Notes under the pieces: generated by a model
Database searches by the model: none
Told to the model about the DNA's origin: nothing
The model's input: the letters and a program-made list of their open reading frames with translations, nothing else
Made by a program: the position numbers and the translations under genes
Shown here: one piece after another, positions 1 through 64,000 of the stretch
Position numbering within the stretch: the first letter of the stretch is position 1
Layout of the letters: every line of letters begins with the position of its first letter
DNA from: Escherichia coli
Lineage (GTDB): Bacteria; Pseudomonadota; Gammaproteobacteria; Enterobacterales; Enterobacteriaceae
Assembly (NCBI RefSeq): GCF_003018255.1
Contig: NZ_CP027440.1
Reading direction: 5' to 3' (one strand)
Length of the DNA: 64,000 nucleotides

Positions 1-2241
<2,241 letters not shown>

Positions 2242-2242
<1 letters not shown>

Positions 2243-3615
2243 TGACCACGCGCCTGACTCGCTGGCTAACCACGCTGGATAACTTTGAAGCCAAAATGGC
2301 GCAGTTGCCTGCGGTACGTCGCTACGGGCGATTAACCCGCGCTACCGGGCTGGTGCTGGAAGCCACCGGATTACAATTGCCGCTCGGCGCAACCTGTGTC
2401 ATTGAGCGCCAGAACGGCAGCGAAACGCACGAAGTAGAAAGCGAAGTCGTTGGCTTTAACGGTCAACGGCTGTTTTTAATGCCGCTGGAGGAAGTCGAAG
2501 GTGTCCTGCCCGGCGCGCGTGTTTATGCCAAAAACATTTCGGCTGAAGGGCTGCAAAGCGGCAAGCAGTTGCCGCTCGGTTCGGCGTTATTAGGTCGCGT
2601 TCTGGACGGCAGCGGTAAACCGCTTGATGGCCTCCCCTCCCCCGATACGACGGAAACCGGTGCGCTGATTACCCCGCCATTTAACCCGTTGCAACGTACA
2701 CCGATTGAACATGTGCTGGACACCGGCGTGCGCCCAATCAATGCCCTGCTTACCGTCGGGCGCGGGCAGCGTATGGGGCTGTTTGCCGGGTCCGGCGTTG
2801 GTAAAAGTGTGCTGCTGGGGATGATGGCACGTTACACCCGCGCCGATGTCATTGTCGTGGGTTTGATTGGTGAACGAGGGCGCGAAGTAAAAGATTTTAT
2901 TGAGAATATCCTCGGTGCCGAAGGACGTGCACGCTCCGTGGTGATTGCCGCTCCGGCGGATGTTTCTCCGCTCCTGCGAATGCAGGGTGCCGCCTATGCC
3001 ACGCGCATTGCCGAAGATTTTCGCGATCGTGGTCAGCATGTGTTGCTGATTATGGACTCCCTCACCCGCTACGCGATGGCCCAGCGTGAAATTGCGCTGG
3101 CGATTGGCGAACCACCTGCCACTAAAGGTTATCCACCGTCGGTGTTTGCCAAATTACCGGCACTGGTCGAGCGTGCCGGAAATGGCATTAGCGGCGGCGG
3201 CTCGATTACCGCGTTTTATACCGTGCTCACCGAAGGCGATGACCAGCAGGACCCCATTGCCGACTCCGCGCGGGCAATCCTCGACGGTCACATTGTGCTG
3301 TCTCGCCGACTGGCGGAAGCCGGGCACTATCCGGCTATCGATATTGAAGCGTCGATCAGTCGCGCAATGACGGCGTTGATCAGTGAGCAACATTACGCGC
3401 GAGTGCGCACCTTCAAACAGCTGTTGTCGAGTTTTCAGCGTAACCGCGATCTGGTTAGCGTCGGCGCGTATGCCAAAGGCAGCGATCCGATGCTCGACAA
3501 AGCCATCGCCCTGTGGCCGCAGCTGGAGGGCTATTTGCAACAAGGCATTTTTGAACGCGCGGACTGGGAAGCGTCTCTCCAGGGGCTGGAGCGTATTTTC
3601 CCGACAGTATCATAA
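2242..3615 (+). CDS. fliI: Flagellum-specific ATPase FliI (457 aa)
   Basis: Walker A motif GSGVGKS and F1-ATPase-like sequence; start overlaps the fliH stop. Confidence 0.95.
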
Positions 3616-3633
3616 CCCAGGAGATAACGGCAG

Positions 3634-4077
3634 ATGACAGAACATGGCGCGCTGGCGACCCTGAAAGATCTGGCAGAAAAAGAGGTAGAGGATGCCGCGC
3701 GCCTGCTGGGTGAAATGCGTCGGGGATGTCAGCAGGCGGAAGAACAGCTCAAAATGCTGATCGATTATCAGAATGAATATCGCAATAACCTCAATAGCGA
3801 TATGAGTGCCGGGATGACCAGCAACCGCTGGATCAACTATCAGCAGTTTATCCAGACGCTGGAAAAAGCCATTACTCAGCATCGCCAGCAACTTAATCAG
3901 TGGACGCAGAAAGTAGACATTGCCCTGAACAGCTGGCGAGAAAAGAAACAACGTTTGCAGGCTTGGCAGACACTGCAGGAACGGCAATCCACGGCGGCAC
4001 TGCTTGCAGAAAACCGCCTCGATCAGAAAAAGATGGATGAGTTCGCCCAGCGCGCCGCCATGAGGAAACCTGAATGA
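3634..4077 (+). CDS. fliJ: Flagellar export chaperone FliJ (147 aa)
   Basis: Size, coiled-coil composition and operon position. Confidence 0.88.
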
Positions 4078-5201
4078 TTCGCATAGCGCCCTTGATTACC
4101 GCTGACGTTGATAACGCCACATTGCCTGGCGGCAAAGCCAGCGATGCTGCACAAGATTTTCTCGCGTTGTTGAGCGAAGCATTAGCAGGCGAGACAACAA
4201 CCGACAAAGCGGCCCCCCAGTTGCTGGTGGCAACAGATAAGCCCACGACAAAAGGCGAGCCGCTGGTCAGCGATATTGTTTCCGATGCGCAACAAGCAGA
4301 TTTACTGATCCCTGTGGATGAAACACCGCCTGTCATCAACGACAAACAATCCACATCAACATCGTTAACCACCGCTCAGACGATAACGTTGGCTGCGGCG
4401 GCTGACAACAATACGGCAAAAGACGAAAAAGCGGATGATCTGAATGAAGACGTCACCGCAAGCCTGAGCGCCCTTTTTGCGATGTTGCCGGGTTTTGACA
4501 ATACGCCCAAAGTGACTGATGCACCGTCAACCGTGTTACCGACAGAGAAACCAACGCTTTTCACAAAACTGACTTCTGCGCAACTCACTACAGCACAGCC
4601 TGATGACGCCCCCGGCACACCAGCTCAGCCATTAACACCGCTGGTAGCAGAAGCCCAGAGTAAAGCGGAAGTCATCAGCACGCCTTCGTCGGTGACCGCT
4701 GCCGCCAGCCCGCTAATCACTCCACACCAGACACAGCCACTGCCCACCGTCGCCGCGCCTGTTTTGAGTGCACCGCTGGGTTCTCACGAATGGCAACAAT
4801 CATTAAGCCAGCATATTTCGCTGTTCACCCGCCAGGGGCAACAAAGTGCAGAGTTGCGTCTGCACCCACAGGATTTAGGTGAAGTGCAAATTTCCCTCAA
4901 AGTGGATGATAACCAGGCGCAAATCCAGATGGTTTCACCGCATCAGCACGTACGCGCCGCCCTGGAAGCAGCGCTGCCGGTACTGCGTACGCAGCTGGCC
5001 GAAAGTGGCATTCAGTTAGGGCAAAGCAACATCAGTGGCGAAAGCTTTAGTGGTCAGCAGCAGGCCGCTTCCCAACAACAGCAAAGCCAACGCACAGCAA
5101 ACCATGAACCTCTGGCGGGGGAAGACGACGATACGCTTCCGGTTCCCGTCTCTTTACAAGGGCGTGTAACAGGCAACAGCGGCGTTGATATTTTCGCCTA
5201 A
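4074..5201 (+). CDS. fliK: Flagellar hook-length control protein FliK (375 aa)
   Basis: Pro/Thr/Gln-rich low-complexity protein of the expected length and position. Confidence 0.88.
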
Positions 5202-5305
5202 CGTCAGAGGTAGCACCGTAATCCGCGTCTTTTCCCCGCTTTGTTGCGCTCAAGACGCAGGATAATTAGCCGATAAGCAGTAGCGACACAGGAAGACCGC
5301 AACAC

Positions 5306-5770
5306 ATGACTGATTACGCGATAAGCAAGAAAAGCAAGCGATCGCTTTGGATCCCGATTCTGGTATTCATTACCCTCGCGGCCTGTGCCAGCGCAGGTTA
5401 CAGCTACTGGCATTCGCATCAGGTTGCCGCTGAAGACAAAGCGCAGCAACGCGTCGTGCCCTCCCCGGTCTTCTATGCGCTGGATACCTTTACGGTCAAT
5501 CTGGGCGATGCGGATCGCGTACTTTATATCGGCATAACCCTGCGACTCAAAGATGAAGCTACCCGCTCGCGGCTGAGTGAGTATTTGCCGGAAGTCCGTA
5601 GCCGTTTGCTGTTACTGTTTTCGCGTCAGGATGCTGCCGTACTGGCGACAGAAGAAGGTAAGAAAAACCTGATTGCCGAGATTAAAACCACACTTTCCAC
5701 CCCGCTTGTTGCCGGGCAACCGAAACAGGATGTCACCGACGTGCTGTATACCGCTTTTATTCTGCGATAA
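5306..5770 (+). CDS. fliL: Flagellar basal-body protein FliL (154 aa)
   Basis: N-terminal transmembrane segment; first gene of the fliL operon. Confidence 0.88.
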
Positions 5771-5774
5771 CGAC

Positions 5775-6779
5775 ATGGGCGATAGTATTCTTTCTCAAGC
5801 TGAAATTGATGCGCTGTTGAATGGTGACAGCGAAGTCAAAGACGAACCGACAGCCAGTGTTAGCGGCGAAAGTGACATTCGTCCGTACGATCCGAATACC
5901 CAACGACGGGTTGTGCGCGAACGTTTGCAGGCGCTGGAAATCATTAATGAGCGCTTTGCCCGCCATTTTCGTATGGGGCTGTTCAACCTGCTGCGCCGTA
6001 GCCCGGACATTACCGTCGGGGCCATCCGCATTCAGCCGTACCATGAATTTGCCCGCAACTTGCCGGTGCCGACCAACCTGAACCTTATCCACCTTAAACC
6101 GCTGCGCGGCACAGGGCTGGTGGTGTTCTCACCGAGTCTGGTGTTTATCGCCGTGGATAACCTGTTTGGCGGCGATGGACGCTTCCCGACCAAAGTGGAA
6201 GGTCGCGAGTTTACCCATACAGAACAGCGCGTCATCAACCGCATGTTAAAGCTGGCGCTTGAAGGCTATAGCGACGCCTGGAAGGCGATTAATCCGCTGG
6301 AAGTTGAGTACGTACGTTCGGAAATGCAGGTGAAATTTACCAATATCACCACCTCACCGAACGACATCGTGGTTAACACGCCGTTCCATGTGGAGATTGG
6401 CAACCTGACCGGCGAATTTAATATCTGTCTGCCATTCAGCATGATCGAGCCGCTACGGGAATTGTTGGTTAACCCGCCGCTGGAAAACTCGCGTAATGAA
6501 GATCAGAACTGGCGCGATAACCTGGTGCGCCAGGTGCAGCATTCACAGCTGGAGCTGGTCGCCAACTTTGCCGATATATCGCTACGCCTGTCGCAGATTT
6601 TAAAACTGAAACCCGGTGACGTCCTGCCGATAGAAAAACCCGACCGCATCATCGCCCATGTTGACGGTGTCCCGGTGCTGACCAGTCAGTACGGCACCCT
6701 CAACGGTCAGTATGCGTTACGGATAGAACATTTGATTAACCCGATTTTAAATTCTCTGAACGAGGAACAGCCCAAATGA
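5775..6779 (+). CDS. fliM: Flagellar motor switch protein FliM (334 aa)
   Basis: ORF 5673..6779; start placed at MGDSILSQAEIDALL, which gives 334 aa. Confidence 0.9.
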   Translation: MGDSILSQAEIDALLNGDSEVKDEPTASVSGESDIRPYDPNTQRRVVRERLQALEIINERFARHFRMGLFNLLRRSPDITVGAIRIQPYHEFARNLPVPTNLNLIHLKPLRGTGLVVFSPSLVFIAVDNLFGGDGRFPTKVEGREFTHTEQRVINRMLKLALEGYSDAWKAINPLEVEYVRSEMQVKFTNITTSPNDIVVNTPFHVEIGNLTGEFNICLPFSMIEPLRELLVNPPLENSRNEDQNWRDNLVRQVQHSQLELVANFADISLRLSQILKLKPGDVLPIEKPDRIIAHVDGVPVLTSQYGTLNGQYALRIEHLINPILNSLNEEQPK

Positions 6780-7189
6780 GTGACATGAATAATCCGGCCG
6801 ATGACAACAACGGCGCAATGGACGATCTGTGGGCTGAAGCGTTGAGCGAACAAAAATCAACCAGCGGCAAAAGCGCTGCCGACGCGGTGTTCCAGCAATT
6901 TGGCGGTGGTGATGTCAGCGGAACGTTGCAGGATATCGACCTGATTATGGATATTCCGGTCAAGCTGACCGTCGAGCTGGGCCGCACACGAATGACCATC
7001 AAAGAGTTATTGCGTCTGACGCAAGGGTCCGTCGTGGCGCTGGACGGCCTGGCGGGCGAACCGCTGGATATTCTGATCAACGGTTATTTAATTGCTCAGG
7101 GCGAAGTTGTCGTAGTCGCTGATAAATATGGCGTGCGGATCACCGATATCATTACTCCGTCTGAGCGAATGCGTCGCCTGAGCCGTTAG
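6776..7189 (+). CDS. fliN: Flagellar motor switch protein FliN (137 aa)
   Basis: Size and sequence; overlaps fliM stop. Confidence 0.9.
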   Translation: MSDMNNPADDNNGAMDDLWAEALSEQKSTSGKSAADAVFQQFGGGDVSGTLQDIDLIMDIPVKLTVELGRTRMTIKELLRLTQGSVVALDGLAGEPLDILINGYLIAQGEVVVVADKYGVRITDIITPSERMRRLSR

Positions 7190-7557
7190 TGATGAATAAC
7201 CATGCTACTGTGCAATCTTCCGCGCCGGTTTCTACTGCGCCACTGCTGCAGGTGAGCGGCGCACTCATCGCCATTATTGCCCTGATCCTCGCTGCTGCCT
7301 GGCTGGTAAAACGGCTGGGATTTGCCCCGAAACGCACTGGCGTTAACGGTCTGAAAATTAGCGCCAGTGCTTCGCTGGGCGCGCGTGAACGGGTCGTGGT
7401 GGTCGATGTGGAAGATGCACGGCTGGTGCTCGGCGTTACCGCAGGGCAAATCAATCTGCTGCATAAACTTCCCCCTTCAGCACCAACGGAAGAGATACCG
7501 CAGACCGATTTTCAGTCGGTCATGAAAAATTTGCTTAAGCGTAGCGGGAGATCCTGA
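7189..7557 (+). CDS. fliO: Flagellar export protein FliO
   Basis: Small single-TM protein between fliN and fliP. Confidence 0.82.
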
Positions 7558-8628
7558 TGCGTCGTTTGTTGTCTGTCGCACCTGTCCTTCTCTGGCTGGT
7601 TACGCCCCTCGCCTTCGCGCAACTGCCGGGTATCACCAGCCAGCCGCTGCCTGGCGGTGGACAAAGCTGGTCGCTCCCGGTGCAGACGCTGGTGTTCATT
7701 ACCTCGTTGACGTTTATCCCGGCAATTTTACTGATGATGACCAGTTTCACCCGCATCATCATTGTTTTTGGTTTATTGCGTAACGCACTGGGAACACCCT
7801 CCGCGCCACCTAACCAGGTATTGCTGGGGCTGGCACTGTTTTTGACCTTTTTTATTATGTCGCCGGTGATCGACAAAATTTATGTCGATGCGTACCAGCC
7901 ATTTAGCGAAGAGAAAATATCAATGCAGGAGGCGCTGGAAAAAGGGGCGCAGCCGCTGCGTGAGTTTATGCTGCGTCAGACCCGTGAGGCAGATTTAGGG
8001 GTCCATGCGCTGTTGTCTTGACTGTTACGTCTTCGCGCAACTTTCAACCTGCTGCTGACGCTGTTTGCATTTTTTTTTTTTTTTTTTTTTTTTTCATTTT
8101 TTTTTGTTTATTGCGTAACGCACTGGAACACCCTCCGCGCCACCTAACCAGGTATTGCTGGGGCTGGCACTGTTTTTGACCTTTTTTATTATGTCGCCGG
8201 TGATCGACAAAATTTATGTCGATGCGTACCAGCCATTTAGCGAAGAGAAAATATCAATGCAGGAGGCGCTGGAAAAAGGGGCGCAGCCGCTGCGTGAGTT
8301 TATGCTGCGTCAGACCCGTGAGGCAGATTTAGGGTTGTTTGCCAGACTGGCGAATACCGGCCCGTTGCAGGGACCTGAAGCCGTGCCGATGCGCATTTTG
8401 CTCCCGGCTTACGTGACCAGCGAGTTGAAAACCGCATTTCAGATAGGCTTCACGATTTTCATTCCTTTTTTGATTATCGACCTGGTGATTGCCAGCGTGT
8501 TGATGGCATTGGGGATGATGATGGTTCCCCCAGCCACCATTGCTCTGCCCTTTAAACTGATGCTGTTTGTACTGGTGGATGGCTGGCAATTGCTGGTCGG
8601 TTCGCTGGCGCAGAGCTTTTACAGCTAG
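7557..8628 (+). pseudogene. fliP: fliP (flagellar export apparatus) interrupted: N-terminal part 7557..8000 runs into the insert and stops at 8021; the C-terminal remainder resumes only after a duplicated segment (8106..8628)
   Basis: Intact FliP is ~245 aa. Here the frame reads through ...QTREADLG then VHALLS-stop; ...[18 protein letters not shown]... reappears downstream after the duplicate. Confidence 0.8.
8001..8105. other. Insert inside fliP: 69 bp of unrelated sequence, a T25 homopolymer (8070..8094), 'ca', then T9; followed by a second copy of fliP nt ~7771..8000
   Basis: Direct reading: 7771..8000 and 8107..8336 are identical except one missing G (cactggg to cactgg) near the 5' edge of copy 2. 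Confidence 0.85.
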
Positions 8629-8637
8629 AGAGGCAAA

Positions 8638-8907
8638 ATGACACCTGAATCGGTCATGATGATGGGGACTGAAGCGATGAAAGTCGCGCTGGCACTGGCT
8701 GCCCCACTGTTGCTGGTGGCGCTGGTCACGGGTCTTATCATCAGTATTTTGCAGGCCGCCACGCAGATCAACGAAATGACGCTGTCGTTTATTCCAAAAA
8801 TCATCGCCGTATTTATCGCCATTATTATTGCCGGACCGTGGATGCTCAATCTGTTGCTGGATTACGTCCGCACCTTGTTCACTAACCTGCCGTATATCAT
8901 CGGGTAG
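8638..8907 (+). CDS. fliQ: Flagellar export apparatus protein FliQ (89 aa)
   Basis: Size, hydrophobicity and position. Confidence 0.9.
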
Positions 8908-8915
8908 GCCGTACA

Positions 8916-9701
8916 ATGATGCAGGTAACAAGCGATCAATGGCTTTCCTGGTTAAGCCTGTACTTCTGGCCGTTACTGCGCGTGCTGGCGCTCATTTCTA
9001 CCGCACCAATTCTGAGCGAACGCAGCGTGCCGAAACGGGTAAAACTGGGTCTGGCAATGATGATCACGTTCGCTATTGCCCCATCATTACCTGCCAACGA
9101 TGTTCCTGTTTTTTCGTTCTTTGCTCTGTGGCTGGCCGTGCAGCAGATCCTGATCGGCATTGCGCTTGGTTTTACCATGCAATTTGCCTTTGCCGCGGTG
9201 CGAACCGCTGGTGAAATTATCGGTCTGCAAATGGGGCTGTCATTTGCGACGTTTGTCGATCCGGCCAGCCATCTCAATATGCCCGTTCTAGCGCGTATCA
9301 TGGATATGCTGGCGTTATTGCTGTTCCTGACATTTAACGGTCATTTATGGTTGATTTCACTGCTAGTCGATACCTTTCACACCCTGCCAATTGGTGGCGA
9401 ACCGTTGAACAGCAATGCGTTTCTGGCACTCACCAAAGCAGGGAGTTTGATTTTCCTTAACGGGCTGATGCTGGCATTACCGCTCATTACTCTGCTGCTG
9501 ACCCTGAATCTGGCATTAGGTTTACTGAATCGTATGGCCCCGCAATTATCCATTTTTGTTATTGGATTTCCATTAACTCTGACTGTCGGTATCTCTTTAA
9601 TGGCGGCATTAATGCCGTTAATTGCGCCTTTTTGCGAACATTTATTCAGTGAGATGTTTAATTTGCTGGCTGATATTATTAGTGAATTGCCATTAATATA
9701 A
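8916..9701 (+). CDS. fliR: Flagellar export apparatus protein FliR (261 aa)
   Basis: Polytopic membrane protein; last gene of the operon. Confidence 0.9.
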
Positions 9702-9990
9702 TTCCGTAACGTTTATCATGTTATCCTAAGGATTATCCGAAAAATAATACCTACGAACATCTTCCAGGATACTCCTGCGGCGAAATATTTGTTTTAAGCT
9801 CACTCACATATCGCAACATTTACTTTACTTTAAGACAATTCCAGGCAAATTATACAACACTTTACGGGATAGTAAGTCCGCCTGAAAAATCGCGAGAGTG
9901 GCGCATTAGGTGACCCATGTTGTTCCGTTTAGTCATGATGAAATATTCAGGTAAGGGGAATTATCGTTACGCATTGAGTGAGGGTATGCC

Positions 9991-10614
9991 ATGTCAACGA
10001 TTATTATGGATTTATGTAGTTACACCCGACTAGGTTTAACCGGGTATCTGTTGAGTAGAGGGGTTAAAAAAAGAGAAATCAACGACATTGAAACCGTTGA
10101 TGACCTTGCCATAGCTTGTGATTCACAGCGCCCTTCAGTGGTGTTTATTAATGAGGACTGTTTCATCCACGATGCTTCTAACAGTCAGCGCATCAAGCAC
10201 ATCATTAATCAACATCCCAATACGTTATTTATCGTTTTTATGGCAATTGCCAATGTTCATTTTGATGAATATCTATTGGTCAGAAAAAATTTATTGATCA
10301 GTTCTAAATCGATTAAACCGGAATCTCTCGATGATATCCTTGGCGATATTCTGAAAAAAGAGACAACGATAACCTCGTTTTTAAATATGCCGACGTTATC
10401 ATTGAGCCGAACCGAATCGAGTATGTTGCGAATGTGGATGGCAGGTCAGGGAACCATTCAAATCTCCGACCAAATGAATATCAAAGCCAAGACCGTTTCA
10501 TCGCATAAAGGTAATATTAAACGTAAGATCAAAACGCATAATAAACAGGTTATCTACCATGTCGTCCGACTGACGGATAATGTGACTAATGGTATTTTTG
10601 TCAACATGCGCTAA
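9991..10614 (+). CDS. rcsA: Capsule synthesis regulator RcsA (LuxR-type, 207 aa)
   Basis: Sequence I recognise as RcsA; AT-rich upstream region; position after fliR. Confidence 0.9.
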
Positions 10615-10620
10615 CACATT

Positions 10621-10646
10621 CTGACTGGTGGTTTCCCACCAGTCAG
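10621..10646. terminator. Perfect 11-bp stem hairpin between convergent rcsA and dsrB; probable bidirectional terminator
   Basis: ctgactggtgg-tttc-ccaccagtcag read directly; no strong T-tract, so moderate. Confidence 0.4.
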
Positions 10647-10657
10647 GCTGAATTAGA

Positions 10658-10936
<279 letters not shown>

Positions 10937-11008
10937 CTATACTTAAGAGATGCCAGGCGGACTTAACGACTGGCGGCAACAACAGAGTAACGGTTGCGAG
11001 GAAAGATG

Positions 11009-11236
11009 ATGAAAACCGCAAAAGAGTACAGCGATACCGCAAAACGTGAGGTCAGCGTCGATGTCGATGCCCTGCTGGCGGCGATCAATGAAATTAGCGA
11101 AAGCGAAGTTCATCGCAGCCAGAACGATTCTGAACACGTTAGTGTCGATGGACGTGAATATCATACATGGCGTGAATTGGCGGATGCCTTCGAACTGGAT
11201 ATTCATGACTTCAGCGTCTCTGAAGTGAATCGTTGA
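11009..11236 (+). CDS. yodD: Stress-induced protein YodD (75 aa)
   Basis: ORF 10994..11236; start set to MKTAKEY... to give 75 aa. Confidence 0.75.
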   Translation: MKTAKEYSDTAKREVSVDVDALLAAINEISESEVHRSQNDSEHVSVDGREYHTWRELADAFELDIHDFSVSEVNR

Positions 11237-11250
11237 ATGCACAATAAAAA

Positions 11251-11337
11251 AAATCCCGACCCTGAGGGGGTCGGGATGAAACTTGCTTAAGCAAGAAGCA
11301 CTTAAAAAATTCGTTACACCAGGAAATCTGATGTGTT
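11251..11337 (-). ncRNA. dsrA: DsrA small regulatory RNA (Hfq-dependent; regulates rpoS and hns)
   Basis: The minus strand reads AACACATCAGATTTCCTGGTGTAACGAATTTTTTAAGTGCTTCTTGCTTAAGCAAGTTTCATCCCGACCCCCTCAGGGTCGGGATTT, ending in a terminator hairpin plus U-tract; matches DsrA as I remember it. Confidence 0.85.
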
Positions 11338-11516
11338 CATCACCTTATCCGCAATTTTTTTCGCTGACAAGAAAATATTCGTGATATGAATGATTAACGC
11401 TACTTATGAATAGAAATGTGACGCGCGTCACCCCTTGGTGGCTCTGGCGTCAACGGGATCGCTCCCAAAAAAATCATCTTTGATAATTTGTGCTGTTTTG
11501 AGAATCATCCTGGTAA

Positions 11517-14041
<2,525 letters not shown>

Positions 14042-14211
14042 CCTGACGACTCCCAACCTGCTTTTTTATGATTCTGGCATAACCCGGCGATAACGTACCG
14101 CAAAACAGCGATAATTTTATAATGGTGGCATGATAAGACGCGACTATCATTCATTGCAGGCATTGGCACACCAGGCCGGATGTGATCCGGCCTGGTGTTA
14201 ATGATACCCTT

Positions 14212-14394
14212 TCAAACTTCTTCCGCAGAACGACTCCCCTCCCCCGGAACAAGATCGGTTTCATGAAAAGCTTCCCGCTTGACCCCGTAACCGTCATACC
14301 AACGACACTCAACCATACCGCTGGAGTATCCAGTGACAATCATCCGCGGGCCGCCCTCTTTAACCGTAACTTCCTCACTAACCATAAAGCTCAT
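14212..14394 (-). CDS. yodC: YodC (60 aa)
   Basis: Small conserved ORF in the expected position. Confidence 0.65.
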   Translation of the reverse strand: MSFMVSEEVTVKEGGPRMIVTGYSSGMVECRWYDGYGVKREAFHETDLVPGEGSRSAEEV

Positions 14395-14472
14395 ACTCGC
14401 CTCCTTTTTTCGAGTGAAACTTGTTCACCTTAGTTGAAGATGGCGAATTTTGCATAATAGCCAGTGCGAGTA

Positions 14473-15390
14473 TTAATGTGCCTGACCGCGCATTTTCGCT
14501 ACTGCTTTCACTCCCAGCACCACGATGCCGCCGATGATAAAACCAAGAATCAGATTTAAAACAGTCGGTAATATCATCGCCACCACTGCACTTTGCTGCC
14601 CGGCGAAATGTTCAATGGCGTGATGCAGCGGCGCAATACCATGTACCACAATCCCGCCGCCGACGAGGAACATCGCCAGCGTGCCGACAATCGATAACGC
14701 CTTCATCAACCAGGGCGCAATGATCAATAACCCTTTACCTAATGCCTGCATCAGCGCGCTGGATTTTTCCGCCAACCAATACCCCAGGTCATCAATCTTA
14801 ACGATAACCCCTACCAGACCGTAGACGCCCACGGTCACTACCAGCGCGATGCCTGAAAGCACCAGCACCTGATTAAGCAACGGCGCTTCTGCCACAATCC
14901 CCAGCGTGATGGCGACGATTTCCGCAGACAAAATAAAATCGGTACGAATCGCCCCTTTAATTTTGTCCTTTTCAAACTTCAGCGGATCCTGCGCCGCCAG
15001 CTTCTCCAGACGCTGCTGGCTCTGCGCTGGATCTTCTTTATGTTTACGCGCCTCCAGCATATGCAGCACTTTCTCTACCCCTTCAAAGCAGAGAAACGCG
15101 CCACCAATCATCAACAGTGGCGTAATCGCCCACGGGATAAACGCACTGATGATCAGCGCCAGCGGCACCAGAATCACTTTATTGATCAGCGATCCTTTCG
15201 CCACGCCCCAGACCACGGGAAGTTCCCGGTTGGCCCGCACGCCCGAAACTTGTTGCGCATTGAGCGATAAATCATCCCCTAATACACCGGCGGTTTTCTT
15301 CGCCGCCAGTTTGCCCATCACGGAGATATCGTCCAGCAGTGTGGCGATATCATCGAGCAACGTCAGTAAACTACTCCCGGCCAAAAGCAT
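14473..15390 (-). CDS. yedI: Inner-membrane protein YedI (DUF808, 305 aa)
   Basis: Size, hydrophobic profile and position. Confidence 0.85.
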
Positions 15391-15562
15391 TCCCTCTCAT
15401 TTTTATTGTTGAAGGGTGTAAGTATGAAGCAAAAACGGCAGCTCTGATACTTGCTTCACAGGTCAACATTTATTTAACAATCAAGTGCAATTATATCTCT
15501 CGCCAGCAGAATGATTTTCACGTTTACTATGAACCACCTTTTTATTTCCGCCGTGAGGGATT

Positions 15563-16483
15563 ATGCGTTTCCGCCAGTTGTTACCGCTTTTTGGCGCGCT
15601 GTTTGCGTTGTATATCATTTGGGGCTCAACCTATTTTGTCATTCGGATTGGCGTGGAAAGCTGGCCTCCGTTAATGATGGCGGGCGTTCGATTCCTGGCA
15701 GCCGGTATTTTATTGCTGGCATTTTTGCTACTGCGCGGACACAAACTTCCCCCGCTACGTCCGCTGCTCAATGCCGCGCTGATTGGCCTGTTATTGCTGG
15801 CTGTCGGTAATGGCATGGTGACGGTTGCCGAACATCAAAATGTTCCTTCCGGCATCGCCGCCGTAGTGGTTGCAACCGTGCCCCTCTTTACCCTGTGCTT
15901 CAGCCGCCTGTTTGGCATTAAAACGCGCAAACTGGAATGGGTGGGTATCGCCATTGGGCTTGCCGGAATCATCATGCTCAATAGCGGTGGAAATTTAAGC
16001 GGCAATCCGTGGGGCGCGATTCTGATTTTAATCGGCTCGATTAGCTGGGCGTTTGGCTCGGTTTATGGCTCGCGCATTACCTTACCTGTAGGGATGATGG
16101 CGGGTGCGATTGAGATGCTGGCGGCAGGCGTGGTGTTAATGATTGCGTCGATGATTGCGGGTGAAAAACTGACGGCGCTCCCTTCCCTTTCAGGCTTCCT
16201 TGCGGTCGGCTATCTGGCGCTGTTTGGTTCGATTATCGCCATTAACGCTTATATGTATTTAATCCGCAACGTCAGTCCGGCTCTCGCCACCAGCTACGCC
16301 TACGTTAACCCGGTGGTCGCGGTCTTACTGGGTACGGGACTGGGTGGCGAAACGCTGTCGAAGATTGAATGGCTGGCGCTCGGCGTGATTGTCTTCGCGG
16401 TGGTACTGGTCACGTTGGGAAAATATCTCTTCCCGGCAAAACCCGTAGTTGCGCCAGTTATTCAGGACGCATCAAGCGAGTAA
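15563..16483 (+). CDS. yedA: EamA/DMT-family transporter YedA (306 aa)
   Basis: Ten-TM-like hydrophobic protein of the expected size. Confidence 0.85.
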   Translation: MRFRQLLPLFGALFALYIIWGSTYFVIRIGVESWPPLMMAGVRFLAAGILLLAFLLLRGHKLPPLRPLLNAALIGLLLLAVGNGMVTVAEHQNVPSGIAAVVVATVPLFTLCFSRLFGIKTRKLEWVGIAIGLAGIIMLNSGGNLSGNPWGAILILIGSISWAFGSVYGSRITLPVGMMAGAIEMLAAGVVLMIASMIAGEKLTALPSLSGFLAVGYLALFGSIIAINAYMYLIRNVSPALATSYAYVNPVVAVLLGTGLGGETLSKIEWLALGVIVFAVVLVTLGKYLFPAKPVVAPVIQDASSE

Positions 16484-16942
16484 ATGAATCCCCTGCGTGT
16501 CGATCTGCGCGCTGGCACCTTCGCCGCAGATCCACTCTTCCAGACGCTCGGTAAGCGCCGCATCCGTAAGCTTCTCGCGCCCACGTAACGCACACTCCCA
16601 GACAATCAGTACGCGCCAGCCGAGTTCCTGCAAGCGACTGATATCGCGGCGATCGCGTTCAACATTTTTACCTATCTTCTCCAGCCAGAACTCGGTTCGA
16701 GTCGCAGGCACTTTAAACAGATAGCAGTGATGATGATGCCAGAAGCAGCCGTGGGTAAATATCACGCAGCGATATTCATCAACGACAAAATCCGGGCGTC
16801 CGGGCAGACTGGCGTCCTGAACGCGAAACGCCAGGCCCTGCCCGGTTAACAAACTGGCGAGGCGCTTCTCAATCGCCGTATTACGCGTGGCAATTGCGCG
16901 CATATTTTTGCTGCGGGTGGCCTTATCGTGAACGTCGACCAT
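16472..16942 (-). CDS. vsr: Very-short-patch repair endonuclease Vsr (156 aa)
   Basis: ORF 16472..17104; start set to [16 protein letters not shown]...; overlaps the 3' end of dcm as expected. Confidence 0.9.
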
Positions 16943-18341
16943 GTTGTGCCTCTTGCTGACGCAACGCCACCGCCTGTTTGATTTTTGGCTCAAGCAGTTT
17001 TGCCACCGCGGCAAAGACCGGCACGACCACCGAGTTACCGAACTGGCGATAGGCCTGAGTGTCCGAAACCGGAATGCGGAATTTCGCTTCTCCCGGCGCT
17101 TCAAAACCCATTAAGCGCGCGCATTCCCGAGGCGTTAACCGACGTGGACGATGTTGCTGATTCAGCGGATCGTCAAAGTCTTTCTCACCCGTGGCCATAT
17201 CCCAGCCGCGATCGATTAGAATTTCCGCGCCATCTTTGTAATAACGCGCAGACAGCGTACGCGTGACGCTTTGCGGATTGTTCGGATAAACCATTCCATA
17301 ACCGAAGCCGTTACCGCGCGCCTGATGTTTTTTCGCATAACGATAGAGGTACTTCCACAGCACCGACGTCAGGATATATTTCGCCTCGACCATCGGGTCC
17401 AGCAGCTGCGCCAGCGTCACTCGCTGTGCAGGGAAACATTTGCTGATATCACGCAGAGTAAAATCGGCTTTCAGATTCAGATCGCGACGAAAACCCACCA
17501 GCACGATGCGTTCACGGTGCTGCGGCAGAAAATGTTTGCCGTCGATGATTTTCGGATCGTCTGGCCCGTTATCTTCTGCATCAGCCACGTCATAGCCCAG
17601 TTCGTCCAGCGTCTGCATGATGATGCGGAACGTTTTACCCTGGTCGTGACTTTTCAGGTTTTTGACGTTTTCGAGCACAAACATCGCCGGACGACGCGCG
17701 TCGATAATGCGCACCACATCAAAGAACAGCGTGCCCTGGGTATCGCAGGCAAAACCGTGCGCCCGCCCGAGCGAGTTCTTTTTCGATACGCCAGCCAGCG
17801 AAAATGGCTGACAAGGAAAACCCGCCAGTAATACATCGTGTTCAGGAATGTGTTGACGAATATGTTCCGCCGCCGCCTCATCACTCACGCCTTCTTTATG
17901 GCTGAGGGTGATGTCGCGGATATCTTCATTAAAATGATGCGTCGCCGGGTCGCAATAATGATTGGCTTTATAAGTGCGTACCGCATGTTTGTTCCATTCG
18001 CTGGTAAAGACGCACTGTCCGCCAATCGATTCAAAACCGCGACGGATGCCGCCAATTCCGGCAAATAGATCGATAAAGCGAAACGCATAATGCGGATGAT
18101 GTGCCGGTGGTTTGGGTAACAACGTTTGCAGATGGGCGAACTCTTTCTCACTTAAACGGTGCCATGCCGAGTCATTCGCCAGCGCACGTTTTAAAATTGC
18201 CGCGCTCCAGTGATTCTCACCCACACCATTAAGCTGCGCCACCAGCGTTTTAACATCATAAATTTGCAGCAGTTTCTCCAGCATTGCCTGAACGACATTC
18301 CCGGTGCTGTATGAATCGGTTACTGATATATTTTCCTGCAT
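16923..18341 (-). CDS. dcm: DNA cytosine-5 methyltransferase Dcm (472 aa)
   Basis: m5C-MTase motifs (FAGIGG, ENV) and the classic dcm-vsr overlap. Confidence 0.92.
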
Positions 18342-18407
18342 AGATTTAACCGGCCATCTGAGATGGCCGACAGGTTAACATAATTACTGCCGTTTAGGGC
18401 CACGCGC

Positions 18408-19103
18408 TCAGCCCGCGGGTGAAAACGCATCTATCACCTTGTGATCGACACCTTCATTCTCCCCCGCCAGTTCGGCACTGAGCTTCGCCATAAACTCGAC
18501 TAAAAATTGCGCGTTGTGCTGCGCCAGCTGCTTGCCTCTTGCGGTTTGCATGGTTTGCGGTAGCTTCAGCAACTTAGTCTGGAAATGATCCAGCGCGTAG
18601 CGTTTATCATCAAGCGGGCGATGCTGTGCGAACGGATCTTCGCCATCAAACAGCGCCACGCCCAATGCCCCTGAAACAGCAAACACGCGCGCCAGGCCAA
18701 TCGCCCCCAGGGCTTCCAGCCGATCCGCATCCTGGACGATTTTAGCTTCCGTTGTTAAGGGGGCGATTTGCGCGCTGAAACTGTGCGCGGCAATGGCATG
18801 ACAAACGGCCTCGATTTTCTCCGCCGGAAATTGCACGAACTCTTCACGGAGCAGGCGACGCGTCTCTTCTGCCGCCAGGATTGAAGAATGCTGCCGTTGC
18901 GGATGATCTTTCGCCAGGCTCACAATATCGTGAAAATAACAGGCGGATAAAATCACCAGCATATCGACATCGTCATCTGCCGCCAGCTTCTGTGCCGTAG
19001 CCCAGACGCGGCGAAAATGACACACGTCATGGGCCGCGTCCTGGTGCTGATGATGGTTTTTCAACCAGTTTTCGAACTGTGCCTGCCAGTGTTGTAAGTC
19101 CAT
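18408..19103 (-). CDS. yedJ: HD-domain phosphohydrolase YedJ (231 aa)
   Basis: ORF 18408..19130; internal Met start gives the expected 231 aa. Confidence 0.8.
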
Positions 19104-19142
19104 ACGCGCTCCGTTGCCAAAGAGTCGCAACCTTAGCAGTTT

Positions 19143-19526
19143 TTATTCATAGCGTCTGCTACGTGCGGGACGAGGTCGGGTGTACCAGGCAATGCTGCCT
19201 AACAATGCCCCGACCAGAGCCATAAATAAAAATCCGACCAGTGCCCCTAACCACTTTCCCGCGGTAGAGCCTAAATCGCTTTCAAATCCCGACACCGGGG
19301 CATCAGGGATCCGGCTCATCACCCAGATGTAACGCGCCATTGCCCAGACGAAATAGCCACACCATGTATAGAAAGCCCACAAAGCCAATTTGCCGCCAGG
19401 GCTGCGAGAGAGTCTCTCTTCCATCTTTGTCGAACCGTATTCCATTTTGAGATAACCCGGAAAATTCAGACTTAGTACTATTATGTGATAAAAGTCACAT
19501 TTTTCCACATTGGATGAGCCAGTCAA
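19143..19526 (-). CDS. yedR: Inner-membrane protein YedR (start uncertain)
   Basis: Small hydrophobic ORF in the expected position. Confidence 0.6.
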   Translation of the reverse strand: MTGSSNVEKCDFYHIIVLSLNFPGYLKMEYGSTKMEERLSRSPGGKLALWAFYTWCGYFVWAMARYIWVMSRIPDAPVSGFESDLGSTAGKWLGALVGFLFMALVGALLGSIAWYTRPRPARSRRYE

Positions 19527-19737
19527 GACTCAATCATTTTTTGAACAAATAGATAAATTTTGCGCAACGGCGGTGAATACAGGAAAATTCGATTTGAACG
19601 ATGTTATTTATCTTTGATTTCGGCTTTATTAATTCACTCAATCAATATATTGGCACTGATTACAATTATACCTTTTTATTTTTCTGTGTCATCATGCCTC
19701 CGTTATTAGCCTTTTATCGTCTTGTTTATATTTTTTT

Positions 19738-19762
19738 GGCCGGCATGATGCCGGCTTTTTTT
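19738..19762. terminator. GC hairpin ggccggcat/atgccggcc flanked by A/T runs on both sides (bidirectional intrinsic terminator signature) in the yedR-yedS intergenic region
   Basis: Read directly; no transcribed unit assigned. Confidence 0.4.
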
Positions 19763-20068
19763 ATGCCTTCATTAATGTGCGCGAGATCACACCAGCCGTT
19801 TAGCACACAATCATTGATACTCCCTATCTTTTCGATCAACTCATAACATATTGATATACATCCATAATGTTCGTGAATATTTATATTCAGAATTCATAGC
19901 CACGAATTATATTAAATAGATTAGAAACATTTTGAAATCTTTTAAATACATTTGTTACATGTAATCTTTAAAATAAAATGAACTTCATAGAATAGTATCC
20001 AAATGTGCTTTTTTTGGATAACAGCACTTATTGATATATTCATGAAGATTATAATCACAAGGGAATAC

Positions 20069-20157
20069 ATAATGAAAAGAAAAGTTCTGGCAATGCTGGT
20101 CCCGGCGTTATTAGTTGCTGGCGCAGCAAATGCGGCTGAAATTTATAATAAAAATGG
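20069..20157 (+). pseudogene. yedS: 5' fragment of porin gene yedS (signal peptide + AEIYNKNG), truncated by the prophage
   Basis: [29 protein letters not shown] is a typical OmpC-family leader and mature start; the frame collapses right after. Confidence 0.75.
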
Positions 20158-20222
20158 GTTTTTTGTTGCCTGAAATTTATGCTCTTTAAAATCATGATGT
20201 TAGAAGCACTGTTTTTTAACGA

Positions 20223-20244
20223 TGGCGACAAAATGGCGGCAGCG
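20223..20244. repeat. Prophage attachment-site core, left copy (tggcgacaaaatggcggcagcg)
   Basis: 21/22 identical to 54609..54630; lies immediately after the ogr stop, where P2-type attP sits. Confidence 0.7.
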
Positions 20245-20463
20245 TCAAAGAGAGAGCGCCACCTGTCCTGATTTCATTGGATGCGGCTGAACCGGATTTG
20301 ACTCTTTTGGCGTTGCAATCGAACGAACAAAAGTTTCATGAGTAACAAAAGTATGGCTGCAGTTAATGTTCTGGCACTGGTTGTAACGCTCTTTGGTCAA
20401 TGAAGATACCTGAAAACTGCTGCGAGTATGGGCGGCACTTCCACACAGTGGGCAAATCATCAT
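20245..20463 (-). CDS. ogr: Late-gene activator Ogr (zinc finger; CxxC...CxxxxC)
   Basis: ORF 20245..20496; start moved to MMICPLCGSAAH... for ~72 aa. Confidence 0.85.
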   Translation of the reverse strand: MMICPLCGSAAHTRSSFQVSSLTKERYNQCQNINCSHTFVTHETFVRSIATPKESNPVQPHPMKSGQVALSL

Positions 20464-20553
20464 TTTTCGAGTTCTCCCCATTTTTGCTAAATTCACAATA
20501 ATGATACCGCATTATTCCATTTTGAAAACTTAAAAGTTCTCCATTGCGAAGAA

Positions 20554-21654
20554 TCATTCCATTTCGAAATCATCAATCTTCACTTCAAGCTCCAGACTGG
20601 TCGTAAAACCGTTATCCGGGCTGACAGTATGCGTCAGGGTGGTAATAGTCCATTCCGCATCATCTATCGGCTGTTTAAAGCCACTGACTTTCACTGGCAT
20701 TTCCGTGTAGAGATCTGCCCGCCCTTCCGCCAGTTGTAGCGAGAATGACGCAACGCCGCGTTGCAGGCGTTCCCACTGCATTTTCGCCGCTCGTTCGGCG
20801 TTGCTCCGGTTGGCATAAGTGCGATTAAGTACCAGCACGTTTTCATCCGTACCCACCAGGTAATCGCCCTGCTTCGCTTCCGGCTCTTTCTTCTGCTTCT
20901 TAGTTCTGCGCTTACGCTTCACCGTGGTGCTTTCTTTCTTCGCGGGTTCGCGGGTATGCAACCAGCTGGCAATTACGCCCGTGTAAGCTCCGCGATCTGC
21001 CAGGGTAAAGCGGTGACTGTCGCCGTCCTTACGTGTGATAGTGATAACCGGTAGTGGTTTACCACTGGCGCTTTTACCCTGCCCCTGCCTGATGAATAAC
21101 AGATTGCCATTTTTCACCGACGCAATAGCACCGTACTGGCGCGCCAGCCGCATCAGAAAACTGCCGTCACTCTCATTGGTCTGGTCTATATGTTCCACGG
21201 GTTTATCTGACAGGTCTTTACCCAATGCCATCTTCAGTTTGTGCCGCGCAGCTATTTCCTTCACCACTTCCCCAACGGTGGTCTTGTGCCACGACTTTTC
21301 ACGGCGGGTATTCAGTGTTTCACGAAAATCAGCACTTCGCGCCCGGATAGTCAGGCGGTCCGGTGCGCCAGTGTGTTCAATCTCGTCCACTGTGAATGCC
21401 CCTTTCGGGAAAAGCGGCTGCCCCTTCCAGCCTAGCGCCAGCGTAATGACCGCACCACGGCGCGGCAGCGCTATTTTTCCATCGGCGTCATCCAGGTCCA
21501 GATCAAGCTGGTCCGCTTCAAAGCCCCGGTTATCCGTCAGCGTCAGACTCATCAGGCGGTTATCCAGCACAGTGGTGATATCCCTGCCCTCAATACTGAT
21601 ACTGAATGCCGGAGTTTTGTTGCCTTTGTTAAGCAGTTCAGAGCTGAAATTCAC
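20554..21654 (-). CDS. D: Tail protein D (P2 gpD-like)
   Basis: Size and position next to ogr and U. Confidence 0.85.
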   Translation of the reverse strand: MNFSSELLNKGNKTPAFSISIEGRDITTVLDNRLMSLTLTDNRGFEADQLDLDLDDADGKIALPRRGAVITLALGWKGQPLFPKGAFTVDEIEHTGAPDRLTIRARSADFRETLNTRREKSWHKTTVGEVVKEIAARHKLKMALGKDLSDKPVEHIDQTNESDGSFLMRLARQYGAIASVKNGNLLFIRQGQGKSASGKPLPVITITRKDGDSHRFTLADRGAYTGVIASWLHTREPAKKESTTVKRKRRTKKQKKEPEAKQGDYLVGTDENVLVLNRTYANRSNAERAAKMQWERLQRGVASFSLQLAEGRADLYTEMPVKVSGFKQPIDDAEWTITTLTHTVSPDNGFTTSLELEVKIDDFEME

Positions 21655-22136
21655 GACAGAAGCCCTCCCACCGTTTTACTGATATCGCTTAAGGCAGATG
21701 TTGCCGTTCCCTGCAGATTATTCAGCTGCGCACTGAGATCACCGAACATATCGGACAGGGATTCATCCACCCGTTTGAGCGACAGGGTGAACTCAATCCG
21801 GCGCGGCATACCGTTGCGGAAAAACTCCGTTTTAGTCTGATTCAGTCCCTCAATCACATACATGCCGTAAATCGTGCCGCTGCCTTCAATCAGAGGCCAT
21901 GCTTTCCCCTGTTCTGCCATCTGCTCAAGTGCCAGCAACGACAGCCTGCCGCCTGTTATCTCCGGCATAAGAACACCGGAAAGCGTCAGCATGTCGTTGT
22001 CTGGTCCCAGAAACTGCGTGGACGGACGACGATTTACCCGGCTGTTAACCGCATGTCGCCAGCTGCGTTGATACTGCAGTTCCTGATACGGCACGGTGCG
22101 CAGCATAAACACGTACAATCCCAGCACCATCATCAT
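21651..22136 (-). CDS. U: Tail protein U (P2 gpU-like)
   Basis: Size and P2 gene order. Confidence 0.8.
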   Translation of the reverse strand: MMMVLGLYVFMLRTVPYQELQYQRSWRHAVNSRVNRRPSTQFLGPDNDMLTLSGVLMPEITGGRLSLLALEQMAEQGKAWPLIEGSGTIYGMYVIEGLNQTKTEFFRNGMPRRIEFTLSLKRVDESLSDMFGDLSAQLNNLQGTATSALSDISKTVGGLLS

Positions 22137-25100
22137 GCGTCGTATCCCCCCTGATCGCTGTAGTTACTCCTGGCTTTTGCCTTCAGCCTGCGTTCACGTT
22201 CATCAAGCTGGCGTGCCACCTCCCGCGCAATATCCTGCGCACTTTGTCCTGGCTGCGTCTGAATGATGATCTGCGTCGGTGCCTCAATCCGTTGAACGAG
22301 CGGCACAGTGGCTGCGCGACTCACAATTGCTTCTCCACCTTTCGCGGGAAGTGCCAAAGGGTGCAACGGTGGAAGCTCTGCTGGCGCGGCAGCAACGCCC
22401 ATCATTCCGGCAACAACGGCAGCCAGTGCAGCTGTATTTCTCCGGCTGGTCACATTTGCCGGGCCGTTAACAATTTCCGGCCCGTTTTCACCGACGATGC
22501 CAAACTGCCCGCGCGGGATATACCCGCCGCTGTCATACATCCCCGCAAAGCCATATCCCCATGATGGAAAACCACCCGATGGCATCATCACTTTACCGTC
22601 TGCATTCACCGTCGCAGGTTGCTGACGCGTCACGCTTTCCGGCAGTTTTGCCTTTGCGGCCTCTTTACTGACAATGCCGAGCTTCTCCAGCAACCAGGAA
22701 ACGCCGGATTTCAGGGAGTCCAGCGGATGCATGACCATATTCAGCCCTTCCACCAGTGCCTCCCCGAATCGCCGCCCCATTGCCGCTGCGCTCTGCAGTT
22801 CGGCAGAGGTCGACTTAACGGGCGTCAGCAGATCAGTAAACCAGCCCCACAGCGCCTGCACTTTGTCGCCAATCCACTGGAACACGGGCTTAAGCGGTTC
22901 GAACGCTGCACTGATGGGACCTGCCGCCGCTTTGAATCCTTCCACCACGCCACCGAGAAATGCGGTGATGGGTTGCCAGTATTTCCAGACAACCAGCGCC
23001 ACGCCCGCCAGTGCAGTAACCACAAGACCTATCGGACTGAGCAGAGCACCTAACAGACCAGATATGGCATACAGGGCAACGCGCAGCATCGCCAGTGGAC
23101 CAGATGCCAGTACTCGCAGCACCGTGCCTGCGGCGGCCAGTCCACCGCGCAGTACCGACAGAGGATTCATAAACATCACAGCAACAGCACGTAAACCGGA
23201 TAATCCAGACCGCAAAAGTGCAACCGGCGCACCTGCTACAGTTTTCAGGACATTTCCCGTCAGTGATGCCGTGCGGCGCAAAGACGACAACGGCGCAGTA
23301 AGTAAACCTGCGGCGTTGCCCGATGAAGCAAGCCCGCGTCGCAGCAGTGCCAGTGGTGCGCCAGCCAGCCAGGACAACGCGCTGCTGGTTCGAGTTACTG
23401 CTGCCGTAACGAAAGATAACGTTTTGATACCCAGCACAGAGAATCCCAGACGGATCACTGCCAGCGGCCCCAGCACTGCAGCCAGCGCCACCGCTAAGGT
23501 GCCGAGGCCGACGGTAACCGCAGCCACAACAGCCGATGCTTTCATCAGTGTGCCTGTCAGTTCCGGGTTAGCTTCCACCCAGCGACGCAACGCCCCCGTG
23601 ACGCTTTTCACCGTGTACAGAATATCCATCAGCGGCTGGCGCAGCGTTTCGCCCAGGCTGCTGAAGGTGTTCTGCGCTCCGGTTTTGACCAGCAACCACT
23701 GCGCAGAAAGTGAATCCTTGTTAATGTCGGATTCTTTCTGCATGGAGCCGAGCGCATCATTGCCCGCTGTCAGTTTTAACTGACGCTGCAGTTCCGGCAG
23801 GTTGTTTGCCAGTTTCGCCGCGTCATCGCCAAACTCTTTACCAAACAACATAGTCATGGCAGACAGGCGCTTGTCCTGCGGCAGCGCGTTTACCTTCTCC
23901 AGCACGCGCTGGATGGTTCCCATCGCATCCTTCGTCATCTGCTTTTCAATCACTTCAGGATTGAGTTTCAGCAAATTCATCCCTTCAAAGAAACTTTTGC
24001 TTTGCATGGTGGCAATGGACAATTCACGCACCATCGCGTTTGCTGCACTGGCTGCAACCTCTGGCGCAGCGCCCAGTGTCAGGAAGGTGGAACCCAGCGC
24101 CGCCGCTTTACGATAATCCAGACGGTCAGCCACACCGCCCAGACGTTGCATCACATCAATGATGTCTGCCCCTTTCGACATGGCGTTATCATCCAGATAG
24201 TTCAGCGCATCACCGAGCTGTTCAATATTGCGGGTGGGGATTTTGTAGAGCTGGGCGATTTTCCCCAGACTTTCTGACAGTTCATCCGCTGGCAGCTCAA
24301 AGGCTGTTGCCGCCTTTGCTGCCGTACTGGCGAAGGCCAGCAGGTCACGTTTCTGATCTTCCCAACTGTCGTCAGGGTTTGCGACGTTCATGCGCGCACC
24401 ACCTTCAACCAGTGCAGCGAAATCCACCGCACCGTTTTCCATCGGCAACTGTTCGCTGGCAGCCTTGATGGCATCCTGCATTTCATAAAAACGTGCAGTG
24501 CGGTTGCCATTATCGTCACGCAGACCATTGACCTGCTTTGCCACACCTTTCATGGCATCTTCCATGCTGGTATAGCTTTTTACTGCCGCCATCACTGGTG
24601 CGCCCATTGCCAGCCCTGCAGCCGTGGTGGTGGCTCCGGCACCTGCAATACGATCACGCACCTCCAGCGAACGGGCATAACTGGCACGCGCTGCATTCAT
24701 CCTGCGCTGAGCTTCCCCCAGTCGCTTCAGCCGCGCCTCCTGTTTCGAAAGTTCCTGGTTATAACGTGATGTTTCACGGGCTAAACGGGCAGTTGCTCCC
24801 GCATCGTCTTTCGCAGAAATTCCCGCCCGGTACAGTTCAGCACGCACAAGCGCCGTCTGCTGCTGCAGCTTTTTCTGGCGTTCTTCCAGGCGCTGAACAG
24901 CCAGCCGTTGACGGCCCAGAGCAACAACCTGACGTTGCGAAGGCGGCCCCATCGCTCCCAGTTCCTGACTGAGCAAATTTGCACGCTGGCGGGCATAGTT
25001 CAGCCTGTCGCCTAATTTCTGATTTTCTGCCTGCAGCTTTCGGAAGCTGTCCAGACTGCTCCCGGCCTGATCAAGCTGCTTTATTGCATCGCGGGATTTT

Positions 25101-25210
25101 TTGACAGCAGCAGCCAGTTCTCTTGAACTGGCCTGCGCAGATCGAAATGGGCGGGTGAGCTTGTCAACCGCATTAAGAATGACCTGCAGACGCAGGTTGT
25201 TATCACTCAT
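22133..25210 (-). CDS. T: Tail tape-measure protein (P2 gpT-like, 1025 aa)
   Basis: Very long Ala/Leu-rich coiled-coil protein between E/E' and U. Confidence 0.88.
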   Translation of the reverse strand: MSDNNLRLQVILNAVDKLTRPFRSAQASSRELAAAVKKSRDAIKQLDQAGSSLDSFRKLQAENQKLGDRLNYARQRANLLSQELGAMGPPSQRQVVALGRQRLAVQRLEERQKKLQQQTALVRAELYRAGISAKDDAGATARLARETSRYNQELSKQEARLKRLGEAQRRMNAARASYARSLEVRDRIAGAGATTTAAGLAMGAPVMAAVKSYTSMEDAMKGVAKQVNGLRDDNGNRTARFYEMQDAIKAASEQLPMENGAVDFAALVEGGARMNVANPDDSWEDQKRDLLAFASTAAKAATAFELPADELSESLGKIAQLYKIPTRNIEQLGDALNYLDDNAMSKGADIIDVMQRLGGVADRLDYRKAAALGSTFLTLGAAPEVAASAANAMVRELSIATMQSKSFFEGMNLLKLNPEVIEKQMTKDAMGTIQRVLEKVNALPQDKRLSAMTMLFGKEFGDDAAKLANNLPELQRQLKLTAGNDALGSMQKESDINKDSLSAQWLLVKTGAQNTFSSLGETLRQPLMDILYTVKSVTGALRRWVEANPELTGTLMKASAVVAAVTVGLGTLAVALAAVLGPLAVIRLGFSVLGIKTLSFVTAAVTRTSSALSWLAGAPLALLRRGLASSGNAAGLLTAPLSSLRRTASLTGNVLKTVAGAPVALLRSGLSGLRAVAVMFMNPLSVLRGGLAAAGTVLRVLASGPLAMLRVALYAISGLLGALLSPIGLVVTALAGVALVVWKYWQPITAFLGGVVEGFKAAAGPISAAFEPLKPVFQWIGDKVQALWGWFTDLLTPVKSTSAELQSAAAMGRRFGEALVEGLNMVMHPLDSLKSGVSWLLEKLGIVSKEAAKAKLPESVTRQQPATVNADGKVMMPSGGFPSWGYGFAGMYDSGGYIPRGQFGIVGENGPEIVNGPANVTSRRNTAALAAVVAGMMGVAAAPAELPPLHPLALPAKGGEAIVSRAATVPLVQRIEAPTQIIIQTQPGQSAQDIAREVARQLDERERRLKAKARSNYSDQGGYDA

Positions 25211-25639
25211 CGTTGGCCCCGCTTCTCTGAATCGCTTTATACCGCCATTCCAGCACTTCGGTCAGCGGCATAACGTCAGTAACGGATGGCGGCCAGTGAA
25301 AAATGGTGGCGATATCTGCCACCAGATCGTCAACCGTCAGGCTGTCGGTAAACCGGCAAGCACCGACTTCTTCAACAAAAAAGTGACAACCTCAACCGAC
25401 ATGGCAGTGAGATCTGCCGGGTCCATCTCTGCAATTTCCTGTGCAGTCAGTGCCGGACTGGAGATGCGGGGGATCACGATCATCATCGCGTTTACATCCA
25501 TATCCATAATGGCCTGCAGGCGTGTACCGCGCAGCGCACCGGACTGCGGTTTACGCAGCACAATTTCGGTGATTTCTGTTTTACCGCGCTTGATGGGGGT
25601 ATCCAGTTGAATGGTCTTTTCAGTCTGCTTATCGCTCAT
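25207..25639 (-). CDS. E: Tail assembly chaperones E and E+E' (E = 25337..25639; E' by -1 frameshift at TTTTTTG)
   Basis: Minus-strand slippery heptamer at ~25375..25381; the -1 frame then stays open to a TGA overlapping the T start codon (ATGA). Confidence 0.7.
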
Positions 25640-25693
25640 TTTGCTGTCCTGTCAATTGGGTTCTGGCGCGGTATCCCGCGCCGTTCAGATATA

Positions 25694-26209
25694 TCAGAGG
25701 CCGAGGGCGTTGCGGTGCGCTTCCATCAGGTCCACACCGTCCACAATTTCCACCATGTTGATAAGGTCCACTTCATAGAGCACCTCACCATTGATGGTCA
25801 GCTTCGCGTAGCTGTTGGTACTGGTCACTTTGGTGGTGTTGCTTTCGCCCGTCTTCCACTCGCCGGAATCCACTTCTTTGTGACGTCCACGCACGACAAG
25901 CTCCACAGCCTGCACTTCCCCGGTATCGTCACGCTGAATAGAGCCGGTAAAGCGCAGCTGGATGCCATCCACCGTGGCTTTACCCATCTGTTTAAACAGC
26001 AGCAATTCAGTACCACCAATGGAAAATTCTGTGTCCAGCGCACTGTCATCAAGCCCCAGATCCACATCCACCGCACCCGGCATTCCGCCGCCGCGATACT
26101 TCTCATATTTGCGGGTGAATTTCGGCAGCGTCAGCGACTCAACGATCCCCTGCCAGTTGTTCCCGTCGTTAAACAGGTTCAGGTGTTTTAATTTGCGTGG
26201 TAAAGCCAT
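25694..26209 (-). CDS. FII: Tail tube protein (P2 gpFII-like, 171 aa)
   Basis: Size and order. Confidence 0.88.
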   Translation of the reverse strand: MALPRKLKHLNLFNDGNNWQGIVESLTLPKFTRKYEKYRGGGMPGAVDVDLGLDDSALDTEFSIGGTELLLFKQMGKATVDGIQLRFTGSIQRDDTGEVQAVELVVRGRHKEVDSGEWKTGESNTTKVTSTNSYAKLTINGEVLYEVDLINMVEIVDGVDLMEAHRNALGL

Positions 26210-26218
26210 GTTGTCCCC

Positions 26219-27391
26219 TTACGCGCTGACCTGGCTGGCGAAATTCACCAGGTACTGATCGGTGATGCGCTGACGCAGCATCAGGTTTTCAAGTGGCGGC
26301 ACTGGCGTGTAGTCGTAGTCGATGGTGAGTTTTCCGGCTTTCAGCGTGTCTTTGTCGTTCACCGACTCATCCAGCCAGCAATCACCACCAATGAGATAGC
26401 CCTGACTGACCAGGCTGCGCATTTTGGCGCGGATACCTTCGATAATGTCGCGGGCCAGCGACGGGTTAAGCGGTTTATCCACCGCCCACATGTGTGCTTC
26501 TGCCATCGTGTCCATCAGCACCTGCGCCGTGCGGGTGTAGTTTTCGAAGGCAAAGAGCGGGTCATCACTCAGGCAGCGGGAACCCCAGAAGCGGAAACCG
26601 TCTTTACGCACAAGCGTGGTGACGTCGTTCTGGTTCAGCAGACCTGCATCGGTTGCCGGGTCCTGCAGATCCCAGAACACATCTGCAGAAATTCCGGTGA
26701 CACCGTTCACGCCCACGTTGGACAGGCTTTTGTGCCATCCGGTCTGCTCGTCAATTTTGGCGCGCAGACCAAGCGCACGGGCGGTGGCATATGCCGTTGC
26801 TTCGGCATTCAGCACCGTGTCCCAGCCAGTAAAGTCAGGCCAGATCAGCATCCCTTCGCGCTGGCTGAAGTTTTCGCGGTAAGTGATCGCCTCCTGCACT
26901 GTCTTGCAGCCATACGCTGACAGGTAAGCAAATCCACGCAGGCTTTGCGCCACGCTCAGCAACTCAGTAGCTACCGCCTTGGTGTCGTGGCCTGGCACGC
27001 CGAGAATGCGCGGTTTAACGCCGAGCTGTGACTGGGCAGATAACAGGGCTTTCATACCTGTTTTTTTACCTTCAGCAGTCACTGCGCCGATGATATTGGT
27101 CGTGGTTTCGTCTTCCGTTTCACCCTGCGGCACACGCACAACAATGGTCACGGGTTTTGCCTGGTCAGCGATGGCATCCAGCGAACGGGCCAGAGTACCG
27201 GACTCACCCGCTTTACCGCTGGCAGTCAGCACATCAGTGATCAGCACGGGTTTATTAAGAGGAAACATTTTTGCATCGGCATCATCGCCCGTGCAGACCA
27301 TACCCACGATGGCGGTGCTCACCGTGGTAATAGATCGGGTGCCTTCGTTGACTTCAACAACGCGCACCCCGTGGTGGTAATCCTGAGCCAT
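26219..27391 (-). CDS. FI: Contractile tail sheath protein (P2 gpFI-like, 390 aa)
   Basis: Size and order. Confidence 0.9.
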
Positions 27392-27533
27392 AGTGGCGAA
27401 CCTCCTGATTGGATTAGGCTTCGCCCTATGTTGAAGTGATTGTGCCTGACAAACAGCTAAGCGCAGTTGTGTCGTTATTCACACAAAATAACGGTATTTG
27501 TCTGCTTGCAGGGATAATCAACATAATGCTGAT

Positions 27534-28106
27534 TCAGGGGGATTCATTGATCTTATTTGCCGGAAATTTTCTATAAATGGTAGAAACGCCTACATCAAAA
27601 ATCAGTGCAATACGCTGTCTTGATTCTCCGGCCTCGAGTAAACGCCCAATCTGTGCCCACTGTTCGGTGGTCAACTTAGGACGGCGTCCACCTACTCTGC
27701 CTTTGGCACGAGCTGCAGCCAGCCCTGCCCTGGTACGTTCAACTATCAGTTCGCGTTCCATTTCAGCCAGGGCACCCATGACATGAAAAAAGAAACGGCC
27801 CATTGGGGTACTGGTATCAATACTGTCAGTCAGGCTTCTGAAATTCACACCACGCTGGCGCAACTCTTCTATCAGCGTAACAAGATGCCGCATACTGCGC
27901 CCCAACCTGTCCAGCTTCCAGACAACCAGCGTGTCTCCTGCCGATAGTGTCCTGAGTAGTTTTTTCAGCCCCGGTCTGTCGGACTTAGTGCCACTGATTT
28001 TGTCCTCAAAAATCCGCTCACATCCCGCGCAGTTCAGTGCATTACGTTGCAAATCGGTGTTCTGGTCATTTGTTGACACGCGTACATAGCCAATAAGCAT
28101 GATCAT
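27534..28106 (-). CDS. Serine-recombinase DNA invertase (Hin/Gin/Pin family)
   Basis: N-terminal GYVRVSTNDQ catalytic-serine motif and C-terminal HTH; abuts the invertible tail-fibre segment. Confidence 0.9.
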   Translation of the reverse strand: MIMLIGYVRVSTNDQNTDLQRNALNCAGCERIFEDKISGTKSDRPGLKKLLRTLSAGDTLVVWKLDRLGRSMRHLVTLIEELRQRGVNFRSLTDSIDTSTPMGRFFFHVMGALAEMERELIVERTRAGLAAARAKGRVGGRRPKLTTEQWAQIGRLLEAGESRQRIALIFDVGVSTIYRKFPANKINESP

Positions 28107-28127
28107 CCCCCTGAATAAAAACCGGAG

Positions 28128-28664
28128 ATGATGCCAGTTAGCTGTTACCTCTGCATTTTCTTAAACGTTGGTTTGGGAGAAGGTTCAGCATTACCTGTTG
28201 GTGCGCCTGTTCCGTGGCCTTCAGAGACACCTCCAACAGGCTGGCTGAAATGCAACGGGGCGGCTTTTTCTGCTGAAGAATACCCGGAACTGGCAAAGGC
28301 TTACCCGACAAATAAATTGCCTGATTTACGAGGTGAATTTATTCGTGGCTGGGATGATGAACGTGGTGTGGATAGTGGGCGAACTCTGCTTTCAGCGCAA
28401 GGAGATGCTATTCGAAACATTACTGGCGGTTTTGGTCAGTTGCGCGTAAACAGCGAAATTAATGCAATTGTCGATGTTCAAAGTGTGAGTGGGGCTTTTT
28501 ACGGAGGTACCTCAGTCCGGAATAACATCAATGTGTCTATGACATACGCTAATGACCGAAAAATCCGACAAGATGTTCACTTCTCGGCGGCAAATGTTGT
28601 TCCAACAGCAAATGAAAATCGTCCACGTAACATCGCCTTTAATTATATTGTGAGGGCCGCATGA
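28128..28664 (+). CDS. Alternative tail-fibre C-terminal module (silent in this orientation; fused to H after inversion)
   Basis: No independent start is needed; its frame passes through the crossover site coding FLNVGLGEGS, matching LTYLGLGEAA in H. Confidence 0.65.
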   Translation: MMPVSCYLCIFLNVGLGEGSALPVGAPVPWPSETPPTGWLKCNGAAFSAEEYPELAKAYPTNKLPDLRGEFIRGWDDERGVDSGRTLLSAQGDAIRNITGGFGQLRVNSEINAIVDVQSVSGAFYGGTSVRNNINVSMTYANDRKIRQDVHFSAANVVPTANENRPRNIAFNYIVRAA

Positions 28665-29265
28665 TGAATAAAGCTGTATTAAATAGCAAACTCATTGCCA
28701 TAAAAGCGGGAGACATTATCATTTATAATTATGATGGTGAAACGCGGGAATATATTTCTACATCAACTGAATATCTCGCTGTCGGCGTCGGTATCCGGCA
28801 TGTTCTTGTTTGGATGCACCAGGTACACATAAAGCTGGTTATGCAATTTGTCGTTCTGTAGATTTAAACTCATGGGAATATGTGCCAGACCATCGCGGTG
28901 AAGTTGTCTATAACACCGAAACGGGAGAATCAAAAGAAATCACAGCTCCGGGTGATTACCCTGAAAATACAACCACTATCGCCCCATTAACGCCATACGA
29001 TAAATGGGATGGCGAGAAATGGGTGACGGATACCGAGGCACAGCATAGCGCCGCAGTAGATGCAGCGGAAGCACAGCGCCAGTCGCTGATTGATACTGCA
29101 ATGGCTTCCATCAGTCTGATTCAACTGAAATTGCATGCCGGACGTAAACTGACGCAGGCAGAAACAACCCGGCTTAACGCTGTGCTGGATTACATTGACA
29201 CGGTGACGGCAACAGATACCAGCACCGCGCCGGATGTCATCTGGCCTGAACTACCGGAGGCGTAG
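28661..29265 (+). pseudogene. Tail-fibre assembly (chaperone) gene paired with the alternative fibre module; split over two frames (28661..28861 and 28810..29265)
   Basis: C-terminal part ends ...VIWPELPEA like the G paralogue ...IEWPTPPVVQAR; the N-terminal 66 aa is in a different frame. Confidence 0.5.
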
Positions 29266-29680
29266 GCCATTCAATATCTGGAGCACTGGAGGTATCAACC
29301 AGTTCCAGTGCGTCCAGATAATCCAGCCATAAATTATATTGTTCCAGTTCGTCACCTTTCAGACGACCAATAGCAGCTTTGCCAGGCCACTGATGGGTGT
29401 TGATGTAGGTATTGGCTTCTGAAACCAAAGATATTTTTTTCATTTCAGCCATCAACACCTCATCCTCTTTTGAAGGCGGTGGGGAATTAATCCATATTGG
29501 CCGTCCTGAACTGTCAGCGCCAATTTCTTTCCCTTCTGGATGCAGCCCAAGAAATTGCTCATATCTTTCTCTGGTAATTTCAATAACATCATCAGGAAGC
29601 GTTCCCGCATCCTCATATTCTGGAAACAATTCTTGCAGATAAAAACTTTTACTTCCGGGTGAAAAGAATACTGAGTTCAT
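29237..29680 (-). CDS. G: Tail-fibre assembly protein (P2 gpG-like) for the currently expressed fibre
   Basis: 147 aa, directly after H. Confidence 0.85.
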   Translation of the reverse strand: MNSVFFSPGSKSFYLQELFPEYEDAGTLPDDVIEITRERYEQFLGLHPEGKEIGADSSGRPIWINSPPPSKEDEVLMAEMKKISLVSEANTYINTHQWPGKAAIGRLKGDELEQYNLWLDYLDALELVDTSSAPDIEWPTPPVVQAR

Positions 29681-29682
29681 TC

Positions 29683-31185
29683 TTACCGTCCAATGATTAA
29701 GGCTGAGACGCTGGTATCTGAAGGAAAGGCTGCATTCAGTGGTTTGTCGACTTTGAATACAATCGTATTATTCCCCCTGACAGCGGCAAAAGAACAAACC
29801 GCAGTCGCGTATGAACCTGTAATATTACTGGATACACCACCATAAGCTGTTGTTGATACCAGAGGGATAACGCCCAGCACCTTATTAGGAAATACAAAGG
29901 GCAATGTGGCTGTGGCAATATAAGACTTATTAGAACCTGTGATGGAATAAGCATTATCAGTCATTCCATTCATCGCCACTGGGCCGCTTATACTTACAGT
30001 AACCATCTGAATGATTAGCCCGTCAGGTTGACGAATCACAAAATTTCCATTGCCACCAGTAACCGTCCAGAAAGACATATCAGGGATTTGGTTTTCCCCG
30101 TTGCCCACATTCCGTTTTGCCGCTTCTCCCAAACCAAGGTATGTGAGAAGACCAGCTACATCCTTTCCACTCAAATTGGTAAGCGTATTGTCCAGCGGTT
30201 GTTTACCTGCCAGCGCATTAAGCATTGTCGTGGCAAAGTTCGGATCATTCCCCAGTGCCGCCGCCAGTTCGTTCAGTGTATCCAGTGCAGCAGGTGCAGA
30301 ACCCACCATTCCTGCAATCGCCGATTTCACAAAAGCCGTAGTGGCAATCTGTGTATTGTTGACCGACTGCGCCGCCGTGGGGGCTGTTGGCGTTCCGGTG
30401 AGTGCCGGACTCGACAACGGTGCTTTTAGTGCCAGCGCATTGTTAATGGTGGTACTGAAATTCGGATCATTGTTAATGGCTGCGGCTATTTCTTTCAGCG
30501 TGTCCAGCGTGGCTGGCGCACCATTAATAAGGGCCGTCAGTGCCGCCTGTACAAACGCAGTGGTCGCAACCTGCGTGGTATTATTCCCCGCCGCTGGCGT
30601 TGGCGCTTTGGGGGTTCCGGTAAATGTCGGGCTGGCTTTTGGCGCGTACTGTGAATGCGGGTCCGGTGCGGCAAGATGTTTTGCCATCTGATCATCCGCG
30701 TACACCTTCAGCTCCAGTGCCTTGTCATCCACATACTTGCGGGTTGCCAGCACTACAGCAGGGTCGATTTTCAGGGTGATATTGTCCGTGCTGCTGGTAA
30801 TCAGCACCATGCGCACGGTCTGAGTGCGCCCGCTACCTTCAGCCAGTTGCGGCTTATAGCTTTCCGGGCAGTTGCCCACGGCAATCAATGCCCCGGACTC
30901 ATCAAACAAGCCCACTTCACGTATCCACCAACCGCCCTCGTTTTCAGGGATCACCTGTTCGGCAATAATCTGGCTGCTGTTCTGCGGGTCGATATAAAGC
31001 ATATTCAGCGCAGCCCGGCGTTTCTCATTTACCAGTGCCGTCTGCTTTGCGTCCGGCGTTGGCAATACTCCACCGCCATCGCCCACCGCCATATGGGTAA
31101 TTTTTAGCGGCACACCGAGCGCGGCGGCGCTGGCAAGTTTCGCCGCGCCAATATCCGTCAGCAGGGTATAAAATTTTGTGCTCAT
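29683..31185 (-). CDS. H: Tail fibre protein (P2 gpH-like, 500 aa); N-terminal ~349 aa constant, C-terminal part inside the invertible segment
   Basis: Conserved N-terminus MSTKFYTLLTDIGAAKLA...; internal ~73-aa tandem repeat; crossover site within the ORF. Confidence 0.9.
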   Translation of the reverse strand: MSTKFYTLLTDIGAAKLASAAALGVPLKITHMAVGDGGGVLPTPDAKQTALVNEKRRAALNMLYIDPQNSSQIIAEQVIPENEGGWWIREVGLFDESGALIAVGNCPESYKPQLAEGSGRTQTVRMVLITSSTDNITLKIDPAVVLATRKYVDDKALELKVYADDQMAKHLAAPDPHSQYAPKASPTFTGTPKAPTPAAGNNTTQVATTAFVQAALTALINGAPATLDTLKEIAAAINNDPNFSTTINNALALKAPLSSPALTGTPTAPTAAQSVNNTQIATTAFVKSAIAGMVGSAPAALDTLNELAAALGNDPNFATTMLNALAGKQPLDNTLTNLSGKDVAGLLTYLGLGEAAKRNVGNGENQIPDMSFWTVTGGNGNFVIRQPDGLIIQMVTVSISGPVAMNGMTDNAYSITGSNKSYIATATLPFVFPNKVLGVIPLVSTTAYGGVSSNITGSYATAVCSFAAVRGNNTIVFKVDKPLNAAFPSDTSVSALIIGR

Positions 31186-31787
31186 GGATTCACTCTCATT
31201 GTGTCAATAACATGGACCGCCCCGCCTTCATGCGCGGTGCCACCGGAAATAATCGTTTCGTTGATATACGGATAGATCGTGATTTCTTCGCCAAGATAGC
31301 TGGCGGCTCCCACCCAATGCGGGCCGCTGGTCTGCAGATTGATGGACATGCCGATCATGTGGCGGCTACATGGTTTGGCATCGCTTATCAGTCGCTCAAG
31401 TTCCAGATAGGTATCTTCAGTGATGCCCTGGTCCTGCACGCCGATATCCAGGCGAAACGTGCCCGGTGTTTCTCCGGTCTGCCACCACTCAATAATGCGG
31501 ATCAGGAATCCGAACGGTTCCACCGCCCGCCGCACGGCACTGGTGGTTCCTTTATGCTGATGAATATAAAAAGCATCCTTCACTACCTGGCGTTTGACGC
31601 TTTCTGTCCAGCCCTCGTCCCAGCGATCCACAGAGAACGCCCAGGCGAGATAAGGCAGGAAGCTGACCGGACAGGTAGCCGGATTCCACAAGTCACGCAG
31701 CGGCACCTGCAAATCAGAAATCCCGCTACAGGTTTGCGCCAGTCGGCGCTCCAGTGAAGTTGAACCCGGTGGCAGCAGACTATTCAT
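31182..31787 (-). CDS. I: Baseplate/tail protein I
   Basis: P2 order and size. Confidence 0.8.
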   Translation of the reverse strand: MNSLLPPGSTSLERRLAQTCSGISDLQVPLRDLWNPATCPVSFLPYLAWAFSVDRWDEGWTESVKRQVVKDAFYIHQHKGTTSAVRRAVEPFGFLIRIIEWWQTGETPGTFRLDIGVQDQGITEDTYLELERLISDAKPCSRHMIGMSINLQTSGPHWVGAASYLGEEITIYPYINETIISGGTAHEGGAVHVIDTMRVNP

Positions 31788-32688
31788 CCGTTCCTCCGTT
31801 GGTTACGCTCCACTGCGTACATGATGCCGCCTGTGTTTTGTTCAGGACCACATCCGCCAGCGGAGAAGCCAGTTCCACACGTTGAACACCCTCAACATGC
31901 AGAGCAGCAAAGATGGCGCTACGGCGAATATCCCGACCAAGCCTCGTCTGGCTGGCAATGTACTTCTGCAGACTGGCTTTTGCCGCTGCCATTACCGGCT
32001 CTGCTTCCGGTCCCGGATAGAGAAAAATGGTGGCTTCCACGCGATACGGGATGATTTCTGCGCTGCGAACCGTAAGACGGTCAGCCACCGGGCGGACGTT
32101 CTCACTGTTCAGAGCTTTTTCCACCACGTCCAGCAGGTCTTTTTCTGCAGTTCCATCGCCTTCGCGGCTAAGGACAGTCAGCACCACCTCTGCAGGTGCC
32201 GGGCTGGTTGCACTGGCATCCGCCACCCGACCGTCGGCGCTTCGGGCATGAAATTCATAAGCTGCAGTTGGCCCCGCAACAGAAAGCCCTTCAAAGGCTG
32301 CAGGCACACGCAGGCGCAACGCTTCATCGCTTTCCATCACAGCTGCAACGGGCGGCACAGCATCATTATCAGCAGGCGTCACCGTCAGGCGTGTCACGTT
32401 GTAGTTGGCAGCGAGCTGGTCAAGATCGCCGCCCATCGCGTAAGCCACCATCACCGCCTGCGCGGCTTCGTTAATGCGCTGGCGCAGAAGCAACTCACGG
32501 TAAGCGTTCTCCTGCAACAATTTAGTGGCGGGTTCAGATTCCAGTTCCAGCGTGCGGATCACTGCTTCCTGCTCATCTTTCGGATGAAGCGCCACAAATT
32601 CTGCCTTGCGTTCGGCAAGCAGCGTCTCAAAGTCCGGCACATCCACAATCTGCGGTGCAGGCAACTGCGAAAGGTCAATCACTGCCAT
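31780..32688 (-). CDS. J: Baseplate protein J
   Basis: ORF 31780..32727; start set to MAVIDLSQL... Confidence 0.85.
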   Translation of the reverse strand: MAVIDLSQLPAPQIVDVPDFETLLAERKAEFVALHPKDEQEAVIRTLELESEPATKLLQENAYRELLLRQRINEAAQAVMVAYAMGGDLDQLAANYNVTRLTVTPADNDAVPPVAAVMESDEALRLRVPAAFEGLSVAGPTAAYEFHARSADGRVADASATSPAPAEVVLTVLSREGDGTAEKDLLDVVEKALNSENVRPVADRLTVRSAEIIPYRVEATIFLYPGPEAEPVMAAAKASLQKYIASQTRLGRDIRRSAIFAALHVEGVQRVELASPLADVVLNKTQAASCTQWSVTNGGTDE

Positions 32689-33034
32689 TCTCTGCTCCTG
32701 TTGATACGGAAAGGGACACAGGCACACCGTTATTCCGCCGCCCGGTCAGCTCCACCACCATTGAACCGTCAAAATTGCTGTTGATGGTGATGGAATCCAG
32801 CGTCAACCGTGGCTCCCAGCGACTCAGCGCCACATACACTGCAGACATGACCTGCAGGCGTAATGCCGGATTTTGTGGCTGATCTATCAGTGCCGACAGC
32901 AGGGAACCATATTCCCGGCGGGCAATACGGCTACCCTGCGGTGTCAGCAGAATGTCCCGCACCGACTGGCGCAGATGATCAATATCAGTAATGACTTTGC
33001 CGCTGGTATTGTTCATCCCGCTATAAAGCGTCAT
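32675..33034 (-). CDS. W: Baseplate protein W (GPW/gp25 family)
   Basis: Size and order. Confidence 0.85.
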   Translation of the reverse strand: MTLYSGMNNTSGKVITDIDHLRQSVRDILLTPQGSRIARREYGSLLSALIDQPQNPALRLQVMSAVYVALSRWEPRLTLDSITINSNFDGSMVVELTGRRNNGVPVSLSVSTGAENGSD

Positions 33035-33609
33035 ACCGGGCCTCCGGTTGTATCGCCGCCTTTCAGGACGCCAGTATGCTGATGCGCATCAACCACGATC
33101 CCGTTAGAACTCATCGCTCCGCCGCCCTGGGTAACGCCACCATTGATCACCACTTCGCTGTTAATGCGCGTGCGGTCAGCCTCCAGTACAAACTCACTGG
33201 TTTTCATGGTGATGTTGTCAGCAGCCTCAATGACCATTGATTTGATGCCCCTGACATACCAGCGCCCGGTGGCGGGTTCGTATTCAAACCAGCCACCGTC
33301 AGGATGTTCTGTCACGCAGGCGTCCGCCGACGTCGACGGTGGTGCGAACTGATTCGAATAGACAGCGGGCAGCGCAAAGGCGGTTTCCAGATTGCCGCCC
33401 AGACTCAGCAGCACCACCTGCTCACCTTCCGATGGTCGCCACCATGTACGGGCATTCCCGGCACGCAGCGTCAGCCAGCTGATCCAGTTGGTTTCAAGCT
33501 CGCCCGTTTTCACCCGGCAAAGCCAGTTTTCCCTGTCCACTTCGGTGACTACCCCTGTGCGGATCAGGTTGGTGATAAGGCGCATGATTTCGGTTAATTG
33601 TGCGTTCAT
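33031..33609 (-). CDS. V: Baseplate spike/assembly protein V
   Basis: Size and order. Confidence 0.85.
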   Translation of the reverse strand: MNAQLTEIMRLITNLIRTGVVTEVDRENWLCRVKTGELETNWISWLTLRAGNARTWWRPSEGEQVVLLSLGGNLETAFALPAVYSNQFAPPSTSADACVTEHPDGGWFEYEPATGRWYVRGIKSMVIEAADNITMKTSEFVLEADRTRINSEVVINGGVTQGGGAMSSNGIVVDAHQHTGVLKGGDTTGGPV

Positions 33610-33677
33610 AGGGAAAGGTTGCCATCAGGGGAAGAAAGGCGGCAGTGCTGCAACTTGTATCAGTGCTGATACAAAGA

Positions 33678-34124
33678 TCACCCCGCCAGCCATTGCAGAA
33701 TCATGTCGCGGGTCATTGCCTCAACATCATCATTTACACCCAGCAGGCGGCGCTCTGCGTAACGGACCTCCGGTCCTTTGCGACTGACGCGATCACGCAG
33801 GCCGTAATGGTGAACACGGGCAATACGCTGCACCTTGCCTTCAAACTGTACGCTGGCAGAGTCGGCGCTGGCGGCAGTTTTCAGGTATTTTGTGGTGCGC
33901 AACTTTGCAAACATCTGACGTTTGATGCGGCCTTTTTTGCTGCGTGCTGTTACCCTGCGCGGTTCATAACTGCTGCCATCTGGATTGCGCTGCATCCTGA
34001 TATTCTGCTGCTGTGTCCGGCGCAGTTCCTGCGCCAGCTGGCGCATCATGCGGCTTCTCGTGGCTGGTTCCAGATTCGCCAGCAAGGCACTCAGCCAGTC
34101 GTCCACCTTCTGCAGTTCAGCCAC
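33678..34124 (-). CDS. S: Tail completion protein S
   Basis: Size and order. Confidence 0.8.
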   Translation of the reverse strand: MAELQKVDDWLSALLANLEPATRSRMMRQLAQELRRTQQQNIRMQRNPDGSSYEPRRVTARSKKGRIKRQMFAKLRTTKYLKTAASADSASVQFEGKVQRIARVHHYGLRDRVSRKGPEVRYAERRLLGVNDDVEAMTRDMILQWLAG

Positions 34125-34569
34125 GTTTCACCGTCCACATTTCTTCAGGTTCATCGGGTTCTGCTACAGCTTCAACGCTCGACACACTGCCGTCAGTACT
34201 GACCAGCACACGTTCCGTCAATTGCAGGTTAAGGCTGATATCACAGACATCGTTGCGCAAAATATCCACCTCAAAGGTGAATAGCTTTTCCCGTAACGCC
34301 GGGTTATTGATGGCATCGGGCTGGTTATCCCGAAGCCACAGTAAAACCGGGGCCATCAGCAGATTCTGGTCGCCGCTGAAATCCTCAATCACCACGTTCA
34401 GGGTGTAGCGGTACTCCCATGACATGGAGCTGGCCCCCGTGGCAACCAGCGAACCGTTATCCACAAACAGATGCAGTTTGTCCGGGTTATTGCGGACATA
34501 AGGCACCGCTTTATTGAGGGCGTGGCGCAGGGATTGTGGTTTGTTCACTGTTTCGCTCCTGACACGCAA
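34117..34569 (-). CDS. R: Tail completion protein R
   Basis: Size and order. Confidence 0.8.
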   Translation of the reverse strand: MRVRSETVNKPQSLRHALNKAVPYVRNNPDKLHLFVDNGSLVATGASSMSWEYRYTLNVVIEDFSGDQNLLMAPVLLWLRDNQPDAINNPALREKLFTFEVDILRNDVCDISLNLQLTERVLVSTDGSVSSVEAVAEPDEPEEMWTVKRG

Positions 34570-34801
34570 TAATCATGTCCACTTTGTCTGCACAGACCGC
34601 CCAGGCGGCCTCCGTTTCATCCAGCAACGCGTTCAGGCCACCGTTAGTGCGCGGCGCTGCCTGATCCAGCCGACACGGCGTCACTCGCGGACAACCACTG
34701 ACGGTAAGCTGCACCTCCGGTGAGTGTGGGGCGTTCCCGCAGCCGGATAATGTCAGCAGGCAAAGGAGTATCAGCCCAGCGGCGTAAATCCTCGTTCTCA
34801 C
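34511..34801 (-). CDS. lysC: Outer-membrane spanin lipoprotein (Rz1/LysC-like), embedded out of frame in lysB
   Basis: Lipobox LTLSGC after a signal peptide; Pro-rich; overlaps the 3' part of lysB as in P2. Confidence 0.55.
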   Translation of the reverse strand: MRTRIYAAGLILLCLLTLSGCGNAPHSPEVQLTVSGCPRVTPCRLDQAAPRTNGGLNALLDETEAAWAVCADKVDMIIACQERNSEQTTIPAPRPQ

Positions 34802-35072
34802 GTTTCAGTTCCTCAATCCGGTGTTGTCGTTGTCTCAGCAGTACACTGGTCTGTTCTGCTTCGGCATAGAGCCGCGCCTGCTCCCGATTATTGGTTTCAG
34901 TCAGAATGGACAGGCTGATAAGCTGGCTGTTGCTCTTTGCCAGTGCCTGGCTTTTGCTCCGAAGCTCGTCTGCCTGCGTGCTGATGGTCTGGCTGGCATC
35001 AGCCAGCCGCCACGTCTGCCAGCCCAGCGCCGCCAGTAATAACGCCAGCACAACCAGCAGCAACCGGTTCAT
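34644..35072 (-). CDS. lysB: Inner-membrane spanin (Rz/LysB-like)
   Basis: N-terminal TM plus coiled-coil; position in the lysis cassette. Confidence 0.75.
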   Translation of the reverse strand: MNRLLLVVLALLLAALGWQTWRLADASQTISTQADELRSKSQALAKSNSQLISLSILTETNNREQARLYAEAEQTSVLLRQRQHRIEELKRENEDLRRWADTPLPADIIRLRERPTLTGGAAYRQWLSASDAVSAGSGSAAH

Positions 35073-35446
35073 GCTGCTACCTGTTGCGCAATCTGATTAC
35101 GGATCATCCAGAAGGCAATAACGGTCAGCAGATAAAAGACCAGGGTAATAGCCCACCCCGTCCAGGCGAGGCTGACGACAATCAGCAATCGCATCACCCA
35201 GCTGATAAATACGTTTTCTTTTCGGGTAATGGTCTTTAGCAAAGATGCCCTCAACTCCTGCCAGAGCGGGCCGTTCTTAATTAACGCAGCCAGTGCTACC
35301 GGAATTACCGCCCATGTCAGCAAACAGGCTACCCAGACACCGGACGCTGCCAGTACCGGAAAAATCCCCTGCGGATACACCATTGCTGCGATCAACAGCG
35401 CCATCCATAACATCAGAAACAGCCCGCTGATTACTTTCTTTTTCAT
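35069..35446 (-). CDS. lysA: Lysis-timing membrane protein LysA-like (125 aa)
   Basis: ORF 35069..35518; start set to MKKKVISGLFLML..., placing the ATG right after the endolysin stop. Confidence 0.65.
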   Translation of the reverse strand: MKKKVISGLFLMLWMALLIAAMVYPQGIFPVLAASGVWVACLLTWAVIPVALAALIKNGPLWQELRASLLKTITRKENVFISWVMRLLIVVSLAWTGWAITLVFYLLTVIAFWMIRNQIAQQVAA

Positions 35447-35447
35447 T

Positions 35448-35960
35448 TCAGTTTGCTCCCTGTAAGCACCAGGCCATCTCCCGCGCACGGCGGTTATCCA
35501 GCCCCTGATTAAAAACACCTTTCACATAAACCCAGCGCGGCAACTGTCGGCACGCATCCGCCCAGCGCCGCTGATTGAGTAATTTCACCAGTGTGGAACT
35601 GCAGGCATTGCCCGTTCCCACGTTGAAGGCAAACGACACCGCAGCGTCATACACCTTCTGCGGCGGCTGTTGCTTCACACACCTTTCCAGCGCCCGCTCC
35701 ACACGCAGCACGTTGGAGATCAGCCCTTCTGCTGCCTGTCGCTCCGTAATGGTTTTGCCGGGAATGACGCCCGACGTATTACCAATGCCGTCGGTCCAGA
35801 CACCCGCGCTGCACTGATACGGCTGCAGACGACAACCTTCGTAATCGGCAATCAGTTTCAGCCCTTCCACTGAGGTGTGAAGCTGCTGAAAACCCGGCAG
35901 CGTGGCAGCAATAGCCAGCACGGCCCCGACAAGGCAGCGTTTAACGATTGATGGATTCAT
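35448..35960 (-). CDS. K: Endolysin: lysozyme with N-terminal signal-anchor-release-like segment
   Basis: Hydrophobic N-terminus followed by a lysozyme-like core; position after the holin. Confidence 0.8.
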   Translation of the reverse strand: MNPSIVKRCLVGAVLAIAATLPGFQQLHTSVEGLKLIADYEGCRLQPYQCSAGVWTDGIGNTSGVIPGKTITERQAAEGLISNVLRVERALERCVKQQPPQKVYDAAVSFAFNVGTGNACSSTLVKLLNQRRWADACRQLPRWVYVKGVFNQGLDNRRAREMAWCLQGAN

Positions 35961-36156
35961 AGTCCTCCCGCGAGATCTGCCCGTCGCGCAGAAGCTGGTA
36001 GGCTTTGTGTTTGTAGTACCAGTTGATAGCCAGCATCAGCACACCAATCATCAGGCCGCCCAGCGTTGAGGCATCCTTGATGGACAAATCGCCCAGCCAG
36101 GCCAGCACGACGGCGATGCAATACGTGATAAAGGCGCTGATTCGCTCAAGCGTCAT
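35941..36156 (-). CDS. Y: Holin (71 aa)
   Basis: Two hydrophobic segments and a charged C-terminus, preceding the endolysin. Confidence 0.75.
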   Translation of the reverse strand: MTLERISAFITYCIAVVLAWLGDLSIKDASTLGGLMIGVLMLAINWYYKHKAYQLLRDGQISREDYESINR

Positions 36157-36159
36157 AAT

Positions 36160-36363
36160 TCAGTCCCATAGCTGGACGGTCTGCACGGTGGTGGTGGTCG
36201 GAATGTCCGGCAGCTCCACCTGCAGCCCGTGAGGTAAAAAGGGGCCGTATTCGGCAAGCCCCGGATTTGCCTTCAGTACCTGCTCCGTGACACCCTGCGT
36301 GCGCCCGTAATGACGCCAGCAAAGCGCGTCCACCGTGTCATACTGATGCGCACGCACTTTCAT
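36160..36363 (-). CDS. X: Tail protein X (67 aa)
   Basis: Size and position between L and the lysis genes. Confidence 0.8.
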   Translation of the reverse strand: MKVRAHQYDTVDALCWRHYGRTQGVTEQVLKANPGLAEYGPFLPHGLQVELPDIPTTTTVQTVQLWD

Positions 36364-36890
36364 CAGATAAGCTCCACTGTGCAGTGCGGCGCATCCTGCA
36401 CCCGGCTGATGGCCCAGCGGGCGTCACGCCACAAATCACCGCTTGCTTCCGCCAGTTCCTCGCCCCGCTTCGCACCGGATGCCGTGGCGTCATAGTCCTG
36501 GTAACGTTCGTTGAGCATGGCGCGTGCCCAGCAGTAAACCGCGTTGAAATAGTGCTGAATGCGCTCGCTTTTGCCGTCCAGCTGTTCCGCCGGAACCTCA
36601 GCCAGCGACACATATCCCAGCATCTGCTGGCGTCTGCGAAACTCATACAGCTCTGCGTTGACCTCCGAAATTGCCGACAGGGCAACCTGCTTTAAACGCG
36701 GCTGCGTCACCGTGCCGTCAGTGCGCATCACGCTGCGAAACTCCGACAGGTCCACATCAGGCCAGAACGGCGTATTTCTGATGATTTCCGCCTGTTCCGG
36801 TGCCTGTTCTGGTGCAACAAACTTCATGCTGCTTTCTCCTGAAATAGAGGGCGGTGGACGGGATTTTGATGTGGCTATGCCTTTCGCCAC
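36363..36890 (-). CDS. L: Head completion/stabilisation protein L
   Basis: Size and order. Confidence 0.8.
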   Translation of the reverse strand: MAKGIATSKSRPPPSISGESSMKFVAPEQAPEQAEIIRNTPFWPDVDLSEFRSVMRTDGTVTQPRLKQVALSAISEVNAELYEFRRRQQMLGYVSLAEVPAEQLDGKSERIQHYFNAVYCWARAMLNERYQDYDATASGAKRGEELAEASGDLWRDARWAISRVQDAPHCTVELI

Positions 36891-36922
36891 CCCGTGCCGC
36901 CCGTGCGCGGGGGCACGTTCTG

Positions 36923-37573
36923 TCAGCGGCTGTCATTGCGCAGTCTGCGCTCCAGCTGCTGTTTGTCTTTTTTCACGCCACAGCGGGGAGCGAGCTGTAA
37001 CGCATGGTTGAGATGGTTAAGGGCAGAAGCCGGATTGCTTTCACTCAGGACAGCGCCAATCGCTTTATGCAGACGCGCCCGTGACTGGTCCGGCATATCC
37101 AGACCGTCTGTTAGTTCCAGTGTCTGCAGCAACAGATCGGCATCAAAGCCGGTGGCGGCAAGCATTGCGCTCTGCGCCGCGTCTGCCATTTCCTCTGCCA
37201 GCACGGTCTGCACGTTGCGGTTACCCAGCGGCATCACCCAGCCATGACGCAGGGCATGACGCCCGATCTCCAGCGCCCCGGCATAATCTCCGGCATCAAT
37301 GCGCCACAGCATCACGTACATCAGCACGTCATCCTGTTGAGCGCCTCCGGCAGCCAGAACGCCCTCCGCCCAGGCGGTATATTTCGGCAGCAGCTCCACC
37401 TTGATTTCCGCTTTTTTGACCGTGGACTGAACGCCCTTGAGACGGCGGCGGTCTTCCGCCAGTTGCAGCAGCATCAGGTCATAGCCCGACGCGTGGCAAA
37501 CACTGCCACCCTCGCGAGCGGCCTGTTCAGCCTGAACGCGCAGGCGATGCTGCCGTGCGGGACTCAGGCTCAT
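36923..37573 (-). CDS. M: Terminase small (endonuclease) subunit M
   Basis: Size and order. Confidence 0.8.
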   Translation of the reverse strand: MSLSPARQHRLRVQAEQAAREGGSVCHASGYDLMLLQLAEDRRRLKGVQSTVKKAEIKVELLPKYTAWAEGVLAAGGAQQDDVLMYVMLWRIDAGDYAGALEIGRHALRHGWVMPLGNRNVQTVLAEEMADAAQSAMLAATGFDADLLLQTLELTDGLDMPDQSRARLHKAIGAVLSESNPASALNHLNHALQLAPRCGVKKDKQQLERRLRNDSR

Positions 37574-37576
37574 GAA

Positions 37577-38635
37577 TTACGCTCCGGTTTCTGCTGCGGC
37601 GGCGCTGAAGTCACCAATCTGGATGTTTTCCACCAGTGCAGCGCAGCGATAGTCCTCAACCACATAGGCTTCGTTAACGGATTCAAAATTTTCAATCCGG
37701 TCACGTTTCGGGTTGTCGATAACTGAACGGCGGCGGGTATCTTCCTGCCAGTAGATGGACAGGTTATCCAGACGGGTGATCAGCAGCGCATTCGGCGGGA
37801 AGAACGGCGCACGCACCGCCTGCAGGCCACCCATGCGTTTCTGACTGATGATCATATCGGCAGCCAGTTTTTCACTGTTTTCCTGCTCTTTGTTGACCAG
37901 CGGGAAATACTTGTCAGACAGCAGTTCACGCCCGCAAATCACCACCAGATCGTCATCGTCCTGGTAGACCACGTCGATAAGCTCATTGACCGCATCCATC
38001 ACCACAGCGTCCAGGTTGGCATATTCGCCACCTTTCCCGACTTTCACCGCATCCGGTGTGGTTTCGCCGCCCGTGGTGGTGCTGCCCATGACGTGATCCG
38101 GTGCATCCTCACGGATTTTCTGCAGCCAGCCTTTGTTCACATCCTGCAGCAGCGGGTTTTCACTACGGTTGGAGGTTTTCGCACGCTTCACGCCGTTAAA
38201 GCCGATCATGATGCGGTCCAGTGCCTGACGTTTCACGATGGCGTCACGGATACGCACCTGGAAATCCTGAAACTTCGCCCACAGGTCCAGCTTCGCGTAG
38301 GTCAGCACCGTGTCAAAGTTGGTCTGCTCGCATTTATATTCCACATCGACCATCAGCGTCGGATCGACAGGTTCACGCTCTTTCGCGGTGGTGTCAGTGG
38401 TTCCGGCAATGGTGCTGCCAACACCCAGCCCCAGCAGCTGACCGGACTGCTCAGTCACTGGCGTGACGTTAATCAGCGTCAGGAAAGCGGCGGACTGCTG
38501 GATCTGGTCTTCCAGCGTCTGCTGCACAGACGGCTCCACAGTGAATTTGCTGGACAGTTCTTCAACTGCCACACCGTTCAGACGCGCCAGCTGCTGCAGG
38601 TAAGCGTTAAAAGCAAAGCGGGTATTCTTCTTCAT
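37577..38635 (-). CDS. N: Major capsid protein N
   Basis: 352 aa, between scaffold O and M. Confidence 0.88.
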   Translation of the reverse strand: MKKNTRFAFNAYLQQLARLNGVAVEELSSKFTVEPSVQQTLEDQIQQSAAFLTLINVTPVTEQSGQLLGLGVGSTIAGTTDTTAKEREPVDPTLMVDVEYKCEQTNFDTVLTYAKLDLWAKFQDFQVRIRDAIVKRQALDRIMIGFNGVKRAKTSNRSENPLLQDVNKGWLQKIREDAPDHVMGSTTTGGETTPDAVKVGKGGEYANLDAVVMDAVNELIDVVYQDDDDLVVICGRELLSDKYFPLVNKEQENSEKLAADMIISQKRMGGLQAVRAPFFPPNALLITRLDNLSIYWQEDTRRRSVIDNPKRDRIENFESVNEAYVVEDYRCAALVENIQIGDFSAAAAETGA

Positions 38636-38651
38636 CGGGTTTTGTGCTCCA

Positions 38652-39485
38652 TCAGCAATTGGTCAGAGTGTCAGCGGGGGCGTTACCGCCTGTTGCACGC
38701 TGGCGGTAGTCCTGGCGGCTGTCTTCATGACTCAGCTTGTCCACCAGTTCGTTAAAGGCGGTTTGCTGTGCCTGCAGGGCAGTCTCCAGCTCAGACAGGC
38801 GTTCTTCCTGCTCAGACAGGGATTTTTCGGTGCGTGCGTTCAGGTTCTGCTGCTCAGTGGCGACCAGCTCCACGGCCTTATGCACATCAGAGAACCGGGC
38901 GTCATCGGACTGCTCTTTTTTGGTAAACAGCGCCGTGACGCGGGCAAACAGGGACGGTTTGTCGTCCTGGATTTCTTCCAGTTCGATCACCGTTTCCTCT
39001 GCAGCGGTAAAGAGATTGGCAGGATTCTGCTTGCGGTTTGCCAGCGGGTTATGGGCTGCACTGGCGCTGAATGTCAGCATTTCCGTACCCAGACTGGCAG
39101 GGTCATCAGTGGCAGCCAGGCCGACCAGGTAGGCTTTGCCCGTATCAGCGAACTTCGGGCTGACTTCCATAGAGGTGAATAATTTCTGGCCTTTTTTCAC
39201 CAGTTCCACCAGGGACTCCGTTGGCTCAACGTCGGCATACAGCGCCATCTTGCCTGCCAGCGGACCTTCCGTGATTTCTTCAGCAAACAGCGCCGTCACC
39301 TTGCCGTAGCGGTTAAAGATGCTGTCCGGCAGATAAGACTTGATGTGCTCAAGGTTAATCAGCGCGGTATACACCGCCGGGTTGTAGCTGGCTGCCATCT
39401 GTTCCAGCCATTCACGCTGGATTTCGCGTCCGTCGGTGGTGGCACCTTCCACCCCGATGCGAAAACGCTTTGCTTTCACTGTCAT
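38652..39485 (-). CDS. O: Capsid scaffolding protein O
   Basis: Size and order; divergent from P. Confidence 0.85.
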   Translation of the reverse strand: MTVKAKRFRIGVEGATTDGREIQREWLEQMAASYNPAVYTALINLEHIKSYLPDSIFNRYGKVTALFAEEITEGPLAGKMALYADVEPTESLVELVKKGQKLFTSMEVSPKFADTGKAYLVGLAATDDPASLGTEMLTFSASAAHNPLANRKQNPANLFTAAEETVIELEEIQDDKPSLFARVTALFTKKEQSDDARFSDVHKAVELVATEQQNLNARTEKSLSEQEERLSELETALQAQQTAFNELVDKLSHEDSRQDYRQRATGGNAPADTLTNC

Positions 39486-39627
39486 GAGCCGTGCTCCGTT
39501 AGAAAAAACTTACTGGAGCCTTATGGTTGCGGTGATGGGGGCAGTGAAACAATGCGCGGCATTTGTACCGACAACCACACAAACCGCAGGCGGGGAAAGC
39601 CTTCATTCAAGGCTGTAGGTTTGTACC

Positions 39628-41394
39628 ATGAACACCACACTGACACCCGCAGATCTCGATCCCCGTCGGCAGGCCATGCTGCTGTACTTTCAGGGATACC
39701 GCGTAGCCCGCATTGCTGAAATGCTGGGCGAGAAAGTTGCAACCGTTCACAGCTGGAAAAAACGCGACAAGTGGGGTGACTATGGGCCGCTGGATCAGAT
39801 GCAGCTCACCACCGCCGCACGCTACTGCCAGCTCATCATGAAGGAGCACAAAGAAGGGAAAGATTTCAAAGAGATTGACCTGCTGGCGCGCCAGTCTGAG
39901 CGCCACGCGCGGATCGGCAAGTTTAACAATGGCGGCAACGAATCCGACTTAAACCCTAACGTCGCCAACCGCAACAAAGGCCCACGCCGTCAGCCGGAAA
40001 AGAATGTTTTCACCGATGAGCAGATTGAGAAGCTGGAAGAAATCTTCCATTCCTCCATGTTCAACTACCAGCGCCACTGGTGGGAAGCCGGAAAAACCAA
40101 CCGCATCCGCAACCTGCTGAAGTCACGCCAGATCGGCGCGACCTTTTACTTTGCCCGTGAAGCCCTGATTGACGCCCTACTGACCGGACGTAACCAGATT
40201 TTCCTTTCCGCCAGCAAGGCACAGGCCCACGTCTTTAAGCAGTACATCATCGACTTCGCCAAAGAAGTGGAGGTGGAGTTGAAAGGCGATCCGATGGTGC
40301 TTCCTAACGGGGCCACGCTTTACTTCCTCGGCACCAATGCCCGCACGGCCCAGAGTTATCACGGCAACCTGTATCTGGATGAATATTTCTGGATACCGAA
40401 ATTCCAGGAGCTGCGCAAAGTGGCTTCCGGTATGGCTATTCACAAGAAATGGCGACAAACCTATTTTTCCACGCCATCCAGCCTGACACACAGTGCTTAT
40501 CCGTTCTGGTCCGGTGCGCTATTCAACCGTGGGCGCAACAAAGCAGATAAGGTGGACATCGACCTGTCCCACAGCAATCTGGCCCCCGGCCTGCTGTGCG
40601 CAGACGGGCAATACCGCCAGATTGTCACCGTGGAAGATGCAGTGCGCGGCGGATGTAACCTGTTCGACCTCGATCAGTTACGCATGGAGTACAGCCCGGA
40701 CGAATACCAGAACCTGCTGATGTGCGAGTTTGTGGACGATCTCGCGTCTGTGTTCCCACTCAGCGAGCTGCAGGCGTGCATGGTGGACAGCTGGGAAGTC
40801 TGGACCGACTTTCATGCACTGGCACTGCGCCCATTTGGCTGGCGCGAAGTGTGGATCGGTTATGACCCTGCGAAAGGTACGCAGAACGGCGACAGTGCCG
40901 GATGCGTGGTGGTGGCACCGCCAGCCGTGCCGGGCGGCAAGTTCCGCATTCTTGAGCGTCACCAGTGGCGCGGGATGGACTTTCGCGCCCAGGCTGACGC
41001 CATCAAAAAACTGACCGAACAGTACAACGTGACCTATATCGGCATCGACTCAACCGGCGTTGGTCACGGGGTTTATGAGAACGTGAAAGCGTTCTTTCCT
41101 GCCGTCCGGGAGTTTGTCTACAACCCCAACGTTAAAAACGCCCTGGTACTCAAGGCCTACGACATTATCAGCCACCGCCGTCTGGAGTTTGACGCCGGGC
41201 ACACCGACATTGCGCAGTCATTCATGGCAATCCGTCGCGCCACCACCGCCAGTGGCAACCGCCCGACCTATGAAGCCAGCCGCAGCGAAGAAGCCAGCCA
41301 CGCCGATCTGGCCTGGGCAACGATGCACGCACTGTTTAACGAACCGCTGCAGGGCGAATCCGCCAATACCAGCAATATTGTGGAGATTTTTTGA
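39628..41394 (+). CDS. P: Terminase large (ATPase) subunit P (588 aa)
   Basis: Walker A-like motif LLKSRQIGAT and matching size; followed by portal. Confidence 0.9.
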   Translation: MNTTLTPADLDPRRQAMLLYFQGYRVARIAEMLGEKVATVHSWKKRDKWGDYGPLDQMQLTTAARYCQLIMKEHKEGKDFKEIDLLARQSERHARIGKFNNGGNESDLNPNVANRNKGPRRQPEKNVFTDEQIEKLEEIFHSSMFNYQRHWWEAGKTNRIRNLLKSRQIGATFYFAREALIDALLTGRNQIFLSASKAQAHVFKQYIIDFAKEVEVELKGDPMVLPNGATLYFLGTNARTAQSYHGNLYLDEYFWIPKFQELRKVASGMAIHKKWRQTYFSTPSSLTHSAYPFWSGALFNRGRNKADKVDIDLSHSNLAPGLLCADGQYRQIVTVEDAVRGGCNLFDLDQLRMEYSPDEYQNLLMCEFVDDLASVFPLSELQACMVDSWEVWTDFHALALRPFGWREVWIGYDPAKGTQNGDSAGCVVVAPPAVPGGKFRILERHQWRGMDFRAQADAIKKLTEQYNVTYIGIDSTGVGHGVYENVKAFFPAVREFVYNPNVKNALVLKAYDIISHRRLEFDAGHTDIAQSFMAIRRATTASGNRPTYEASRSEEASHADLAWATMHALFNEPLQGESANTSNIVEIF

Positions 41395-42419
41395 TGGGAA
41401 AGAGTAAGAAGAACCGCGCTGCGGCGACGAAACAGATCCAGCTTAAAAGTCAAACTACAGCCGAAGCATTCAGCTTCGGCGATCCCGTTCCTGTTCTGGA
41501 CCGCCGAGAATTACTGGACTATGTGGAATGCGTACAGATGGACCGTTGGTATGAGCCGCCCGTCAGCTTTGACGGACTGGCGCGCACCTTCCGCGCTGCA
41601 GTGCATCACAGTTCCCCGATTGCAGTAAAGTGCAACATTCTGACCAGTACCTACATCCCTCACCCGCTGCTCAGCCAGCAGGCTTTTTCACGTTTTGTGC
41701 AGGACTATCTGGTATTTGGTAACGCCTACCTGGAGAAACGCACGAACCGATTCGGTGAAGTTATCGCCCTTGAGCCTGCGCTGGCAAAATACACCCGACG
41801 CGGGTTAGACCTGGATACCTACTGGTTTGTGCAATACGGCATGACTACACAGCCGTATCAGTTCACGAAAGGCAGCATTTTTCACCTGATGGAACCGGAT
41901 ATCAACCAGGAGATCTACGGCCTGCCCGGTTATCTTTCTGCCATTCCGTCAGCCCTGCTCAACGAGTCCGCCACGCTGTTCCGCCGGAAGTATTACATTA
42001 ACGGTAGTCATGCAGGCTTCATCATGTACATGACCGATGCCGCGCAGAACCAGGAGGATGTGAACAACCTCCGCAATGCGATGAAAAGCGCCAAAGGCCC
42101 TGGCAACTTCCGCAATCTGTTTATGTACTCGCCTAACGGCAAAAAGGACGGACTTCAGATTATCCCGTTGTCAGAAGTCGCAGCGAAGGATGAGTTTCTG
42201 AATATCAAAAATGTTAGTCGCGATGACATGATGGCAGCACACCGCGTGCCGCCACAGATGATGGGGATAATGCCAAATAATGTCGGGGGGTTTGGGGATG
42301 TGGAAAAAGCGAGTTTAGTGTTTGTGAGGAACGAATTAATACCCTTACAGAAAAGGATGCAGGAATTAAATAAATGGCTTGAAGATAATATATTACAATT
42401 CAAACCATATAAATTTTAA
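41391..42419 (+). CDS. Q: Portal protein Q (342 aa)
   Basis: Size and order; 3' end faces cos. Confidence 0.9.
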   Translation: MMGKSKKNRAAATKQIQLKSQTTAEAFSFGDPVPVLDRRELLDYVECVQMDRWYEPPVSFDGLARTFRAAVHHSSPIAVKCNILTSTYIPHPLLSQQAFSRFVQDYLVFGNAYLEKRTNRFGEVIALEPALAKYTRRGLDLDTYWFVQYGMTTQPYQFTKGSIFHLMEPDINQEIYGLPGYLSAIPSALLNESATLFRRKYYINGSHAGFIMYMTDAAQNQEDVNNLRNAMKSAKGPGNFRNLFMYSPNGKKDGLQIIPLSEVAAKDEFLNIKNVSRDDMMAAHRVPPQMMGIMPNNVGGFGDVEKASLVFVRNELIPLQKRMQELNKWLEDNILQFKPYKF

Positions 42420-42460
42420 CGAAAAATCAGCCTTGGCGTTCATAACGTTAGGGCTGTTCA

Positions 42461-44428
<1,968 letters not shown>

Positions 44429-44458
44429 GTATTTTGCCTATTTTAGGTGATAGCGCGC

Positions 44459-44481
44459 GCTCGTATCCCCGCCACGCCTGC
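44459..44481. other. Probable cos site (cohesive-end sequence)
   Basis: The minus strand reads GGCGTGGCGGGGATACGAG, resembling the P2/186 19-nt cohesive end (GGCG(A/T)GGCGGGGAAAGCA...) as I recall it. Confidence 0.5.
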
Positions 44482-44520
44482 CCGCTTTATGTAGTGGTTT
44501 TCATGCACCTGCATGATCTA

Positions 44521-44547
44521 CGCAAAAGCCCGCCAGTTCTGGCGGGC
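44521..44547 (-). terminator. Rho-independent terminator ending the tum/DinI-like operon
   Basis: 9-bp GC stem gcccgccag/ctggcgggc with a 2-nt loop, followed on the minus strand by TTTTG. Confidence 0.75.
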
Positions 44548-44682
44548 CTTAGCAAAAACGATCCTCAAACGATCATGCGATCTCATGCGGCATAGACATG
44601 CACTACAGAGCTAACGCCTCGCAAGGGCTCGTTGTTCAACCTTGCTGACGCCAGAAACAAGTTCAGACGCCAGCAACGTTTC

Positions 44683-44916
44683 TTAATGCAGCCAGCTGTC
44701 GTCTTCCCACACCTTTTGCATAATTTTCATCACTTGCTTCCTTTCTTCGTCCAGTTGCAGTCCTGTCAGTTCCACACCGTTAGAGCTACCTTTACGGATA
44801 CGAATTACCGTTTTGGGATACAGGGGGCGCAGATTGCGGTAAAGCTCGGATTCAAGGGCGTCCAGGGTAGACTGGCTAATCTTCTGCTCTTTATCGATCA
44901 TTATTTCAATGCGCAT
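44683..44916 (-). CDS. DinI-family protein (78 aa), resembling the C-terminal part of a 186 Tum-type SOS antirepressor
   Basis: ORF 44683..44988; start set to MRIEIMIDKEQ..., which parallels the DinI N-terminus (MRIEVTIAK...). Confidence 0.7.
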   Translation of the reverse strand: MRIEIMIDKEQKISQSTLDALESELYRNLRPLYPKTVIRIRKGSSNGVELTGLQLDEERKQVMKIMQKVWEDDSWLH

Positions 44917-44926
44917 AAAAGTCACC

Positions 44927-45115
44927 TCAGCTGATGACATCCATTGAGCGGTTGTATTCGTGGGTTCTGATTTTTGCCATGAGTTCATCTGTCAGTTCAG
45001 AAACCCACTGCAGAGCCAGCCCCTTCTCTTCATCACTACACTCACTAGCCGCTACAAGCTTAAGAAAAAAATCAATGCGCTGGAGCTTCAAAGACTCCAA
45101 AAAATAGTCCTGCAT
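44927..45115 (-). CDS. Small protein (62 aa), first gene of the LexA-boxed operon; possibly the N-terminal part of a Tum-like antirepressor
   Basis: ORF 44927..45217; start set to MQDYFLESL...; stop lies ~10 nt before the DinI-like start. Confidence 0.5.
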   Translation of the reverse strand: MQDYFLESLKLQRIDFFLKLVAASECSDEEKGLALQWVSELTDELMAKIRTHEYNRSMDVIS

Positions 45116-45156
45116 CTTTCCTCCTATGACACCACACGCAATACTGTATGTATAAC

Positions 45157-45176
45157 CACTGTTTATATTTACAGTA
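45157..45176. promoter_or_regulatory. LexA (SOS) box CACTGTTTATATTTACAGTA
   Basis: Perfect CTGT-N8-ACAG with AT-rich spacer, ~40 bp upstream of the small ORF; a second partial TACTGTATGT half-site is adjacent. Confidence 0.75.
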
Positions 45177-45268
45177 TATAATAATCTTACTGATGTAAAA
45201 CGTTTTTTTACATTCATCAGCCTGATATGCCTGGTATTATTAAGAGCACGAATTGTTAACCCGCGTAA

Positions 45269-47710
45269 TTAATACAGGTTCCGCCACTGATCATCTTCCT
45301 GCAAACGCTGGTTCCGATAGAAGATACGCAGGCCTGCTCCTGACGGAATACTGCCTCCGCGAAGGAGTAAATCGACCTCTTTCTCGCTGCCATCAAATCC
45401 TCTGGACTTCAGCTCATACACGAGCTGCAGTCGCTGATGGTCTGTAATTCGCTGTTTGTAGTCTTTACGCCGTTTCGGTTTCACCAGGCGTAACCTTGCA
45501 GCCAGTTCCCGGCGCTCTTTTTTGCTCATACTGTGCAGGTAATCGTGCAACTCCTTGTCATCCATGCGGGTAATGTCCGTTCTGGTATCCCCATCAGCTG
45601 ATTTGTCTTTCCCTTGTTGGTTCAAATTTTCAGCAAGGGGACAGTTATTGCCACGAGTCCAAGGGGCGCAAGCGCCCTGGTCGGCTGCCGCCTCCTGAAC
45701 GTCAACGGCCTTACGAACCATTTTCCACTTCACTGCATGAGTGCAGATCTTGCCCTCTGCAATGGGTGACCAGATGCCATAAATACGAATACCGTGATCA
45801 CCATAGGCGGTCGGCTCTTCGTTGATTTCATAAGCGGTTCTGATCAAGTGATATTTGCGGGGAACCAGTACGCCGCCCTGCTTCATAATGTAGGTGGCAA
45901 AACAGCCAGCATCAGCAGCAGCCAGAATGGCATCAAGGCGCGGGTTATCCAGTACCGACGCACCTGCTTTTTTGTCACCCTGTTGCCTTGCCGCCTGACC
46001 AGCCAGCAATCGCAGTTCACGGTAAGCCTGACGCCCCGGAATGCCAAAGAAGCGGAATTGCTGAACACGATGCAGAGACGCCCAGGCATTAACGTATTCA
46101 GCATTATCACGCAGGGATTTACCCGTTTCCTTGCTGATCTCGCCAGCCAGACCACGCCCGTCAATGTTCTTACTGATGTATTTCGCGATGTAGCTTGTTG
46201 GCGTACCTTTGCGCGGGTTTATCAGCTCAGACTTAAAGCGTGGCCCCGTGTTATTACCCAGCTCCTCGCGGTCTTCACGAATGGCAAACTTACGCAGCAA
46301 AGCAGTAATGGCGCGGCGATCTTTTTTGCGCATGAAACACAACAGGTGCCAGTGAACTGTGCCGTCATGATGCGGCTCAGCCACCCGCACGCCATACCAG
46401 CGCAACCCGGTTTTGTGCATAGCCTTACGAAATGCAGCAAACATGCCGACCAGATAATCGCTGCTTTGTCTTACCGTCGCGTTTGTCCAGGTCGGGTTTG
46501 GTCTGCCGTTATTGAGCGTGGAATGGAAACGCGACGGACAGGTGATGGTGTAGAAAACGGCACAGTCACTGCGCATTTCCGCGATAAGCTCCAGACCTTT
46601 AACACAGGCCATCATCTCATTGCGGCGATGCGCCGGGTTGCTGCTGCTGGCCTTTACCACATCTTCCATATCCAGCGTGTCGCCGTTTTCGTTCACCAGT
46701 TCATGAGAACGGAAAAACTCCAGCGACTTACGGCGCTGCTCACGTTTATGCATCACGGCTTCATAGCTGACATAGGGAGATGCTTTTTTGCTGACCAGGC
46801 AGACAGCACGCAACTGCTCTTCCCGCCATTCGCAGCGCATCTTCCATAATTTCCGATACCACCAGTCGGCACACAACATACGCGCCAGCGAACCCGGAAT
46901 GAGTTCATAGGGCACGGGTTTGCGACGCTTTCTTTTCCGACGAAGTTGCTCAAACGCAGGCGGGATAACATCCAGTCGCAGGGTTTCCGCTGCCACCTTT
47001 TCCCATGTCTTGCGGATTTCTTCTGGCTTAACATCATCGGTGGCGTACAAATCACCACAAGCGGCATCAAGGCACATGCTCATATGCGCAGCTACCAGGG
47101 TGGACAGGCGTTTCACCTGATCCTGACTCATTTCAGGCAGGATCAGCAGGCCGTCCAGCCCTTCATGGCTCGCCATAAAGCGAAAAGAAGTGGATAGCTG
47201 ACTGTCGCGTACATGCTCCAGCCGTTCCAGACATGGCTTAATCGTCTCACGCAAATAGCGAGAATAAGCCTTTGGCCTGCCCAGGCTGCTGAAGTATTCA
47301 ATACGTTGCATCAGCGGCTTGCTGATATGGGAAGGCTGGGCGTTAACGTCCGCCAGAATGACCATGTCCGGATTAAAACGCTGCTGCTCATGCGCCAGCT
47401 TTGCCCGGCTAATGAGCTTATCCTGCTCCATTTCGCGTTGGACAGGATCACGGGATTCATTAAAGAAATAACGCTCCCAGACCTGATCACTCAGTGCCTC
47501 GCGGCGCAGTTGTTCCTGCTCGTTATCGGCAGCGTACAGAGTGATCAGGTTTGAAAGCGCAGAAACCGGCGCAACTTCCGCCGGGTCCAGATAAGGGTTA
47601 ATGGCTTTCTTAGGTAAATTCCACGAATAACCCCCGGCAGAATTCTCAATGCTACCGGAAGTTACACTGACAAATGGATCGGCAAGACGGCCTGTGCTGA
47701 TCTCTGTCAC
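45269..47710 (-). CDS. A: Replication initiation protein (P2 gpA / 186 RepA family rolling-circle initiator, 813 aa)
   Basis: Size, position and paired catalytic tyrosines (...YIAKYISKN...). Confidence 0.88.
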
Positions 47711-48717
47711 TCACAGACTCCTGCATATACACTGCTGCACACCGCTTTATCATTCATGCCTGCCAGCAGGTCAAACTGCATACCGCCCCGAGTTGTTAAG
47801 GCCCAGTCCCGATAAGTTTCAATGCCATAAGCATCAACAGTTATGACTTCGATCCGTTTTTCATCACGGCGCGGATCATGCGTGGATGGAAAGAACGTTG
47901 AATTGCCACGTCTTGAACATTCCGCAACCAGTCTTTCCCACTCAGCCACTCGGCGGATTTCTTCTGGCCAGCGTTGGAAAATCTCAGCAAGTTCTGACTT
48001 GCGAGCATGAATACATGGCATACAACCGACACGACTGCATCCCTGCATATAAAGGGGGTTAGGCTTAATGCCATGACGTTTGGCAATAGCAAACACATCC
48101 TCATGCAGCCAATTAAGGATCGGACGATAAACATGCAGGCCCAGAGTATTGTCTGCATCGTCCTCCCACTCAGGCAACAATGCACGTTCCGGTGATTCCT
48201 GCCCCCGGACTCCTTGCCAGCTGATTACCTCATCGTATTCATCCAGAGCCGGATCGATTACCTGTGTACGTATTGGTTCATGTTTTAGTTCAAAAGTGCA
48301 GAAACGAGCTTTTGTTGAAGGGAAGCGACCTTTCCACATGCACAAATCAAGAAACGGAACGCCGGTTGGTTTAAGGATTTCCAGTGCCCGGTAAATACGT
48401 TCCTCAGCCTCATCTGTCGACATACCACATTCCTCAACGAGAGAAATGGGCCACTTTTCCGCAATGAATTTACGTTTCCCTTCTATCTGGCGTGTGAAAT
48501 CCGCTTTGACGCGAATAATCTTGCCCAGCTTTGATTCCAGATAATCCAGATATTCTATTGTCTGTGGATGTTCATGACCCGTATCGGCAAATACAGAAAT
48601 ATGCGGAACATCGTTTTCAATGGCTCTTAACCATTGAGCGAGACTATCTTTGCCACCAGAAGTAGTGATGATGTTAATGGTGCTTGAAGCAAAGCAACGC
48701 GGATCGATAGCATTCAT
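47707..48717 (-). CDS. PP-loop ATP pyrophosphatase, PAPS-reductase-like (336 aa)
   Basis: PP-loop motif TTSGGKDS near the N-terminus; Cys-rich C-terminal part; translationally coupled to dam upstream and A downstream. Confidence 0.75.
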
Positions 48718-49562
48718 GCGCGTACCTCAACGGTACGGTCAGAGCCGCTGGCAAAATCGACACCAAACCACCCAGCTGATTTGGTGGCAATGATTTCTGT
48801 TGCAGATTTACTCTCGCCAGCTGACACGCCAATGCTGCGTTTTGACTTGATGTAGTGGTGAGTGAAATTGCGATACAGCGAACGGATCAGGGATGTGTCA
48901 CTGTTAGAAACAATGACCGGATGACCTTCAGATGATCGATGTTCAAGAACGGATGCCAGGTGATACTGGTCATCTTCAGTGAAGCCATCAGTGTGATAGC
49001 CGGAAAACGTACCGTCATAAGGCGGATCGCAATATACCACATCCCCCACCTTCAACATCGCCAGCGTTTCATCAAAGCTGGCGCAGATAAACGTTGCCCG
49101 CTGGGCTTTCTCTGCAAATGCGCGAATTTCTTTTTCAGGGAAATACGGATTTTTATAATTACCGTAGGGAATGTTGAAATACCCGCTCTTGTTATAGCGA
49201 CATAGCCCACGGTAACCATGACGATTGAGATACAGAAAATATACCGCTTTCATGAAATCAGTAATTTCAGTGGAGTAATTAAACTCCTGCCTTATGTTGT
49301 AATAAGCCACCTCTCTGTTTGCTTCCTCAAATAAAGCTCTGGCACGAGATATAAACGCCTCACAATCAGCAGCAACCTTTTTATAGAGGTTGATTAAATC
49401 AGGATTAATATCCGCAACCAGATAGCTGGGGTAATCCGTCTCCATCATCACAGCACAAGAACCCGCGAAAGGTTCAACCAGTCGCGGGCCAGCAGGAAGG
49501 TATTTTTTCAGTTCGGACATAATGGCGGTTTTATTACCCGCCCATTTCAGGATGGTGCTCAT
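48714..49562 (-). CDS. dam: DNA adenine methyltransferase (Dam-type, D12 class)
   Basis: [11 protein letters not shown]-binding start and DPPY catalytic motif; start set to [11 protein letters not shown]. Confidence 0.9.
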
Positions 49563-49861
49563 ACAGCACCTCCTGCAATAACATATCCTAAAGCTTCTAA
49601 TGGGGTTAATGAGCGAATTGATAGCATCACCCATTGTTCTGAAACTGCCATGACGTCATTAACCGGAAGCACATGAGAGATAACCGCGGCCCATTCCCTA
49701 CCCGTAAATACGCCATGCTTCCATTCGCAAAGAGAAAGAACATCACCAACTTTATAGCCACGATCGTCTTTACGAAGTTCAGCCGTCTTTTGACCTGCAA
49801 CCACAGCGTTGAAATACTTAGGTGCAATTTTTAATTGATGGATACGCACAGCCCCTGTCAT
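49559..49861 (-). CDS. ASCH-like small protein (~100 aa)
   Basis: ORF 49559..49921 with start set to [11 protein letters not shown]...; fold assignment is from memory of similar phage proteins only. Confidence 0.5.
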
Positions 49862-50085
49862 ACAGCACCTCCGTTGTAATGTTTGCCTTTCAGCTCTGCG
49901 ATTTCCTGACAGGTAATGCAAAGCTGCACTCCTGGAATGGCGCGGCGGCGTGCTGGCGGAATTGGCGCTTCACATTCAATGCAAAGCACGCGAGACACGC
50001 CCGGTGTTTTGGCACGGGCAGCACGGATATGGCGCTGGCGTTCTTCTTCAACGCGCTGCTGTACGAGATCCATTGCATCAGCCAT
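49858..50085 (-). CDS. TraR/DksA-family C4 zinc-finger protein (75 aa)
   Basis: [26 protein letters not shown] four-cysteine motif. Confidence 0.7.
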
Positions 50086-50324
50086 TAGTGGATCTCCTGC
50101 GCTTCGTTCTGGATTGCTTCAGCGGTCACACGCAGCAGTTCTGCCGCTTCGACGTGGTTTAGCTGGCGGGATGTGATATGACACGCAAGACTATCAAGGC
50201 GGGCAGCCATTGCTTCAGCCCTTGCCCGGCGTTCTTCCAGACGAGCCTCTGTCAGTAAAATATTAAGCCCTGCGTCATCCGGTCCGGTTTTAGTCGTGAG
50301 GGTTTCAATATTACGCATAATCAA
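50085..50324 (-). CDS. Hypothetical early-region protein (79 aa)
   Basis: ORF in the operon frame with no recognisable motif. Confidence 0.5.
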   Translation of the reverse strand: MIMRNIETLTTKTGPDDAGLNILLTEARLEERRARAEAMAARLDSLACHITSRQLNHVEAAELLRVTAEAIQNEAQEIH

Positions 50325-50385
50325 TTCTCCTGAATTTAGATAAAGGGATGCCCGGCGGGTTTACGCCATTAATTTCATTAGCTGG

Positions 50386-50727
50386 TTAATTCGGCATGGT
50401 TAGCCGTCTGGGAAATAAGCTCACCACTGCACGAAAATGATTCATTGCTTTAATCAACTCCCGCTTTTCGTCAGTGGTCAGCTCATTAATGCTGATGCTA
50501 TGACGTTCAGCTGGAATTTTTGCCATAAAGAATATGGCAGCCAGTGCCCGTTTATTTTGTTCGCTATTGATATCCCGTGGATCACGCATATCTTTAATAA
50601 ACCGCTCAAGCTCTGACTCAATATTCAGGCCAAAAACTTTCGCCCTTAACTCCGCAATGTGATTAAGTCCATTCAGGCGTTCACCGGGGCTTAATGGAAC
50701 AGTCGCCGCAGCGCCATTAATTGCCAT
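50386..50727 (-). CDS. Hypothetical early-region protein (113 aa)
   Basis: ORF in the operon with no recognisable motif. Confidence 0.5.
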   Translation of the reverse strand: MAINGAAATVPLSPGERLNGLNHIAELRAKVFGLNIESELERFIKDMRDPRDINSEQNKRALAAIFFMAKIPAERHSISINELTTDEKRELIKAMNHFRAVVSLFPRRLTMPN

Positions 50728-50749
50728 AATTCATATCCCCAAAACGCAA

Positions 50750-50974
50750 CTATCGTTCTTTGTTCTTACGGTAACGTTCAAGAGGAGATACATTTTTTCG
50801 TATCGTCTCTTTAACCTGCTCTCCCCGTAAAAACGTCCCATCCTTTAGCGTGAAAAAGTAACTGCCATCGCCCGACAACGACGGATAACAACAGAGCAAA
50901 TCATCTTCAGGTACTGAATAACTCTCCCCTCTGTAACGAAACTGATAAACCACTTCACTTTCCGCTGCATACAT
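50750..50974 (-). CDS. Hypothetical early-region protein (74 aa)
   Basis: Good RBS GGAGAAAG 7 nt upstream of the ATG. Confidence 0.55.
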   Translation of the reverse strand: MYAAESEVVYQFRYRGESYSVPEDDLLCCYPSLSGDGSYFFTLKDGTFLRGEQVKETIRKNVSPLERYRKNKER

Positions 50975-51141
50975 TTTGACTTTCTCCGTTTCCCCGTGGT
51001 CAATTCAGACAGCAATTCATCTTGTGAACGGCACGGATGCCAGCGTTTACCATCCTTACCCATGATCCAGCCGTGACCGTAGTGCATTGCCGGGCTTTGT
51101 TTTACCAGCAGCGATGCAAATGATGGTTCTTTCGTCAGCAT
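50845..51141 (-). CDS. Hypothetical protein directly after cII (MLTKEPSFASLL...); 3' part overlaps the next ORF out of frame
   Basis: ORF 50845..51171 trimmed to the Met that follows the cII stop; the C-terminal third looks non-native. Confidence 0.35.
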   Translation of the reverse strand: MLTKEPSFASLLVKQSPAMHYGHGWIMGKDGKRWHPCRSQDELLSELTTGKRRKSKCMQRKVKWFISFVTEGRVIQYLKMICSVVIRRCRAMAVTFSR

Positions 51142-51148
51142 AAGCACC

Positions 51149-51658
51149 TCACAGCAAACCGAATGAAGCACCGAGGCCAGTCACGGTATCAACTGCACTC
51201 GCCATCGCAGGATTAGCCTGTAAACGGGCCTGCAATGAAACAGCCGCCAGCGCCATCAGTCGTGTTACAGAGTTAATGCTGCTGATAGCATCACGACGAC
51301 CTGCACTGGTTTTTACATCGCCAGATACCGCACCTGCCGCGACACGTCCTATCTCTGCAGTTGCACTCATGACGTAATGCGGCAGTTTCTCTTTTGCTAC
51401 CTCATTAATCGGTACACATGGCAGGCAGTGAATCTGTGCCAGAAAACCATCTACCAGCGTTGAATCTTCAGTCAGATCGGTAAGCAACCAAATTTCTGGT
51501 GCGGTTAATAAATGAGGTTGAGCTGGGTTCAGTTTGTTCCGCAGAATCTGCACATTCATGCCTGCACGTTCTGCCAGTTGCACCAGATTGTGGCGCAGTG
51601 CGAATGCACGACAGGCTTCATCAAAATGTGGATGTTTGGAAACTTGGTAATCAAACAT
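51149..51658 (-). CDS. cII: CII-like transcriptional activator (phage 186 CII family)
   Basis: Close resemblance to 186 CII as I recall it ([10 protein letters not shown]...[26 protein letters not shown]...). Confidence 0.8.
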
Positions 51659-51722
51659 GGTTTTCAACTCCGAACTTATCGCAAAATCGAACTCAGCGTC
51701 TTATTGCGAAAATAGACGTCTA

Positions 51723-51926
51723 TTAAGCAGACAAAGCATCAACAGTCAGAGCAGCCAGGTTAATCATTACCTTTTCACGTTTTTTGTCTTTACGAAGACG
51801 ATGACGAGGTAGTCGGCCATCAGCCAACATGTCGTTAATCGTATCAATAGAAAGGCCAGTCAGTTCGCTATAACGTTCGATTGTGACATGTGGTGTATTC
51901 AGAGTAATTGAAATGTTAGGTGTCAT
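51723..51926 (-). CDS. apl: Apl/Cox-like excisionase and transcriptional regulator (67 aa)
   Basis: Small HTH protein, first gene of the lytic operon, divergent from cI. Confidence 0.65.
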
Positions 51927-52071
51927 AAGGCAACATTCCTTCTAGATATGGCTTGTGGCGAGCCGTTGTTTGTCGTGATTAGTAGTGAAGGCTCCAAAAG
52001 AACACTTCTGGTTCAACTTTAAGATCTCTTTTGGAATCTGTCAACGAATTTTGGATTTCTTTGGAGGACTT
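51927..52071. promoter_or_regulatory. Lysis-lysogeny switch region between apl and cI (pR/pL and operators expected here)
   Basis: Position only, by analogy with 186; no operator sites were resolved. Confidence 0.4.
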
Positions 52072-52641
52072 GTGGATTTCAATAGCGGCGGTAAGAAAGC
52101 CATAGAACGTTTAGTTGAAGCATATGGGTTCGGTACCCGTCAGGCTCTCTGTGATCATTTAGGTGTTTCTAAGAGCACCATGGCAACGCGCTATATGCGT
52201 GATATTTTTCCAGCAGATTGGGTAATCCAGTGCGCCCTTGAAACGGGCACCTCGCTTAATTGGCTAACAACAGGGCATGGTTCAAAGCAAGCATCAGCAA
52301 ATACAAATACTATGGAAGTTGCTAAATATGTATTATCTGATGGGGCCTTGTGTGAAGACGGTTTTTATATTTTCGATAGGGAATTTCTACCGTCGGCATT
52401 CAAGAATATTTTTGCAATCACAGATAATAATTCTGAATTTGTTTGTGATAAGGAATTTGATGATATACGTGATGGTAAATGGGTAATAAGTATTGATGGC
52501 GAAATAACGATCCGTGACATTACTCGTTTACCCGGTGGAAGAATCTTCGTCGAGGGTGGAAACAGAGCCTTCGAATGCAAGATAGAAGACATTGAAATAA
52601 TTGGTAAAATTATAAGTTTAACAGTCAAGTATGTTAAATAG
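52072..52641 (+). CDS. cI: CI-type immunity repressor (186 CI-like, ~189 aa)
   Basis: ORF 51985..52641; start reassigned to a GTG preceded by GGAGGA; HTH region [29 protein letters not shown]. Confidence 0.75.
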
Positions 52642-52657
52642 TACCGGGAGGAAAACT

Positions 52658-52849
52658 ATGCTTGGTAAGGTATTTTTTGTGGTTTTGTCATGTTCTTTGT
52701 TATTAAACCCACTAACTACCTATGCTAGAAATTATCCCTGTTCAGGGAAAAAGGGAGGTGTTTCTCACTGTACCTCAGATGGCAAATTTGTTTGCAATGA
52801 TGGAACTATTAGTAAATCCAAAAAAATCTGTACTAAAAACTCACGATAA
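52658..52849 (+). CDS. Small secreted cysteine-containing protein (63 aa precursor), cargo between cI and int
   Basis: RBS GGGAGGAAAA; signal peptide [23 protein letters not shown] with an AxA-like cleavage site; mature part has 4 Cys. Confidence 0.5.
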
Positions 52850-53037
52850 CTTTTGCTTTTATATCTGCGCCTAAAATAAAAATGAGCCGCAGGTTAACCG
52901 CAAAAATTACATGCTCACATAGCAAAAAGAATAGCCAACTTAATTATGGCTTCAGTGAGATGTATGGTCGTAGGATTTCATACATTGACACTGGTTATAC
53001 ATACAGTGAAAATGCTCTCTACTGGAGGGCATTTTTT

Positions 53038-54081
53038 ATGGCAGTACGAAAACTAACCACAGGGAAATGGCTTTGCGAATGTTACCCCGCCGGACGCAGC
53101 GGGCGTCGCGTGCGTAAACAGTTCGCTACCAAAGGCGAAGCATTAGCTTTTGAGCGTCACACGATGGAGGAGGCAGAAGCTAAGCCTTGGCTTGGTGAAT
53201 CGGTAGACCGTCGAACTCTACAGGATATCGTTGAACTCTGGTTCAAACTGCACGGCAAATCCCTGACCGCTGGCGAGCATGTTTACGACAAGTTGATACT
53301 GATGGTCGATGCTCTCGGAAATCCCCTCGCCACCGATCTAACATCCAAAATGTTCGCGCACTATCGCGATAAGCGCCTGACGGGTGAAATCTACTTCAGC
53401 GAAAAATGGAAGAAAGGAGCCAGCCCGGTAACTATCAATCTGGAGCAAAGCTATCTGAGTGGGGTCTTTAGCGAGTTAGCCCGACTCGGTGAATGGACAG
53501 CACCAAATCCACTGGAGAACATGCGTAAATTCACCATTGCCGAAAAAGAAATGGCCTGGCTGACACATGAACAAATCACAGAGCTTCTGTTCGACTGTCA
53601 ACGCCAAAGCCCCCTGCTCGCTCTTGTCGTCAAAATCTGCTTGAGCACCGGAGCACGTTGGCGCGAAGCTGTGAACCTGACACGTTCTCAGGTCACGAAA
53701 TACCGAATCACATTTGTCAGAACTAAGGGCAAAAAAAACCGCAGCATTCCGATCAGCAAAGAGCTGTATGAGGAAATTGTTGCCCTAGACGGCTTCAAAT
53801 TATTTACTGACTGCTACTTCCAGTTTTTAGCCGTGATGGATAGAACCTCGATCGTACTACCACGCGGGCAACTTACCCACGTTCTACGCCATACGTTCGC
53901 AGCACATTTTATGATGTCCGGCGGGAACATTCTTGCTTTGCAAAAAATCCTGGGCCACCACGATATAAAAATGACTATGCGCTATGCACATCTTGCCCCT
54001 GATCACCTTGAAACAGCACTGCGTTTCAATCCATTAGCCACACTTTCCACTAAAGCAACGAACCTTGAAGCAAACAGCTAA
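53038..54081 (+). CDS. int: Tyrosine integrase (P2/186 family)
   Basis: ORF 52882..54081 trimmed to MAVRKLTTGKWLCECYPAG...; C-terminal catalytic region HVLRHTFAAHF...MRYAHL. Confidence 0.9.
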   Translation: MAVRKLTTGKWLCECYPAGRSGRRVRKQFATKGEALAFERHTMEEAEAKPWLGESVDRRTLQDIVELWFKLHGKSLTAGEHVYDKLILMVDALGNPLATDLTSKMFAHYRDKRLTGEIYFSEKWKKGASPVTINLEQSYLSGVFSELARLGEWTAPNPLENMRKFTIAEKEMAWLTHEQITELLFDCQRQSPLLALVVKICLSTGARWREAVNLTRSQVTKYRITFVRTKGKKNRSIPISKELYEEIVALDGFKLFTDCYFQFLAVMDRTSIVLPRGQLTHVLRHTFAAHFMMSGGNILALQKILGHHDIKMTMRYAHLAPDHLETALRFNPLATLSTKATNLEANS

Positions 54082-54121
54082 CACGTTAAAATAGCGCACC
54101 TTCCCTTAATAGAGTAAAGCT

Positions 54122-54607
54122 ATGTCCGGCATTGCGGATTTTTTTTCAGTTGTGGCTGCAGTTGGGGCAGTTGTAATCATCCCTGCTGCATATCAACCTA
54201 TTTATCAATCATCTAAAACAAAAAACTATGAGTCTTTGGTAAAAGTTGATTGGGGCAATGAAGGTGACATCTCTACTTCTTATCCACATTTCATACATAT
54301 ACAGTTAGAGAAAGCAGAAGGTGATTGGACTTTTTCAGGAGAACTCATCTGCACAATTAATCCCGAAGAAAAGTTCGTCATTCAGGGTAAACTGAGATGT
54401 CTTAGGACTATAGATGCTGTAATACATCGTACTATTGGCTGGCGGGCTATTGAGATTGGAAAGGCTAAAATCAAGTATGACCGCCGCACAAATCAGTGTC
54501 GATTTATCCCACAAAAGGTTGCTCAGAAGAAACTTGAGACTGATTGCGAACGTGCAATCTTCAGCACCAGCCTCCCTTTATGGGGAAATGACAAATCTCC
54601 GGTATAA
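54122..54607 (+). CDS. Hypothetical protein (161 aa) with an N-terminal hydrophobic segment, cargo between int and attR
   Basis: ORF ends 1 nt before the att core; no recognisable motif. Confidence 0.5.
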   Translation: MSGIADFFSVVAAVGAVVIIPAAYQPIYQSSKTKNYESLVKVDWGNEGDISTSYPHFIHIQLEKAEGDWTFSGELICTINPEEKFVIQGKLRCLRTIDAVIHRTIGWRAIEIGKAKIKYDRRTNQCRFIPQKVAQKKLETDCERAIFSTSLPLWGNDKSPV

Positions 54608-54608
54608 G

Positions 54609-54630
54609 TGGCGACAAAGTGGCGGCAGCG
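54609..54630. repeat. Prophage attachment-site core, right copy (tggcgacaaagtggcggcagcg)
   Basis: Direct repeat of 20223..20244 with one mismatch. Confidence 0.7.
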
Positions 54631-54721
54631 GTTGGCATTGTCCCGTAATCGCCACTCCTTATCACTAACCTAACTTATTGATTGTCTTGCAACTCATTGT
54701 TATTTCTAACCCATTTACATA

Positions 54722-55699
54722 AATGGCAATAAAGTTGAGCTATACGGCAAGATGGTTGGTGAGCGAATTCTGACCGACCGTGAAAATGGTGAAAAAGGCG
54801 ATAATTCTCAAGATACCTCTTATGCCCGTGTAGGCGTGAAAGGTGAAACTCAGATCAACCCTGAACTGACTGGTTACGGTCAGTTTGAACTAGACCTGGA
54901 AGCATCAAACAGACACAACCCTGACCAAACTCGTTTGGCATATGCTGGTTTGAGTTACAAAGATTTTGGTTCATTCGACTACGGTCGTAATGTCGGTGTC
55001 GCGTATGATGCAGAAGCATTTACTGATATGTTTGTTGAGTGGGGCGGTGACTCATGGGCTGGTACTGACCTGTTCATGACCAACCGTACCAACGGTGTTG
55101 CAACCTATCGTAACACAGATTTCTTTGGCATGGTTGAAGGTCTAAATTTTGCTCTGCAATATCAGGGTAAAAATGAAGGTACAGGCAACTACAAAGCAAA
55201 TGGCGATGGCCATGGTTTATCTGCAACTTACACTATTGACGGTTTCTCATTTGCTGGTGCTTATGCAAACTCTGACCGTACTGATTGGCAGTCTGGTGAT
55301 GGTAAAGGCGAAAGAGCCGAAGTTTGGGCGTTGTCAACAAAATATGACGCTAACAATGTCTATGCTGCTGTGATGTACGGTGAATCTCACAACATGAATT
55401 CCGACGACGGTGATGTTGTGAACAAAACACAAAACTTCGAAGCTGTTCTGCAATATCAGTTCGACTTTGGTCTGCGTCCATCCATCGGTTACTCCTATTC
55501 TAAAGCACTGGACGTAGCAGGTTACAAAGATTCTGATCGTCTGAACTATATTGAAATCGGTACCTGGTATTACTTCAATAAGAATATGAACGTATATACC
55601 GCTTATCAGATCAACCTGCTTGATAAGAGTGATTATGTTCTCGCTCATGGACTGAACACCGACGACCAACTGGCAGTTGGTATCGTCTACCAGTTCTAA
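54722..55699 (+). pseudogene. yedS: 3' part of porin gene yedS (OmpC/OmpF family), resuming at NGNKVELYGK...
   Basis: Porin beta-barrel signatures, ending in the canonical ...GIVYQF. Confidence 0.8.
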
Positions 55700-56294
55700 T
55701 CAGCCAACGCGCCGAGGCGTGTTACTGTAAAACATAACACCAGCCTGAGTTCGTCCCTCATCGAACTCAGGCTTTTTTTATTTGCATTTCATCGCCATCT
55801 GCGGCGCACGCAATTGCCAAAGCATATCGATACAGCCCCTTACCCTGCCCCTACTGGCACAATATCCTCTACCAGCAACTCTTCCAGCCAACACCCCAAA
55901 TGCATTTCTTTATAAATTTAATCTGTAACAAAACCGCTTCCCATATAGAAATATTTGCAAAAATAGTGCATGAAAAAAGCTTTTTCCCTACCAATCCGGG
56001 ATATAAATATTCATCAGTACCACAACATTCCACAGCACTAAATCTCTCCCCATCGCCCCCAAACCTCTGATAATGGTCTAAAATCATTGAGGCCACTTGC
56101 GACGACGTTACTCAATAAGGAAAGTTTGGCGTGAATAATATTCAACACCAGTGCAGCATCATAATTACATACTTACACCCGCCGACTACCGCTTTCGATA
56201 TATTGACTCAATTTTCCAGCCTGGGTAAAAATAACGACCAGCTCAGTCGCAAATATAGTGACTACCCTAACTAAGCAACAATAAGGAATACACT

Positions 56295-57146
56295 ATGACT
56301 GTTCAAACAAGTAAAAACCCGCAGGTCGATATTGCTGAAGATAATGCATTCTTCCCTTCAGAATATTCGCTTAGCCAATATACCAGTCCCGTCTCTGATC
56401 TTGATGGTGTGGACTATCCAAAACCGTATCGCGGTAAACATAAAATTCTGGTGATCGCCGCGGACGAACGTTATTTGCCGACCGATAACGGAAAACTGTT
56501 CTCGACCGGTAACCATCCGATTGAAACGTTGCTGCCGTTGTATCATCTCCACGCTGCAGGTTTCGAATTCGAAGTGGCGACCATTTCCGGTCTGATGACC
56601 AAGTTTGAATACTGGGCTATGCCACACAAAGATGAAAAAGTAATGCCATTCTTTGAGCAGCATAAATCGTTGTTCCGCAATCCGAAGAAACTCGCGGATG
56701 TTGTCGCCAGCCTCAACGCTGATAGCGAATATGCAGCAATCTTTGTTCCTGGTGGTCATGGCGCACTTATTGGTTTACCTGAAAGCCAGGACGTAGCTGC
56801 CGCTTTACAGTGGGCAATCAAAAATGACCGTTTTGTTATCTCCCTTTGCCACGGCCCGGCGGCTTTTCTGGCGCTTCGCCACGGCGATAACCCACTGAAT
56901 GGTTATTCCATTTGCGCATTCCCAGACGCCGCAGACAAACAAACGCCAGAGATAGGCTATATGCCGGGTCATCTCACCTGGTACTTCGGCGAAGAGCTGA
57001 AGAAAATGGGCATGAACATTATTAATGACGACATCACCGGGCGAGTACATAAGGACCGTAAAGTTCTCACCGGCGACAGTCCTTTCGCAGCGAATGCGTT
57101 GGGTAAACTGGCGGCGCAGGAAATGCTGGCAGCTTACGCGGGTTAA
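56295..57146 (+). CDS. hchA: Hsp31 glyoxalase/chaperone HchA (283 aa)
   Basis: Full-length match to HchA as I know it. Confidence 0.9.
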   Translation: MTVQTSKNPQVDIAEDNAFFPSEYSLSQYTSPVSDLDGVDYPKPYRGKHKILVIAADERYLPTDNGKLFSTGNHPIETLLPLYHLHAAGFEFEVATISGLMTKFEYWAMPHKDEKVMPFFEQHKSLFRNPKKLADVVASLNADSEYAAIFVPGGHGALIGLPESQDVAAALQWAIKNDRFVISLCHGPAAFLALRHGDNPLNGYSICAFPDAADKQTPEIGYMPGHLTWYFGEELKKMGMNIINDDITGRVHKDRKVLTGDSPFAANALGKLAAQEMLAAYAG

Positions 57147-57253
57147 TCCCTGTTACGTTTGAATGTAAGCGCATAATCAATCGCAGCCGCGTTAGTACTC
57201 ACGACGTGGCTGCGTGTTTTCACGGTTAATTTATGGCGTACTGAAGCCCTATG

Positions 57254-58612
57254 TTAATTTCTTTGCGGTAACGTAATCCGGAATACATTATGCTTATTGA
57301 GATAGTGATACGTAGCACTTCCCCCATGCAATTCGGCAATCGCTTTGACTAAAGAAAGACCAAGTCCCTGACCTACGGAATGACGCGAATTATCTCCCCG
57401 CCAAAATCTACGGAAGAGTTTTTCAGGCTCATGAATTTTCGTTCCAGGGCTGGCGATATCAATATTAAGAGAGCCGTTGGTATCAAGAAAACTGGTTATA
57501 TGAATACGCGATTTTTCTGGCGAATATCGAATGGCGTTAACAATAAGATTCGATAACATTCGTTGCAGTAAAATTTTATCCGCAAAGATTTGCTGATTGC
57601 ACTCGACCTTAAGGCAAATCTCTTTCTCGTCTGAAAGGTATTCAAGATAGTCCAACAAATTTTCGACTTCCTTATTGAGAGAAAGCGAATCCAGTTTCAC
57701 CAAAACATTGTTTTTATCTGCCCTGGCAAGAAACAGTATGTTCTCTGTTAACCGCGAAATATTTTCCAGCTCTTCAATGTTTCCGGCAATTGTTTTTTGA
57801 TATTCAGCGATACTTCTGGTTTGACTGAGCGTAACCTGATTCTGACCCAGTAATGCATTAATTGGTGTTCTAAGTTCATGAGCGAGATCGTCAGCAAACT
57901 GACTTAGACGCTCAAAATCTTTGACTAAAGCATGATGCATTTTATTCAACGCCTGCCCAAGAGGTTTTAGTTCTCTCGGTAATGCGCTAACCTCAACAGG
58001 CTCCCGGTTATCGTTATAATTCAGCGCTTCCGTTACACCACTCAACTTTTTGATCTCTCGTAACCCCGTTCTGATTAACAGCGGACTTAATACTGAGCAA
58101 AGTACAATGGCGACAATGCAAATTATAATGCTATTGATTTTATACTGTTCAAGCATGTTATGTCTGGCTGAAGCCAATTTAGCCACAGTAACCGTTAATG
58201 ATGGCGAAACTTCATCAATATTAATTCGTAAAGCATCTATCTCTGTGTCATTAATAATGCTTCTGTAAATGCCAGCTGCGCTGATTGTCTCACTAGCAGG
58301 TATGTTATTTAACATGCCATCACTGACATTTGTCCGGTTAACAATTTTATTGATGCCATGACCATGAATGATCAAGATATCCTGACTAACATCCATCATC
58401 CGGTTAAAGTACACAGGTAACGTATCTGGATTTACCCCATCAATTAACAACTGCTTGATCTGCGCTGTCCGGTTAATGAGTGTTGTATCATCGCGCCATT
58501 TCAACTCACTTGCCAGGCCATTATAGAGAGTCCAGACAATTCCAGCGCCAGCAACAGACAGCAGCAATATAAAAAGCAAGGTTAAACGGACGGTTATTGA
58601 TAATCTTTTCAT
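57254..58612 (-). CDS. hprS: Two-component sensor histidine kinase HprS (YedV)
   Basis: HAMP/HisKA/HATPase architecture (HELRTP H-box); 452 aa. Confidence 0.85.
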   Translation of the reverse strand: MKRLSITVRLTLLFILLLSVAGAGIVWTLYNGLASELKWRDDTTLINRTAQIKQLLIDGVNPDTLPVYFNRMMDVSQDILIIHGHGINKIVNRTNVSDGMLNNIPASETISAAGIYRSIINDTEIDALRINIDEVSPSLTVTVAKLASARHNMLEQYKINSIIICIVAIVLCSVLSPLLIRTGLREIKKLSGVTEALNYNDNREPVEVSALPRELKPLGQALNKMHHALVKDFERLSQFADDLAHELRTPINALLGQNQVTLSQTRSIAEYQKTIAGNIEELENISRLTENILFLARADKNNVLVKLDSLSLNKEVENLLDYLEYLSDEKEICLKVECNQQIFADKILLQRMLSNLIVNAIRYSPEKSRIHITSFLDTNGSLNIDIASPGTKIHEPEKLFRRFWRGDNSRHSVGQGLGLSLVKAIAELHGGSATYHYLNKHNVFRITLPQRN

Positions 58613-59283
58613 TATTTTTTTACCGCTACGAATGAATATCCCATCCCACGGATTGTGGCAATGAGCTTTTCAGGAAAAGGATCATCAACTTTTGCGCGGA
58701 GCCTGCGAATGGCGACATCCACCGTATTGGTATCACTATCAAAGTTGATTCCCCAAATTTCACTCGCAATAACCGTTCTGGGTATAATTTCGCCAGCTCT
58801 GGAGGCCAGTAGCCAAAGTAACTGAAACTCCTTGCGCGTCAGTGTAATACTGATATTGTTCCTGCTCACACTTTGACTAACAGAGTCCATTCTTAAGCCA
58901 CTGATTTCTAATGTTGAATTCAAAGCGTGATGTTGCCTTAATTGTGCCCGAACCCTTGCCAGCAACTCAGAAAATGAAAAAGGTTTTACCAGATAATCAT
59001 TTGCCCCACTGTCCAGCCCTCTGACTCTGTCATCGATAGAATCCCTTGCAGTAAGGCAAATAACAGGGGTTTGCTTTGCTGTTCTTAACGTTTGTAAGAT
59101 CTGCCAGCCATCCATACCCGGAAGCATAATATCCAGAATGATCAATGCATAATCATCCTTCAGCGCAAGATAAAGCCCATCTCTGCCATCAGAAACGGCA
59201 TCAATGACATAACCCGCTTCGGAAAGCCCCTGCGTTACCCATTCCTGGGTCCTTTGATTATCTTCAATAAGTAGAATCTTCAT
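58612..59283 (-). CDS. hprR: OmpR-family response regulator HprR (YedW, 223 aa)
   Basis: ORF 58612..59394 trimmed to MKILLIEDN... Confidence 0.85.
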   Translation of the reverse strand: MKILLIEDNQRTQEWVTQGLSEAGYVIDAVSDGRDGLYLALKDDYALIILDIMLPGMDGWQILQTLRTAKQTPVICLTARDSIDDRVRGLDSGANDYLVKPFSFSELLARVRAQLRQHHALNSTLEISGLRMDSVSQSVSRNNISITLTRKEFQLLWLLASRAGEIIPRTVIASEIWGINFDSDTNTVDVAIRRLRAKVDDPFPEKLIATIRGMGYSFVAVKK

Positions 59284-59415
59284 GAAAATAATATGCCATA
59301 AATCATATGTTATAGAAACAGCCTGGTTCATTACAAAATTGTAATGCTGCTGTAAGGTTACCCTGGACGTTTTTTCGCTATCCTCAAAACTCATTCACAT
59401 GACAAGGATATAAAC

Positions 59416-59829
59416 ATGTTAAAGCGTTATTTAGTACTCTCCGTAGTAACGGCTGCATTTTCATTACCTTCTTTGGTCTATGCTGCACAACAAAACATTC
59501 TTAGCGTGCACATTTTGAACCAGCAAACAGGAAAACCCGCTGCCGACGTGACAGTCACTCTTGAAAAGAAAGCGGACAACGGCTGGTTACAACTTAATAC
59601 CGCCAAAACAGATAAGGATGGACGAATTAAGGCACTGTGGCCCGAGCAAACTGCAACTACGGGCGATTACCGTGTCGTATTTAAAACCGGGGACTATTTC
59701 AAGAAACAAAATCTTGAAAGTTTCTTCCCTGAGATCCCCGTTGAATTTCATATTAATAAAGTGAACGAGCATTATCATGTGCCTTTATTACTTAGCCAAT
59801 ATGGGTATTCAACCTATCGTGGCAGTTAA
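59416..59829 (+). CDS. hiuH: 5-hydroxyisourate hydrolase (transthyretin-like), periplasmic
   Basis: Signal peptide and the C-terminal YRGS motif of the family. Confidence 0.85.
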
Positions 59830-59931
59830 TGCATAAATATATAAAAGCAGATCTCTGCTACTGTTAGGGAGGTGACTCCCTGACAGATTAACAGTAAACG
59901 GCTCTTGCTGGCTAACGACAAAAAAGTGTGA

Positions 59932-60942
<1,011 letters not shown>

Positions 60943-61578
60943 ATGCGTCTGACAGCAAAACAGGTGACATGGCTGAAAGTTTGCCTGCATCTTGCCGGAT
61001 TGTTGCCGTTTCTCTGGCTGGTCTGGGCGATTAATCACGGTGGATTGGGTGCCGATCCGGTGAAAGATATTCAGCATTTTACTGGTCGCACTGCACTGAA
61101 ATTTTTGCTGGCGACCTTGTTAATCACACCTCTGGCACGCTACGCAAAACAGCCGTTATTGATACGCACTCGCCGCCTGTTAGGCTTATGGTGCTTTGCC
61201 TGGGCGACACTGCATTTAACCAGTTACGTATTGCTGGAGCTGGGCGTGAATAATCTGGCGTTATTAGGTAAGGAGTTAATTACTCGGCCTTATTTAACGT
61301 TAGGTATTATCAGCTGGGTAATTTTGCTTGCGTTAGCGTTCACTTCAACCCAGGCGATGCAGCGAAAACTCGGTAAACACTGGCAACAGTTGCATAACTT
61401 CGTCTATCTTGTCGCGATCCTGGCCCCAATACATTATTTGTGGTCAGTGAAGATTATTTCACCGCAGCCGCTCATCTACGCTGGGCTGGCGGTACTGCTT
61501 TTAGCCTTACGGTATAAGAAGTTGCTTTCCTTTTTCAACCGGTTACGCAAGCAGGTTCACAACAAATTATCTCTATAA
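60943..61578 (+). CDS. msrQ: Haem-binding membrane subunit MsrQ (YedZ)
   Basis: Polytopic membrane protein immediately after msrP. Confidence 0.88.
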
Positions 61579-61599
61579 CTTCATATTGCCGACAAAGTA

Positions 61600-61645
61600 C
61601 GCGTTATCCCTGCCGGATGCGGCGCGAGCGCCCTATCCGGCCCAC
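61600..61645. repeat. REP (repetitive extragenic palindrome) element
   Basis: tgccggatgcggcgcgagcgccctatccggcc, the classic GCCGGATGCGGCG...CGCCTTATCCGGCC-type unit. Confidence 0.7.
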
Positions 61646-61834
61646 ACAGATCGCATCAAGTTATGTTTCGTTTGTCATCAACCTCAAATCATCGACATAA
61701 TTTATTTTATTTCAATAAGATAGATAAGCACACCTGAGAGAACTATTCTCTTGTCTCCTAAGAGTTGTTGCATTTTGTTATATGTTACAATATAACATTA
61801 CACATCATATACATTAACTCTGGAGGAAACTGTT

Positions 61835-62485
61835 TTGGCGATTCGTCTTCATAAACTGGCTGTTGCTTTAGGTGTCTTTATTGTTAGCGCTCCTGCCTTT
61901 TCGCATGGTCATCACTCACACGGCAAACCCTTAACAGAGGTCGAACAAAAAGCTGCTAATGGTGTTTTTGATGATACCAATGTACAAAACCGAACGCTCA
62001 GTGACTGGGATGGAGTCTGGCAATCCGTTTACCCTTTACTGCAAAGTGGCAAACTTGATCCCGTCTTTCAGAAGAAAGCGGATGCAGATAAAACCAAACC
62101 ATTTGCTGAAATTAAAGATTATTATCGCAAAGGTTATGCGACAGATATCGAAATGATTGGCATTGAGGACGGCATTGTCGAATTCCATAGAAATAATGAA
62201 ACAACATCCTGTAAATATGATTACGATGGATACAAAATACTCACCTATAAATCAGGCAAGAAAGGCGTTCGTTACTTATTCGAATGTAAAGATCCTGAAA
62301 GCAAAGCCCCTAAATATATACAATTTAGCGATCATATAATTGCACCACGAAAATCATCTCATTTTCACATTTTTATGGGTAATGATTCCCAGCAATCTTT
62401 ATTGAATGAAATGGAAAACTGGCCAACGTATTATCCCTATCAGTTGAGTAGCGAAGAAGTGGTCGAGGAGATGATGTCTCATTGA
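61835..62485 (+). CDS. zinT: Periplasmic zinc/cadmium-binding protein ZinT (YodA)
   Basis: Signal peptide followed by the His-rich HGHHSHG stretch; 216 aa. Confidence 0.9.
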
Positions 62486-63154
62486 TTTTTTTGCGCTGAC
62501 TTCAGTTATTTAACAGAACAGTGCCTGGTAGTAACAACAATAATTTACCAAGACAAATAAGTAAGACAAACTCAGACACGCTCATGCTTGAGACGTGTCT
62601 TTTTTATTATGTCTGTAGAAAAAAACTGAGAAAACGGCGAACAATAAATACACAACTCACCAATACAGACTGGCTGCGCCAATGTCTCCAGGAGCAAGTC
62701 ATCTGTCATGGTAAAGCTAACCAGAAATATAGGTTAATTTTGGTATTTAAACCTTTTTTACTTGTTAGTATGATACAAAGGCTTTCAAAAAAGCTGGGAA
62801 ATTCAACAACTCTTGGAAATTATGGACTTTGTCCCGCGGCTTTAATCTGACGGCCGCGTTCCTTTTTTTGCTCAATTATTGACCCCTTCTCTACGCAAAT
62901 TCAGTTCCCACCACTAACTTTGCGGCAGCTTCGTAGGATCAATGTCTAAAAGAATAATGGTGACCGATAAGAAAACGACTGAATAACTGCAGATTTTCGC
63001 TCGAGACCTTCTTGTCAGATCCATAGCGAATCAAGTGCTGAATGTCACAGTATCGAACAGAAAACAGTGACGATCTAACCCTTCAAGAATATTCTACGAT
63101 TGTTCTGTTTAGGAAAAGCAAGGCGGGAAGTCGGGAGATAAGTCATTGATAAAG

Positions 63155-63244
63155 TGGCGGAGAGAGGGGGATTTGAACCCCCGGTAGAGTTGCCCCTACT
63201 CCGGTTTTCGAGACCGGTCCGTTCAGCCGCTCCGGCATCTCTCC
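63155..63244 (-). tRNA. serU: tRNA-Ser (anticodon CGA; serU-like), 90 nt including CCA
   Basis: The minus strand reads GGAGAGATGCCGGAGCGGCTGAACGGACCGGTCTCGAAAACCGGAGTAGGGGCAACTCTACCGGGGGTTCAAATCCCCCTCTCTCCGCCA, with a long variable arm. Confidence 0.9.
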
Positions 63245-63337
63245 GTTCAGATGGTTGCCATGATGCCAGGAAATTTGGCATTTTAACAGTCCCTGTCCGT
63301 GCAATTTTGTTCAAGTGACGAGTTTGCGAGCAAAACG

Positions 63338-64000
63338 ATGATTAAGTGGCCCTGGAAAGTACAAGAATCAGCACATCAAACTGCCCTTCCCTGGCAGGAA
63401 GCACTATCGATCCCCCTTTTAACGTGTCTGACGGAACAGGAACAAAGCAAATTAGTCACTCTTGCCGAACGTTTTTTACAGCAAAAGCGGCTTGTTCCTT
63501 TACAGGGCTTTGAACTGGATTCATTAAGAAGCTGCCGGATAGCACTTCTATTTTGCCTGCCCGTTCTGGAGTTAGGACTGGAATGGCTGGATGGTTTTCA
63601 TGAAGTCTTAATTTATCCTGCGCCATTTGTGGTCGATGATGAATGGGAAGACGATATCGGTCTGGTGCATAACCAACGTATTGTTCAGTCAGGTCAGAGC
63701 TGGCAGCAAGGGCCTATCGTTTTGAACTGGTTGGATATACAAGATTCTTTTGATGCTTCTGGTTTTAACCTGATTATTCATGAAGTCGCTCATAAGCTGG
63801 ACACCCGTAACGGCGATCGCGCCAGCGGAGTTCCCTTTATTCCGTTGCGTGAGGTTGCTGGCTGGGAACACGATCTTCATGCTGCAATGAACAACATTCA
63901 GGAAGAAATCGAATTGGTTGGCGAGAATGCGGCGAGCATTGATGCTTATGCTGCCAGTGATCCTGCTGAATGTTTTGCCGTACTTTCTGAATATTTCTTT
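63338..64000 (+). CDS. mtfA: Mlc-titration factor MtfA (YeeI), 5' part (continues past the window end)
   Basis: Starts [19 protein letters not shown]... and includes the zinc-peptidase motif HEVAHKLD; no stop within the window. Confidence 0.85.

Follow-up and report, generated by a model that had tools for sequence, protein, structure and literature searches.

In the analysed stretch of Escherichia coli DNA (64,000 nucleotides, here called the window), replication gene A and cos flank a minus-strand operon. With high probability, this is the module through which the SOS response induces a 186/Fels-2-type prophage, and it has the two genes, tumA and tumB, that such modules usually have. The anatomy of this operon, its homologies, its conservation and the purifying selection acting on it were observed directly on the window operon and its relatives. 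The system as such is already known: it is the ordinary DNA-damage switch of a prophage of this type. Since the mechanism is textbook knowledge in the case of phage 186, and earlier authors have pointed it out in Fels-2, PSP3 and SopEPhi, the window adds no new principle. What it does add is modest: the split form is the rule, some phages carry tumA alone, the Fels-2-type promoter has an operator doubled in a colicin-like manner, and one and the same TumA is found together with many types of CI C-terminal part.

The operon times the exit, after DNA damage, of prophages that are very common in E. coli, Salmonella and Klebsiella, and this damage includes that caused by antibiotics and by gut inflammation. 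Because these prophages carry cargo (the retron in the window, sopE in SopEPhi), the module also sets how easily this cargo spreads.

The operon and its prophage

The original prediction described a LexA box, two ORFs and a terminator next to cos. These elements are all present and this observation is therefore confirmed, apart from the length of the second ORF: the 62 residues given for the first one are correct, the second one has 77 residues and not 78, which is its number of codons including the stop. The features of the locus are the following.

SOS operon as a whole: minus strand, flanked by replication gene A and cos, in a prophage of 186 type
47710..45269, minus strand: replication gene A (replicase), directly 5' of the operon
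About 45220-45190: weak A+T-rich hairpin, read downward from gene A, before the -35 hexamer
45194..45199, minus strand: -35-like hexamer TTTACA, read from the sequence; predicted equivalent of that of 186 p95
45171..45176, minus strand: putative -10 hexamer TACTGT, placed after the model of 186 p95 and identical with the six leading nt of LexA box 1
45157..45176, minus strand: LexA box 1, TACTGTAAATATAAACAGTG (plus-strand reading CACTGTTTATATTTACAGTA)
45142..45161, minus strand: LexA box 2, CAGTGGTTATACATACAGTA, of the form GTG-N10-CAG, overlapping box 1
5' of the 62-aa ORF: Shine-Dalgarno sequence AGGAGGA
44927..45115, minus strand: tumA (ORF1), 62 aa, predicted helical hairpin, probable CI antirepressor
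44683..44916, minus strand: tumB (ORF2), 77 aa, DinI family
44642..44676, minus strand: 11-bp hairpin without U-tract, from RNA folding, just 3' of the tumB stop
44521..44550, minus strand: intrinsic terminator, AAGGCCCGCCA-GAAC-TGGCGGGCTTTT, an 11-bp G+C-rich hairpin followed by UUUU
44460..44478, minus strand: cos cohesive end, GGCGTGGCGGGGATACGAG, by likeness to 186 cos
42461-44221: reverse transcriptase of retron Ec67/Eco2 (PADLOC RT-Toprim_I-C, E=1.5e-216)
51667..51149: cII homologue, part of the 186-type switch
51926..51723: apl (Apl/Cox-like), part of the 186-type switch
51985..52641, plus strand: cI, 186-type immunity repressor, presumed target of TumA
52882-54081: integrase (int)

The genes cI, apl, cII and int together span 51149-54081 and represent a switch of 186 type. 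The CI protein can be aligned with its counterparts in 186, Fels-2 and SopEPhi, and the real start of its gene probably lies near 52060. The prophage also encodes Dam and P2-type structural genes. The operon is thus flanked by gene A and cos in a P2/186-like prophage equipped with a 186-type CI/Apl/CII switch, and the surrounding element is a 186/Fels-2-type (Peduoviridae) prophage. The parallel drawn earlier with the LexA-regulated tum gene of 186 holds for the map position, for the layout of p95 and its LexA site and for the two homologous halves of the gene product.

Putative promoter and LexA operator

A scan for sigma-70 and terminator consensus sequences called neither the SOS promoter nor the main terminator. 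For this reason the SOS promoter is a putative one, placed by analogy with p95 of 186, and the main terminator was placed by RNA folding. The spacer between TTTACA and TACTGT amounts to 17 nt. Another possible -10 hexamer, TATACT, is located at 45178..45173 with a spacer of 15 nt.

The near-consensus LexA box reported in front of the operon proved to be sound. Box 1 agrees with the LexA consensus at 17 of 20 positions; this 20-mer is the sole match to TACTGTATATATATACAGTA with three or fewer mismatches in the window, and no such match occurred in 100 shuffles. Its core, CTGT-N8-ACAG, also occurs only once in the 64 kb, but 0.8 occurrences are expected by chance, so that the core alone is not significant. 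A CTGT-N8-ACAG box is located just 5' of a tumA-like gene in all nine phages compared, with divergent flanks. In the window, the box overlaps the putative promoter and has the -10 hexamer inside it.

The box at 45157-45176 is not the only one. A second box, at 45161..45142, overlaps it and was missed in the original prediction, which knew a single box. Taken as 16-mers, the two boxes (CTGTAAATATAAACAG and GTGGTTATACATACAG) have one G in common, at 45159, and GTG replaces CTG in the left half of box 2, as in colicin operators. The Fels-2-type group shows the same succession of a LexA box and a second box, CTGTAAATATAAACAG followed by TGGTTATACATACAG. With two 16-nt SOS boxes (CTG-N10-CAG) overlapping by one base, the operator reads as a colicin-type pair of overlapping LexA boxes. 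The double core is retained in 76 of 80 related loci. Among 43 distinct operator variants, the core triplets are altered zero to two times, whereas two central spacer positions of box 2 vary in 29 and 17 of the 43. Variation is therefore mainly confined to the central spacer of box 2, which is the pattern expected of a real LexA site.

When a 56-nt stretch carrying the double operator was used as a query against plasmids, about 790 mostly small plasmids matched with some 85% identity across some 42 nt. Two of these matches were inspected; one is situated directly 5' of a pore-forming colicin gene, the other directly 5' of a tRNase colicin gene. Colicin operators resemble the window operator in their arrangement, CTG-N10-CAG continued by TG-N10-CAG with one shared G (for example ACTGTATATAAAACCAGTGGTTATATGTACAGTATT), but have CCAG where box 1 of the window has ACAG. 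They also control a toxin, whereas the window operator would control a prophage antirepressor. The colicin box pair binds two LexA dimers and blocks untimely expression (PMC2994835). Phages 186, PSP3, ESSI2_ev040 and vB_YenM_06.16-2 (a Yersinia enterocolitica phage), in contrast, have a single box nearer to the start codon. By analogy with related phages, the window operon would be under the control of LexA.

The two gene products

TumA is identical to STM2728 of Fels-2 at 61 of 62 positions. Pairwise BLASTP of ORF1 against 186 Tum gave no match. The relationship was detected by profiles: hhalign of the Fels-2-type family against the family of the 186 Tum N-terminal half returned 96.5% probability (E=8e-10, columns 2-44), and an HMM of family representatives found residues 6-44 of 186 Tum at 26.4 bits and a Yersinia 'tum protein' at 35.8 bits. 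The nine-phage alignment has the common pattern ...R[IV]..[IF]..[LM].A...C...[DE][KR].[LIV]A[LI].[WL][IV][AS][ED][LI]. Homology of ORF1 to the N-terminal half of 186 Tum is hence supported by profiles and alignment, with pairwise BLASTP negative. For the TumA of PSP3 type, hhalign gave 90% against 186 (E=1.6e-6) and 11%, in the same register, when compared directly with TumA of the Fels-2 type; the homology between the TumA proteins of the window and of PSP3 is therefore only transitive, via 186.

In the AlphaFold2 model, TumA is predicted as a two-helix hairpin (pLDDT 90.3), with the nearly invariant Cys26 located in the turn. A sequence search of the PDB found no relative of TumA, Foldseek with the model returned generic helical hairpins alone (E above 1), and PADLOC had no model covering either TumA or TumB.

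The attribution of the second ORF to the DinI family was borne out. TumB matches Pfam DinI (PF06183) over profile positions 1-63 of 63 with E=6.6e-23 and 81.3 bits, far above the curated cut-off of 24.2, and aligns over its full length (residues 1-75) with E. coli DinI (1GHH_A, E=2.7e-6). It is identical to STM2726.1 of Fels-2 (77/77), 78% identical to TumB of PSP3 and 41% identical to the C-terminal half of 186 Tum (E=3e-24). As a member of this family, TumB would be expected to bind RecA filaments and to modulate their co-protease activity, and it is best read as a RecA-filament modulator in the manner of DinI. The record of 186 states that truncated Tum 'modulates SOS induction', and database records name the DinI-like product 'SOS induction modulator'.

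Proposed mechanism and known relatives

LexA control, the antirepressor activity and its assignment to the upstream gene are taken over from the literature on relatives, and we infer from them each functional step in the window prophage. In the undamaged cell, LexA would occupy the double operator over the -10 hexamer and the transcription start and keep the operon silent. Upon DNA damage, RecA would become active, LexA would cleave itself and the operon would be transcribed. TumA would then bind the CI protein of the prophage and remove it from its operators, whereby the early lytic promoter would be derepressed and the prophage induced. TumB, made from the same mRNA, probably binds RecA filaments and would tune strength or duration of the SOS signal. 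Translation of the two genes is probably coupled, because the tumA stop is located within the ribosome-binding site of tumB. The strong terminator would close the transcript before cos.

Essentially the same operon as in the window is present in Fels-2 of Salmonella LT2 (STM2728/STM2726.1), and SopEPhi has it as orf10 and orf11, whose products show 89% identity to TumA and 88% to TumB of the window. Promoter, double LexA operator, junction and the map order A - operon - cos are alike in both phages. Fels-2 differs from the window prophage in its CI and in the cargo after cos, which is retron Ec67/Eco2 in the window. A passage in PMC9827884, which cites Diard et al. 2017, ascribes the induction of SopEPhi in the inflamed gut to SOS-driven expression of Tum.

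PSP3 has a 60-aa tumA and a 77-aa DinI gene, tumB, between A and cos, with a LexA box 5' of them. In its record, tumA is described as 'similar to 5' end 186 tum; UV induction of prophage' and tumB as 'similar to dinI and 3' end of 186 tum'. Its TumA is, however, only about 20% identical to that of the window, its one LexA box is 20 nt from the start codon and its intergenic gap is 3 nt.

In 186, p95 is repressed by LexA and its -10 hexamer consists of the first six bases of the LexA site, at an equal map position. Of the two halves of 186 Tum, the N-terminal one is homologous to TumA and the C-terminal one resembles DinI. As stated in the original prediction, Tum is a single protein in this phage (146 aa in the 186 record); it contains in-frame internal starts, the last of which (GTG) leads to a free DinI-like product of 76 aa. 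Also unlike the window, 186 makes do with one LexA box and carries an additional gene, orf97, before cos. The target of 186 Tum is a CI of 186 type (PMC7708051). Binding to CI, blocking of its operator binding and a need for the protein in induction by UV or mitomycin are known for 186 Tum and have been reported for tumA of PSP3 (PMC3121763, PMC7708051).

Another likeness is found in the LexA-controlled dinI-gfoA/gftA operons of Gifsy-1, -2 and -3 of Salmonella, which also combine a DinI homologue with a small antirepressor acting against a non-cleavable repressor (PMC3121763). There the order is reversed, with dinI first, and the prophages are lambdoid with an unrelated repressor family.

Which of the two proteins is the antirepressor?

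The DinI-like protein had been singled out as the antirepressor candidate in the title of the original prediction. The evidence points to its neighbour instead, and by analogy with the relatives the antirepressor is most likely the 62-aa TumA. PMC3121763, in the part that deals with PSP3, locates the antirepressor activity in the upstream gene, on the basis of a personal communication relayed via Bunny et al. 2002, and describes the downstream gene as a DinI homologue. Lemire et al. 2011 (PMC3121763) noted that Tum resembles a fusion of an antirepressor with DinI. In the Gifsy phages the dinI homologue is dispensable for induction and the small neighbouring gene is sufficient (PMC3121763).

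We consider it very unlikely that, conversely, ORF2 is the antirepressor and ORF1 an accessory or leader peptide. Such an attribution would agree with the DinI-like half being the sole recognisable domain of 186 Tum and with the label 'SOS induction modulator' in the records, but it does not fit the literature just cited, nor two phage lineages, ESSI2_ev040 and vB_YenM_06.16-2, that have a LexA box and a tumA-like gene without any dinI-like gene. The distribution of sequence identity argues in the same direction. Between PSP3 and the Fels-2-type phages TumB is 78-94% identical, whereas TumA is 17-20% identical. Because TumB stays nearly constant across phages in which CI and TumA differ greatly, it is unlikely to be repressor-specific.

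TumA, CI and the retron

With TumA as the probable antirepressor, the question arises how well it fits the CI protein of its own prophage. The CI proteins of the window and of Fels-2 share 45% identity (69% when the N-terminal part is taken by itself, 26% for the C-terminal part), while the TumA proteins are 98% identical. The fit between TumA and CI of the window is thus an assumption, given that the CI proteins are only 45% identical. Over nine phages, identity in the TumA core follows identity in the N-terminal helix-turn-helix part of CI (Mantel r=0.95, p=1e-4) much more closely than that of the C-terminal part (r=0.53); the Spearman coefficients are 0.86 and 0.20 for N- and C-terminal part. 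Among 80 loci with a TumA identical to that of the window, 42 distinct CI proteins were counted. Their N-terminal parts are 69-100% identical, whereas their C-terminal parts fall into at least 10 types with 27-47% identity.

These data are compatible with TumA recognising the N-terminal domain of CI, with one allele cross-inducing co-resident 186/Fels-2-like prophages and with the double operator setting a high, late threshold. We put this forward as a tentative proposal that has a real, though minority, chance of being right. If it were true, a single TumA allele could inactivate CI proteins with many unrelated C-terminal (oligomerisation) domains, and prophages of different immunity could be cross-induced by a single SOS-induced TumA. 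The covariation might be read as evidence for co-evolution of TumA with the N-terminal part of CI, but we give it less weight: in 80 IMG/VR loci the genes from cII to tumB, gene A included, form a single conserved block (nucleotide identity 90-96%), and it is in apl/cI that the mosaic boundary is located. As the block from cII to tumB is inherited together, linkage alone can explain the covariation.

The same observations bear on whether the operon, although regulated by SOS, might mainly serve the host or the cargo, by damping RecA or by read-through into the retron, with a TumA mismatched to CI and no induction of the prophage. The divergence of the C-terminal part of CI from that of Fels-2 in the face of a nearly identical TumA, the coexistence of one TumA allele with at least 10 types of this part, and a retron lying downstream in the same orientation would be in line with such a role. 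We nevertheless judge it very improbable. All CI proteins that accompany this TumA have an N-terminal, DNA-binding part with 69-100% identity, purifying selection on tumA is strong, and a strong terminator and cos stand between tumB and the retron. The retron itself sits in the position for cargo, with cos on one side and the portal gene on the other, and only about 2% of the loci sharing the operon contain the retron segment, which argues that the operon has not evolved for the benefit of the retron.

We keep to the induction of the prophage as the probable function of the operon. The suggestion that SOS also controls the region just upstream of the retron is correct in a trivial sense, the operon being this very region. 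It does not extend to the retron. Searches of the 64-kb window with the core and with the 20-mer found no second, separate LexA box that could serve the retron, and in view of this result, of the intervening terminator and cos and of the co-occurrence of about 2%, SOS control of the retron is not supported.

Two genes rather than a broken tum

The original prediction left two options for the split, a natural two-gene variant or a frameshifted tum. Several lines of evidence speak for the first. The tumA stop, TGA at 44929..44927, is followed by a gap of 10 nt and the ATG of tumB. It falls within the tumB Shine-Dalgarno sequence (TGAGGTGA), 10 nt 5' of this ATG, and each ORF has a Shine-Dalgarno sequence and an ATG of its own. 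A single frame as in 186 is not found here, the two halves being parted by the stop and the gap. The junction, TGAGGTGAC(T/C)TTTATG, is the same in 79 of 80 IMG/VR loci, the 80th being one base off, and tumB is intact in 79 of the 80.

Free-standing homologues are abundant. For the 62-aa ORF, 484 homologue clusters were found across Enterobacterales; the best 120 of these 484 comprise proteins of 55-109 aa, none with a DinI part, those at the upper end of the range owing their length to start codons called further upstream. When 1.84 billion representative proteins were searched with a profile, 99 clusters came up; almost all measure 45-100 aa, and a full DinI domain is absent from every one of them. 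The PSP3-type TumA family counts 208 clusters, and nearly all of the best 120 have 60-61 aa. Even among the 120 clusters closest to the N-terminal half of 186 Tum itself, 110 are free-standing and 10 are joined to a DinI-like part.

Between diverged pairs, with dS up to 1 or more, dN/dS was 0.07-0.12 for tumA, typically about 0.08, and 0.03-0.10 for tumB; it was not raised in three near-identical pairs. Both ORFs are under strong purifying selection, and both accordingly present themselves as functional genes. The operon was found in 1143 of 5426 complete E. coli genomes. Together with the free-standing clusters, the low dN/dS and the conserved junction, this frequency marks the fused Tum of 186 as the exception, and the two-gene tumA-tumB form appears as the normal state rather than a broken copy of tum. 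Lemire et al. 2011 (PMC3121763) had likewise noted that tum is divided by a stop codon in Fels-2 and PSP3. In two phylogeny papers on P2-like phages tum goes unmentioned.

That the two ORFs are a frameshifted or nonsense-disrupted single tum, hence a pseudogene in a prophage that has lost its SOS inducibility, is hardly credible: the one 146-aa protein of 186 and the stop codon plus 10 nt in the window would allow for it, but the hundreds of free-standing homologues, the low dN/dS of both genes, their separate start signals, the junction conserved over 80 loci, the annotated tumA/tumB pair of PSP3 and the small share of fusions even near the 186 N-terminal half all contradict it, and the frameshift reading is refuted as far as sequence evidence reaches.

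Transcript end and cos

The strong terminator described beside cos is real in terms of predicted RNA structure. The fold of 44505-44690 has z=-4.0, with none of 200 shuffles equally stable, and the terminator ends 43 nt before cos. The hairpin at 44642..44676 might be a partial terminator or an RNA stabiliser; in 186 the corresponding position is taken by a partial terminator, t95a. A search of 44100-45300 with Rfam found no RNA family and thus no msr of a retron either. The annotated 19-nt cos of 186 is GGCGTGGCGGGGAAAGCAT, as compared with GGCGTGGCGGGGATACGAG in the window; the first 13 nt and one later position match, 14 of 19 in total. The sequence on the left flank of cos is also conserved at the right ends of 186 and PSP3.

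The probable antirepressor and the repressor

The antirepressor module occurs without a DinI partner, as two phages show. Both Escherichia phage ESSI2_ev040 (8453-8713) and Yersinia phage vB_YenM_06.16-2 (6950-7132) carry a LexA box together with a tumA-like gene, and the dinI-like gene downstream is absent. Some relatives, among them Klebsiella phages (matches H17-H30) and E. coli genomes (H85-H86), carry about 720-820 bp of inserted DNA within the stretch that corresponds to window 44400-45300. The annotation of one E. coli genome places an HNH endonuclease under the match. The profile search also returned P0279, a large protein of 1205 aa with an NTPase-like region at its N-terminus, in which 10 separate stretches match TumA profile positions 14-49 (E=6e-12). 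These stretches may constitute a helical repeat resembling the hairpin, or may be spurious.

The cI gene (window 51985-52641, + strand), coding for the presumed target of TumA, is a mosaic. Identity to Fels-2 and SopEPhi is 69-72% in the N-terminal HTH part but only 26-29% in the C-terminal part. Among loci with identical TumA, at least ten CI C-terminal types were found. The annotated GTG start of cI is probably too far upstream, the true start likely lying near 52060. Between cI and int lies a further small ORF:

52631-52849, + strand: ORF of 72 aa with several cysteines and a signal-peptide-like N-terminus

This ORF is a possible lysogenic-conversion 'moron'; at the equivalent place PSP3 has a DUF2511 gene.

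Variable segments and the cos side

Two segments of the prophage, one in the early operon and one beside cos, are rare among the related loci:

47707-48717, - strand: ORF of 336 aa, overlapping the ends of dam and replicase A
42461-44221, - strand, plus 44221-44460: reverse transcriptase of retron Ec67/Eco2 (RT-Toprim_I-C in PADLOC, E=1.5e-216)

Since only about 7% of related loci carry the segment with the 336-aa ORF, it is a variable insert; the rest of the early operon is conserved. In 186 the matching position, upstream of A, is occupied by orf84, a 'phosphoadenosine phosphosulfate reductase' gene. The retron occupies a cargo site flanked by cos and the portal gene (41391-42419), and its segment was present in only about 2% of the 42 related loci sharing tumAB. 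No Rfam match to msr/msd was obtained within window 44100-45300.

Near cos, between the hairpin that follows tumB and the terminator, there is a cluster of Dam sites:

44556-44585, - strand: three GATC sites spanning about 30 nt

The prophage also has a Dam methylase gene of its own (48714-49634).

RNA genes and prophage boundary

Rfam identified two host sRNA genes and a tRNA:

11251-11337, - strand: sRNA DsrA
19673-19762, + strand: sRNA RseX
63158-63244, - strand: a tRNA

The prophage appears to start shortly past rseX, about 20.5 kb into the window.

Follow-up and report, generated by a model that had tools for sequence, protein, structure and literature searches.

The genes directly upstream of the replication gene A form the accessory-gene slot of an early lytic operon, in an Escherichia coli prophage that is 186-like and belongs to the P2 family. 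Flanked by traR and A, both of them backbone genes, the slot comprises three stacked exchangeable cassettes: an ASCH-like gene, an orphan dam, and a gene for a 336-aa PP-loop protein. By sequence comparison, the PP-loop gene is not new and is the ortholog of Orf84/CP84 of phage 186. The 336-aa enzyme probably transfers sulfur and serves in DNA modification or anti-restriction, and the "PAPS reductase" annotation of its family is almost certainly a misnomer. Its coupling to Dam is a mosaic juxtaposition, one arrangement among several, and not an obligate pair.

Anatomy of the early operon

The four-gene block (TraR, DUF3850/ASCH-like, Dam, and PP-loop genes) occupies positions 47707-50085 on the minus strand of the window, which is the whole 64,000-nucleotide stretch analysed (Table 1). 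The operon contains only cII, fil-like, DUF5347, DUF2732, TraR, ASCH-like, Dam, PP-loop, and A genes. Apart from the mosaic Dam pairing, the block is an ordinary P2/186-like early operon.

Table 1. Features of the accessory-gene slot and its flanking backbone genes
Feature	Position	Strand	Basis
DUF2732 backbone gene, 79 aa	50085..50324	-	phrog_128 1.6e-33; DUF2732 in 186 and E. coli relatives
TraR/DksA-type C4 zinc-finger protein, 75 aa	49858..50085	-	TIGR02419, phrog_54 1.4e-30
DUF3850/ASCH-like protein, 100 aa	49559..49861	-	PF12961, PF04266, phrog_986 2.1e-39
15-nt junction repeat GGAGGTGCTGTATGA, first copy (TraR/ASCH junction)	49858..49872	-	
15-nt junction repeat GGAGGTGCTGTATGA, second copy (ASCH/Dam junction)	49559..49573	-	
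Orphan Dam-family N6-adenine DNA methyltransferase (predicted), 282 aa	48714..49562	-	TIGR00571, PADLOC
PP-loop/Fe-S PAPS-reductase-fold protein (predicted), 336 aa	47707..48717	-	PF01507; phage 186 Orf84 ortholog
Replication endonuclease A, 813 aa counted from GTG	45269..47710	-	GTGA-coupled to PP-loop gene

The stop of the DUF2732 gene and the start of traR overlap by 1 nt (TAATG). ATGA overlaps are present at the TraR to ASCH-like, ASCH-like to Dam, and Dam to PP-loop junctions, while the PP-loop to A junction is GTGA, with A starting at GTG and not ATG; the homologous junction is ATGA in 186 and in L093. A GGAG-type Shine-Dalgarno sequence precedes each start and lies within the final codons of the upstream gene. 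Through the 4-nt stop/start overlaps, with ribosome-binding sites in the last codons of the preceding gene, ribosomes are handed down to the essential gene A. The mechanical list of open reading frames gives longer frames, with 306 aa for Dam and 120 aa for the ASCH-like protein, but the starts at 49562 and 49861 are preferred because homology supports them, and these yield the ATGA overlaps. Promoter-like sites are absent from the minus strand within the four-gene block, and terminator-like sites occur there at chance level, which is consistent with a single operon. The first-pass annotation had described four genes that overlap start to stop upstream of A and had named their products; both the overlaps and the identities (TraR/DksA, ASCH-like, Dam with DPPY, and a PP-loop protein with SGGKDS and C-terminal cysteines) are confirmed by the junctions, the HMM matches, and the motifs.

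The TraR gene scores 65.8 bits against TIGR02419 (cutoff 59.7). It occurs in 186 and in prophages without the PP-loop gene, and is part of the early-operon backbone in P2/186-like phages. The ASCH-like gene has significant Pfam matches to PF12961 DUF3850 (1.4e-23) and PF04266 ASCH (2.3e-5). The closest E. coli relatives lack this gene, and their match is shorter by exactly 299 bp. Within the junction repeat lie the Shine-Dalgarno sequence, the last codons (GGAV), the stop codon, and the ATG that follows. It is found exactly twice in the window, and in a single copy in relatives without the ASCH-like gene (L002, L092, and L013-L015). The ASCH-like gene forms a distinct cassette of 299 bp that sits as an insertion between traR and dam. 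The anatomy of the four-gene module proposed earlier is real, but one of its members is a backbone gene and another is a cassette of its own.

The Dam gene scores 319.7 bits against TIGR00571 (cutoff 114.85), remains under the host-Dam equivalog cutoff (285 versus 441), and matches the PADLOC orphan methyltransferase model at 1e-109. It has the FAGS motif I at residue 32 and DPPY at residue 179. Its product is predicted to be a Dam-family adenine methyltransferase.

Phage 186 Orf84 and the pairing with Dam

The 336-aa protein is 81.4% identical to phage 186 Orf84/CP84 (NP_052288.1; "37.8 kDa protein in gpA 5' region") over residues 4-336, and the two fall in one orthologous group. In both phages the gene is the last before A, with a 4-nt stop/start overlap. 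The gene order is the same, with the gene lying after cII-fil-DUF2732-TraR in the early lytic operon. In contrast, the upstream neighbours of 186 orf84 are a DnaQ-like exonuclease (CP82) and DUF5405 (CP83), where ASCH-like and Dam genes are present here. CP84 occurs in 186 without any phage methyltransferase. The 186 record lists orf84 as non-essential, with no function assigned and no phenotype.

Among 5,426 complete E. coli genomes, the PP-loop gene is found in 67, of which 23 have it beside Dam and 44 have no adjacent Dam. The 3' part of Dam matches about 1,273 of the same genomes, and about 1,250 genomes have a direct Dam-A overlap. The usual arrangement in E. coli prophages of this kind is TraR-Dam-A, with the PP-loop gene missing. 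Tight ATGA coupling to Dam is seen in 12 of the 15 P2/186-like IMG/VR loci that have the PP-loop gene beside A. The co-occurrence survey proposed in the first-pass annotation speaks against a fixed pair, with Dam in about 1,270 genomes.

A wider association with DNA methyltransferases is seen across phages. A methyltransferase lies within 1 kb of the PP-loop family gene in 38 of 79 IMG/VR loci, always on the same strand, and these methyltransferases belong to at least seven sequence families. When only the 48 loci with any methyltransferase within 6 kb on either side are considered, the 38 stand against an average of 13.6 under the null, whose 2,000 placements never exceed 24. Reducing the set to a single locus from each 70% cluster leaves 16 of 20 within 1 kb, versus 6.0 under the null. 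The null assumes uniform placement and makes no correction for a common early accessory region, which could also produce such proximity. Annotated phages with a family member have a methyltransferase within 2.5 kb in seven of ten cases. In 17 clusters (48-100% identity) an NPPF amino-methyltransferase is fused to a PP-loop family member; these fusions keep both catalytic motif sets and sit in Vibrio prophage early regions.

Family, motifs, and fold of the 336-aa protein

The 336-aa protein belongs to PF01507 PAPS_reduct (2e-33) and has a Rossmann-like PP-loop fold. SGGKDS at residues 20-25 marks it as a predicted PP-loop ATP pyrophosphatase. It contains 10 cysteines, five of them in the C-terminal third; those from residue 227 on are C227, C232, C235, C267, C327, and C335. 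SGGKDS, D45-T46, C140, R171/E174/S175/R178, RVGC232xxC235, and C335 are unchanged in all, or in no less than 90%, of 98 diverse homologs, and C327 is also listed as a conserved feature. C140 is invariant and is the single cysteine of an FCTxELK motif; APS reductases have a cysteine pair as Fe-S ligands where the CP84 family has one. C232xxC235 is aligned by profile to the Fe-S ligands GCEPC of the APS reductase 2GOY. The family, which comprises 842 clusters at 50% identity (E <= 1e-30), keeps a canonical PP-loop, putative Fe-S cysteines of the APS-reductase type, and an invariant cysteine at the extreme C-terminus.

Fold searches with an AF2 model give APS/PAPS reductases as the top solved-structure matches. 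The protein resembles APS reductases (2GOY, 4BWV) and CysH (1SUR, 6VPU) in a CxxC that aligns with the APS-reductase Fe-S ligands and in a cysteine near the C-terminus. However, it has the canonical SGGKDS where these reductases are degenerate (CysH has S-S-F-G in the alignments), and it contains an additional C-terminal domain of about 100 aa without counterpart. None of the NCBIfam models for CysH or APS reductase comes near its cutoff: NF002537 (63.8 versus 154), TIGR02055 (48.3 versus 235.3), TIGR00434 (37.4 versus 165.1), and TIGR02057 (36.9 versus 254.2). This agrees with the earlier suggestion that the gene does not serve sulfur assimilation.

In the defence library, SspD is the best named model (1.8e-23), followed by BrxP (3.5e-12) and DndC (3e-6). 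The PADLOC SspD model PDLC02782, which has no curated cutoff, scores 81.6 bits, with the best stretch at model positions 71-202 of 277. The PADLOC DndC models reach 3e-6 or weaker, and DndC TIGR03183 scores 17.2 bits versus a cutoff of 290.4, at residues 133-210 alone, so the protein is not a member. QueC PF06508 has no significant match, and DndC and SspD entries are absent from the top 50 AFDB50 neighbours. The HMM and structure comparison suggested in the first-pass annotation thus upholds the PAPS-reductase fold, finds a partial match to SspD, and places the protein outside the DndC, CysH, APS-reductase, and QueC families.

DndC, SspD, and BrxP are likewise PP-loop ATP pyrophosphatases of the PAPS-reductase branch, with Fe-S or cysteine motifs and a DNA-modification context. 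DndC is described as having ATP pyrophosphatase activity and as being an Fe-S protein (PMC8569181). Unlike these proteins, the 336-aa protein is phage-encoded in an early lytic operon, and DndC and BrxP are much longer. Every characterised phosphorothioation system requires a PAPS-domain protein and an NTPase (PMC12914056). The operon contains no NTPase (DndD/SspC/BrxC-type), nickase, DNA-binding partner (DndE/SspB), or cysteine desulfurase.

NinC of phage lambda (NP_040635.1) is remotely homologous, aligning over 206 columns with an hhalign probability of 99.2% and E 6e-20. Its motifs include SFSGGRTS, DTGCEHP, FCTDRLK, and CxxC, and its C-terminus is Cys-rich. Its gene, too, lies in the early region of a temperate phage, is non-essential, and has no assigned function. 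It differs in its 24% identity, its length of 290 aa, the variant PP-loop SGGRTS, and its location in the nin region operon. The TtuA/NcsA/LarE-type [4Fe-4S] PP-loop thiolases form another branch of the superfamily, with tRNA or a cofactor as substrate; the 336-aa protein lacks their zinc-finger domains.

Proposed function and alternative explanations

The combination of a PAPS/APS-reductase fold, a canonical PP-loop, Fe-S-type cysteines, and a C-terminal cysteine points to an ATP-dependent (adenylating) sulfurtransferase that would act on DNA. The fuller proposal, that the CP84-type protein is such an enzyme, serves counter-restriction, and is expressed early with a methyltransferase, is tentative and has somewhat less than an even chance. 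The DNA backbone would be the most likely target, in the manner of DndC/SspD, and the enzyme possibly plugs into host IscS and host Dnd/Ssp partners. Alternatively, the methyltransferase may be the DNA-targeting partner. Early expression with a DNA methyltransferase would allow replicating phage DNA to evade modification-sensing restriction such as Dnd/Ssp. The adenylation site, the Fe-S-type and C-terminal cysteines, and the methyltransferase adjacency and fusions suggest DNA-directed sulfur transfer in the phage-host arms race. The DNA-modification or anti-restriction module suggested by the first reading gains from the recurrent methyltransferase adjacency and fusions, and loses from the mosaic nature of the Dam coupling. 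Also counting against the proposal are the missing NTPase, nickase, and desulfurase genes, the low DndC score, the partial SspD match with neither DndC nor SspD among the top 50 AFDB50 neighbours, and the 186 record of a non-essential orf84 with no phenotype.

The most serious competitor, although less probable, is coincidence: two unconnected cassettes, Dam and the CP84-type gene, would happen to occupy one variable slot, and the enzyme would work on something other than DNA, for example in tRNA thiolation or on a nucleotide or small-molecule signal. The two genes are apart in most E. coli prophages, 186 orf84 adjoins an exonuclease and DUF5405, and the ASCH cassette demonstrates simple junction-mediated shuffling at the locus. 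Coincidence does not account well for the conserved fusions to a DNA-type NPPF methyltransferase with both catalytic motif sets intact, for a ParB_N fusion to a family member in the archaeal virus Blf4, or for the significant same-strand closeness that the family shows, in unrelated phages, to methyltransferases of diverse families. That the frame is mainly selected to bring ribosomes to A and avert premature termination, with the enzyme dispensable or vestigial, is quite improbable. The ATGA or GTGA overlap is conserved, and in the 186 record translation through the end of orf84 appears to be needed for translation of A, with the terminator tM1 early in A. Any upstream cassette would suffice for this, as the direct Dam-A overlap in about 1,250 genomes indicates, and the catalytic motifs are invariant across the 842 clusters, including phages without an A gene.

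A Mom-like hypermodification, in which the PP-loop enzyme builds further on an adenine that Dam has methylated to m6A, or on one beside it, would fit the ATGA coupling to Dam here and in the 12 IMG/VR loci, and the ASCH/PUA-like fold family binds modified bases (bioRxiv 10.64898/2026.01.15.699771). It is nevertheless very unlikely, given that 186 carries the enzyme but no phage methyltransferase; moreover, the partner methyltransferases elsewhere are of C5-cytosine, N4/N6 (PF01555-like), and small Dam-like kinds, so a substrate shared by all cannot be any one methylated base. Just as unlikely is a co-activator like IbrA/IbrB, that is, a PAPS-reductase-like regulator of prophage expression with a ParB-like partner. 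IbrA is PAPS-reductase-like, ParB-like genes flank the homologs in phiE125 and lie near the homolog in Riah, the Blf4 fusion is of this kind, and the phi458 homolog is annotated as "putative transcriptional regulator". The operon here has no ParB-like gene, and the match to the 505-aa PRK06850 model is weak and far under membership (22 bits versus 536). Least credible of all is auxiliary sulfate assimilation by a true PAPS/APS reductase, as the database name, the Pfam family, and the best solved structures would imply. The sub-cutoff NCBIfam scores, the SGGKDS that CysH lacks, the extra C-terminal domain, and the early-operon setting beside DNA enzymes all argue against it.

A more specific form of the DNA-directed sulfur transfer preferred here is rather unlikely: CP84/NinC-type proteins would carry out self-sufficient or methyltransferase-guided DNA thiolation (phosphorothioate or thio-base) with sulfur from host IscS and without a DndD/SspC/BrxC-type NTPase. 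The adjacent or fused DNA methyltransferase would then be the sequence-recognition module. If true, this would add a route to sulfur-modified DNA that phages themselves carry and that defeats modification-sensing defence. The family takes in 186 orf84 and has lambda ninC as a remote relative, two textbook genes to which no function has been assigned for decades, and DNA-directed sulfur transfer, if true, would give the widespread "PAPS reductase" annotation a function.

The first-pass annotation knew of no assigned function for the pairing. A published case exists, although its PAPS domain is only distantly related: a PAPS-Dam fusion protein is one of the two genes of an anti-Dnd cassette of Vibrio phages, and a phage with this cassette swapped in escapes DndFGH (bioRxiv 10.1101/2021.05.05.442762). 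Both cassette genes were swapped together, so the anti-Dnd effect is not assignable to the PAPS domain alone. The fusion, p0018 of Vibrio phage 44E38.1, resembles the present pair in that an accessory region of a phage physically unites a PAPS-reductase-type domain and an adenine methyltransferase, and counter-defence is genetically shown there. It differs in being a single chain, in which an N-terminal PAPS domain is followed by a small C-terminal methyltransferase of Dam type, and 44E38.1 is not recovered in searches with the PP-loop family as query. PAPS reductases are also listed in the literature among the candidate anti-defence genes in Aca operons.

Early operon and identity of the PP-loop protein

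Between 42 and 54 kb the window holds the early region of a 186-type prophage of the P2 family, integrated in an E. coli chromosome. DsrA, rseX and a tRNA are found outside this region. From DUF2732 through the replication endonuclease gene A, the successive junctions are TAATG, ATGA, ATGA, ATGA and GTGA, each checked in the sequence, and inspection finds a GGAG-type ribosome-binding site within the final codons of every upstream gene. A promoter scan found no minus-strand promoter-like sites inside the block, and its terminator-like hairpins are no more numerous than expected by chance. The first-pass annotation, which described four genes overlapping start to stop directly upstream of A, is thus correct on this point, with GTGA as the last junction. 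A hairpin with a 10-bp stem and a T-rich tail lies at 48761-48786 (-), in the non-conserved 3' end of dam and about 45 nt ahead of the PP-loop start; such sites occur at chance level in the region. The DinI/Tum-like and phrog_698 genes occupy the place of the 186 SOS operon.

Features of the prophage early region
Feature	Coordinates	Strand	Remarks
Integrase	52882-54081
apl/cox-like	51723-51926	-	First in minus-strand order
cII	51149-51667	-	Followed by fil-like and DUF5347 genes
fil-like, DUF5347	between cII and DUF2732	-
DUF2732	50085-50324	-
TraR	49858-50085	-
DUF3850/ASCH-like	49559-49861	-
Dam	48714-49562	-
PP-loop protein	47707-48717	-	336 aa
Replication endonuclease A	45269-47710	-
phrog_698 protein	44927-45217	-	Downstream of A
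DinI/Tum-like protein	44683-44988	-	phrog_189, 1.2e-30; downstream of A
Retron reverse transcriptase	42461-44401	-	RT-Toprim type I-C; PADLOC 8.7e-217

The PP-loop protein is the ortholog of phage 186 Orf84 (CP84). The two proteins are 81% identical over residues 4-336, and in both phages the gene is the final one before A. ATGA joins the gene to A in 186 and in a P2-type E. coli prophage, L093; in the window, a synonymous change from GAA to GAG near the end of the PP-loop gene makes this junction GTGA. AlphaFold-database neighbours are nearly all unnamed "PAPS reductase family" proteins, and an older label, "37.8 kDa protein in gpA 5' region", also occurs among them. The papers searched contained nothing relevant on orf84 or CP84.

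The assignment to a PAPS-reductase-like PP-loop fold, also made in the first-pass annotation, is confirmed by a Pfam PAPS_reduct match (2e-33), a conserved canonical SGGKDS loop, and a confident AlphaFold2 model built on 98 homologs (pLDDT 93.8, pTM 0.91). The PAPS-like domain of FAD synthase is among the best solved-structure matches of this model. Curated models all score far under their cutoffs (CysH 63.8 vs 154, APS reductase 48.3 vs 235, DndC 17.2 vs 290), which rules out membership of these three families. In a defence-system library, SspD ranks first (1.8e-23, a partial match), followed by BrxP (3.5e-12) and DndC (3e-6). "PptA" (PDB 21fy) is a weak sequence match, and no literature on it was found. 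The CP84 family is large, with 13,049 representatives at E <=0.001 and 842 at E <=1e-30.

Homologs of CP84 also conserve D45-T46-G47-x-E49, F-C140-T-x-E-L-K145, G169-x-R171-x-x-E174-S175-x-x-R178, N220-P-L-Y223, R-V-G-C232-x-P-C235, C327, and a C-terminal G-x-C335-E that is the exact end of most of them. By profile, C232xxC235 aligns with the Fe-S ligands in APS reductase 2GOY (GCEPC), where CysH has G-D. Judged by these residues, the protein appears to combine an intact adenylation site, which CysH lacks, with Fe-S cysteines like those of APS reductase and DndC and an invariant C-terminal cysteine. The latter sits on the lower-confidence tail of the model. According to PMC8569181, DndC is an Fe-S protein and has ATP pyrophosphatase activity.

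NinC of phage lambda (L096 782-1654) is remotely homologous to the CP84 family, with an hhalign probability of 99.2% and E 6e-20, and has the same set of motifs: a PP-loop variant, FCTxxLK, CxxC, and a Cys-rich C-terminus. Lambda ninC is a classic phage gene of unknown function.

Mosaic arrangements between traR and A

TraR is a backbone gene found in all compared arrangements, namely 186, the E. coli relatives, TraR-Dam-A prophages, and Klebsiella P2-like phages. Phage 186 differs from the window in having a DnaQ-like exonuclease and DUF5405 between traR and orf84. The closest E. coli relatives (23 genomes) have the order TraR-Dam-PP-loop-A without the ASCH-like gene, and their match is shorter by exactly 299 bp. 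Klebsiella P2-like phages match Dam and TraR and not the PP-loop gene.

The 15-nt GGAGGTGCTGTATGA comprises an SD, GGAV codons, a stop and the following ATG. The window has exactly two copies, at 49858-49872 and 49559-49573 (-), as a direct repeat flanking the 299-bp ASCH-like cassette, and relatives without the ASCH-like gene have one. The ASCH-like gene is therefore an inserted cassette, and GGAGGTGCTGTATGA looks like a reusable stop/start junction for cassette exchange. In its first ~25 residues the A protein varies among prophages with the kind of cassette upstream, and it is near-identical afterwards (window 47630-47710 (-), L001, L093, and L092, a relative without the ASCH-like gene). 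Since its N-terminus tracks the upstream cassette, recombination breakpoints lie within the 5' end of A. In L093, which has the order TraR-DUF5405-PP-loop-A, a gene shortly downstream of A (1-213) encodes a DUF3850 protein; the DUF3850/ASCH-like cassette therefore changes slots and can lie on either side of A.

The PP-loop gene is present in 67 of 5,426 complete E. coli genomes. The window-type allele adjoining Dam accounts for 23, and a ~72%-identical 186/P2-type allele for the other 44; the neighbours of the latter, among the examples listed, are DUF5405 and/or the replication endonuclease. The 3' part of the window Dam is matched in ~1,273 genomes, only 23 of which have the Dam/PP-loop junction; the order is usually TraR-Dam-A, and there Dam overlaps A directly. 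These counts and the gene order of 186 rule out an obligate pair, and no link between Dam and the PP-loop gene is demonstrable within E. coli P2-like prophages. The tight coupling had been taken to indicate a dedicated four-gene module; the genes occur instead in mosaic arrangements, with Dam and the PP-loop gene mostly apart. The finding is real, but is largely explained as a further member of a known phage gene family in one of several such arrangements.

Association with DNA methyltransferases

Beyond E. coli P2-like prophages, a real methyltransferase link exists. In seven of ten annotated phages, with homologs of 28-81% identity, a DNA methyltransferase lies <=2.5 kb from the homolog. An N4/N6 methylase overlaps the CP84 homolog gene in phiE125, and the nearest annotated gene upstream in SFCi1, ~250 bp off, encodes an N4 methylase. 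ORFs were also called at 79 IMG/VR loci and searched with methyltransferase seeds, including two C5 families that recur beside the homologs and were confirmed to be PHROG DNA methyltransferases. A methyltransferase lies <=1 kb away at 38 of these loci, in every case on the strand of the homolog, and these enzymes belong to at least seven sequence families. These 38 are found among 48 loci with any methyltransferase detected in +/-6 kb, for which random placement averaged 13.6 and reached at most 24 (2,000 trials); when each 70% cluster is represented by one locus, the figures are 16 of 20 against 6.0, and the significance is overstated because this null ignores the modular layout of phage genomes.

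A conserved fusion is firmer evidence than these counts. In P0244 and 16 related clusters (552-563 aa, 48-100% identity), an N-terminal amino-methyltransferase with YTTP..., LDPGCGKG and NPPF motifs is fused to a full CP84-type domain. NPPF, SGGKDS, RVGCxPC and the C-terminal FCE are retained throughout. The fusions are encoded in the early regions of Vibrio prophages, next to RecT/YqaJ/RdgC, as in L094 (4777-7689) and L095 (6001-7683), which have a fusion of 560 aa. L094 has a separate D12-class Dam two genes upstream, with RecT, YqaJ, RNase_T and RdgC genes near. An archaeal virus has ParB_N fused to a CP84-type domain.

ASCH-like genes are weak candidates for regular partners, as DUF3850- or ASCH-type genes lie <=2.5 kb away at only 6 of the 79 loci. 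An apparent ASCH fusion in gp49 of Acidovorax phage Alfacinha3 is a 22-residue BLAST match (E 3e-4) with no Pfam ASCH match, and its N-terminus is phrog_625, of unknown function. The recurrent neighbour phrog_874 (RPILF..MVRAIL.G.KTQTRR) was rejected as ASCH-like, with no Pfam match and an hhalign probability of 1.7% against the DUF3850 alignment. Nucleoside 2-deoxyribosyltransferase-like genes (phrog_355), another neighbour of nucleotide or DNA-modification type, adjoin the homologs in Pseudomonas phage Riah (L003 3491-4027) and Alfacinha3 (L007 738-1742). Phage phi458 (L097 2396-3640) encodes a 414-aa relative, 38% identical to the PAPS part of a Vibrio fusion. It is annotated "putative transcriptional regulator" and located after kil-gam-exo in this lambdoid phage; such 414-444-aa relatives are a group common in Enterobacterales.

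Possible role and the neighbouring retron

In p0018, a protein of a Vibrio crassostreae podovirus, a PAPS-reductase domain at the N-terminus is followed by a Dam domain at the C-terminus, and moving p0018 with a neighbour gene into a sensitive phage allowed growth on a Dnd host (bioRxiv 10.1101/2021.05.05.442762). A 2026 preprint cites this result and counts the PAPS reductases of Aca-regulated operons among its anti-defence candidates. The combination of PAPS and Dam domains, initially regarded as undescribed, is therefore already published. Vibrio phage 44E38.1, the source of p0018, was not recovered with three different queries; since searches with the CP84 family miss it, the relation is distant and transfer of function would be by analogy.

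The reading tentatively preferred here, at somewhat less than an even chance, is ATP-adenylating sulfur transfer to DNA. The PP-loop protein would adenylate its substrate, presumably DNA, and pass sulfur via an Fe-S or persulfide site, and the purpose would be counter-restriction against modification-sensing systems such as Dnd/Ssp. All phosphorothioation systems characterised so far need a PAPS-domain protein and an NTPase (PMC12914056), and no phosphorothioation-type NTPase is found in the window operon. IscS and Dnd/Ssp partners might be borrowed from the host, or the enzyme might find its target through a methyltransferase.

The main rival, rather unlikely, holds that the PP-loop protein acts on something other than DNA and that its neighbours are cassettes placed there by coincidence. 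The mosaic arrangements in E. coli are consistent with it, and the conserved fusions argue for a functional link. A role in expression coupling only is a minor alternative; the 186 record describes Orf84 as of [quoted passage not shown]. Mom-like elaboration of m6A is also minor, as partner methyltransferases of differing chemistries make action on one particular methylated base unlikely, and IbrA-like regulation is a further minor possibility. True sulfate assimilation is the least likely. The original idea of DNA modification rather than sulfur assimilation holds up, given the low CysH and APS-reductase scores and the methyltransferase adjacency and fusions.

The same prophage encodes a retron reverse transcriptase between the A/DinI-like genes and the capsid genes. 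Its ORF has 646 aa, and the match begins near residue 61; a start at M61 would give ~586 aa. Upstream, no retron ncRNA was matched in Rfam. The prophage thus encodes both a retron reverse transcriptase and Dam; the retron-Ec67 element also encodes both, according to the title of a 1990 paper, and retron Sen2 is triggered by Dam methylation of msDNA.

Follow-up and report, generated by a model that had tools for sequence, protein, structure and literature searches.

The window analysed here (the whole 64-kb stretch of Escherichia coli DNA) carries a P2/186-like prophage, in which two ORFs on the minus strand, ORF1 and ORF2, overlap downstream of cII. The two ORFs belong to the early lytic operon of this prophage, which is of 186 type (Peduoviridae) and has the gene order apl, cII, fil (ORF1), ORF2, DUF5347 and onward. 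The following features were identified:

52882-54081, plus strand: integrase
51985-52641, plus strand: CI repressor
52016..52044, minus strand: pR-like promoter, TTGACA-17-TAAAGT, from a consensus scan
51723-51926, minus strand: apl/cox
51149..51658, minus strand: cII (CP76 family), the upstream neighbour of fil; Pfam PF06892 Phage_CP76, E = 3e-42
50845..51141, minus strand: fil ORF (ORF1), 98 codons and stop; Pfam, PHROG 32377, RefSeq Fil family protein
50986..51141, minus strand: Fil core, codons 1-52, conserved by pN/pS and alignment
50845..50985, minus strand: Fil-frame tail, codons 53-98, RKSKCMQRKVKWF...TFSR, without conservation
50984..50987, minus strand: Shine-Dalgarno sequence (SD) of ORF2, GGAG, inside the fil reading frame, read from the sequence
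50750..50974, minus strand: ORF2, 74 codons and stop, MYAAESEV...; homologues, pN/pS, AlphaFold2, PHROG 4312
50845..50974, minus strand: out-of-frame overlap of fil and ORF2, 130 nt, from the ORF coordinates
50716..51009, minus strand: mosaic segment of ~294 bp with the divergent fil 3′ end and ORF2, from the Cartapus alignment
50386..50727, minus strand: DUF5347 gene, next downstream; Pfam PF17282, E = 3e-33

ORF1 starts at the ATG at 51141, 8 nt beyond the cII stop, and ends with the TAA at 50845-50847; its protein begins MLTKEPSFASLL. ORF2 extends from the ATG at 50974 to the TAG at 50750-50752. The third base of Fil codon 56 is the first base of the ORF2 ATG, and with respect to fil, ORF2 is read in the -1 frame. 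A preliminary description of this DNA had reported an out-of-frame overlap of 130 nt between two ORFs following cII, with a good ribosome-binding site in front of the second. Both observations held: the coordinates were confirmed to the base, and the GGAG lies 9 nt 5′ of the ORF2 ATG.

RefSeq gives the same 510-nt cII gene in relatives. The DUF5347 gene starts 22 nt past the ORF2 stop, and beyond it lie DUF2732, TraR/DksA, DUF3850 and dam homologues. The promoter-like site is placed where the phage 186 record has pR, the early lytic promoter of 186-type phages, and, judged by its consensus and placement, would drive apl-cII-fil-ORF2. On the plus strand no ORF of at least 30 codons was present between 50750 and 51141, and no Rfam family matched the locus. 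No significant RNA structure was predicted around the ORF2 start or hiding its ribosome-binding site (fold z = +0.78), and terminator-like matches inside ORF2 were weak and no more than expected by chance. A 72-codon ORF (52631-52849, plus strand) separates the CI repressor from the integrase. It has a hydrophobic N-terminal segment and several Cys, returned no Pfam match, and is possibly a moron for a small secreted protein or a lipoprotein. In phage 186, unlike the window, int follows cI directly.

Fil and its C-terminal tail

ORF1 matched the Pfam family Phage_186_Fil (PF10893, formerly DUF2724) with 78.1 bits against a cut-off of 25. The match covered residues 5-59 only, corresponding to profile positions 1-54 of 56. 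By HMM and synteny, ORF1 is a Fil family member, one that is atypically long through read-through. The fil gene is found directly downstream of cII in the window, in its relatives and in phage 186, which is the position of the family. Its length did not follow expectation, with 98 residues against the typical ~62-75 and ~39 extra residues outside the profile. Lengths within the family ranged from 55 to 112 aa, 66 aa being the commonest, and the long forms (98-112 aa) occurred only where ORF2 follows.

The N-terminal ~50 residues of phage 186 Fil (NP_052282, 75 aa) are near-identical to those of the window protein (MLxxEPSFASLLVKQSPxMHYGHGWIxGKDGKRWHPCRSQxELL). As in the window, fil of phage 186 is situated directly after cII in the pR operon and runs out of frame into the next gene. 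The two differ in their tails: the window protein has 98 residues compared with 62-75 in phage 186 Fil and PF10893, and its tail derives from a different downstream gene, with an overlap of 130 nt. According to a note in the phage 186 GenBank record, Fil would block cell division when overexpressed. A literature search on phage 186 fil and dhr gave nothing useful, and statements on the function of Fil and Dhr are therefore based on GenBank record notes.

Purifying selection was detected in Fil core codons 1-44 (pN/pS 0.18 in eight divergent lineages), and conservation in the protein alignment reached approximately residue 50. The conserved Fil unit is some 50-55 residues long, and the remainder appears to evolve like unselected sequence. 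The C-terminal third of the upstream ORF had been described as non-native, and this agrees both with the extent of the Pfam match and with near-identity to canonical fil, which ends at ~51010. A shorter upstream gene had also been proposed. Functionally this is supported by the short core under selection, but no stop codon closes it.

The 46-residue tail contains 12 K+R and one D+E, and tail length differs among relatives. In many Fil tails in the alignment, Trp or Cys recurs after the basic stretch, which is forced by the reading of xxA-TGN across the downstream start codon. In the AlphaFold2 model of the 98-aa Fil the tail forms a single long helix with pLDDT near 90, a value to be read beside a pTM of just 0.37 and the frequent over-scoring of isolated helices. 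With no stop codon to close the core, translation presumably continues to the full 98 residues.

The gene that follows fil

Apart from Edwardsiella tarda, in which it ends with a clean stop, fil lacks a stop of its own and its frame runs into whichever downstream gene recombination has placed there. The 75-aa fil of phage 186 extends 14 nt into dhr. The 66-aa fil of Escherichia phage Cartapus extends 37 nt into the DUF5347 gene, and the C-terminal KWLLKALRRLFH of its product arises when MAIEGAAATVPL is read out of frame. Where an ORF2 homologue directly follows fil in prophages, overlaps of 4, 20, 79, 130, 166, 172 and 178 nt were recorded, with Fil lengths of 65, 61, 81, 98, 109, 111-112 and 107 aa, respectively. 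Edwardsiella tarda has a 62-aa Fil, then a 130-aa gene, and the ORF2 homologue 450 nt further on. The 130-aa gene (locus L085, 2094-2486) had no Pfam match and is another variable cargo gene in the slot. A clean end of the upstream gene before the ribosome-binding site of the next, which the preliminary description had suggested looking for in orthologues, was found only in distant relatives, namely locus L091 (4-nt overlap) and Edwardsiella, where ORF2 is elsewhere; it was not found in close relatives.

Elveevirus-type phages such as Cartapus, with the canonical 66-aa Fil, share the flanking cII and DUF5347 genes with the window. They lack ORF2 and have DUF5347 directly after fil, whereas the window has an extra ~290 bp with ORF2. 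The window and Cartapus DNA were ~99% identical up to 51010 (fil codon 44), then diverged, and realigned only in the DUF5347 N-terminus. Many E. coli and phage matches stopped at query positions 191-215, equivalent to 50986-51010 of the window. Taken from these alignments, a mosaic cassette of ~290 bp carries the divergent fil 3′ end together with ORF2.

Other changes were seen downstream of ORF2. An extra gene of 81-82 aa, on the opposite strand, lies between ORF2 and DUF5347 in L088 (2716-2964, minus strand), L089, L090, L092-L094, L096, L101-L103 and L109. It had no Pfam match and is absent from the window, where ORF2 and DUF5347 are only 22 nt apart. In E. coli WCHEC050613 (L104, 774-1101) an IS1 element truncates the DUF5347 gene just downstream of ORF2.

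In phage 186 the slot right after fil is taken by dhr, which is similar in size to ORF2 (66 against 74 aa) and whose product inhibits host DNA replication. As with ORF2, the 3′ end of fil covers the start of dhr. The preliminary description had pointed to a region of host-interference genes, and ORF2 does occupy the dhr slot, though it is not a Dhr homologue. A BLASTP comparison of ORF2 with phage 186 Dhr gave no alignment at E <= 100. The two genes have no detectable sequence similarity, and the comparison permits no functional inference. The position of ORF2 in the dhr slot suggests that it may be an accessory early protein acting on the host.

ORF2 as a separate gene

ORF2 is a real gene encoding a conserved small beta-rich protein. 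Homologues at 53-80% identity were found in related prophages, and 37 homologous clusters were recovered. The family has a near-invariant core (CCYPSLSGDGSYFFTLKDG..FRGEQVKEV) and 21 invariant alignment columns, and the ORF2 peptide includes the stretch GESYSVPEDDLLCCYPSLSGDGSYFFTLK. A profile search of 1.8 billion proteins detected ~15 more small homologues, of 65-76 aa. ORF2 aligned with PHROG 4312 end to end (residues 1-74 of 74, E = 3.7e-53) and is a member, without difference, of the group represented by PHROG 4312 and UniProt A0A0K4J859, an uncharacterised 74-aa protein. The exact ORF2 sequence was present on at least 1000 public contigs, labelled "hypothetical protein". An AlphaFold2 model of ORF2 had five strands and one helix (pLDDT 83.5, core above 90). 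A purine-rich SD was kept 5-10 nt before the ORF2 start in 12 lineages, and the Edwardsiella homologue stands alone, away from fil. Searches of ORF2 against Pfam, NCBIfam and PADLOC returned nothing meaningful, the sole match being a sub-threshold NCBIfam hit (16 bits, cut-off 200), and a fold search returned no convincing relative.

The ORF2 profile also matched giant Ig-repeat proteins (P0158, P0160, P0162-P0164 and P0170) via the strand motif PS..(E/G)DGSYFFT. In P0170, the DGSYFFT-type motif sits within bacterial Ig-like (Big_13) repeats. We treat this apparent likeness as one at the level of the motif only.

Eight full-length E. coli chromosomal loci were retrieved (L001, L002 and L104-L109), and in six of them RefSeq annotated the 98-aa Fil without ORF2. 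Among the 13 full-length matches of the spread list, 12 had the 98-aa Fil alone annotated. Most RefSeq annotations thereby imply that ORF2 is spurious and the 98-aa Fil the sole gene, and a stop inside ORF2 in one Citrobacter lineage could be taken in the same sense. We consider this very unlikely. The ORF2 frame is under purifying selection at saturated synonymous sites, stand-alone homologues do not overlap fil, and the confident fold prediction, the conserved SD and the further small homologues from the profile search all argue for a gene. The Citrobacter stop is an in-frame TAG at codon 39 (GDGS*YFTL) in the ORF2 homologue of Citrobacter freundii contig SRR6321502_457 (L101, 1665-1889), where the overlapping 111-aa fil ORF is intact. 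Sister Fil proteins of 111 aa (P0050, P0051, P0054 and P0055) imply an intact ORF2 in their own genomes.

Two RefSeq genomes departed from the common pattern. In SF-173, Fil is a partial pseudogene and the 74-aa hypothetical protein (ORF2) is annotated, and in 2014C-3075, Fil is partial and ORF2 unannotated. The read-through fil ORF leads gene callers, the NCBI pipeline included, to report just one of the two, the 98-aa Fil or ORF2. Because callers choose one ORF, a conserved, well-folded 74-aa early phage protein is missing from most of the RefSeq E. coli genomes that carry it. Both proteins, and their arrangement, are already in public databases.

The overlap and its origin

Each of the 80 close IMG/VR relatives had the arrangement of 98 and 74 codons, as did each of the 10 relatives (E. 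coli and Klebsiella phage) that were chosen by DNA similarity. The exact 98-aa Fil protein was found on 55 public contigs, and 594 of 5426 complete E. coli genomes held at least 80% of the 501-nt query. In divergent lineages with saturated synonymous sites the phase of fil relative to ORF2 was the same. The frameshift considered in the preliminary description is contradicted by these 90 close relatives, by the contigs with the exact protein and by the phase retained in divergent lineages. Frameshifted versions of the locus do exist in public assemblies (CP019275, P0017, P0046 and P0047), but the chance that the window lost a fil stop through a recent frameshift mutation, or through an indel error in sequencing or assembly, is virtually negligible, with the 98-codon ORF in hundreds of independent assemblies and the phase kept in lineages just 62-71% identical in DNA.

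A common E. coli variant (L100, 1501-1891) is a derived frameshift form with a 1-nt deletion at window position ~50996, just 5′ of the ORF2 ribosome-binding site. Its Fil is 61 aa long and ends 20 nt inside an intact ORF2, and this form is listed in 141 index blocks of a public assembly collection. The truncated variant shows that loss of the Fil tail is compatible with retention of ORF2.

A 129-aa Fil::ORF2 fusion, P0017 (12 member sequences), was traced to a 2-nt loss in the GGGG run at 50925-50928 of the window and is probably a mutation or an assembly error, not recoding. The presence of this fusion in databases, together with the -1 frame of ORF2, would be compatible with programmed -1 ribosomal frameshifting that joins Fil to the C-terminal part of ORF2. 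Such recoding is extremely unlikely, given that P0017 differs from the window by the two missing bases, that no X XXY YYZ slippery heptamer occurs in the fil frame, that RNA structure was not significant (z = +0.8) and that ORF2 has its own conserved start and SD.

Selection in the overlap was estimated by the Nei-Gojobori method, pooled over pairs, from nine sequences spanning 53-100% ORF2 identity. In the ORF2 frame, pN/pS was 0.24 inside the overlap (pS 0.78) and 0.31 outside it (pS 0.70). In the Fil frame it was 1.9 inside the overlap, and 1.3 in the same off-frame outside. The key test of dual coding fails, as synonymous change in ORF2 is not reduced where fil overlaps it. In lineages with a DNA identity of 62-71%, the proteins read from the same 129 bases were compared with those of the window: amino-acid identity was 58-67% for the ORF2 reading and 21-44% for the Fil reading. 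The 80 close IMG/VR relatives (36 haplotypes) had 12 variants in the overlap, eight altering Fil only and two ORF2 only. These loci had been picked by ORF2 similarity, and the count was redone on 11 sequences picked by DNA similarity, giving seven Fil-only, three ORF2-only, three affecting both and one affecting neither. The divergent relatives were likewise found mostly via ORF2 similarity, which favours ORF2 conservation; free of this bias are the synonymous-rate comparison and two loci with intact ORF2 that were found via Fil (L102 and L103). These comparisons indicate that selection acts on the Fil core and on ORF2, and within the overlap on the ORF2 frame only.

When ORF2 was recoded at random with synonymous codons, 50-70% of trials gave a fil frame without a stop over 130 nt or more (50-56% with E. 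coli or local prophage codon usage, 70% with ORF2-family usage), and the median overlap was exactly 130 nt. A stop in the fil frame is possible only where the codon after a Leu, Ile, Val or Met of ORF2 has A or G as its first base, and there are few such sites before Leu43-Lys44. The fil frame runs on for 130 nt because the amino-acid sequence of ORF2 permits few stops in it. When nine lineages were compared, L096 alone was unusual (P = 0.01-0.04), the other eight having P >= 0.12. Four divergent lineages had overlaps slightly above the median obtained by random recoding. An overlap as long as that in the window is not beyond chance.

The fil/ORF2 pair fails all three tests of dual coding, namely synonymous rate, selection in the second frame and open length. 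Like the overprinted gene pairs of small phages and viruses, the two ORFs share bases in different frames; unlike them, they show no signature of selection in two frames and overlap by a length expected by chance. The preliminary description had listed overlapping coding as one possibility, and this applies physically, but only the ORF2 frame is under selection. True dual coding, with the Fil tail and ORF2 both functional and the 130 nt selected in two frames, would account for both ORFs being open in all 90 close relatives, for the recurrence of long overlaps in divergent lineages, and for every version of the tail being basic, hydrophobic and predicted to be helical. We nevertheless regard it as distinctly unlikely. 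Along with the undiminished pS of ORF2 in the overlap, the pN/pS of the Fil frame and the low identity of the tails, the Fil stop ranges from 4 to 178 nt into ORF2, the truncated Fil of 61 aa is common, the overlap is as long as chance gives, and the recurrent Trp or Cys is imposed by the ORF2 start codon.

All of the tails seen were basic and hydrophobic, including KWLLKALRRLFH in Cartapus, GFLIIRIVHFVIKGVKHVTR in phage 186 and the 46 residues with 12 K+R in the window. Fil might need only a generic basic, hydrophobic and helical C-terminus, perhaps for access to the membrane or to the division apparatus, and read-through would supply it. This is unlikely in our view; if true, each swap of the downstream gene would give Fil a new tail. 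A related possibility is that translation of ORF2 is tuned by ribosomes that pass over its start site while reading fil.

We suggest that the read-through of fil into a conserved ORF2 is very probably an ordinary by-product of phage gene shuffling and that the tail is unselected. On this explanation, fil encodes a core of ~50 residues without a stop of its own, and its reading continues out of frame into the downstream gene until chance supplies a stop. ORF2 is a separate 74-codon gene, carried on the mosaic cassette of ~290 bp with its own ribosome-binding site. Both proteins would be made from the pR transcript, and the 40-odd residues of the Fil tail would be an unselected, probably tolerated appendage. 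The 98-codon frame open in 90 of 90 close relatives counts against this explanation, as do the somewhat long overlaps of the four divergent lineages, the helix modelled for the tail and the Citrobacter lineage with a stop inside ORF2.

The practical value of these findings is in annotation, and the understanding of phage gene overlap is unchanged by them. The Fil family includes long members whose last third is not Fil, and for studies of Fil, residues 1 to ~52 are the conserved unit. ORF2, an uncharacterised small protein in the host-takeover slot of 186-type phages, could reasonably be included in a screen for toxicity or host interaction.

What the first reader, a model, noticed from the sequence alone, without database searches (positions are those of the whole stretch)
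52658..52849. Small secreted cysteine-containing peptide gene between cI and int
A 63-codon ORF with a strong RBS and a textbook signal peptide (cleavage after TYA) gives a ~40-aa mature peptide with four cysteines. It lies in the lysogenically expressed cI-int transcription unit. Small secreted or envelope-targeted peptides in this position are candidates for exclusion, signalling or toxin-like roles.
Basis: inference. Interest (0 to 1): 0.4.

Follow-up and report, generated by a model that had tools for sequence, protein, structure and literature searches.

The report
Prophage copy of periplasmic mini-protein YdcA
The small gene after the phage repressor is real and encodes an exported, disulfide-knotted 40-residue protein of the already catalogued but functionally unknown YdcA family, which many 186-like prophages carry at this same spot.

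Summary
Window 52658-52849 (+) is a 63-codon gene with a GGGAGG ribosome-binding site, a Sec-type signal peptide and a 40-residue basic mature peptide with four cysteines.

It is not new. RefSeq annotates the identical protein as "YdcA family protein". It passes the curated NCBIfam model NF007463 and matches PHROG 6000 and Pfam PF27300.

It is a phage-borne paralogue of the E. coli core gene ydcA. Selection acts on the protein: 11 of 12 differences from the BL21 prophage copy are synonymous.

About 12% of complete E. coli genomes carry this phage-type copy. The cI-ydcA-(cargo)-int order recurs in Escherichia, Klebsiella, Hafnia and Yersinia prophages and in Haemophilus phage HP2, where the gene is unannotated.

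Function is unknown, but there are two new leads:
- The domain is fused to three unrelated secreted nuclease families.
- Its only solved relative is Dis2, an outer-membrane-complex subunit of the Legionella Dot/Icm secretion system.

Most likely it is a non-enzymatic periplasmic binding module expressed in the lysogen. An exclusion role at DNA entry is plausible but untested. Toxin or signalling roles are unlikely.

The parts
52072..52641 (+). cI immunity repressor (RefSeq start; a longer GTG-initiated ORF begins at 51985)
   Evidence: Pfam Phage_CI_repr at 3.1e-31 and Phage_CI_C at 2.5e-26. RefSeq annotates WP_024196798.1 at the equivalent position.
52646..52651 (+). Shine-Dalgarno GGGAGG, 6 nt upstream of the ATG
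   Evidence: Read directly from the sequence.
52658..52849 (+). ydcA-like gene: 63 codons plus TAA
   Evidence: ORF confirmed. NCBIfam NF007463 scores 115.8 bits, above the cutoff of 93. PHROG 6000 matches. RefSeq names it WP_000900883.1, 'YdcA family protein'. dN/dS is about 0.02.
52658..52726 (+). Sec-type signal peptide, residues 1-23, with predicted cleavage after TYA
   Evidence: It has the n/h/c-region layout. Across homologues Ala at -1 is nearly invariant. Leader pN is 0.5-0.6 while mature-region pN is 0.03-0.12.
52727..52846 (+). Mature 40-residue peptide with the YdcA core [29 protein letters not shown] and four invariant cysteines
   Evidence: Alignments A1 to A3. AlphaFold2 core pLDDT is 85-91. 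Dis2 is the only PDB relative.
52985..53013 (+). Promoter-like site TTGACA-17-GAAAAT in the ydcA-int spacer, with an ACTG..CAGT inverted repeat between the hexamers
   Evidence: Found by the consensus scan. Conserved upstream of int in five prophage lineages whatever the upstream gene. Function not shown.
53008..53036 (+). 13-bp hairpin followed by U6 directly before the int ATG; its 3' arm contains the int Shine-Dalgarno GGAGGG
   Evidence: Free energy -14.5 kcal/mol, z-score -5.2. The stem is kept through compensatory changes in other lineages. A terminator or translational-control role is inferred, not shown.
53038..54081 (+). Tyrosine integrase
   Evidence: Pfam Int_N at 6.3e-32 and Phage_integrase at 4.3e-21.
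54122..54607 (+). 161-residue ORF between int and the prophage end; positional analogue of 186 orf69
   Evidence: RefSeq lists it as a hypothetical protein. No hit in Pfam, PHROGs, NCBIfam or PADLOC. 186 orf69 occupies the same position.
20158..54722 (.). The whole 186-like prophage (34.6 kb) that carries the gene
   Evidence: Junctions were mapped by BLAST against the uninterrupted E. coli Nissle locus.

Best explanation
Identity (confidence about 0.9). The ORF is a translated accessory gene of a 186-like prophage and encodes a member of the YdcA family (PF27300 / NF007463).

How it most likely works:
- Inferred: it is transcribed with cI from the lysogenic promoter, since it starts 16 nt after the cI stop and has its own strong Shine-Dalgarno sequence.
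- Inferred from sequence: it is exported by Sec and cleaved after Ala23.
- Inferred from the solved Dis2 relative: the four cysteines form two disulfides in the periplasm, giving a small, very basic knot.
- It has no catalytic features, so it most likely acts as a stoichiometric binding module at the periplasmic face of the envelope.

My committed mechanism (about 0.3 for this specific step): it binds a polyanion, most likely DNA, close to the outer membrane. In the lysogen it thereby hinders foreign DNA crossing the envelope, such as the genome of a superinfecting phage. That would be a superinfection-exclusion type of lysogenic conversion.
For: Family membership:
- NCBIfam NF007463 above cutoff, PHROG 6000, PF27300 on all homologues, and the RefSeq name.

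Protein-level selection:
- dN/dS is about 0.02 against the BL21 prophage copy.
- The mature region stays at pN 0.03-0.12 while synonymous sites are saturated and the leader is at pN 0.5-0.6.

Placement in the lysogenic operon:
- The gene follows cI on the same strand within 2-49 nt in Escherichia, Klebsiella, Hafnia and Yersinia prophages.
- In Haemophilus phage HP2 its start overlaps the cI stop (ATGTAATG).
- The 186 record annotates pL as driving cI-int-orf69.

Defence-type neighbourhood:
- In some lineages the same cI-int interval also holds a KAP NTPase that matches the PADLOC defence candidate PDC-S20 at 1.3e-171.
- A 2026 preprint lists the int-to-primase interval as a minor defence hotspot of P2-like phages (10.64898/2026.02.27.708500).

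Binding-module reading:
- The domain sits directly after a signal peptide and in front of three unrelated nuclease folds: Endonuclease_NS (three proteins), SNase (one) and PLD-like (one). These are most of the recognisable fusions among 149 family representatives.
- On one Rhizobium plasmid a thermonuclease gene lies 26 nt upstream of a YdcA homologue.
- In HP2 the next gene encodes a secreted protein that hits PF12869 (tRNA_anti-like), an OB-fold family from memory.
- The conserved core is basic, with mean net charge +3.3 and near-invariant Lys residues.
- Dis2 shows that the fold is a disulfide-pinned periplasmic unit located near the outer membrane.
Against: - No expression, localisation or phenotype data exist for the prophage gene.
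- PADLOC has no model that matches it.
- In the only solved case, Dis2, the domain contacts lipoproteins (DotC, DotD, DotK), not DNA, and the Dis2 lobes are not basic.
- The core-genome paralogue ydcA points to a housekeeping or stress role. Its deletion sensitises E. coli W to 300 mM 3-hydroxypropionate, and a sigma-S promoter peak lies upstream.
- The thermonuclease adjacency was seen in only 1 of 4 alpha/beta-proteobacterial plasmid loci examined.
- The Dis2 homology is moderate: hhalign gives 47% probability at E = 2e-4, and Foldseek rmsd is about 4 Å.
- A hairpin with a U-run before int means co-transcription with int is not assured.
Confidence: 0.3

Rival explanations
1. Envelope or stress-fitness factor. 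The phage copy simply adds dosage of what chromosomal YdcA does, which would be some contribution to periplasm or outer-membrane robustness under acid, organic-acid or stationary-phase stress. It would benefit the lysogen without any role against other phages.
For: - Chromosomal ydcA is present in 5411 of 5426 complete E. coli genomes.
- A ydcA deletion is sensitive to 300 mM 3-hydroxypropionate, and the same paper reports induction at pH 5 under YdcI (PMC7642389).
- A sigma-S constitutive promoter peak lies between rydC and ydcA (PMC5493296).
- The gene is kept intact in decayed prophages where the replication gene and cII are pseudogenes (BL21) or where the replication-gene region has been deleted (L009).
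Against: - Every E. coli host already has ydcA, so the gain from a second copy is unclear.
- The phage and chromosomal copies are only about 75% identical in DNA, and only over the mature domain.
- Recurrent co-location with defence-type cargo and the nuclease fusions are not explained by this reading.
Confidence: 0.28
2. Dis2-like docking protein. The knot binds outer-membrane lipoproteins or a trans-envelope machine (secretin, pilus, T4SS, T6SS, or a porin or receptor complex) from the periplasmic side. It would alter that machine's activity, for example by masking or disabling a route that other phages or conjugative plasmids use.
For: - Dis2 (Lpg0823) is the only PDB relative. Foldseek gives probability 0.89-0.97, 38-39% identity and TM-score 0.59-0.64 for the mature model. 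HMM searches give E = 9e-5 and 2e-4. A Dis2-like protein carries PF27300.
- Dis2 sits on the Dot/Icm outer-membrane cap and contacts DotC, DotD and DotK.
- One family member is fused to a T6SS VasL domain.
Against: - Dis2 has two lobes and five disulfides, and it is dispensable for T4SS structure and nearly so for function.
- No T4SS or T6SS genes lie near the prophage gene.
- The nuclease fusions fit this reading only if the domain serves as an anchor.
- No partner protein in E. coli is known.
Confidence: 0.2
3. Exported toxin, bacteriocin or signalling peptide acting on other cells.
For: It is small, cationic, cysteine-rich and exported.
Against: - The Sec leader takes it only as far as the periplasm.
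- There is no double-glycine leader, and no dedicated exporter, immunity gene or receptor-kinase gene in any of the loci examined.
- A close paralogue is a core gene of E. coli.
- The domain occurs as an internal module of larger secreted enzymes.
Confidence: 0.05
4. Not a gene: the stretch is a cI 3' UTR or an int regulatory region that happens to contain an open frame.
For: None found. The Rfam search of 51600-54800 found no RNA family either.
Against: - Eleven of the 12 substitutions against BL21 are synonymous in this frame only.
- The mature-domain protein sequence is conserved across genera while synonymous sites are saturated.
- A curated HMM matches above its cutoff.
- The conserved int regulatory module lies downstream of the ORF, at 52985-53036.
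Confidence: 0.01

Closest known systems
E. coli K-12 YdcA (b1419; 57 aa; NCBIfam PRK10040 group; Pfam PF27300)
   Same: It shares the architecture of a signal peptide followed by a 35-40-residue core, PCSG-KGG-SHC...[14 protein letters not shown], with four cysteines. The literature predicts it to be periplasmic. Its function is unknown.
   Different: - The window copy is phage-borne and follows cI. The K-12 gene lies between cybB/rydC and hokB.
- The window copy belongs to sub-model NF007463 rather than NF007462, the model for the K-12 type, against which it scores 68.5 bits with a cutoff of 118.
- The leaders are unrelated, and DNA identity is about 75% over the mature part only.
[quoted passage not shown]
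   Same: It is the only solved structure with this fold and motif (C-x-K-x-GG-[IV]-x-x-C...G-x-[LV]-VCN-[DN]-G-x-x-S). It is a disulfide-pinned periplasmic unit near the outer membrane, with an N-terminal hydrophobic segment that aligns with the YdcA signal peptide.
   Different: - Dis2 has two lobes, ten cysteines and five disulfides, and is a stoichiometric part of a T4SS.
- The window protein has a single lobe and four cysteines, and no T4SS is nearby.
- The literature treats Dis2 as Legionella-specific and without homologues. The link to YdcA is my inference, at moderate statistical support.
Prophage superinfection-exclusion and lysogenic-conversion genes placed beside the repressor (lambda rexAB in the cI operon; envelope-located blockers such as T4 Imm/Sp, HK97 gp15, phi80 Cor, T5 Llp; named from general knowledge)
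   Same: It is a small envelope-targeted product encoded next to the immunity repressor, so it is expected to be made in the lysogen. The same interval carries defence-type cargo in related prophages.
   Different: There is no sequence relationship to any of them and no PADLOC hit. It is not a lipoprotein or a membrane protein. No exclusion phenotype has been measured.
Phage 186 lysogenic operon (pL-cI-int-orf69-terminator)
   Same: It has the same switch layout: apl/cII/fil leftward, cI rightward, then int, and then a small ORF before the attachment site.
   Different: - In 186 the int start abuts the cI stop, with nothing between them.
- Here ydcA plus a 188-bp spacer is inserted, and the spacer holds a conserved promoter-like site and hairpin.
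- No sequenced Escherichia, Salmonella, Klebsiella or Yersinia phage in the phage collection carries the gene.

Membership tests
YdcA family (NCBIfam NF007463 / Pfam PF27300 / PHROG 6000) | Scores above the curated cutoff of the family HMM | tested here: met
   NF007463 scores 115.8 bits against a cutoff of 93, covering 58 of 58 profile positions. PHROG 6000 matches at 1.9e-34. PF27300 is precomputed on the identical cluster.
YdcA family (NCBIfam NF007463 / Pfam PF27300 / PHROG 6000) | N-terminal Sec signal peptide followed directly by the core domain | tested here: met
   Read from the sequence and from the alignment. Ala at -1 is conserved in at least 90% of sequences and the leader varies freely. 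No dedicated signal-peptide predictor was available.
YdcA family (NCBIfam NF007463 / Pfam PF27300 / PHROG 6000) | Core motif PCSG-x-KGG-[IV]-x-x-C...F-[VIL]-C-x-[DN]-G-x-x-S-x-S-x-x-x-C with four invariant cysteines | tested here: met
   All motif positions are present. The logo was built from 157 domains, and invariant columns are listed for A1 to A3.
Dis2-like T4SS outer-membrane-cap subunits | Sequence and fold similarity to a Dis2 lobe | tested here: met
   Foldseek gives probability 0.89-0.97, 38-39% identity and TM-score 0.59-0.64 normalised to the query. hmmsearch gives E = 9.3e-5 and phmmer E = 2.2e-4. hhalign gives only 47% probability, against an N-terminally truncated Dis2-like sequence. 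One Dis2 lobe was among the 90 sequences used for the second model.
Dis2-like T4SS outer-membrane-cap subunits | Two tandem lobes pinned by five disulfides | tested here: not met
   The mature peptide has a single lobe and four cysteines. Tandem forms do exist elsewhere in the YdcA family.
Dis2-like T4SS outer-membrane-cap subunits | Encoded in a genome with, and assembled into, a Dot/Icm-type T4SS | tested here: not met
   The gene lies in a P2/186-like prophage of E. coli, with no T4SS genes in the locus. Assembly into a machine cannot be tested with these tools.
Prophage superinfection-exclusion / anti-phage defence genes | Homology to a known or candidate defence protein | tested here: not met
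   The peptide has no PADLOC hit. The neighbouring KAP NTPase in related prophages matches PDC-S20.
Prophage superinfection-exclusion / anti-phage defence genes | Expressed in the lysogen and reduces infection by other phages | not testable with these tools
   Only position supports expression: the gene starts 16 nt after cI and the synteny is conserved. No phenotype data exist.
Bacterial lipoprotein-type exclusion factors (Llp/Cor type) | Lipobox with an invariant Cys at +1 of the mature protein | tested here: not met
   C12 follows V-L-S at only position 12, with K4 inside the required uncharged stretch, and it is not conserved in homologues.
Class II bacteriocin / microcin-type secreted peptides | Double-glycine or dedicated leader, plus adjacent exporter and immunity genes | tested here: not met
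   The leader is Sec-type. The neighbours are cI, int, a KAP NTPase or unknown ORFs in all loci examined.

The most novel reading that the evidence does not exclude
The YdcA knot may be a previously unrecognised periplasmic DNA- or polyanion-binding module. It would be shared by a core E. coli y-gene, by secreted nucleases of three folds, and by the Legionella T4SS subunit Dis2. Temperate phages of Enterobacterales, Haemophilus, Moraxella and Acinetobacter would deploy the free-standing form from the repressor operon to intercept DNA entering the cell envelope, whether from superinfecting phage, conjugation or natural transformation.
Probability: 0.15. Interest if true: 0.6.

Novelty: already known. 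Interest (0 to 1): 0.3.

Why it matters
Taken on its own the gene is ordinary: an annotated small protein of unknown function. It matters modestly for three reasons.

- It is one of the most common accessory genes of 186-like prophages, present in about 12% of complete E. coli genomes. It is held next to the repressor across at least five genera, which argues that it pays its way in the lysogen.
- Two links give first handles on a family that includes a conserved E. coli orphan gene: the fusions to secreted nucleases, and the similarity to Dis2, which the literature describes as Legionella-specific and without homologues.
- The experiments are cheap. BL21 already carries the gene, so public RNA-seq, ribosome-profiling and proteomics data could show expression without new wet work.

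Tried and rejected
- The local Pfam copy (2025) has no YdcA model, so the peptide gave only a sub-threshold chance hit. PF27300 appears only in the precomputed annotations.
- The 'ydcA' of the gonococcal genetic island could not be connected to this family from the text read. The 'ydcA' of plasmid pS88 is a putative DNA methylase, an unrelated gene with the same name.
- The UniRef name 'Conjugal transfer protein' for the exact protein could not be traced to any conjugation locus. The plasmid hits are Acinetobacter and Rhizobium accessory regions and misfiled chromosomes.
- A search from a Dis2 fragment returned only two truncated Legionella-type proteins, so the profile-profile test was weak.
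- I looked for a constant operon partner. The downstream genes differ between lineages: none, a KAP NTPase, a 143-residue ORF, the HP2 orf1(S) OB-fold protein, a Moraxella 232-residue ORF, and DUF4236. No conserved partner emerged.
- Thermonuclease adjacency was seen in only one of four rhizobial or Variovorax plasmid loci.
- Rfam found no RNA family in 51600-54800.
- The lipoprotein reading of C12 was rejected.

Full report
**1. The observation**

The sequence shows an ATG at 52658 and a TAA at 52847-52849, giving 63 codons. GGGAGG lies at 52646-52651, six bases before the ATG. The cI stop codon ends only 16 bases upstream.

The product is [23 protein letters not shown]|[40 protein letters not shown]. 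It has a lysine-bearing n-region, a 12-residue hydrophobic core and a T-Y-A cleavage motif. The mature part has 40 residues, four cysteines, pI 9.7 and net charge +7.

cI carries Phage_CI_repr and Phage_CI_C. The tyrosine integrase starts at 53038. Apl/Cox-like and CII genes lie on the other strand.

**2. It is a real, protein-coding gene**

The BL21 prophage copy differs at 12 of 192 bases. Eleven of these are synonymous third-position changes (dN 0.007, dS 0.31). The two other frames show no such bias.

Among copies from Escherichia, Klebsiella, Hafnia, Yersinia and Haemophilus, synonymous sites are saturated (pS 0.7-0.9). Yet the mature region keeps pN at 0.03-0.12 among the enterobacterial copies. 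The leader runs at pN 0.5-0.6. This is the signature of an exported protein with a constrained mature domain. Rfam finds no RNA family here.

**3. What it is**

- The protein passes the curated NCBIfam equivalog NF007463 (PRK10040.1-2) at 115.8 bits against a cutoff of 93.
- It matches PHROG 6000 at 1.9e-34.
- All homologues carry Pfam PF27300, "YdcA".
- RefSeq annotates the identical protein as WP_000900883.1, "YdcA family protein".
- The exact sequence occurs on at least 1000 contigs.

The window is E. coli. The prophage spans 20158-54722 and is inserted 82-86 bp into a porin gene next to hchA/hprS.

A DNA search of 5426 complete E. coli genomes finds the phage-type full-length copy in 627. 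It finds the chromosomal ydcA in essentially all of them, at about 75% identity over the mature domain only. So the finding is a phage-borne paralogue of a core gene.

Published knowledge of YdcA is thin:
- It has 57 residues, a signal sequence, a predicted periplasmic location and unknown function.
- Its deletion sensitises E. coli W to 300 mM 3-hydroxypropionate, and the same paper says it is induced at pH 5 under YdcI.
- A sigma-S promoter peak lies upstream.
- It is up about tenfold in a pnp mutant.

**4. Context**

In phage 186 itself the int start abuts the cI stop. The annotated lysogenic operon is pL-cI-int-orf69-terminator. Here ydcA and a 188-bp spacer are inserted between cI and int.

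The same placement recurs widely:
- Escherichia and Klebsiella: cI-ydcA-KAP NTPase-int.
- Hafnia: cI-143-residue ORF-ydcA-int, with 2-nt gaps.
- Yersinia: cI-ydcA-int.
- Haemophilus phage HP2 (and S2, which tblastn matches at the same coordinates): a 60-codon homologue whose ATG overlaps the cI stop, followed by the secreted orf1(S) and then int. This gene is not annotated in the records.

The KAP NTPase is the PADLOC defence candidate PDC-S20. A 2026 preprint counts the int-to-primase interval as a minor defence hotspot of P2-like phages.

No sequenced enterobacterial phage in the phage collection carries the gene, although 142 records match the region, mostly over int. Homologues also sit as morons in Moraxella and Acinetobacter phages and on Acinetobacter and Rhizobium plasmids.

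One nuance concerns the transcription unit. The 95 bp before int are conserved whatever gene lies upstream. They contain TTGACA-17-GAAAAT and a 13-bp hairpin (-14.5 kcal/mol, z -5.2). The hairpin's 3' arm is the int Shine-Dalgarno sequence, and it is followed by U6-AUG, with compensatory changes between lineages. ydcA may therefore be the last gene of the cI transcript, with int under separate control.

**5. Leads to function**

An exhaustive profile search finds 460 clusters at 50% identity, so the family is modest in size. Many members are 60-100 residues; some are tandem repeats.

Among 149 representatives, the recognisable fused domains are mostly nucleases of three unrelated folds, always C-terminal to a signal peptide and the YdcA domain:
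- Endonuclease_NS in three proteins.
- SNase in one.
- PLD-like in one.

The remaining fusions are two DUF4124, one T6SS VasL, one TerY_C and two weak PBCV_basic_adap matches.

On one Rhizobium plasmid a thermonuclease gene lies 26 nt upstream of a YdcA homologue, although three similar loci lack it. HP2 orf1(S) hits PF12869 (tRNA_anti-like), an OB-fold family from memory. The core is consistently basic, with near-invariant lysines.

**6. Mechanism**

- Shown: the gene, its family, purifying selection and the conserved placement.
- Inferred: co-transcription with cI, Sec export, cleavage after A23 and two disulfides.
- Best guess: a non-enzymatic periplasmic binding knot.

The nuclease fusions, the basic surface and the defence-type neighbourhood favour a DNA or polyanion ligand and an exclusion-type effect at DNA entry (about 0.3). 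The Dis2 precedent favours docking to outer-membrane lipoproteins or machines (about 0.2). The phenotypes of the core paralogue favour an envelope or stress-fitness role (about 0.28). Toxin or signalling roles are unlikely (about 0.05), and a non-gene is excluded.

**7. Verdict**

The gene is already known as a family member of unknown function. Interest is low to moderate, and it rests on the recurrent repressor-linked placement and on the two new leads, the nuclease fusions and the Dis2 similarity.

Noticed in passing
window 20158-54722, with junctions near 20157 and 54723: The 34.6-kb 186-like prophage is inserted 82-86 bp into a porin gene next to hchA/hprS. The first ~85 bp, encoding the signal peptide, lie at about 20073-20157. 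The rest lies at 54723-55699, so the porin is disrupted in this strain.
   Followed up: partly
window 52985-53036: A conserved module lies directly upstream of int in five prophage lineages, whatever the upstream gene. It consists of TTGACA-17-GAAAAT with an internal ACTG..CAGT inverted repeat, then a 13-bp hairpin (-14.5 kcal/mol, z -5.2). The hairpin's 3' arm is the int Shine-Dalgarno sequence, and it is followed by U6-AUG. Compensatory changes occur between lineages. It looks like a terminator or translational control of int.
   Followed up: partly
window 54122-54607 (+): A 161-residue ORF with an N-terminal hydrophobic segment lies between int and the prophage end. It has no hit in Pfam, PHROGs, NCBIfam or PADLOC. 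It occupies the position of orf69 in the phage 186 lysogenic operon, a spot where P2-like phages sometimes carry defence genes.
   Followed up: partly
[not shown]
   Followed up: yes
L002 3112-3876: HP2 orf1(S), the gene after the YdcA homologue, has a signal peptide and matches Pfam PF12869 (tRNA_anti-like, an OB-fold family from memory) at 2.8e-13.
   Followed up: no
L007, L008 and L011 5198-6529: In Escherichia and Klebsiella 186-like prophages, a 443-residue KAP P-loop NTPase sits between ydcA and int. It matches the PADLOC defence candidate PDC-S20 at 1.3e-171, with weaker similarity to PifA and QatA.
   Followed up: partly
P0108, P0172, P0180, P0195, P0203; L027 3417-4285: YdcA domains are fused behind a signal peptide to SNase, Endonuclease_NS and PLD-like nucleases. 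On Rhizobium plasmid NZ_CP087976 a thermonuclease gene lies 26 nt upstream of a two-domain YdcA homologue.
   Followed up: partly
P0056, P0058, P0060, P0062, P0113, P0136, P0206; L027-L030: Alpha- and beta-proteobacterial members carry a second small C-terminal cysteine-rich basic domain, CxCRSGxxCxGP[RK]GGx[YF]C...SGxKSY[LI][RK][RK]. Pfam picks it up only weakly, as PBCV_basic_adap.
   Followed up: no
PDB 7MUC/7MUD chain AN (Dis2, Lpg0823): The N-terminal hydrophobic segment of Dis2 was discussed in the literature as a possible transmembrane helix. It aligns with the YdcA signal peptide and ends in AFA|ADG just before the first modelled residue, G40. It is therefore probably a cleaved signal peptide.
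   Followed up: partly
window 51900-54700 compared with L005 (BL21): The identity pattern is mosaic. cI is 88% identical, ydcA 94% and the ydcA-int spacer 93%, but int is only 77% and the post-int region is unrelated. The cI-ydcA-spacer block and int therefore have different histories. BL21's prophage has pseudogenised replication and cII genes but keeps cI, ydcA and int intact.
   Followed up: partly
cluster of the exact 63-residue protein: UniRef names this protein 'Conjugal transfer protein' (for example A0A2V2I184_ECOLX). No conjugation locus was found that would justify the name.
   Followed up: partly

Follow-up and report, generated by a model that had tools for sequence, protein, structure and literature searches.

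A predicted membrane-anchored β-barrel protein as optional cargo in the int-att slot of a 186-like Escherichia coli prophage

An open reading frame of 161 codons (ORF161), lying directly downstream of int and in the same orientation in a prophage of Escherichia coli (assembly GCF_003018255.1, contig NZ_CP027440.1), is shown by comparative analysis to be a genuine gene under purifying selection and to constitute an optional accessory ("moron") cargo between int and the P-arm of attP of this 186-like prophage. The encoded protein is predicted to consist of one transmembrane helix followed by a small β-barrel; a defence or exclusion role is plausible by analogy, and the protein may block other phages. 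Our best explanation, held tentatively and falling somewhat short of probable, is that ORF161 acts as a single-gene anti-phage membrane effector, by exclusion or abortive infection, of the same general kind as Cap15 and OptE. The window analysed here is a stretch of 64,000 nucleotides in which the prophage occupies positions 20151-54726 (34.6 kb); it belongs to the P2 family, and a 186-type CI repressor gene, an Apl/Cox-like gene and a CII gene are found upstream of int. The features that carry the argument are the following, by position in the window, with the evidence in brackets.

20143-20244, plus strand: attL, with the junction 20150|20151 followed by the P' arm (split of yedS and alignment)
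53038-54081, plus strand: tyrosine integrase of the P2/186 type, 347 aa (RefSeq at a 99.9%-identical locus; Pfam Int_N and Phage_integrase on identical loci)
54045-54607, plus strand: approximate extent of the cassette, with a substitute int C-terminal tail, the promoter-like element and ORF161 (alignment with the related prophage L003)
54065-54092, plus strand: promoter-like element TTGAAG-16 nt-TAAAAT, with the int stop codon inside it and 29 nt between it and the ATG of ORF161 (conservation)
54122-54607, plus strand: coding sequence of ORF161 (ORF list, sequence, RefSeq annotation, dN/dS)
54131-54193, plus strand: predicted single transmembrane helix, codons about 4-24 (Kyte-Doolittle, AF2)
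54245-54592, plus strand: predicted eight-stranded up-and-down β-barrel, codons 42-157, predicted cytoplasmic
54251-54271, plus strand: family signature W44-x-N46-E47-G48-D49-I50, in the β1-β2 loop (15-member alignment)
54606-54627, plus strand: tandem arm-type repeat AAGTGGCGACA/AAGTGGCGGCA, overlapping the stop codon of ORF161 (repeat search)
54709-54726, plus strand: attR core half-site and true phage/host junction (three-way alignment; palindrome CCATTTA..TAAATGG)

ORF161 runs from ATG to TAA and starts 40 nt past the int stop codon at 54081; the coordinates and length given in an earlier sequence-only reading of the window were borne out exactly, on the plus strand. In five complete E. 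coli genomes, which match the window at 99.9% identity over the prophage end, RefSeq names the protein "hypothetical" (WP_000014148.1), and residue 76 is an isoleucine in the window and a threonine in the common allele. When compared to homologues of approximately 70% nucleotide identity, 37, 25 and 85 differences were counted at the first, second and third codon positions, respectively, and dN/dS was 0.07-0.12 with synonymous sites near saturation (Nei-Gojobori; ORF161 against the L004 and L005 homologues from metagenomic contigs, 55-68% amino acid identity). Since the ratio is this low and the differences fall mostly at the third codon position, we consider ORF161 a real gene. The frame was intact in all ten contexts read, 1192 blocks of the collection index contain the exact protein, and the GC content of the gene is 41% compared to 51% for the prophage. 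A terminator scan returned a match in the first codons of ORF161, where a weak hairpin is combined with a T8 run (54124-54147, plus strand, GATTTTTTTTC, D-F-F-S codons). The T8 run is also kept in L004 and L005, and could be an attenuator, a slippage-prone tract or mere codon choice.

The promoter-like element scores 9/12 in a consensus scan, which by itself is at chance level, and the argument for a promoter is therefore one of hexamer conservation: neither hexamer of TTGAAn-16-TAAAAT varies among four cassettes (the window, L004, L005 and L013) whose remaining sequence is only about 70% identical and whose spacers and flanks differ. ORF161 is co-oriented with cI-int, and the terminator scan gave no convincing terminator between them. 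In five P2-like contigs of IMG/VR the start of a distant homologue falls inside or immediately behind the int stop codon, an arrangement consistent with an operon shared with int. We infer that ORF161 is expressed in the lysogen.

How the gene came to stand at this position is best seen in L003, a related prophage that is also integrated at yedS and in which no gene separates int from the arm repeat. There the int frame runs through the repeat and ends ...NPLATLPSGDKVAAAVGITP / ...PSGDKVAAAVGITP, both encoded by the arm region, whereas in the window homology to L003 is lost past ...NPLATL and regained exactly at AAGTGGCGACA. The insert of approximately 560 bp consists of a replacement int tail (STKATNLEANS*), then a short intergenic region and finally ORF161, and the cassette replaces the last codons of int. 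In an evenly spread sample of 33 related E. coli prophages the slot was empty in 23 (about 70%) and held other inserts in 9, so that the suggestion of the sequence-only reading, that the gene fills a gap where related phages set int against attP, agrees with both L003 and this sample. At least six other occupants were seen, as follows.

A Panacea/SocA gene with a 251-aa partner
A 240-aa protein with an RNxxxH (HEPN-like) motif, in E. coli DSM 103246 (L022 2779-3501)
A DUF2971 protein matching the PADLOC candidate PDC-S31 at 3e-23
An 89-aa protein
A 110-aa protein, found in BL21
IS4

Panacea/SocA is the commonest alternative cargo seen at the int-att slot. ORF161 itself was considered as a Panacea/SocA toxin-antitoxin and this was rejected, there being neither a Pfam match nor a partner gene; the Panacea module takes the place of ORF161 in the slot of other genomes. 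The 240-aa cargo protein of E. coli DSM 103246 ends ...SGDKVAAAVGITP*, the same tail as the int of cargo-free prophages, which points to different cassettes having been spliced at one point and having borrowed a C-terminus encoded by the arm repeat. The ORF161 cassette documents splicing between the last codons of int and the arm-binding sites that leaves attP undisrupted.

The position had been described as typical for cargo, and it fits that the slot swaps unrelated genes and that int-att is listed independently as a minor P2 defence hotspot, with 3% of P2 systems, in a 2026 preprint. WP_000014148.1 was not found in the main texts or supplements of the P2-hotspot literature searched. Like the cargo of the P2-like hotspots (old/tin, Z/fun and int-att), ORF161 is optional, AT-richer and enclosed by conserved phage sequence, its slot is filled by unrelated genes in sister prophages, and it is co-oriented with the lysogenic genes. 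It differs in not being among the described P2 hotspot systems, PADLOC being empty, and, compared to most hotspot cargo, in that its family recurs at the slot beside integrases that are only 47% identical. Defence by hotspot association is a weak argument, because hotspots also carry non-defence morons. The gene is carried by 5 of 5426 complete E. coli genomes, while related integrases occur in about 1100. Absence from most related prophages, which the sequence-only reading had regarded as grounds for refutation, was therefore literally what we found; however, this rarity is no argument against function, since it is the pattern expected for hotspot cargo and since the gene is intact and selected where present.

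The prophage splits the porin gene yedS after codon 26, with codons 1-26 at 20073-20150 and the remainder at 54727-55699. Alignment to the uninterrupted yedS of E. coli NRG 857C, performed as a three-way comparison of attB, attL and attR, placed the host/phage junctions at 20150|20151 and 54726|54727. The only sequence common to both junctions is AAATGG; reconstruction of attP gave the palindrome ACCCATTTA-CA-TAAATGGGT as its core. Prophages integrated at another site match the window by megablast up to 54726 and no further, and a search for exact 12-mer direct repeats between the prophage ends gave nothing useful. Since the yedS alignment fixes the right junction at 54726|54727, the crossover lies about 110-120 nt 3' of ORF161, and the claim that the gene ends 1 nt before the att core has to be abandoned. 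Even if ORF161 gives no protection, the att assignment of the prophage is corrected by this result.

What follows the stop codon of ORF161 is a 22-mer, TGGCGACAAAGTGGCGGCAGCG (54609-54630), that recurs with one mismatch at 20223-20244. It is a tandem repeat, AAGTGGCG(A/G)CA x2, with a spacing of 11 bp and an inverted third copy at 54649-54656, and on the other side the P' arm carries the tandem repeat ATGGCGACA/ATGGCGGCA at 20222-20241, abutting an ogr-like gene. The 22-mer was considered as the att core and rejected, being an arm-type tandem repeat present on both attP arms with the crossover elsewhere; the tandem repeats on both prophage arms presumably correspond to P2 Int arm-type sites.

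In 15/15 other genomes inspected, prophages with 99.9% identity across int, ORF161 and the arm adjoin rcdA, and at that site the identity with attP runs further, to AAATGGGTTTTTTGTT. For these two reasons yedS looks like a secondary integration site, and one integrase type seems to use at least two sites, yedS and rcdA. The Hfq-binding sRNA rseX (Rfam RF01401, 92.5 bits) is encoded just upstream of the disrupted yedS at 19673-19762 on the plus strand, and the prophage cuts off the promoter and 5' end of yedS from the remainder of the gene.

As a single sequence, the ORF161 protein gave no match in Pfam, PHROGs, PADLOC (empty at E<=1), NCBIfam or a PDB sequence search, in accordance with the previous remark that no recognisable motif is present, and tblastn did not find it in 50,697 phage records. 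A Pfam-A scan of ORF161 together with eight relatives returned noise only, even at E<=10. The family was searched by an exhaustive HMMER scan of 1.84 billion representatives followed by two profile iterations over 5.8 billion proteins, which recovered only about 17 clusters, all of them without names; the remote-homology check proposed in the sequence-only reading thus yielded a family, with no match to a known one. Its members share a plan of approximately 136-182 residues with a single hydrophobic helix at the N-terminus and, behind it, a stretch rich in K and R. In 15 members, reaching down to 20-28% identity, W44, N46, E47, G48 and G73 are invariant and D49, R108 and W154 nearly so. The W-x-NEGD motif is also found in the int-adjacent relatives from IMG/VR; a scan of species-representative genomes for W[GSH]NEGDI[STN] returned no relatives, and this pattern is probably too narrow. 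The cysteines of ORF161 are not conserved in distant members. A protein of 5271 aa in the representative library (P0007) matches positions 104-140 of the family profile in 10 separate stretches (E 4e-8); these may reflect a repeated β-hairpin unit like the GWR...KIKYD region, or a compositional artefact.

The N-terminal hydrophobic segment noted previously is confirmed by a Kyte-Doolittle maximum of 2.25 (19-residue window) at residues 4-22, with no second segment in ORF161. One transmembrane segment was found in 14/15 family members, and the extra one in P0011 looks like an artefact of an upstream start. The 15 residues past the helix hold 2-7 lysines and arginines as opposed to 0-3 before it in the 15 members, and because of this enrichment an N-out/C-in topology with a cytoplasmic barrel is predicted. 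Modelling by AF2 with five near-identical sequences gave a pLDDT of 46.9 and was discarded; after expansion of the family to an alignment of 15 sequences the model became usable (pLDDT 85.1, pTM 0.73) and showed a continuous helix at residues 2-41 followed by eight β-strands. The structure prediction suggested earlier has thus given a transmembrane helix plus an eight-stranded β-barrel. Strand order would place the W-x-NEGD loop (β1-β2) together with the GWR turn (β5-β6) at one end of the barrel. A search of AFDB50 by structure returned uncharacterised proteins of the TM-plus-barrel type only, among them relatives from Salmonella and Flavobacterium, and a search of BFVD gave weak matches, including a viral S-2TMβ protein at E 0.11. 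The ORF161 fold matched avidins and designed barrels at least as well as it matched Cap15. As in the avidin and lipocalin (calycin-like) barrels, eight antiparallel up-and-down strands close into a predicted barrel, and the conserved loops of ORF161 would, by strand topology, lie at the end corresponding to the mouth where those proteins bind their ligands; in contrast to them, ORF161 is membrane-tethered and predicted cytoplasmic, and there is no sequence similarity.

The closer relatives L004, L005 and L013 each lie just downstream of the C-terminus of a P2-type int, and a peptide-pattern scan of IMG/VR added five more loci (L037-L041) in which int, the last gene of a 186-like CII-Apl-CI-int module, is followed directly by a distant member. 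These five members are 22-28% identical to ORF161 and matched the family profile in hhalign with 97.7% probability (E 2e-12), and the int of L041 is only 47% identical to that of the window. The ORF161 family thus recurs as a passenger of the int-att slot across P2-like phages that are themselves divergent. Further relatives occur in the accessory regions of prophages with a λ-type terminase (L007 and L009), in an Acinetobacter island with HEPN, HipA and PAAR genes, beside MazE/PIN, beside a DUF4760 gene (P0011) and, in one case, alone between metabolic operons.

No partner was common to these contexts, and we therefore treat ORF161 as a single-gene unit. A 249-aa gene beside the Acinetobacter homologues and the DUF4760 gene (P0011) were tried as conserved partners and are unrelated. 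A gene of about 191 aa precedes the distant members at L007 7253-7837 and L009 9277-9852 (30% identity, E 6e-26); it was rejected as a general partner, being conserved only in these two λ-terminase-type contexts, and it possibly forms a two-gene module with the ORF161 relative in that branch only. The ~191-aa protein has a D...E-x-K-like motif (FIDVV...LEIK) and the look of a PD-(D/E)xK nuclease, with Pfam and PADLOC empty. PADLOC scans of the neighbours of distant homologues gave weak HNH/HEPN matches only.

In the mechanism that we tentatively propose, ORF161 would be expressed from the prophage in the lysogen, and the barrel mouth with its W-x-NEGD loop would sense a ligand or peptide that either arises or is lost in the course of infection. 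Oligomerisation of the transmembrane helix would then compromise the inner membrane, according to the logic of the TM-plus-β-barrel effectors Cap15 and OptE, but without a dedicated nucleotide synthase. In Cap15 and OptE the β-barrel binds a cyclic dinucleotide and oligomers formed through the transmembrane element breach the inner membrane. Cap15 (CBASS) and OptE (Panoptes) are the closest analogues of ORF161 by architecture only: they have an obligate two-pass transmembrane element where ORF161 has one helix, and the W-x-NEGD motif is the ORF161 family's own. Membership of ORF161 in S-2TMβ was tested and rejected, as Pfam and PADLOC were negative and hhalign of the family profile against VnOptE (sequence taken from the paper's supplement) gave 0.4% probability. 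A profile search of the PDB with the ORF161 family did not retrieve Cap15. No CD-NTase, mCpol or other cyclase or synthase was present in the approximately 20 contexts inspected, and the neighbours in the window are int and attR.

T4 Imm, P22 SieA and HK97 gp15 are small inner-membrane proteins of phages or prophages that exclude other phages. ORF161 is likewise small, prophage-encoded and predicted to reside in the inner membrane, but it shows no homology to them (PHROGs empty) and its bulk is predicted to be cytoplasmic instead of lying in the membrane or periplasm.

A bolder form of the effector hypothesis would make ORF161 the founder of a stand-alone "1TM-β-barrel" class of prophage immunity, a long-term int-att passenger of P2-like phages that works as a Cap15/OptE-like sensor-effector without a synthase of its own; the barrel would directly sense a metabolite, nucleotide or peptide made or depleted by the phage, possibly eavesdropping on the signals of other systems, and permeabilise the membrane. 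We regard this extension as improbable.

Among the alternatives, a possible though rather unlikely one is that ORF161 is a lysogenic-conversion or host-physiology factor with no role in defence, its tethered cytoplasmic barrel binding a small molecule or peptide terminus, as barrels of the avidin, lipocalin and Gid4 type do, and modulating a host membrane protein or stress response to the benefit of the lysogen. Most contexts of the family are, however, mobile or rich in toxin and defence genes, the other occupants of the int-att slot are TA- or defence-like, and a family that amounts to about 17 clusters in 5.8 billion proteins is so extremely sparse and patchy that it resembles conflict genes more than physiology genes.

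That ORF161 instead serves phage lysogeny or integration, for example as a membrane-tethered modulator of Int or excision or in prophage maintenance (addiction), is quite unlikely. The immediate proximity of L004, L005, L013 and L037-L041 to a P2-type int, the start positions inside or immediately behind the int stop codon at the IMG/VR loci and the int tail supplied by the cassette would all suit such a role, but most related prophages integrate and persist without ORF161, members also occur far from integrases (terminase-adjacent, in Acinetobacter islands and at chromosomal loci), and a membrane anchor is not expected of a recombination cofactor.

Very unlikely is classical superinfection exclusion by a periplasmic barrel (N-in/C-out) that prevents the injection of DNA or obstructs a receptor or a transport component, on the model of T4 Imm, HK97 gp15 or the ToxS periplasmic barrel. 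The distribution of lysines and arginines around the helix favours a cytoplasmic barrel, the cysteines are not kept in distant members, and ORF161 has neither a lipobox nor a cleavable signal-peptide pattern. Finally, a decaying or chance ORF in attP-proximal DNA is hardly credible and already effectively refuted by the selection analysis: database families have no match to ORF161 and one contig (P0002) carries a 139-aa variant in which an in-frame deletion has removed the WxNEGD region, but dN/dS, the dominance of third-position changes, the retention of length, architecture and motif down to about 22% identity and the confident predicted fold all argue against it.

Returning to the single-gene membrane effector, ORF161 is not extraordinary, since phage hotspots are full of unknown genes; it is worth testing for its fold, its motif, its Cap15-like architecture without a synthase and its repeated occurrence beside P2-type integrases. 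Testing the hypothesis would cost little, as a family without annotation here combines a confident fold with a sharp motif for mutation. Should ORF161 protect lysogens, a single gene would suffice for a minimal membrane effector with a tiny barrel as its sensor, and the little-studied int-att hotspot of P2-like phages would gain a concrete case that is easy to clone.

Several other features of the prophage were observed. A small secreted YdcA-family protein (NCBIfam NF007463, 8e-34) is encoded between cI and int (52631-52849, plus strand), and in three ORF161-bearing sister prophages (L027, L032 and L034, 261-1844) this position holds an unrelated 527-aa protein; the interval between cI and int is a second variable slot flanking int. 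The hotspot between replication gene and portal carries an RT-Toprim fusion of 646 aa (42461-44401, minus strand), an Ec67-like retron that PADLOC identified as retron RT-Toprim type I-C (E 9e-217). Rfam gave no msr/msd match at the gathering threshold in 19000-56000, and the retron ncRNA presumably lies near 44400-44650. A 335-aa PAPS-reductase-family protein is encoded between a Dam-type adenine methylase and replication gene A (47707-48717 and 48714-49634, minus strand); it looks like a further cargo insertion, because in the sister prophage L001 Dam lies directly beside the replication endonuclease with no gene between. In the tail-fibre region, a serine DNA invertase gene (27534-28106, minus strand) adjoins oppositely oriented short ORFs (28128-28664 and 28810-29265, plus strand; 29237-29680, minus strand), an arrangement which suggests that this region holds an invertible host-range segment.

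Follow-up and report, generated by a model that had tools for sequence, protein, structure and literature searches.

Bacterial pangenomes reportedly contain switched intergenic regions and accessory-gene dimorphisms, of the kind that Oren et al. in PNAS in 2014 and Thorpe et al. in 2018 (Piggy) are said to have described. The interval between zinT and serU of Escherichia coli resembles the switched intergenic regions in that two unalignable alleles lie between core genes, occur at intermediate frequency and are shuffled by recombination. It differs from a plain switched spacer because one of its alleles carries a whole gene, yodB, which makes the locus a presence/absence polymorphism as well. 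In K-12 the gene order is zinT (b1973), yodB (b1974), serU (b1975) and mtfA (b1976), as an earlier note on the DNA studied here had correctly indicated. Two further systems border on this one: prophages that carry relatives of YodB as cargo genes (morons), and the yersiniabactin high-pathogenicity island (HPI), whose spread within E. coli by homologous recombination takes the flanking yeeI (mtfA) along (Schubert et al. 2009, PMC2606025).

Here we analyse a stretch of 64,000 nucleotides of an E. coli genome (contig NZ_CP027440.1), referred to below as the window, in which zinT is followed by serU without an intervening yodB, and compare it with 5426 complete E. coli genomes, with E. albertii and with the zinT loci of other genera. 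We consider it likely that E. coli has long been dimorphic between zinT and serU, that the window represents the haplotype without yodB, and that the yodB-less state is the ancestral one.

The zinT–serU locus and its two alleles

The locus comprises the following features, numbered from the first nucleotide of the window:

59938-60942: msrP, upstream of msrQ
60943-61578: msrQ, between msrP and zinT
61835-62485, plus strand: zinT, gene of a metal-binding protein (from the list of open reading frames and the RefSeq annotation of homologous loci)
62486-63154: the gap between zinT and serU, 669 bp
62486-62707, no strand: allele-specific non-coding block of 222 bp (from blastn against K-12)
62574-62609, plus strand: probable intrinsic terminator of zinT, a stem-loop with a T-run, 88 bp past the stop codon
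62708-63154, no strand: segment of 447 bp common to both alleles and adjoining serU, 96.9% identical to K-12
62746-62872, plus strand: near-invariant sub-block with a promoter-like site, a hairpin and a T-run, outside the yodB polymorphism
63155-63244, minus strand: serU, tRNA-Ser(CGA) (ARAGORN; Rfam tRNA match of 57 bits)
63339-64000, plus strand: mtfA, running past the end of the window (tblastn, 100% identity to residues 1-221 of K-12 MtfA)

The start codon of zinT in the window is TTG. As zinT ends at 62485 and serU begins at 63155, the gap measures 669 bp, and its G+C content of 39.2%, compared with 50.4% for the whole window, bears out its earlier description as AT-rich; the G+C content of zinT is also 39%. 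The 3' end of serU points toward the gap, and the tRNA gene is intact and free of any inserted island.

Further upstream, the interval between msrQ and zinT holds a REP-like palindromic element at 61577-61642, with a below-threshold Rfam match to naRNA4 on both strands. Between about 40000 and 54726 the window is approximately 94-95% identical to P2-like prophages of E. coli, the insertion adjoining hprS; the matched prophage records annotate integrase, replication endonuclease, portal and terminase genes, and their cargo varies, some of them encoding for example a retron Ec67-type reverse transcriptase.

The junctions of the two alleles are defined by blastn of the window against K-12. The alignment proceeds at 97.8% identity over the last 186 bp of zinT and stops exactly at 62485, so that the zinT stop codon forms the left border of the variable block; it restarts at 62708 and continues at 96.9% identity through serU and mtfA. 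At the equivalent position the window has 222 bp and K-12 has 995 bp, the latter consisting of a 342-bp spacer, yodB (531 bp) and a further 122 bp. The two loci have their flanking genes in common, arranged and oriented alike; that of K-12 differs in having 995 bp with yodB where the window has unrelated, non-coding DNA, and in a hairpin after zinT that lacks a U-tract. The right border is fuzzy: six fixed differences at 62715-62730 set the two allele classes apart. The 447-bp segment is gap-free in 12 strains and about 96-97% identical between the alleles. Measured against shuffled sequences, the 222 bp align to the K-12 zinT–yodB spacer with z = 4 and to the yodB 3' flank with z = -0.1; the possibility that they are a diverged remnant of the K-12 block was considered and rejected, as only the hairpin is common to the two. 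One strain, HS-02, has a further small internal deletion inside the 222-bp block.

Alignment from zinT to mtfA against K-12 and other E. coli genomes confirms that yodB is absent from the window. The earlier note had spoken of a deletion or a replacement: replacement is an apt description of 222 bp in the position of 995 bp, while deletion in the lineage of the window is not supported. Its statement that the gap has no membrane-protein or cytochrome b561 ORF is upheld by both tblastn and Pfam. With K-12 YodB as the query, the best tblastn match in the whole window has E = 0.27 and falls outside the gap, and within the gap there is only a 12-residue match (E = 3.8); the translated search of 62486-63154, set beforehand as the check that could overturn the claim, accordingly found no yodB homologue. 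No ORF of some 175 aa resembling YodB or PF01292 occurs in the interval, and a Pfam search of its six longest ORFs (27-109 aa) gave nothing below E = 0.1 and no match to PF01292. RefSeq annotates no feature in the corresponding gap of the yodB-less genomes inspected, and a search of 61500-63400 against Rfam at E <= 1 returned the tRNA alone, plus below-threshold REP-like matches outside the gap.

Frequencies, haplotypes and the neighbouring HPI

The 222-bp allele occurs in 2304 of the 5426 genomes (about 42%) at 94.6-99.1% identity and the K-12 yodB block in 3114 (57%); since these counts sum to 5418, the two-allele polymorphism is nearly exhaustive. Carriers of the 222-bp allele include ST131, Nissle 1917, ATCC 25922, an APEC O2:K1 strain and an O26 strain, E. 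coli C being counted with them by the length of its matched span; yodB is carried by K-12, ATCC 8739, O157:H7 and O111:H8. The sequences of the two alleles are mutually unalignable and their flanks are 97-98% identical, as is characteristic of a switched spacer or accessory-gene polymorphism.

A comparison of 12 strains reveals that both haplotypes are linked blocks that reach into zinT on one side and into the 447 bp beside serU on the other. Within the 447-bp segment, 0-3 positions distinguish one yodB-positive strain from another, and 16-21 distinguish them from yodB-less strains; in zinT the corresponding figures are 1-4 differences within the yodB-positive strains and 11-17 between the classes. 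The yodB-less allele varies within E. coli by up to 15 differences in 222 bp, and the yodB allele by 5-8 differences in its 342-bp non-coding part. Both haplotypes pass between lineages by homologous recombination: DETEC-S792 is a recombinant that lacks yodB, yet has a zinT close to the yodB-positive type, and the window is itself a mosaic, its zinT differing at 2 positions from ST131/Nissle and at 14 from S792, and its gap resembling that of S792 (3 and 1 differences). Over 55000-63700 the window has no close relative among the 5426 genomes, the best match being DETEC-S792 at 98.9-99.0% and all others reaching at most 98.4%.

Some of these exchanges may have taken place alongside the HPI at asnT, about 1 kb from the locus. 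In the O26 strain RM10386 (locus L104, 2810-10001) the yersiniabactin HPI stands at asnT directly past mtfA, and its yodB-less spacer matches that of an APEC O2:K1:H4 strain with 0 differences over the 447 bp and with 1 mismatch and 1 gap over the 222 bp. In a study of ST410 that used fyuA and yodB as qPCR markers, the B5/H24RxC isolates analysed were fyuA-positive and yodB-negative, and those of B4/H24RxC yodB-positive and fyuA-negative (PMC10786849). Both O26 RM10386 and the ST410 clone B5 resemble the described co-transfer of the HPI with its flank (PMC2606025) in combining HPI or fyuA with a yodB-less spacer, which suggests that the spacer allele travels with the HPI by hitchhiking. The window departs from this system in that it ends inside mtfA and that its closest relative, DETEC-S792, is yodB-less without the HPI. 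Since the presence or absence of yodB marks the haplotype beside asnT, it can be used to track the recombination that brings in the HPI, as in the ST410 study (PMC10786849).

The hairpin downstream of zinT and the conserved block

The hairpin with a T-run that the earlier note had placed at about 62576-62606 is correctly located; stem and T-run were recovered at 62574-62609. The stem is formed by 62574-62584 paired with 62589-62600 and is followed by TTTTTTATTAT (T6 + ATTAT); a one-base bulge causes a simple terminator scanner to miss it. The predicted fold of -17.9 kcal/mol lies well below that of shuffled sequences (z = -3.45). E. albertii has a hairpin at the same offset, with a compensatory A-U to G-C change and the U-tract retained, and the K-12 allele also has one (CAGACACGCTCAT...GACGTGTCT), located about 90 bp past the zinT stop as in the window; a U-tract follows it in the window and in E. 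albertii and is missing in K-12. A G+C-rich stem-loop and a U-tract downstream of the stop codon and on the coding strand are the hallmarks of an intrinsic terminator, and conservation of the pairing lends this assignment modest support across the three lineages compared. It is probable, judging from these sequence features, that 62574-62609 terminates zinT.

A second element lies within the segment common to both alleles. The sub-block 62746-62872 begins with a promoter-like site (TTTAAA-17-TATGAT at 62746-62774) and contains a hairpin at 62835-62858 and a T7 run at 62863-62869. In 12 strains representing both alleles it shows 2 singleton SNPs compared with 20 variable sites in the next 152 bp, and a conserved block of 131 bp is present as a single copy in 5417 of the 5426 E. 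coli genomes. About 109 bp of the block are absent from E. albertii and are bounded in E. coli by CCTTTTTT direct repeats at 62752-59 and 62861-68; a repeated mobile element was considered for the 131-bp block and rejected on account of its single copy. The fold of the conserved block does not differ significantly from that of shuffled sequences (z = -1.3), there is no Rfam match or annotation for 62746-62872, and we found no literature on an sRNA at this site or on a link between zinT and yodB. It is possible that 62746-62872 encodes a short, unannotated transcript.

A 16-nt inverted repeat, complementary at 15 of 16 positions, connects 61760-61775, in the presumed -35 region of zinT, with 62799-62814, inside the conserved block; it may be due to chance.

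Polarity, origin of yodB and competing readings

A scan for ZinT in species-representative genomes yielded 80 loci. Synteny of msrQ and zinT is retained in only two non-contaminant loci, those of E. albertii (NBRC 107761, L004) and Escherichia sp. MOD1-EC7003 (L003), and yodB is absent from the locus in both; two contigs in metagenome bins that carry zinT–yodB–mtfA at 99% identity are contaminants of E. coli origin. In other genera, yodB is missing from the 5 kb around zinT at all 76 loci, and a search of the E. coli collection for a cryptic-clade genome found none. A search of protein databases placed every Escherichia ZinT in a single 90% cluster and yielded no additional outgroup. L003 (5649-5816) represents a third state of the locus: no more than 5 bp separate its zinT stop codon from the homologue of 63009, with about 521 bp lost, and only the first 14 bp of the serU 3' end follow before the sequence breaks off, suggesting that serU harbours an island.

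E. albertii is the single outgroup with an alignable spacer. Its gene order is zinT–serU–mtfA without yodB, and blastn matches to the window span both junctions (62400-62517 at 83% and 62689-62757 at 77%). The 222 bp align to the E. albertii spacer with z = 18.7 relative to shuffles, at 58.6% identity overall and 70% near the hairpin. The E. albertii spacer thus resembles that of the window in its lack of yodB, its colinearity at both junctions and its terminator hairpin with a U-tract; it differs in its limited identity over the 222 bp and in lacking the approximately 109 bp (~62760-62868) carried by all E. coli. The colinearity across both junctions argues that the yodB-less state is the older one and that the yodB block was gained, and on these sequence comparisons the yodB-less gene content is most likely ancestral.

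According to this account, the yodB-less haplotype consists of zinT, the conserved hairpin and T-run as its probable terminator, and non-coding DNA up to serU, a layout shared with E. albertii. The yodB haplotype of K-12, O157:H7 and others carries its 995-bp block in place of the 222 bp. This block is made up of a version of the zinT 3' flank so diverged that nothing but the hairpin can still be recognised, and of the cytochrome b561 gene yodB, probably acquired by horizontal transfer, together with the region upstream of it. Identity of the spacer following zinT is 55% between K-12 and the window, 60% between E. albertii and the window, and 47% between K-12 and E. albertii. We infer that the yodB block resides on a haplotype that is either of ancient divergence or derived from a relative not sampled so far. 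The yodB haplotype is deeply diverged and also keeps the zinT hairpin, and both haplotypes could predate E. coli; 'ancestral' therefore refers to gene content and not necessarily to the lineage of the sequence.

As to the source of yodB, a protein search with YodB returns a cluster of E. coli sequences at 99% identity, below which no full-length match exceeds 77%; the next matches bear the names Citrobacter, Hafnia and, rarely, Salmonella. The closest relatives outside E. coli, with 76-77% amino-acid and 71% nucleotide identity, are cargo genes of prophages (loci L089-L094, from a Citrobacter portucalensis genome and metagenome contigs). Two of these relatives with 76% identity, P0010 and P0004, lie in reverse orientation, mostly between holin/lysozyme genes and HNH/small-terminase genes and in one contig with tail-fibre assembly genes on one side instead, which is the layout of a moron, a self-contained gene between late-gene modules. 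At the nucleotide level, the prophage relatives are homologous to K-12 over yodB itself and as much as 88 bp of the sequence upstream. Unlike these morons, K-12 yodB is not inside a prophage and has no phage genes around it, and the window has no YodB gene at all. The cargo context is more in keeping with a gain than with a loss of yodB, and the typical phage-cargo position indicates that genes of the yodB type are mobile, without giving the direction between phage and chromosome; yodB may thus be of phage origin. Its G+C content of 42% does not mark it as foreign, since zinT and the whole spacer are also low (39%). P0047 and P0059, which were considered as a divergent donor lineage, turned out to be copies from the usual E. 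coli locus that are frameshifted or badly assembled.

Three other readings of the gap can be set against the gain of yodB. The reading of the earlier note, that yodB was ancestral here and disappeared, through a deletion with filler DNA, from the lineage leading to the window allele, draws on the presence of yodB at the site in K-12 and 57% of complete E. coli genomes and on a left break, exactly at the zinT stop codon, that could be a deletion end. We regard it as quite unlikely: the 222 bp are no subset of the K-12 block but are homologous to, and colinear with, the E. albertii spacer across both junctions, the yodB-less allele is the more diverse of the two in E. coli, and yodB stands beside zinT in no other genus (76 loci). 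With 2304 of 5426 genomes carrying the 222-bp allele, and with its colinearity with E. albertii, a lineage-specific loss is not supported. The proximity of a tRNA gene, to which the earlier note had also pointed, raises the question of whether the gap is the scar of an island or prophage once integrated in serU and since excised or decayed, with yodB as its last remnant and the window as the empty site. serU is a documented attachment site (an Stx1d prophage lies between serU and yodB, PMC9729726; a phage record, KU052038, is named SerU-LTIIb; an integrase adjoins the gap in Nissle), its 3' end faces the gap, and the relatives of YodB are prophage cargo. The variable block, however, abuts the zinT stop; between it and serU lie 447 bp found in both alleles and partly in E. 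albertii. Where an island or prophage occupies serU in other strains, the match ends within the tRNA gene, at 63168 or 63216 of the window, and not at 62708, whereas the window is colinear through serU with empty-site strains. The list of open reading frames has no integrase in the gap, no repeat of the serU 3' end was found in the gap or at the edges of the block, and the K-12 block has no phage homology beyond yodB and the 88 bp upstream. The 447-bp separation, the intact serU and the lack of an integrase and of a 3'-end repeat leave no pointer to an event at a tRNA attachment site, and we judge the scar very improbable.

That the gap conceals a small functional gene in place of yodB is the most far-fetched of the three. 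The candidate is a hydrophobic 27-aa ORF on the minus strand (62502-62585, MSVSEFVLLICLGKLLLLLPGTVLLNN), reminiscent of a type I toxin-like peptide and intact in 7 of 7 E. coli copies examined; but it has no Shine-Dalgarno sequence, its start codon falls inside the loop of the terminator hairpin, stop codons interrupt it in E. albertii, its few substitutions are all non-synonymous as far as seen, and it has no Pfam match and is unannotated in every RefSeq record inspected. It was rejected as a toxin-like gene because it lacks a ribosome-binding site and is broken in E. albertii. A broader scenario, which we consider unlikely, would join several of the above observations: the two haplotypes would be as diverged as E. 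coli and E. albertii and maintained by selection at intermediate frequency, one with a domesticated, prophage-derived cytochrome b561 (yodB) and a zinT hairpin that has lost its U-tract, the other with zinT cleanly terminated. With the U-tract lost, transcription from the zinc-regulated zinT promoter may extend into yodB. Independently of this, the block at 62746-62872, found in all E. coli and absent from E. albertii, may encode an unannotated small RNA.

The preferred reading remains that of a two-allele polymorphism in which yodB was gained. The gap is an instance of an accessory-gene polymorphism that is already known, and the allele in the window is common, ordinary and probably ancestral. 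The K-12 gene order consequently serves poorly as the standard by which deletions are called in other lineages of E. coli. Absence of yodB is the normal state for about two fifths of E. coli genomes, and the role of yodB is uncharacterised; if the gene derives from prophage cargo, this would provide a lead on the function of the cytochrome.
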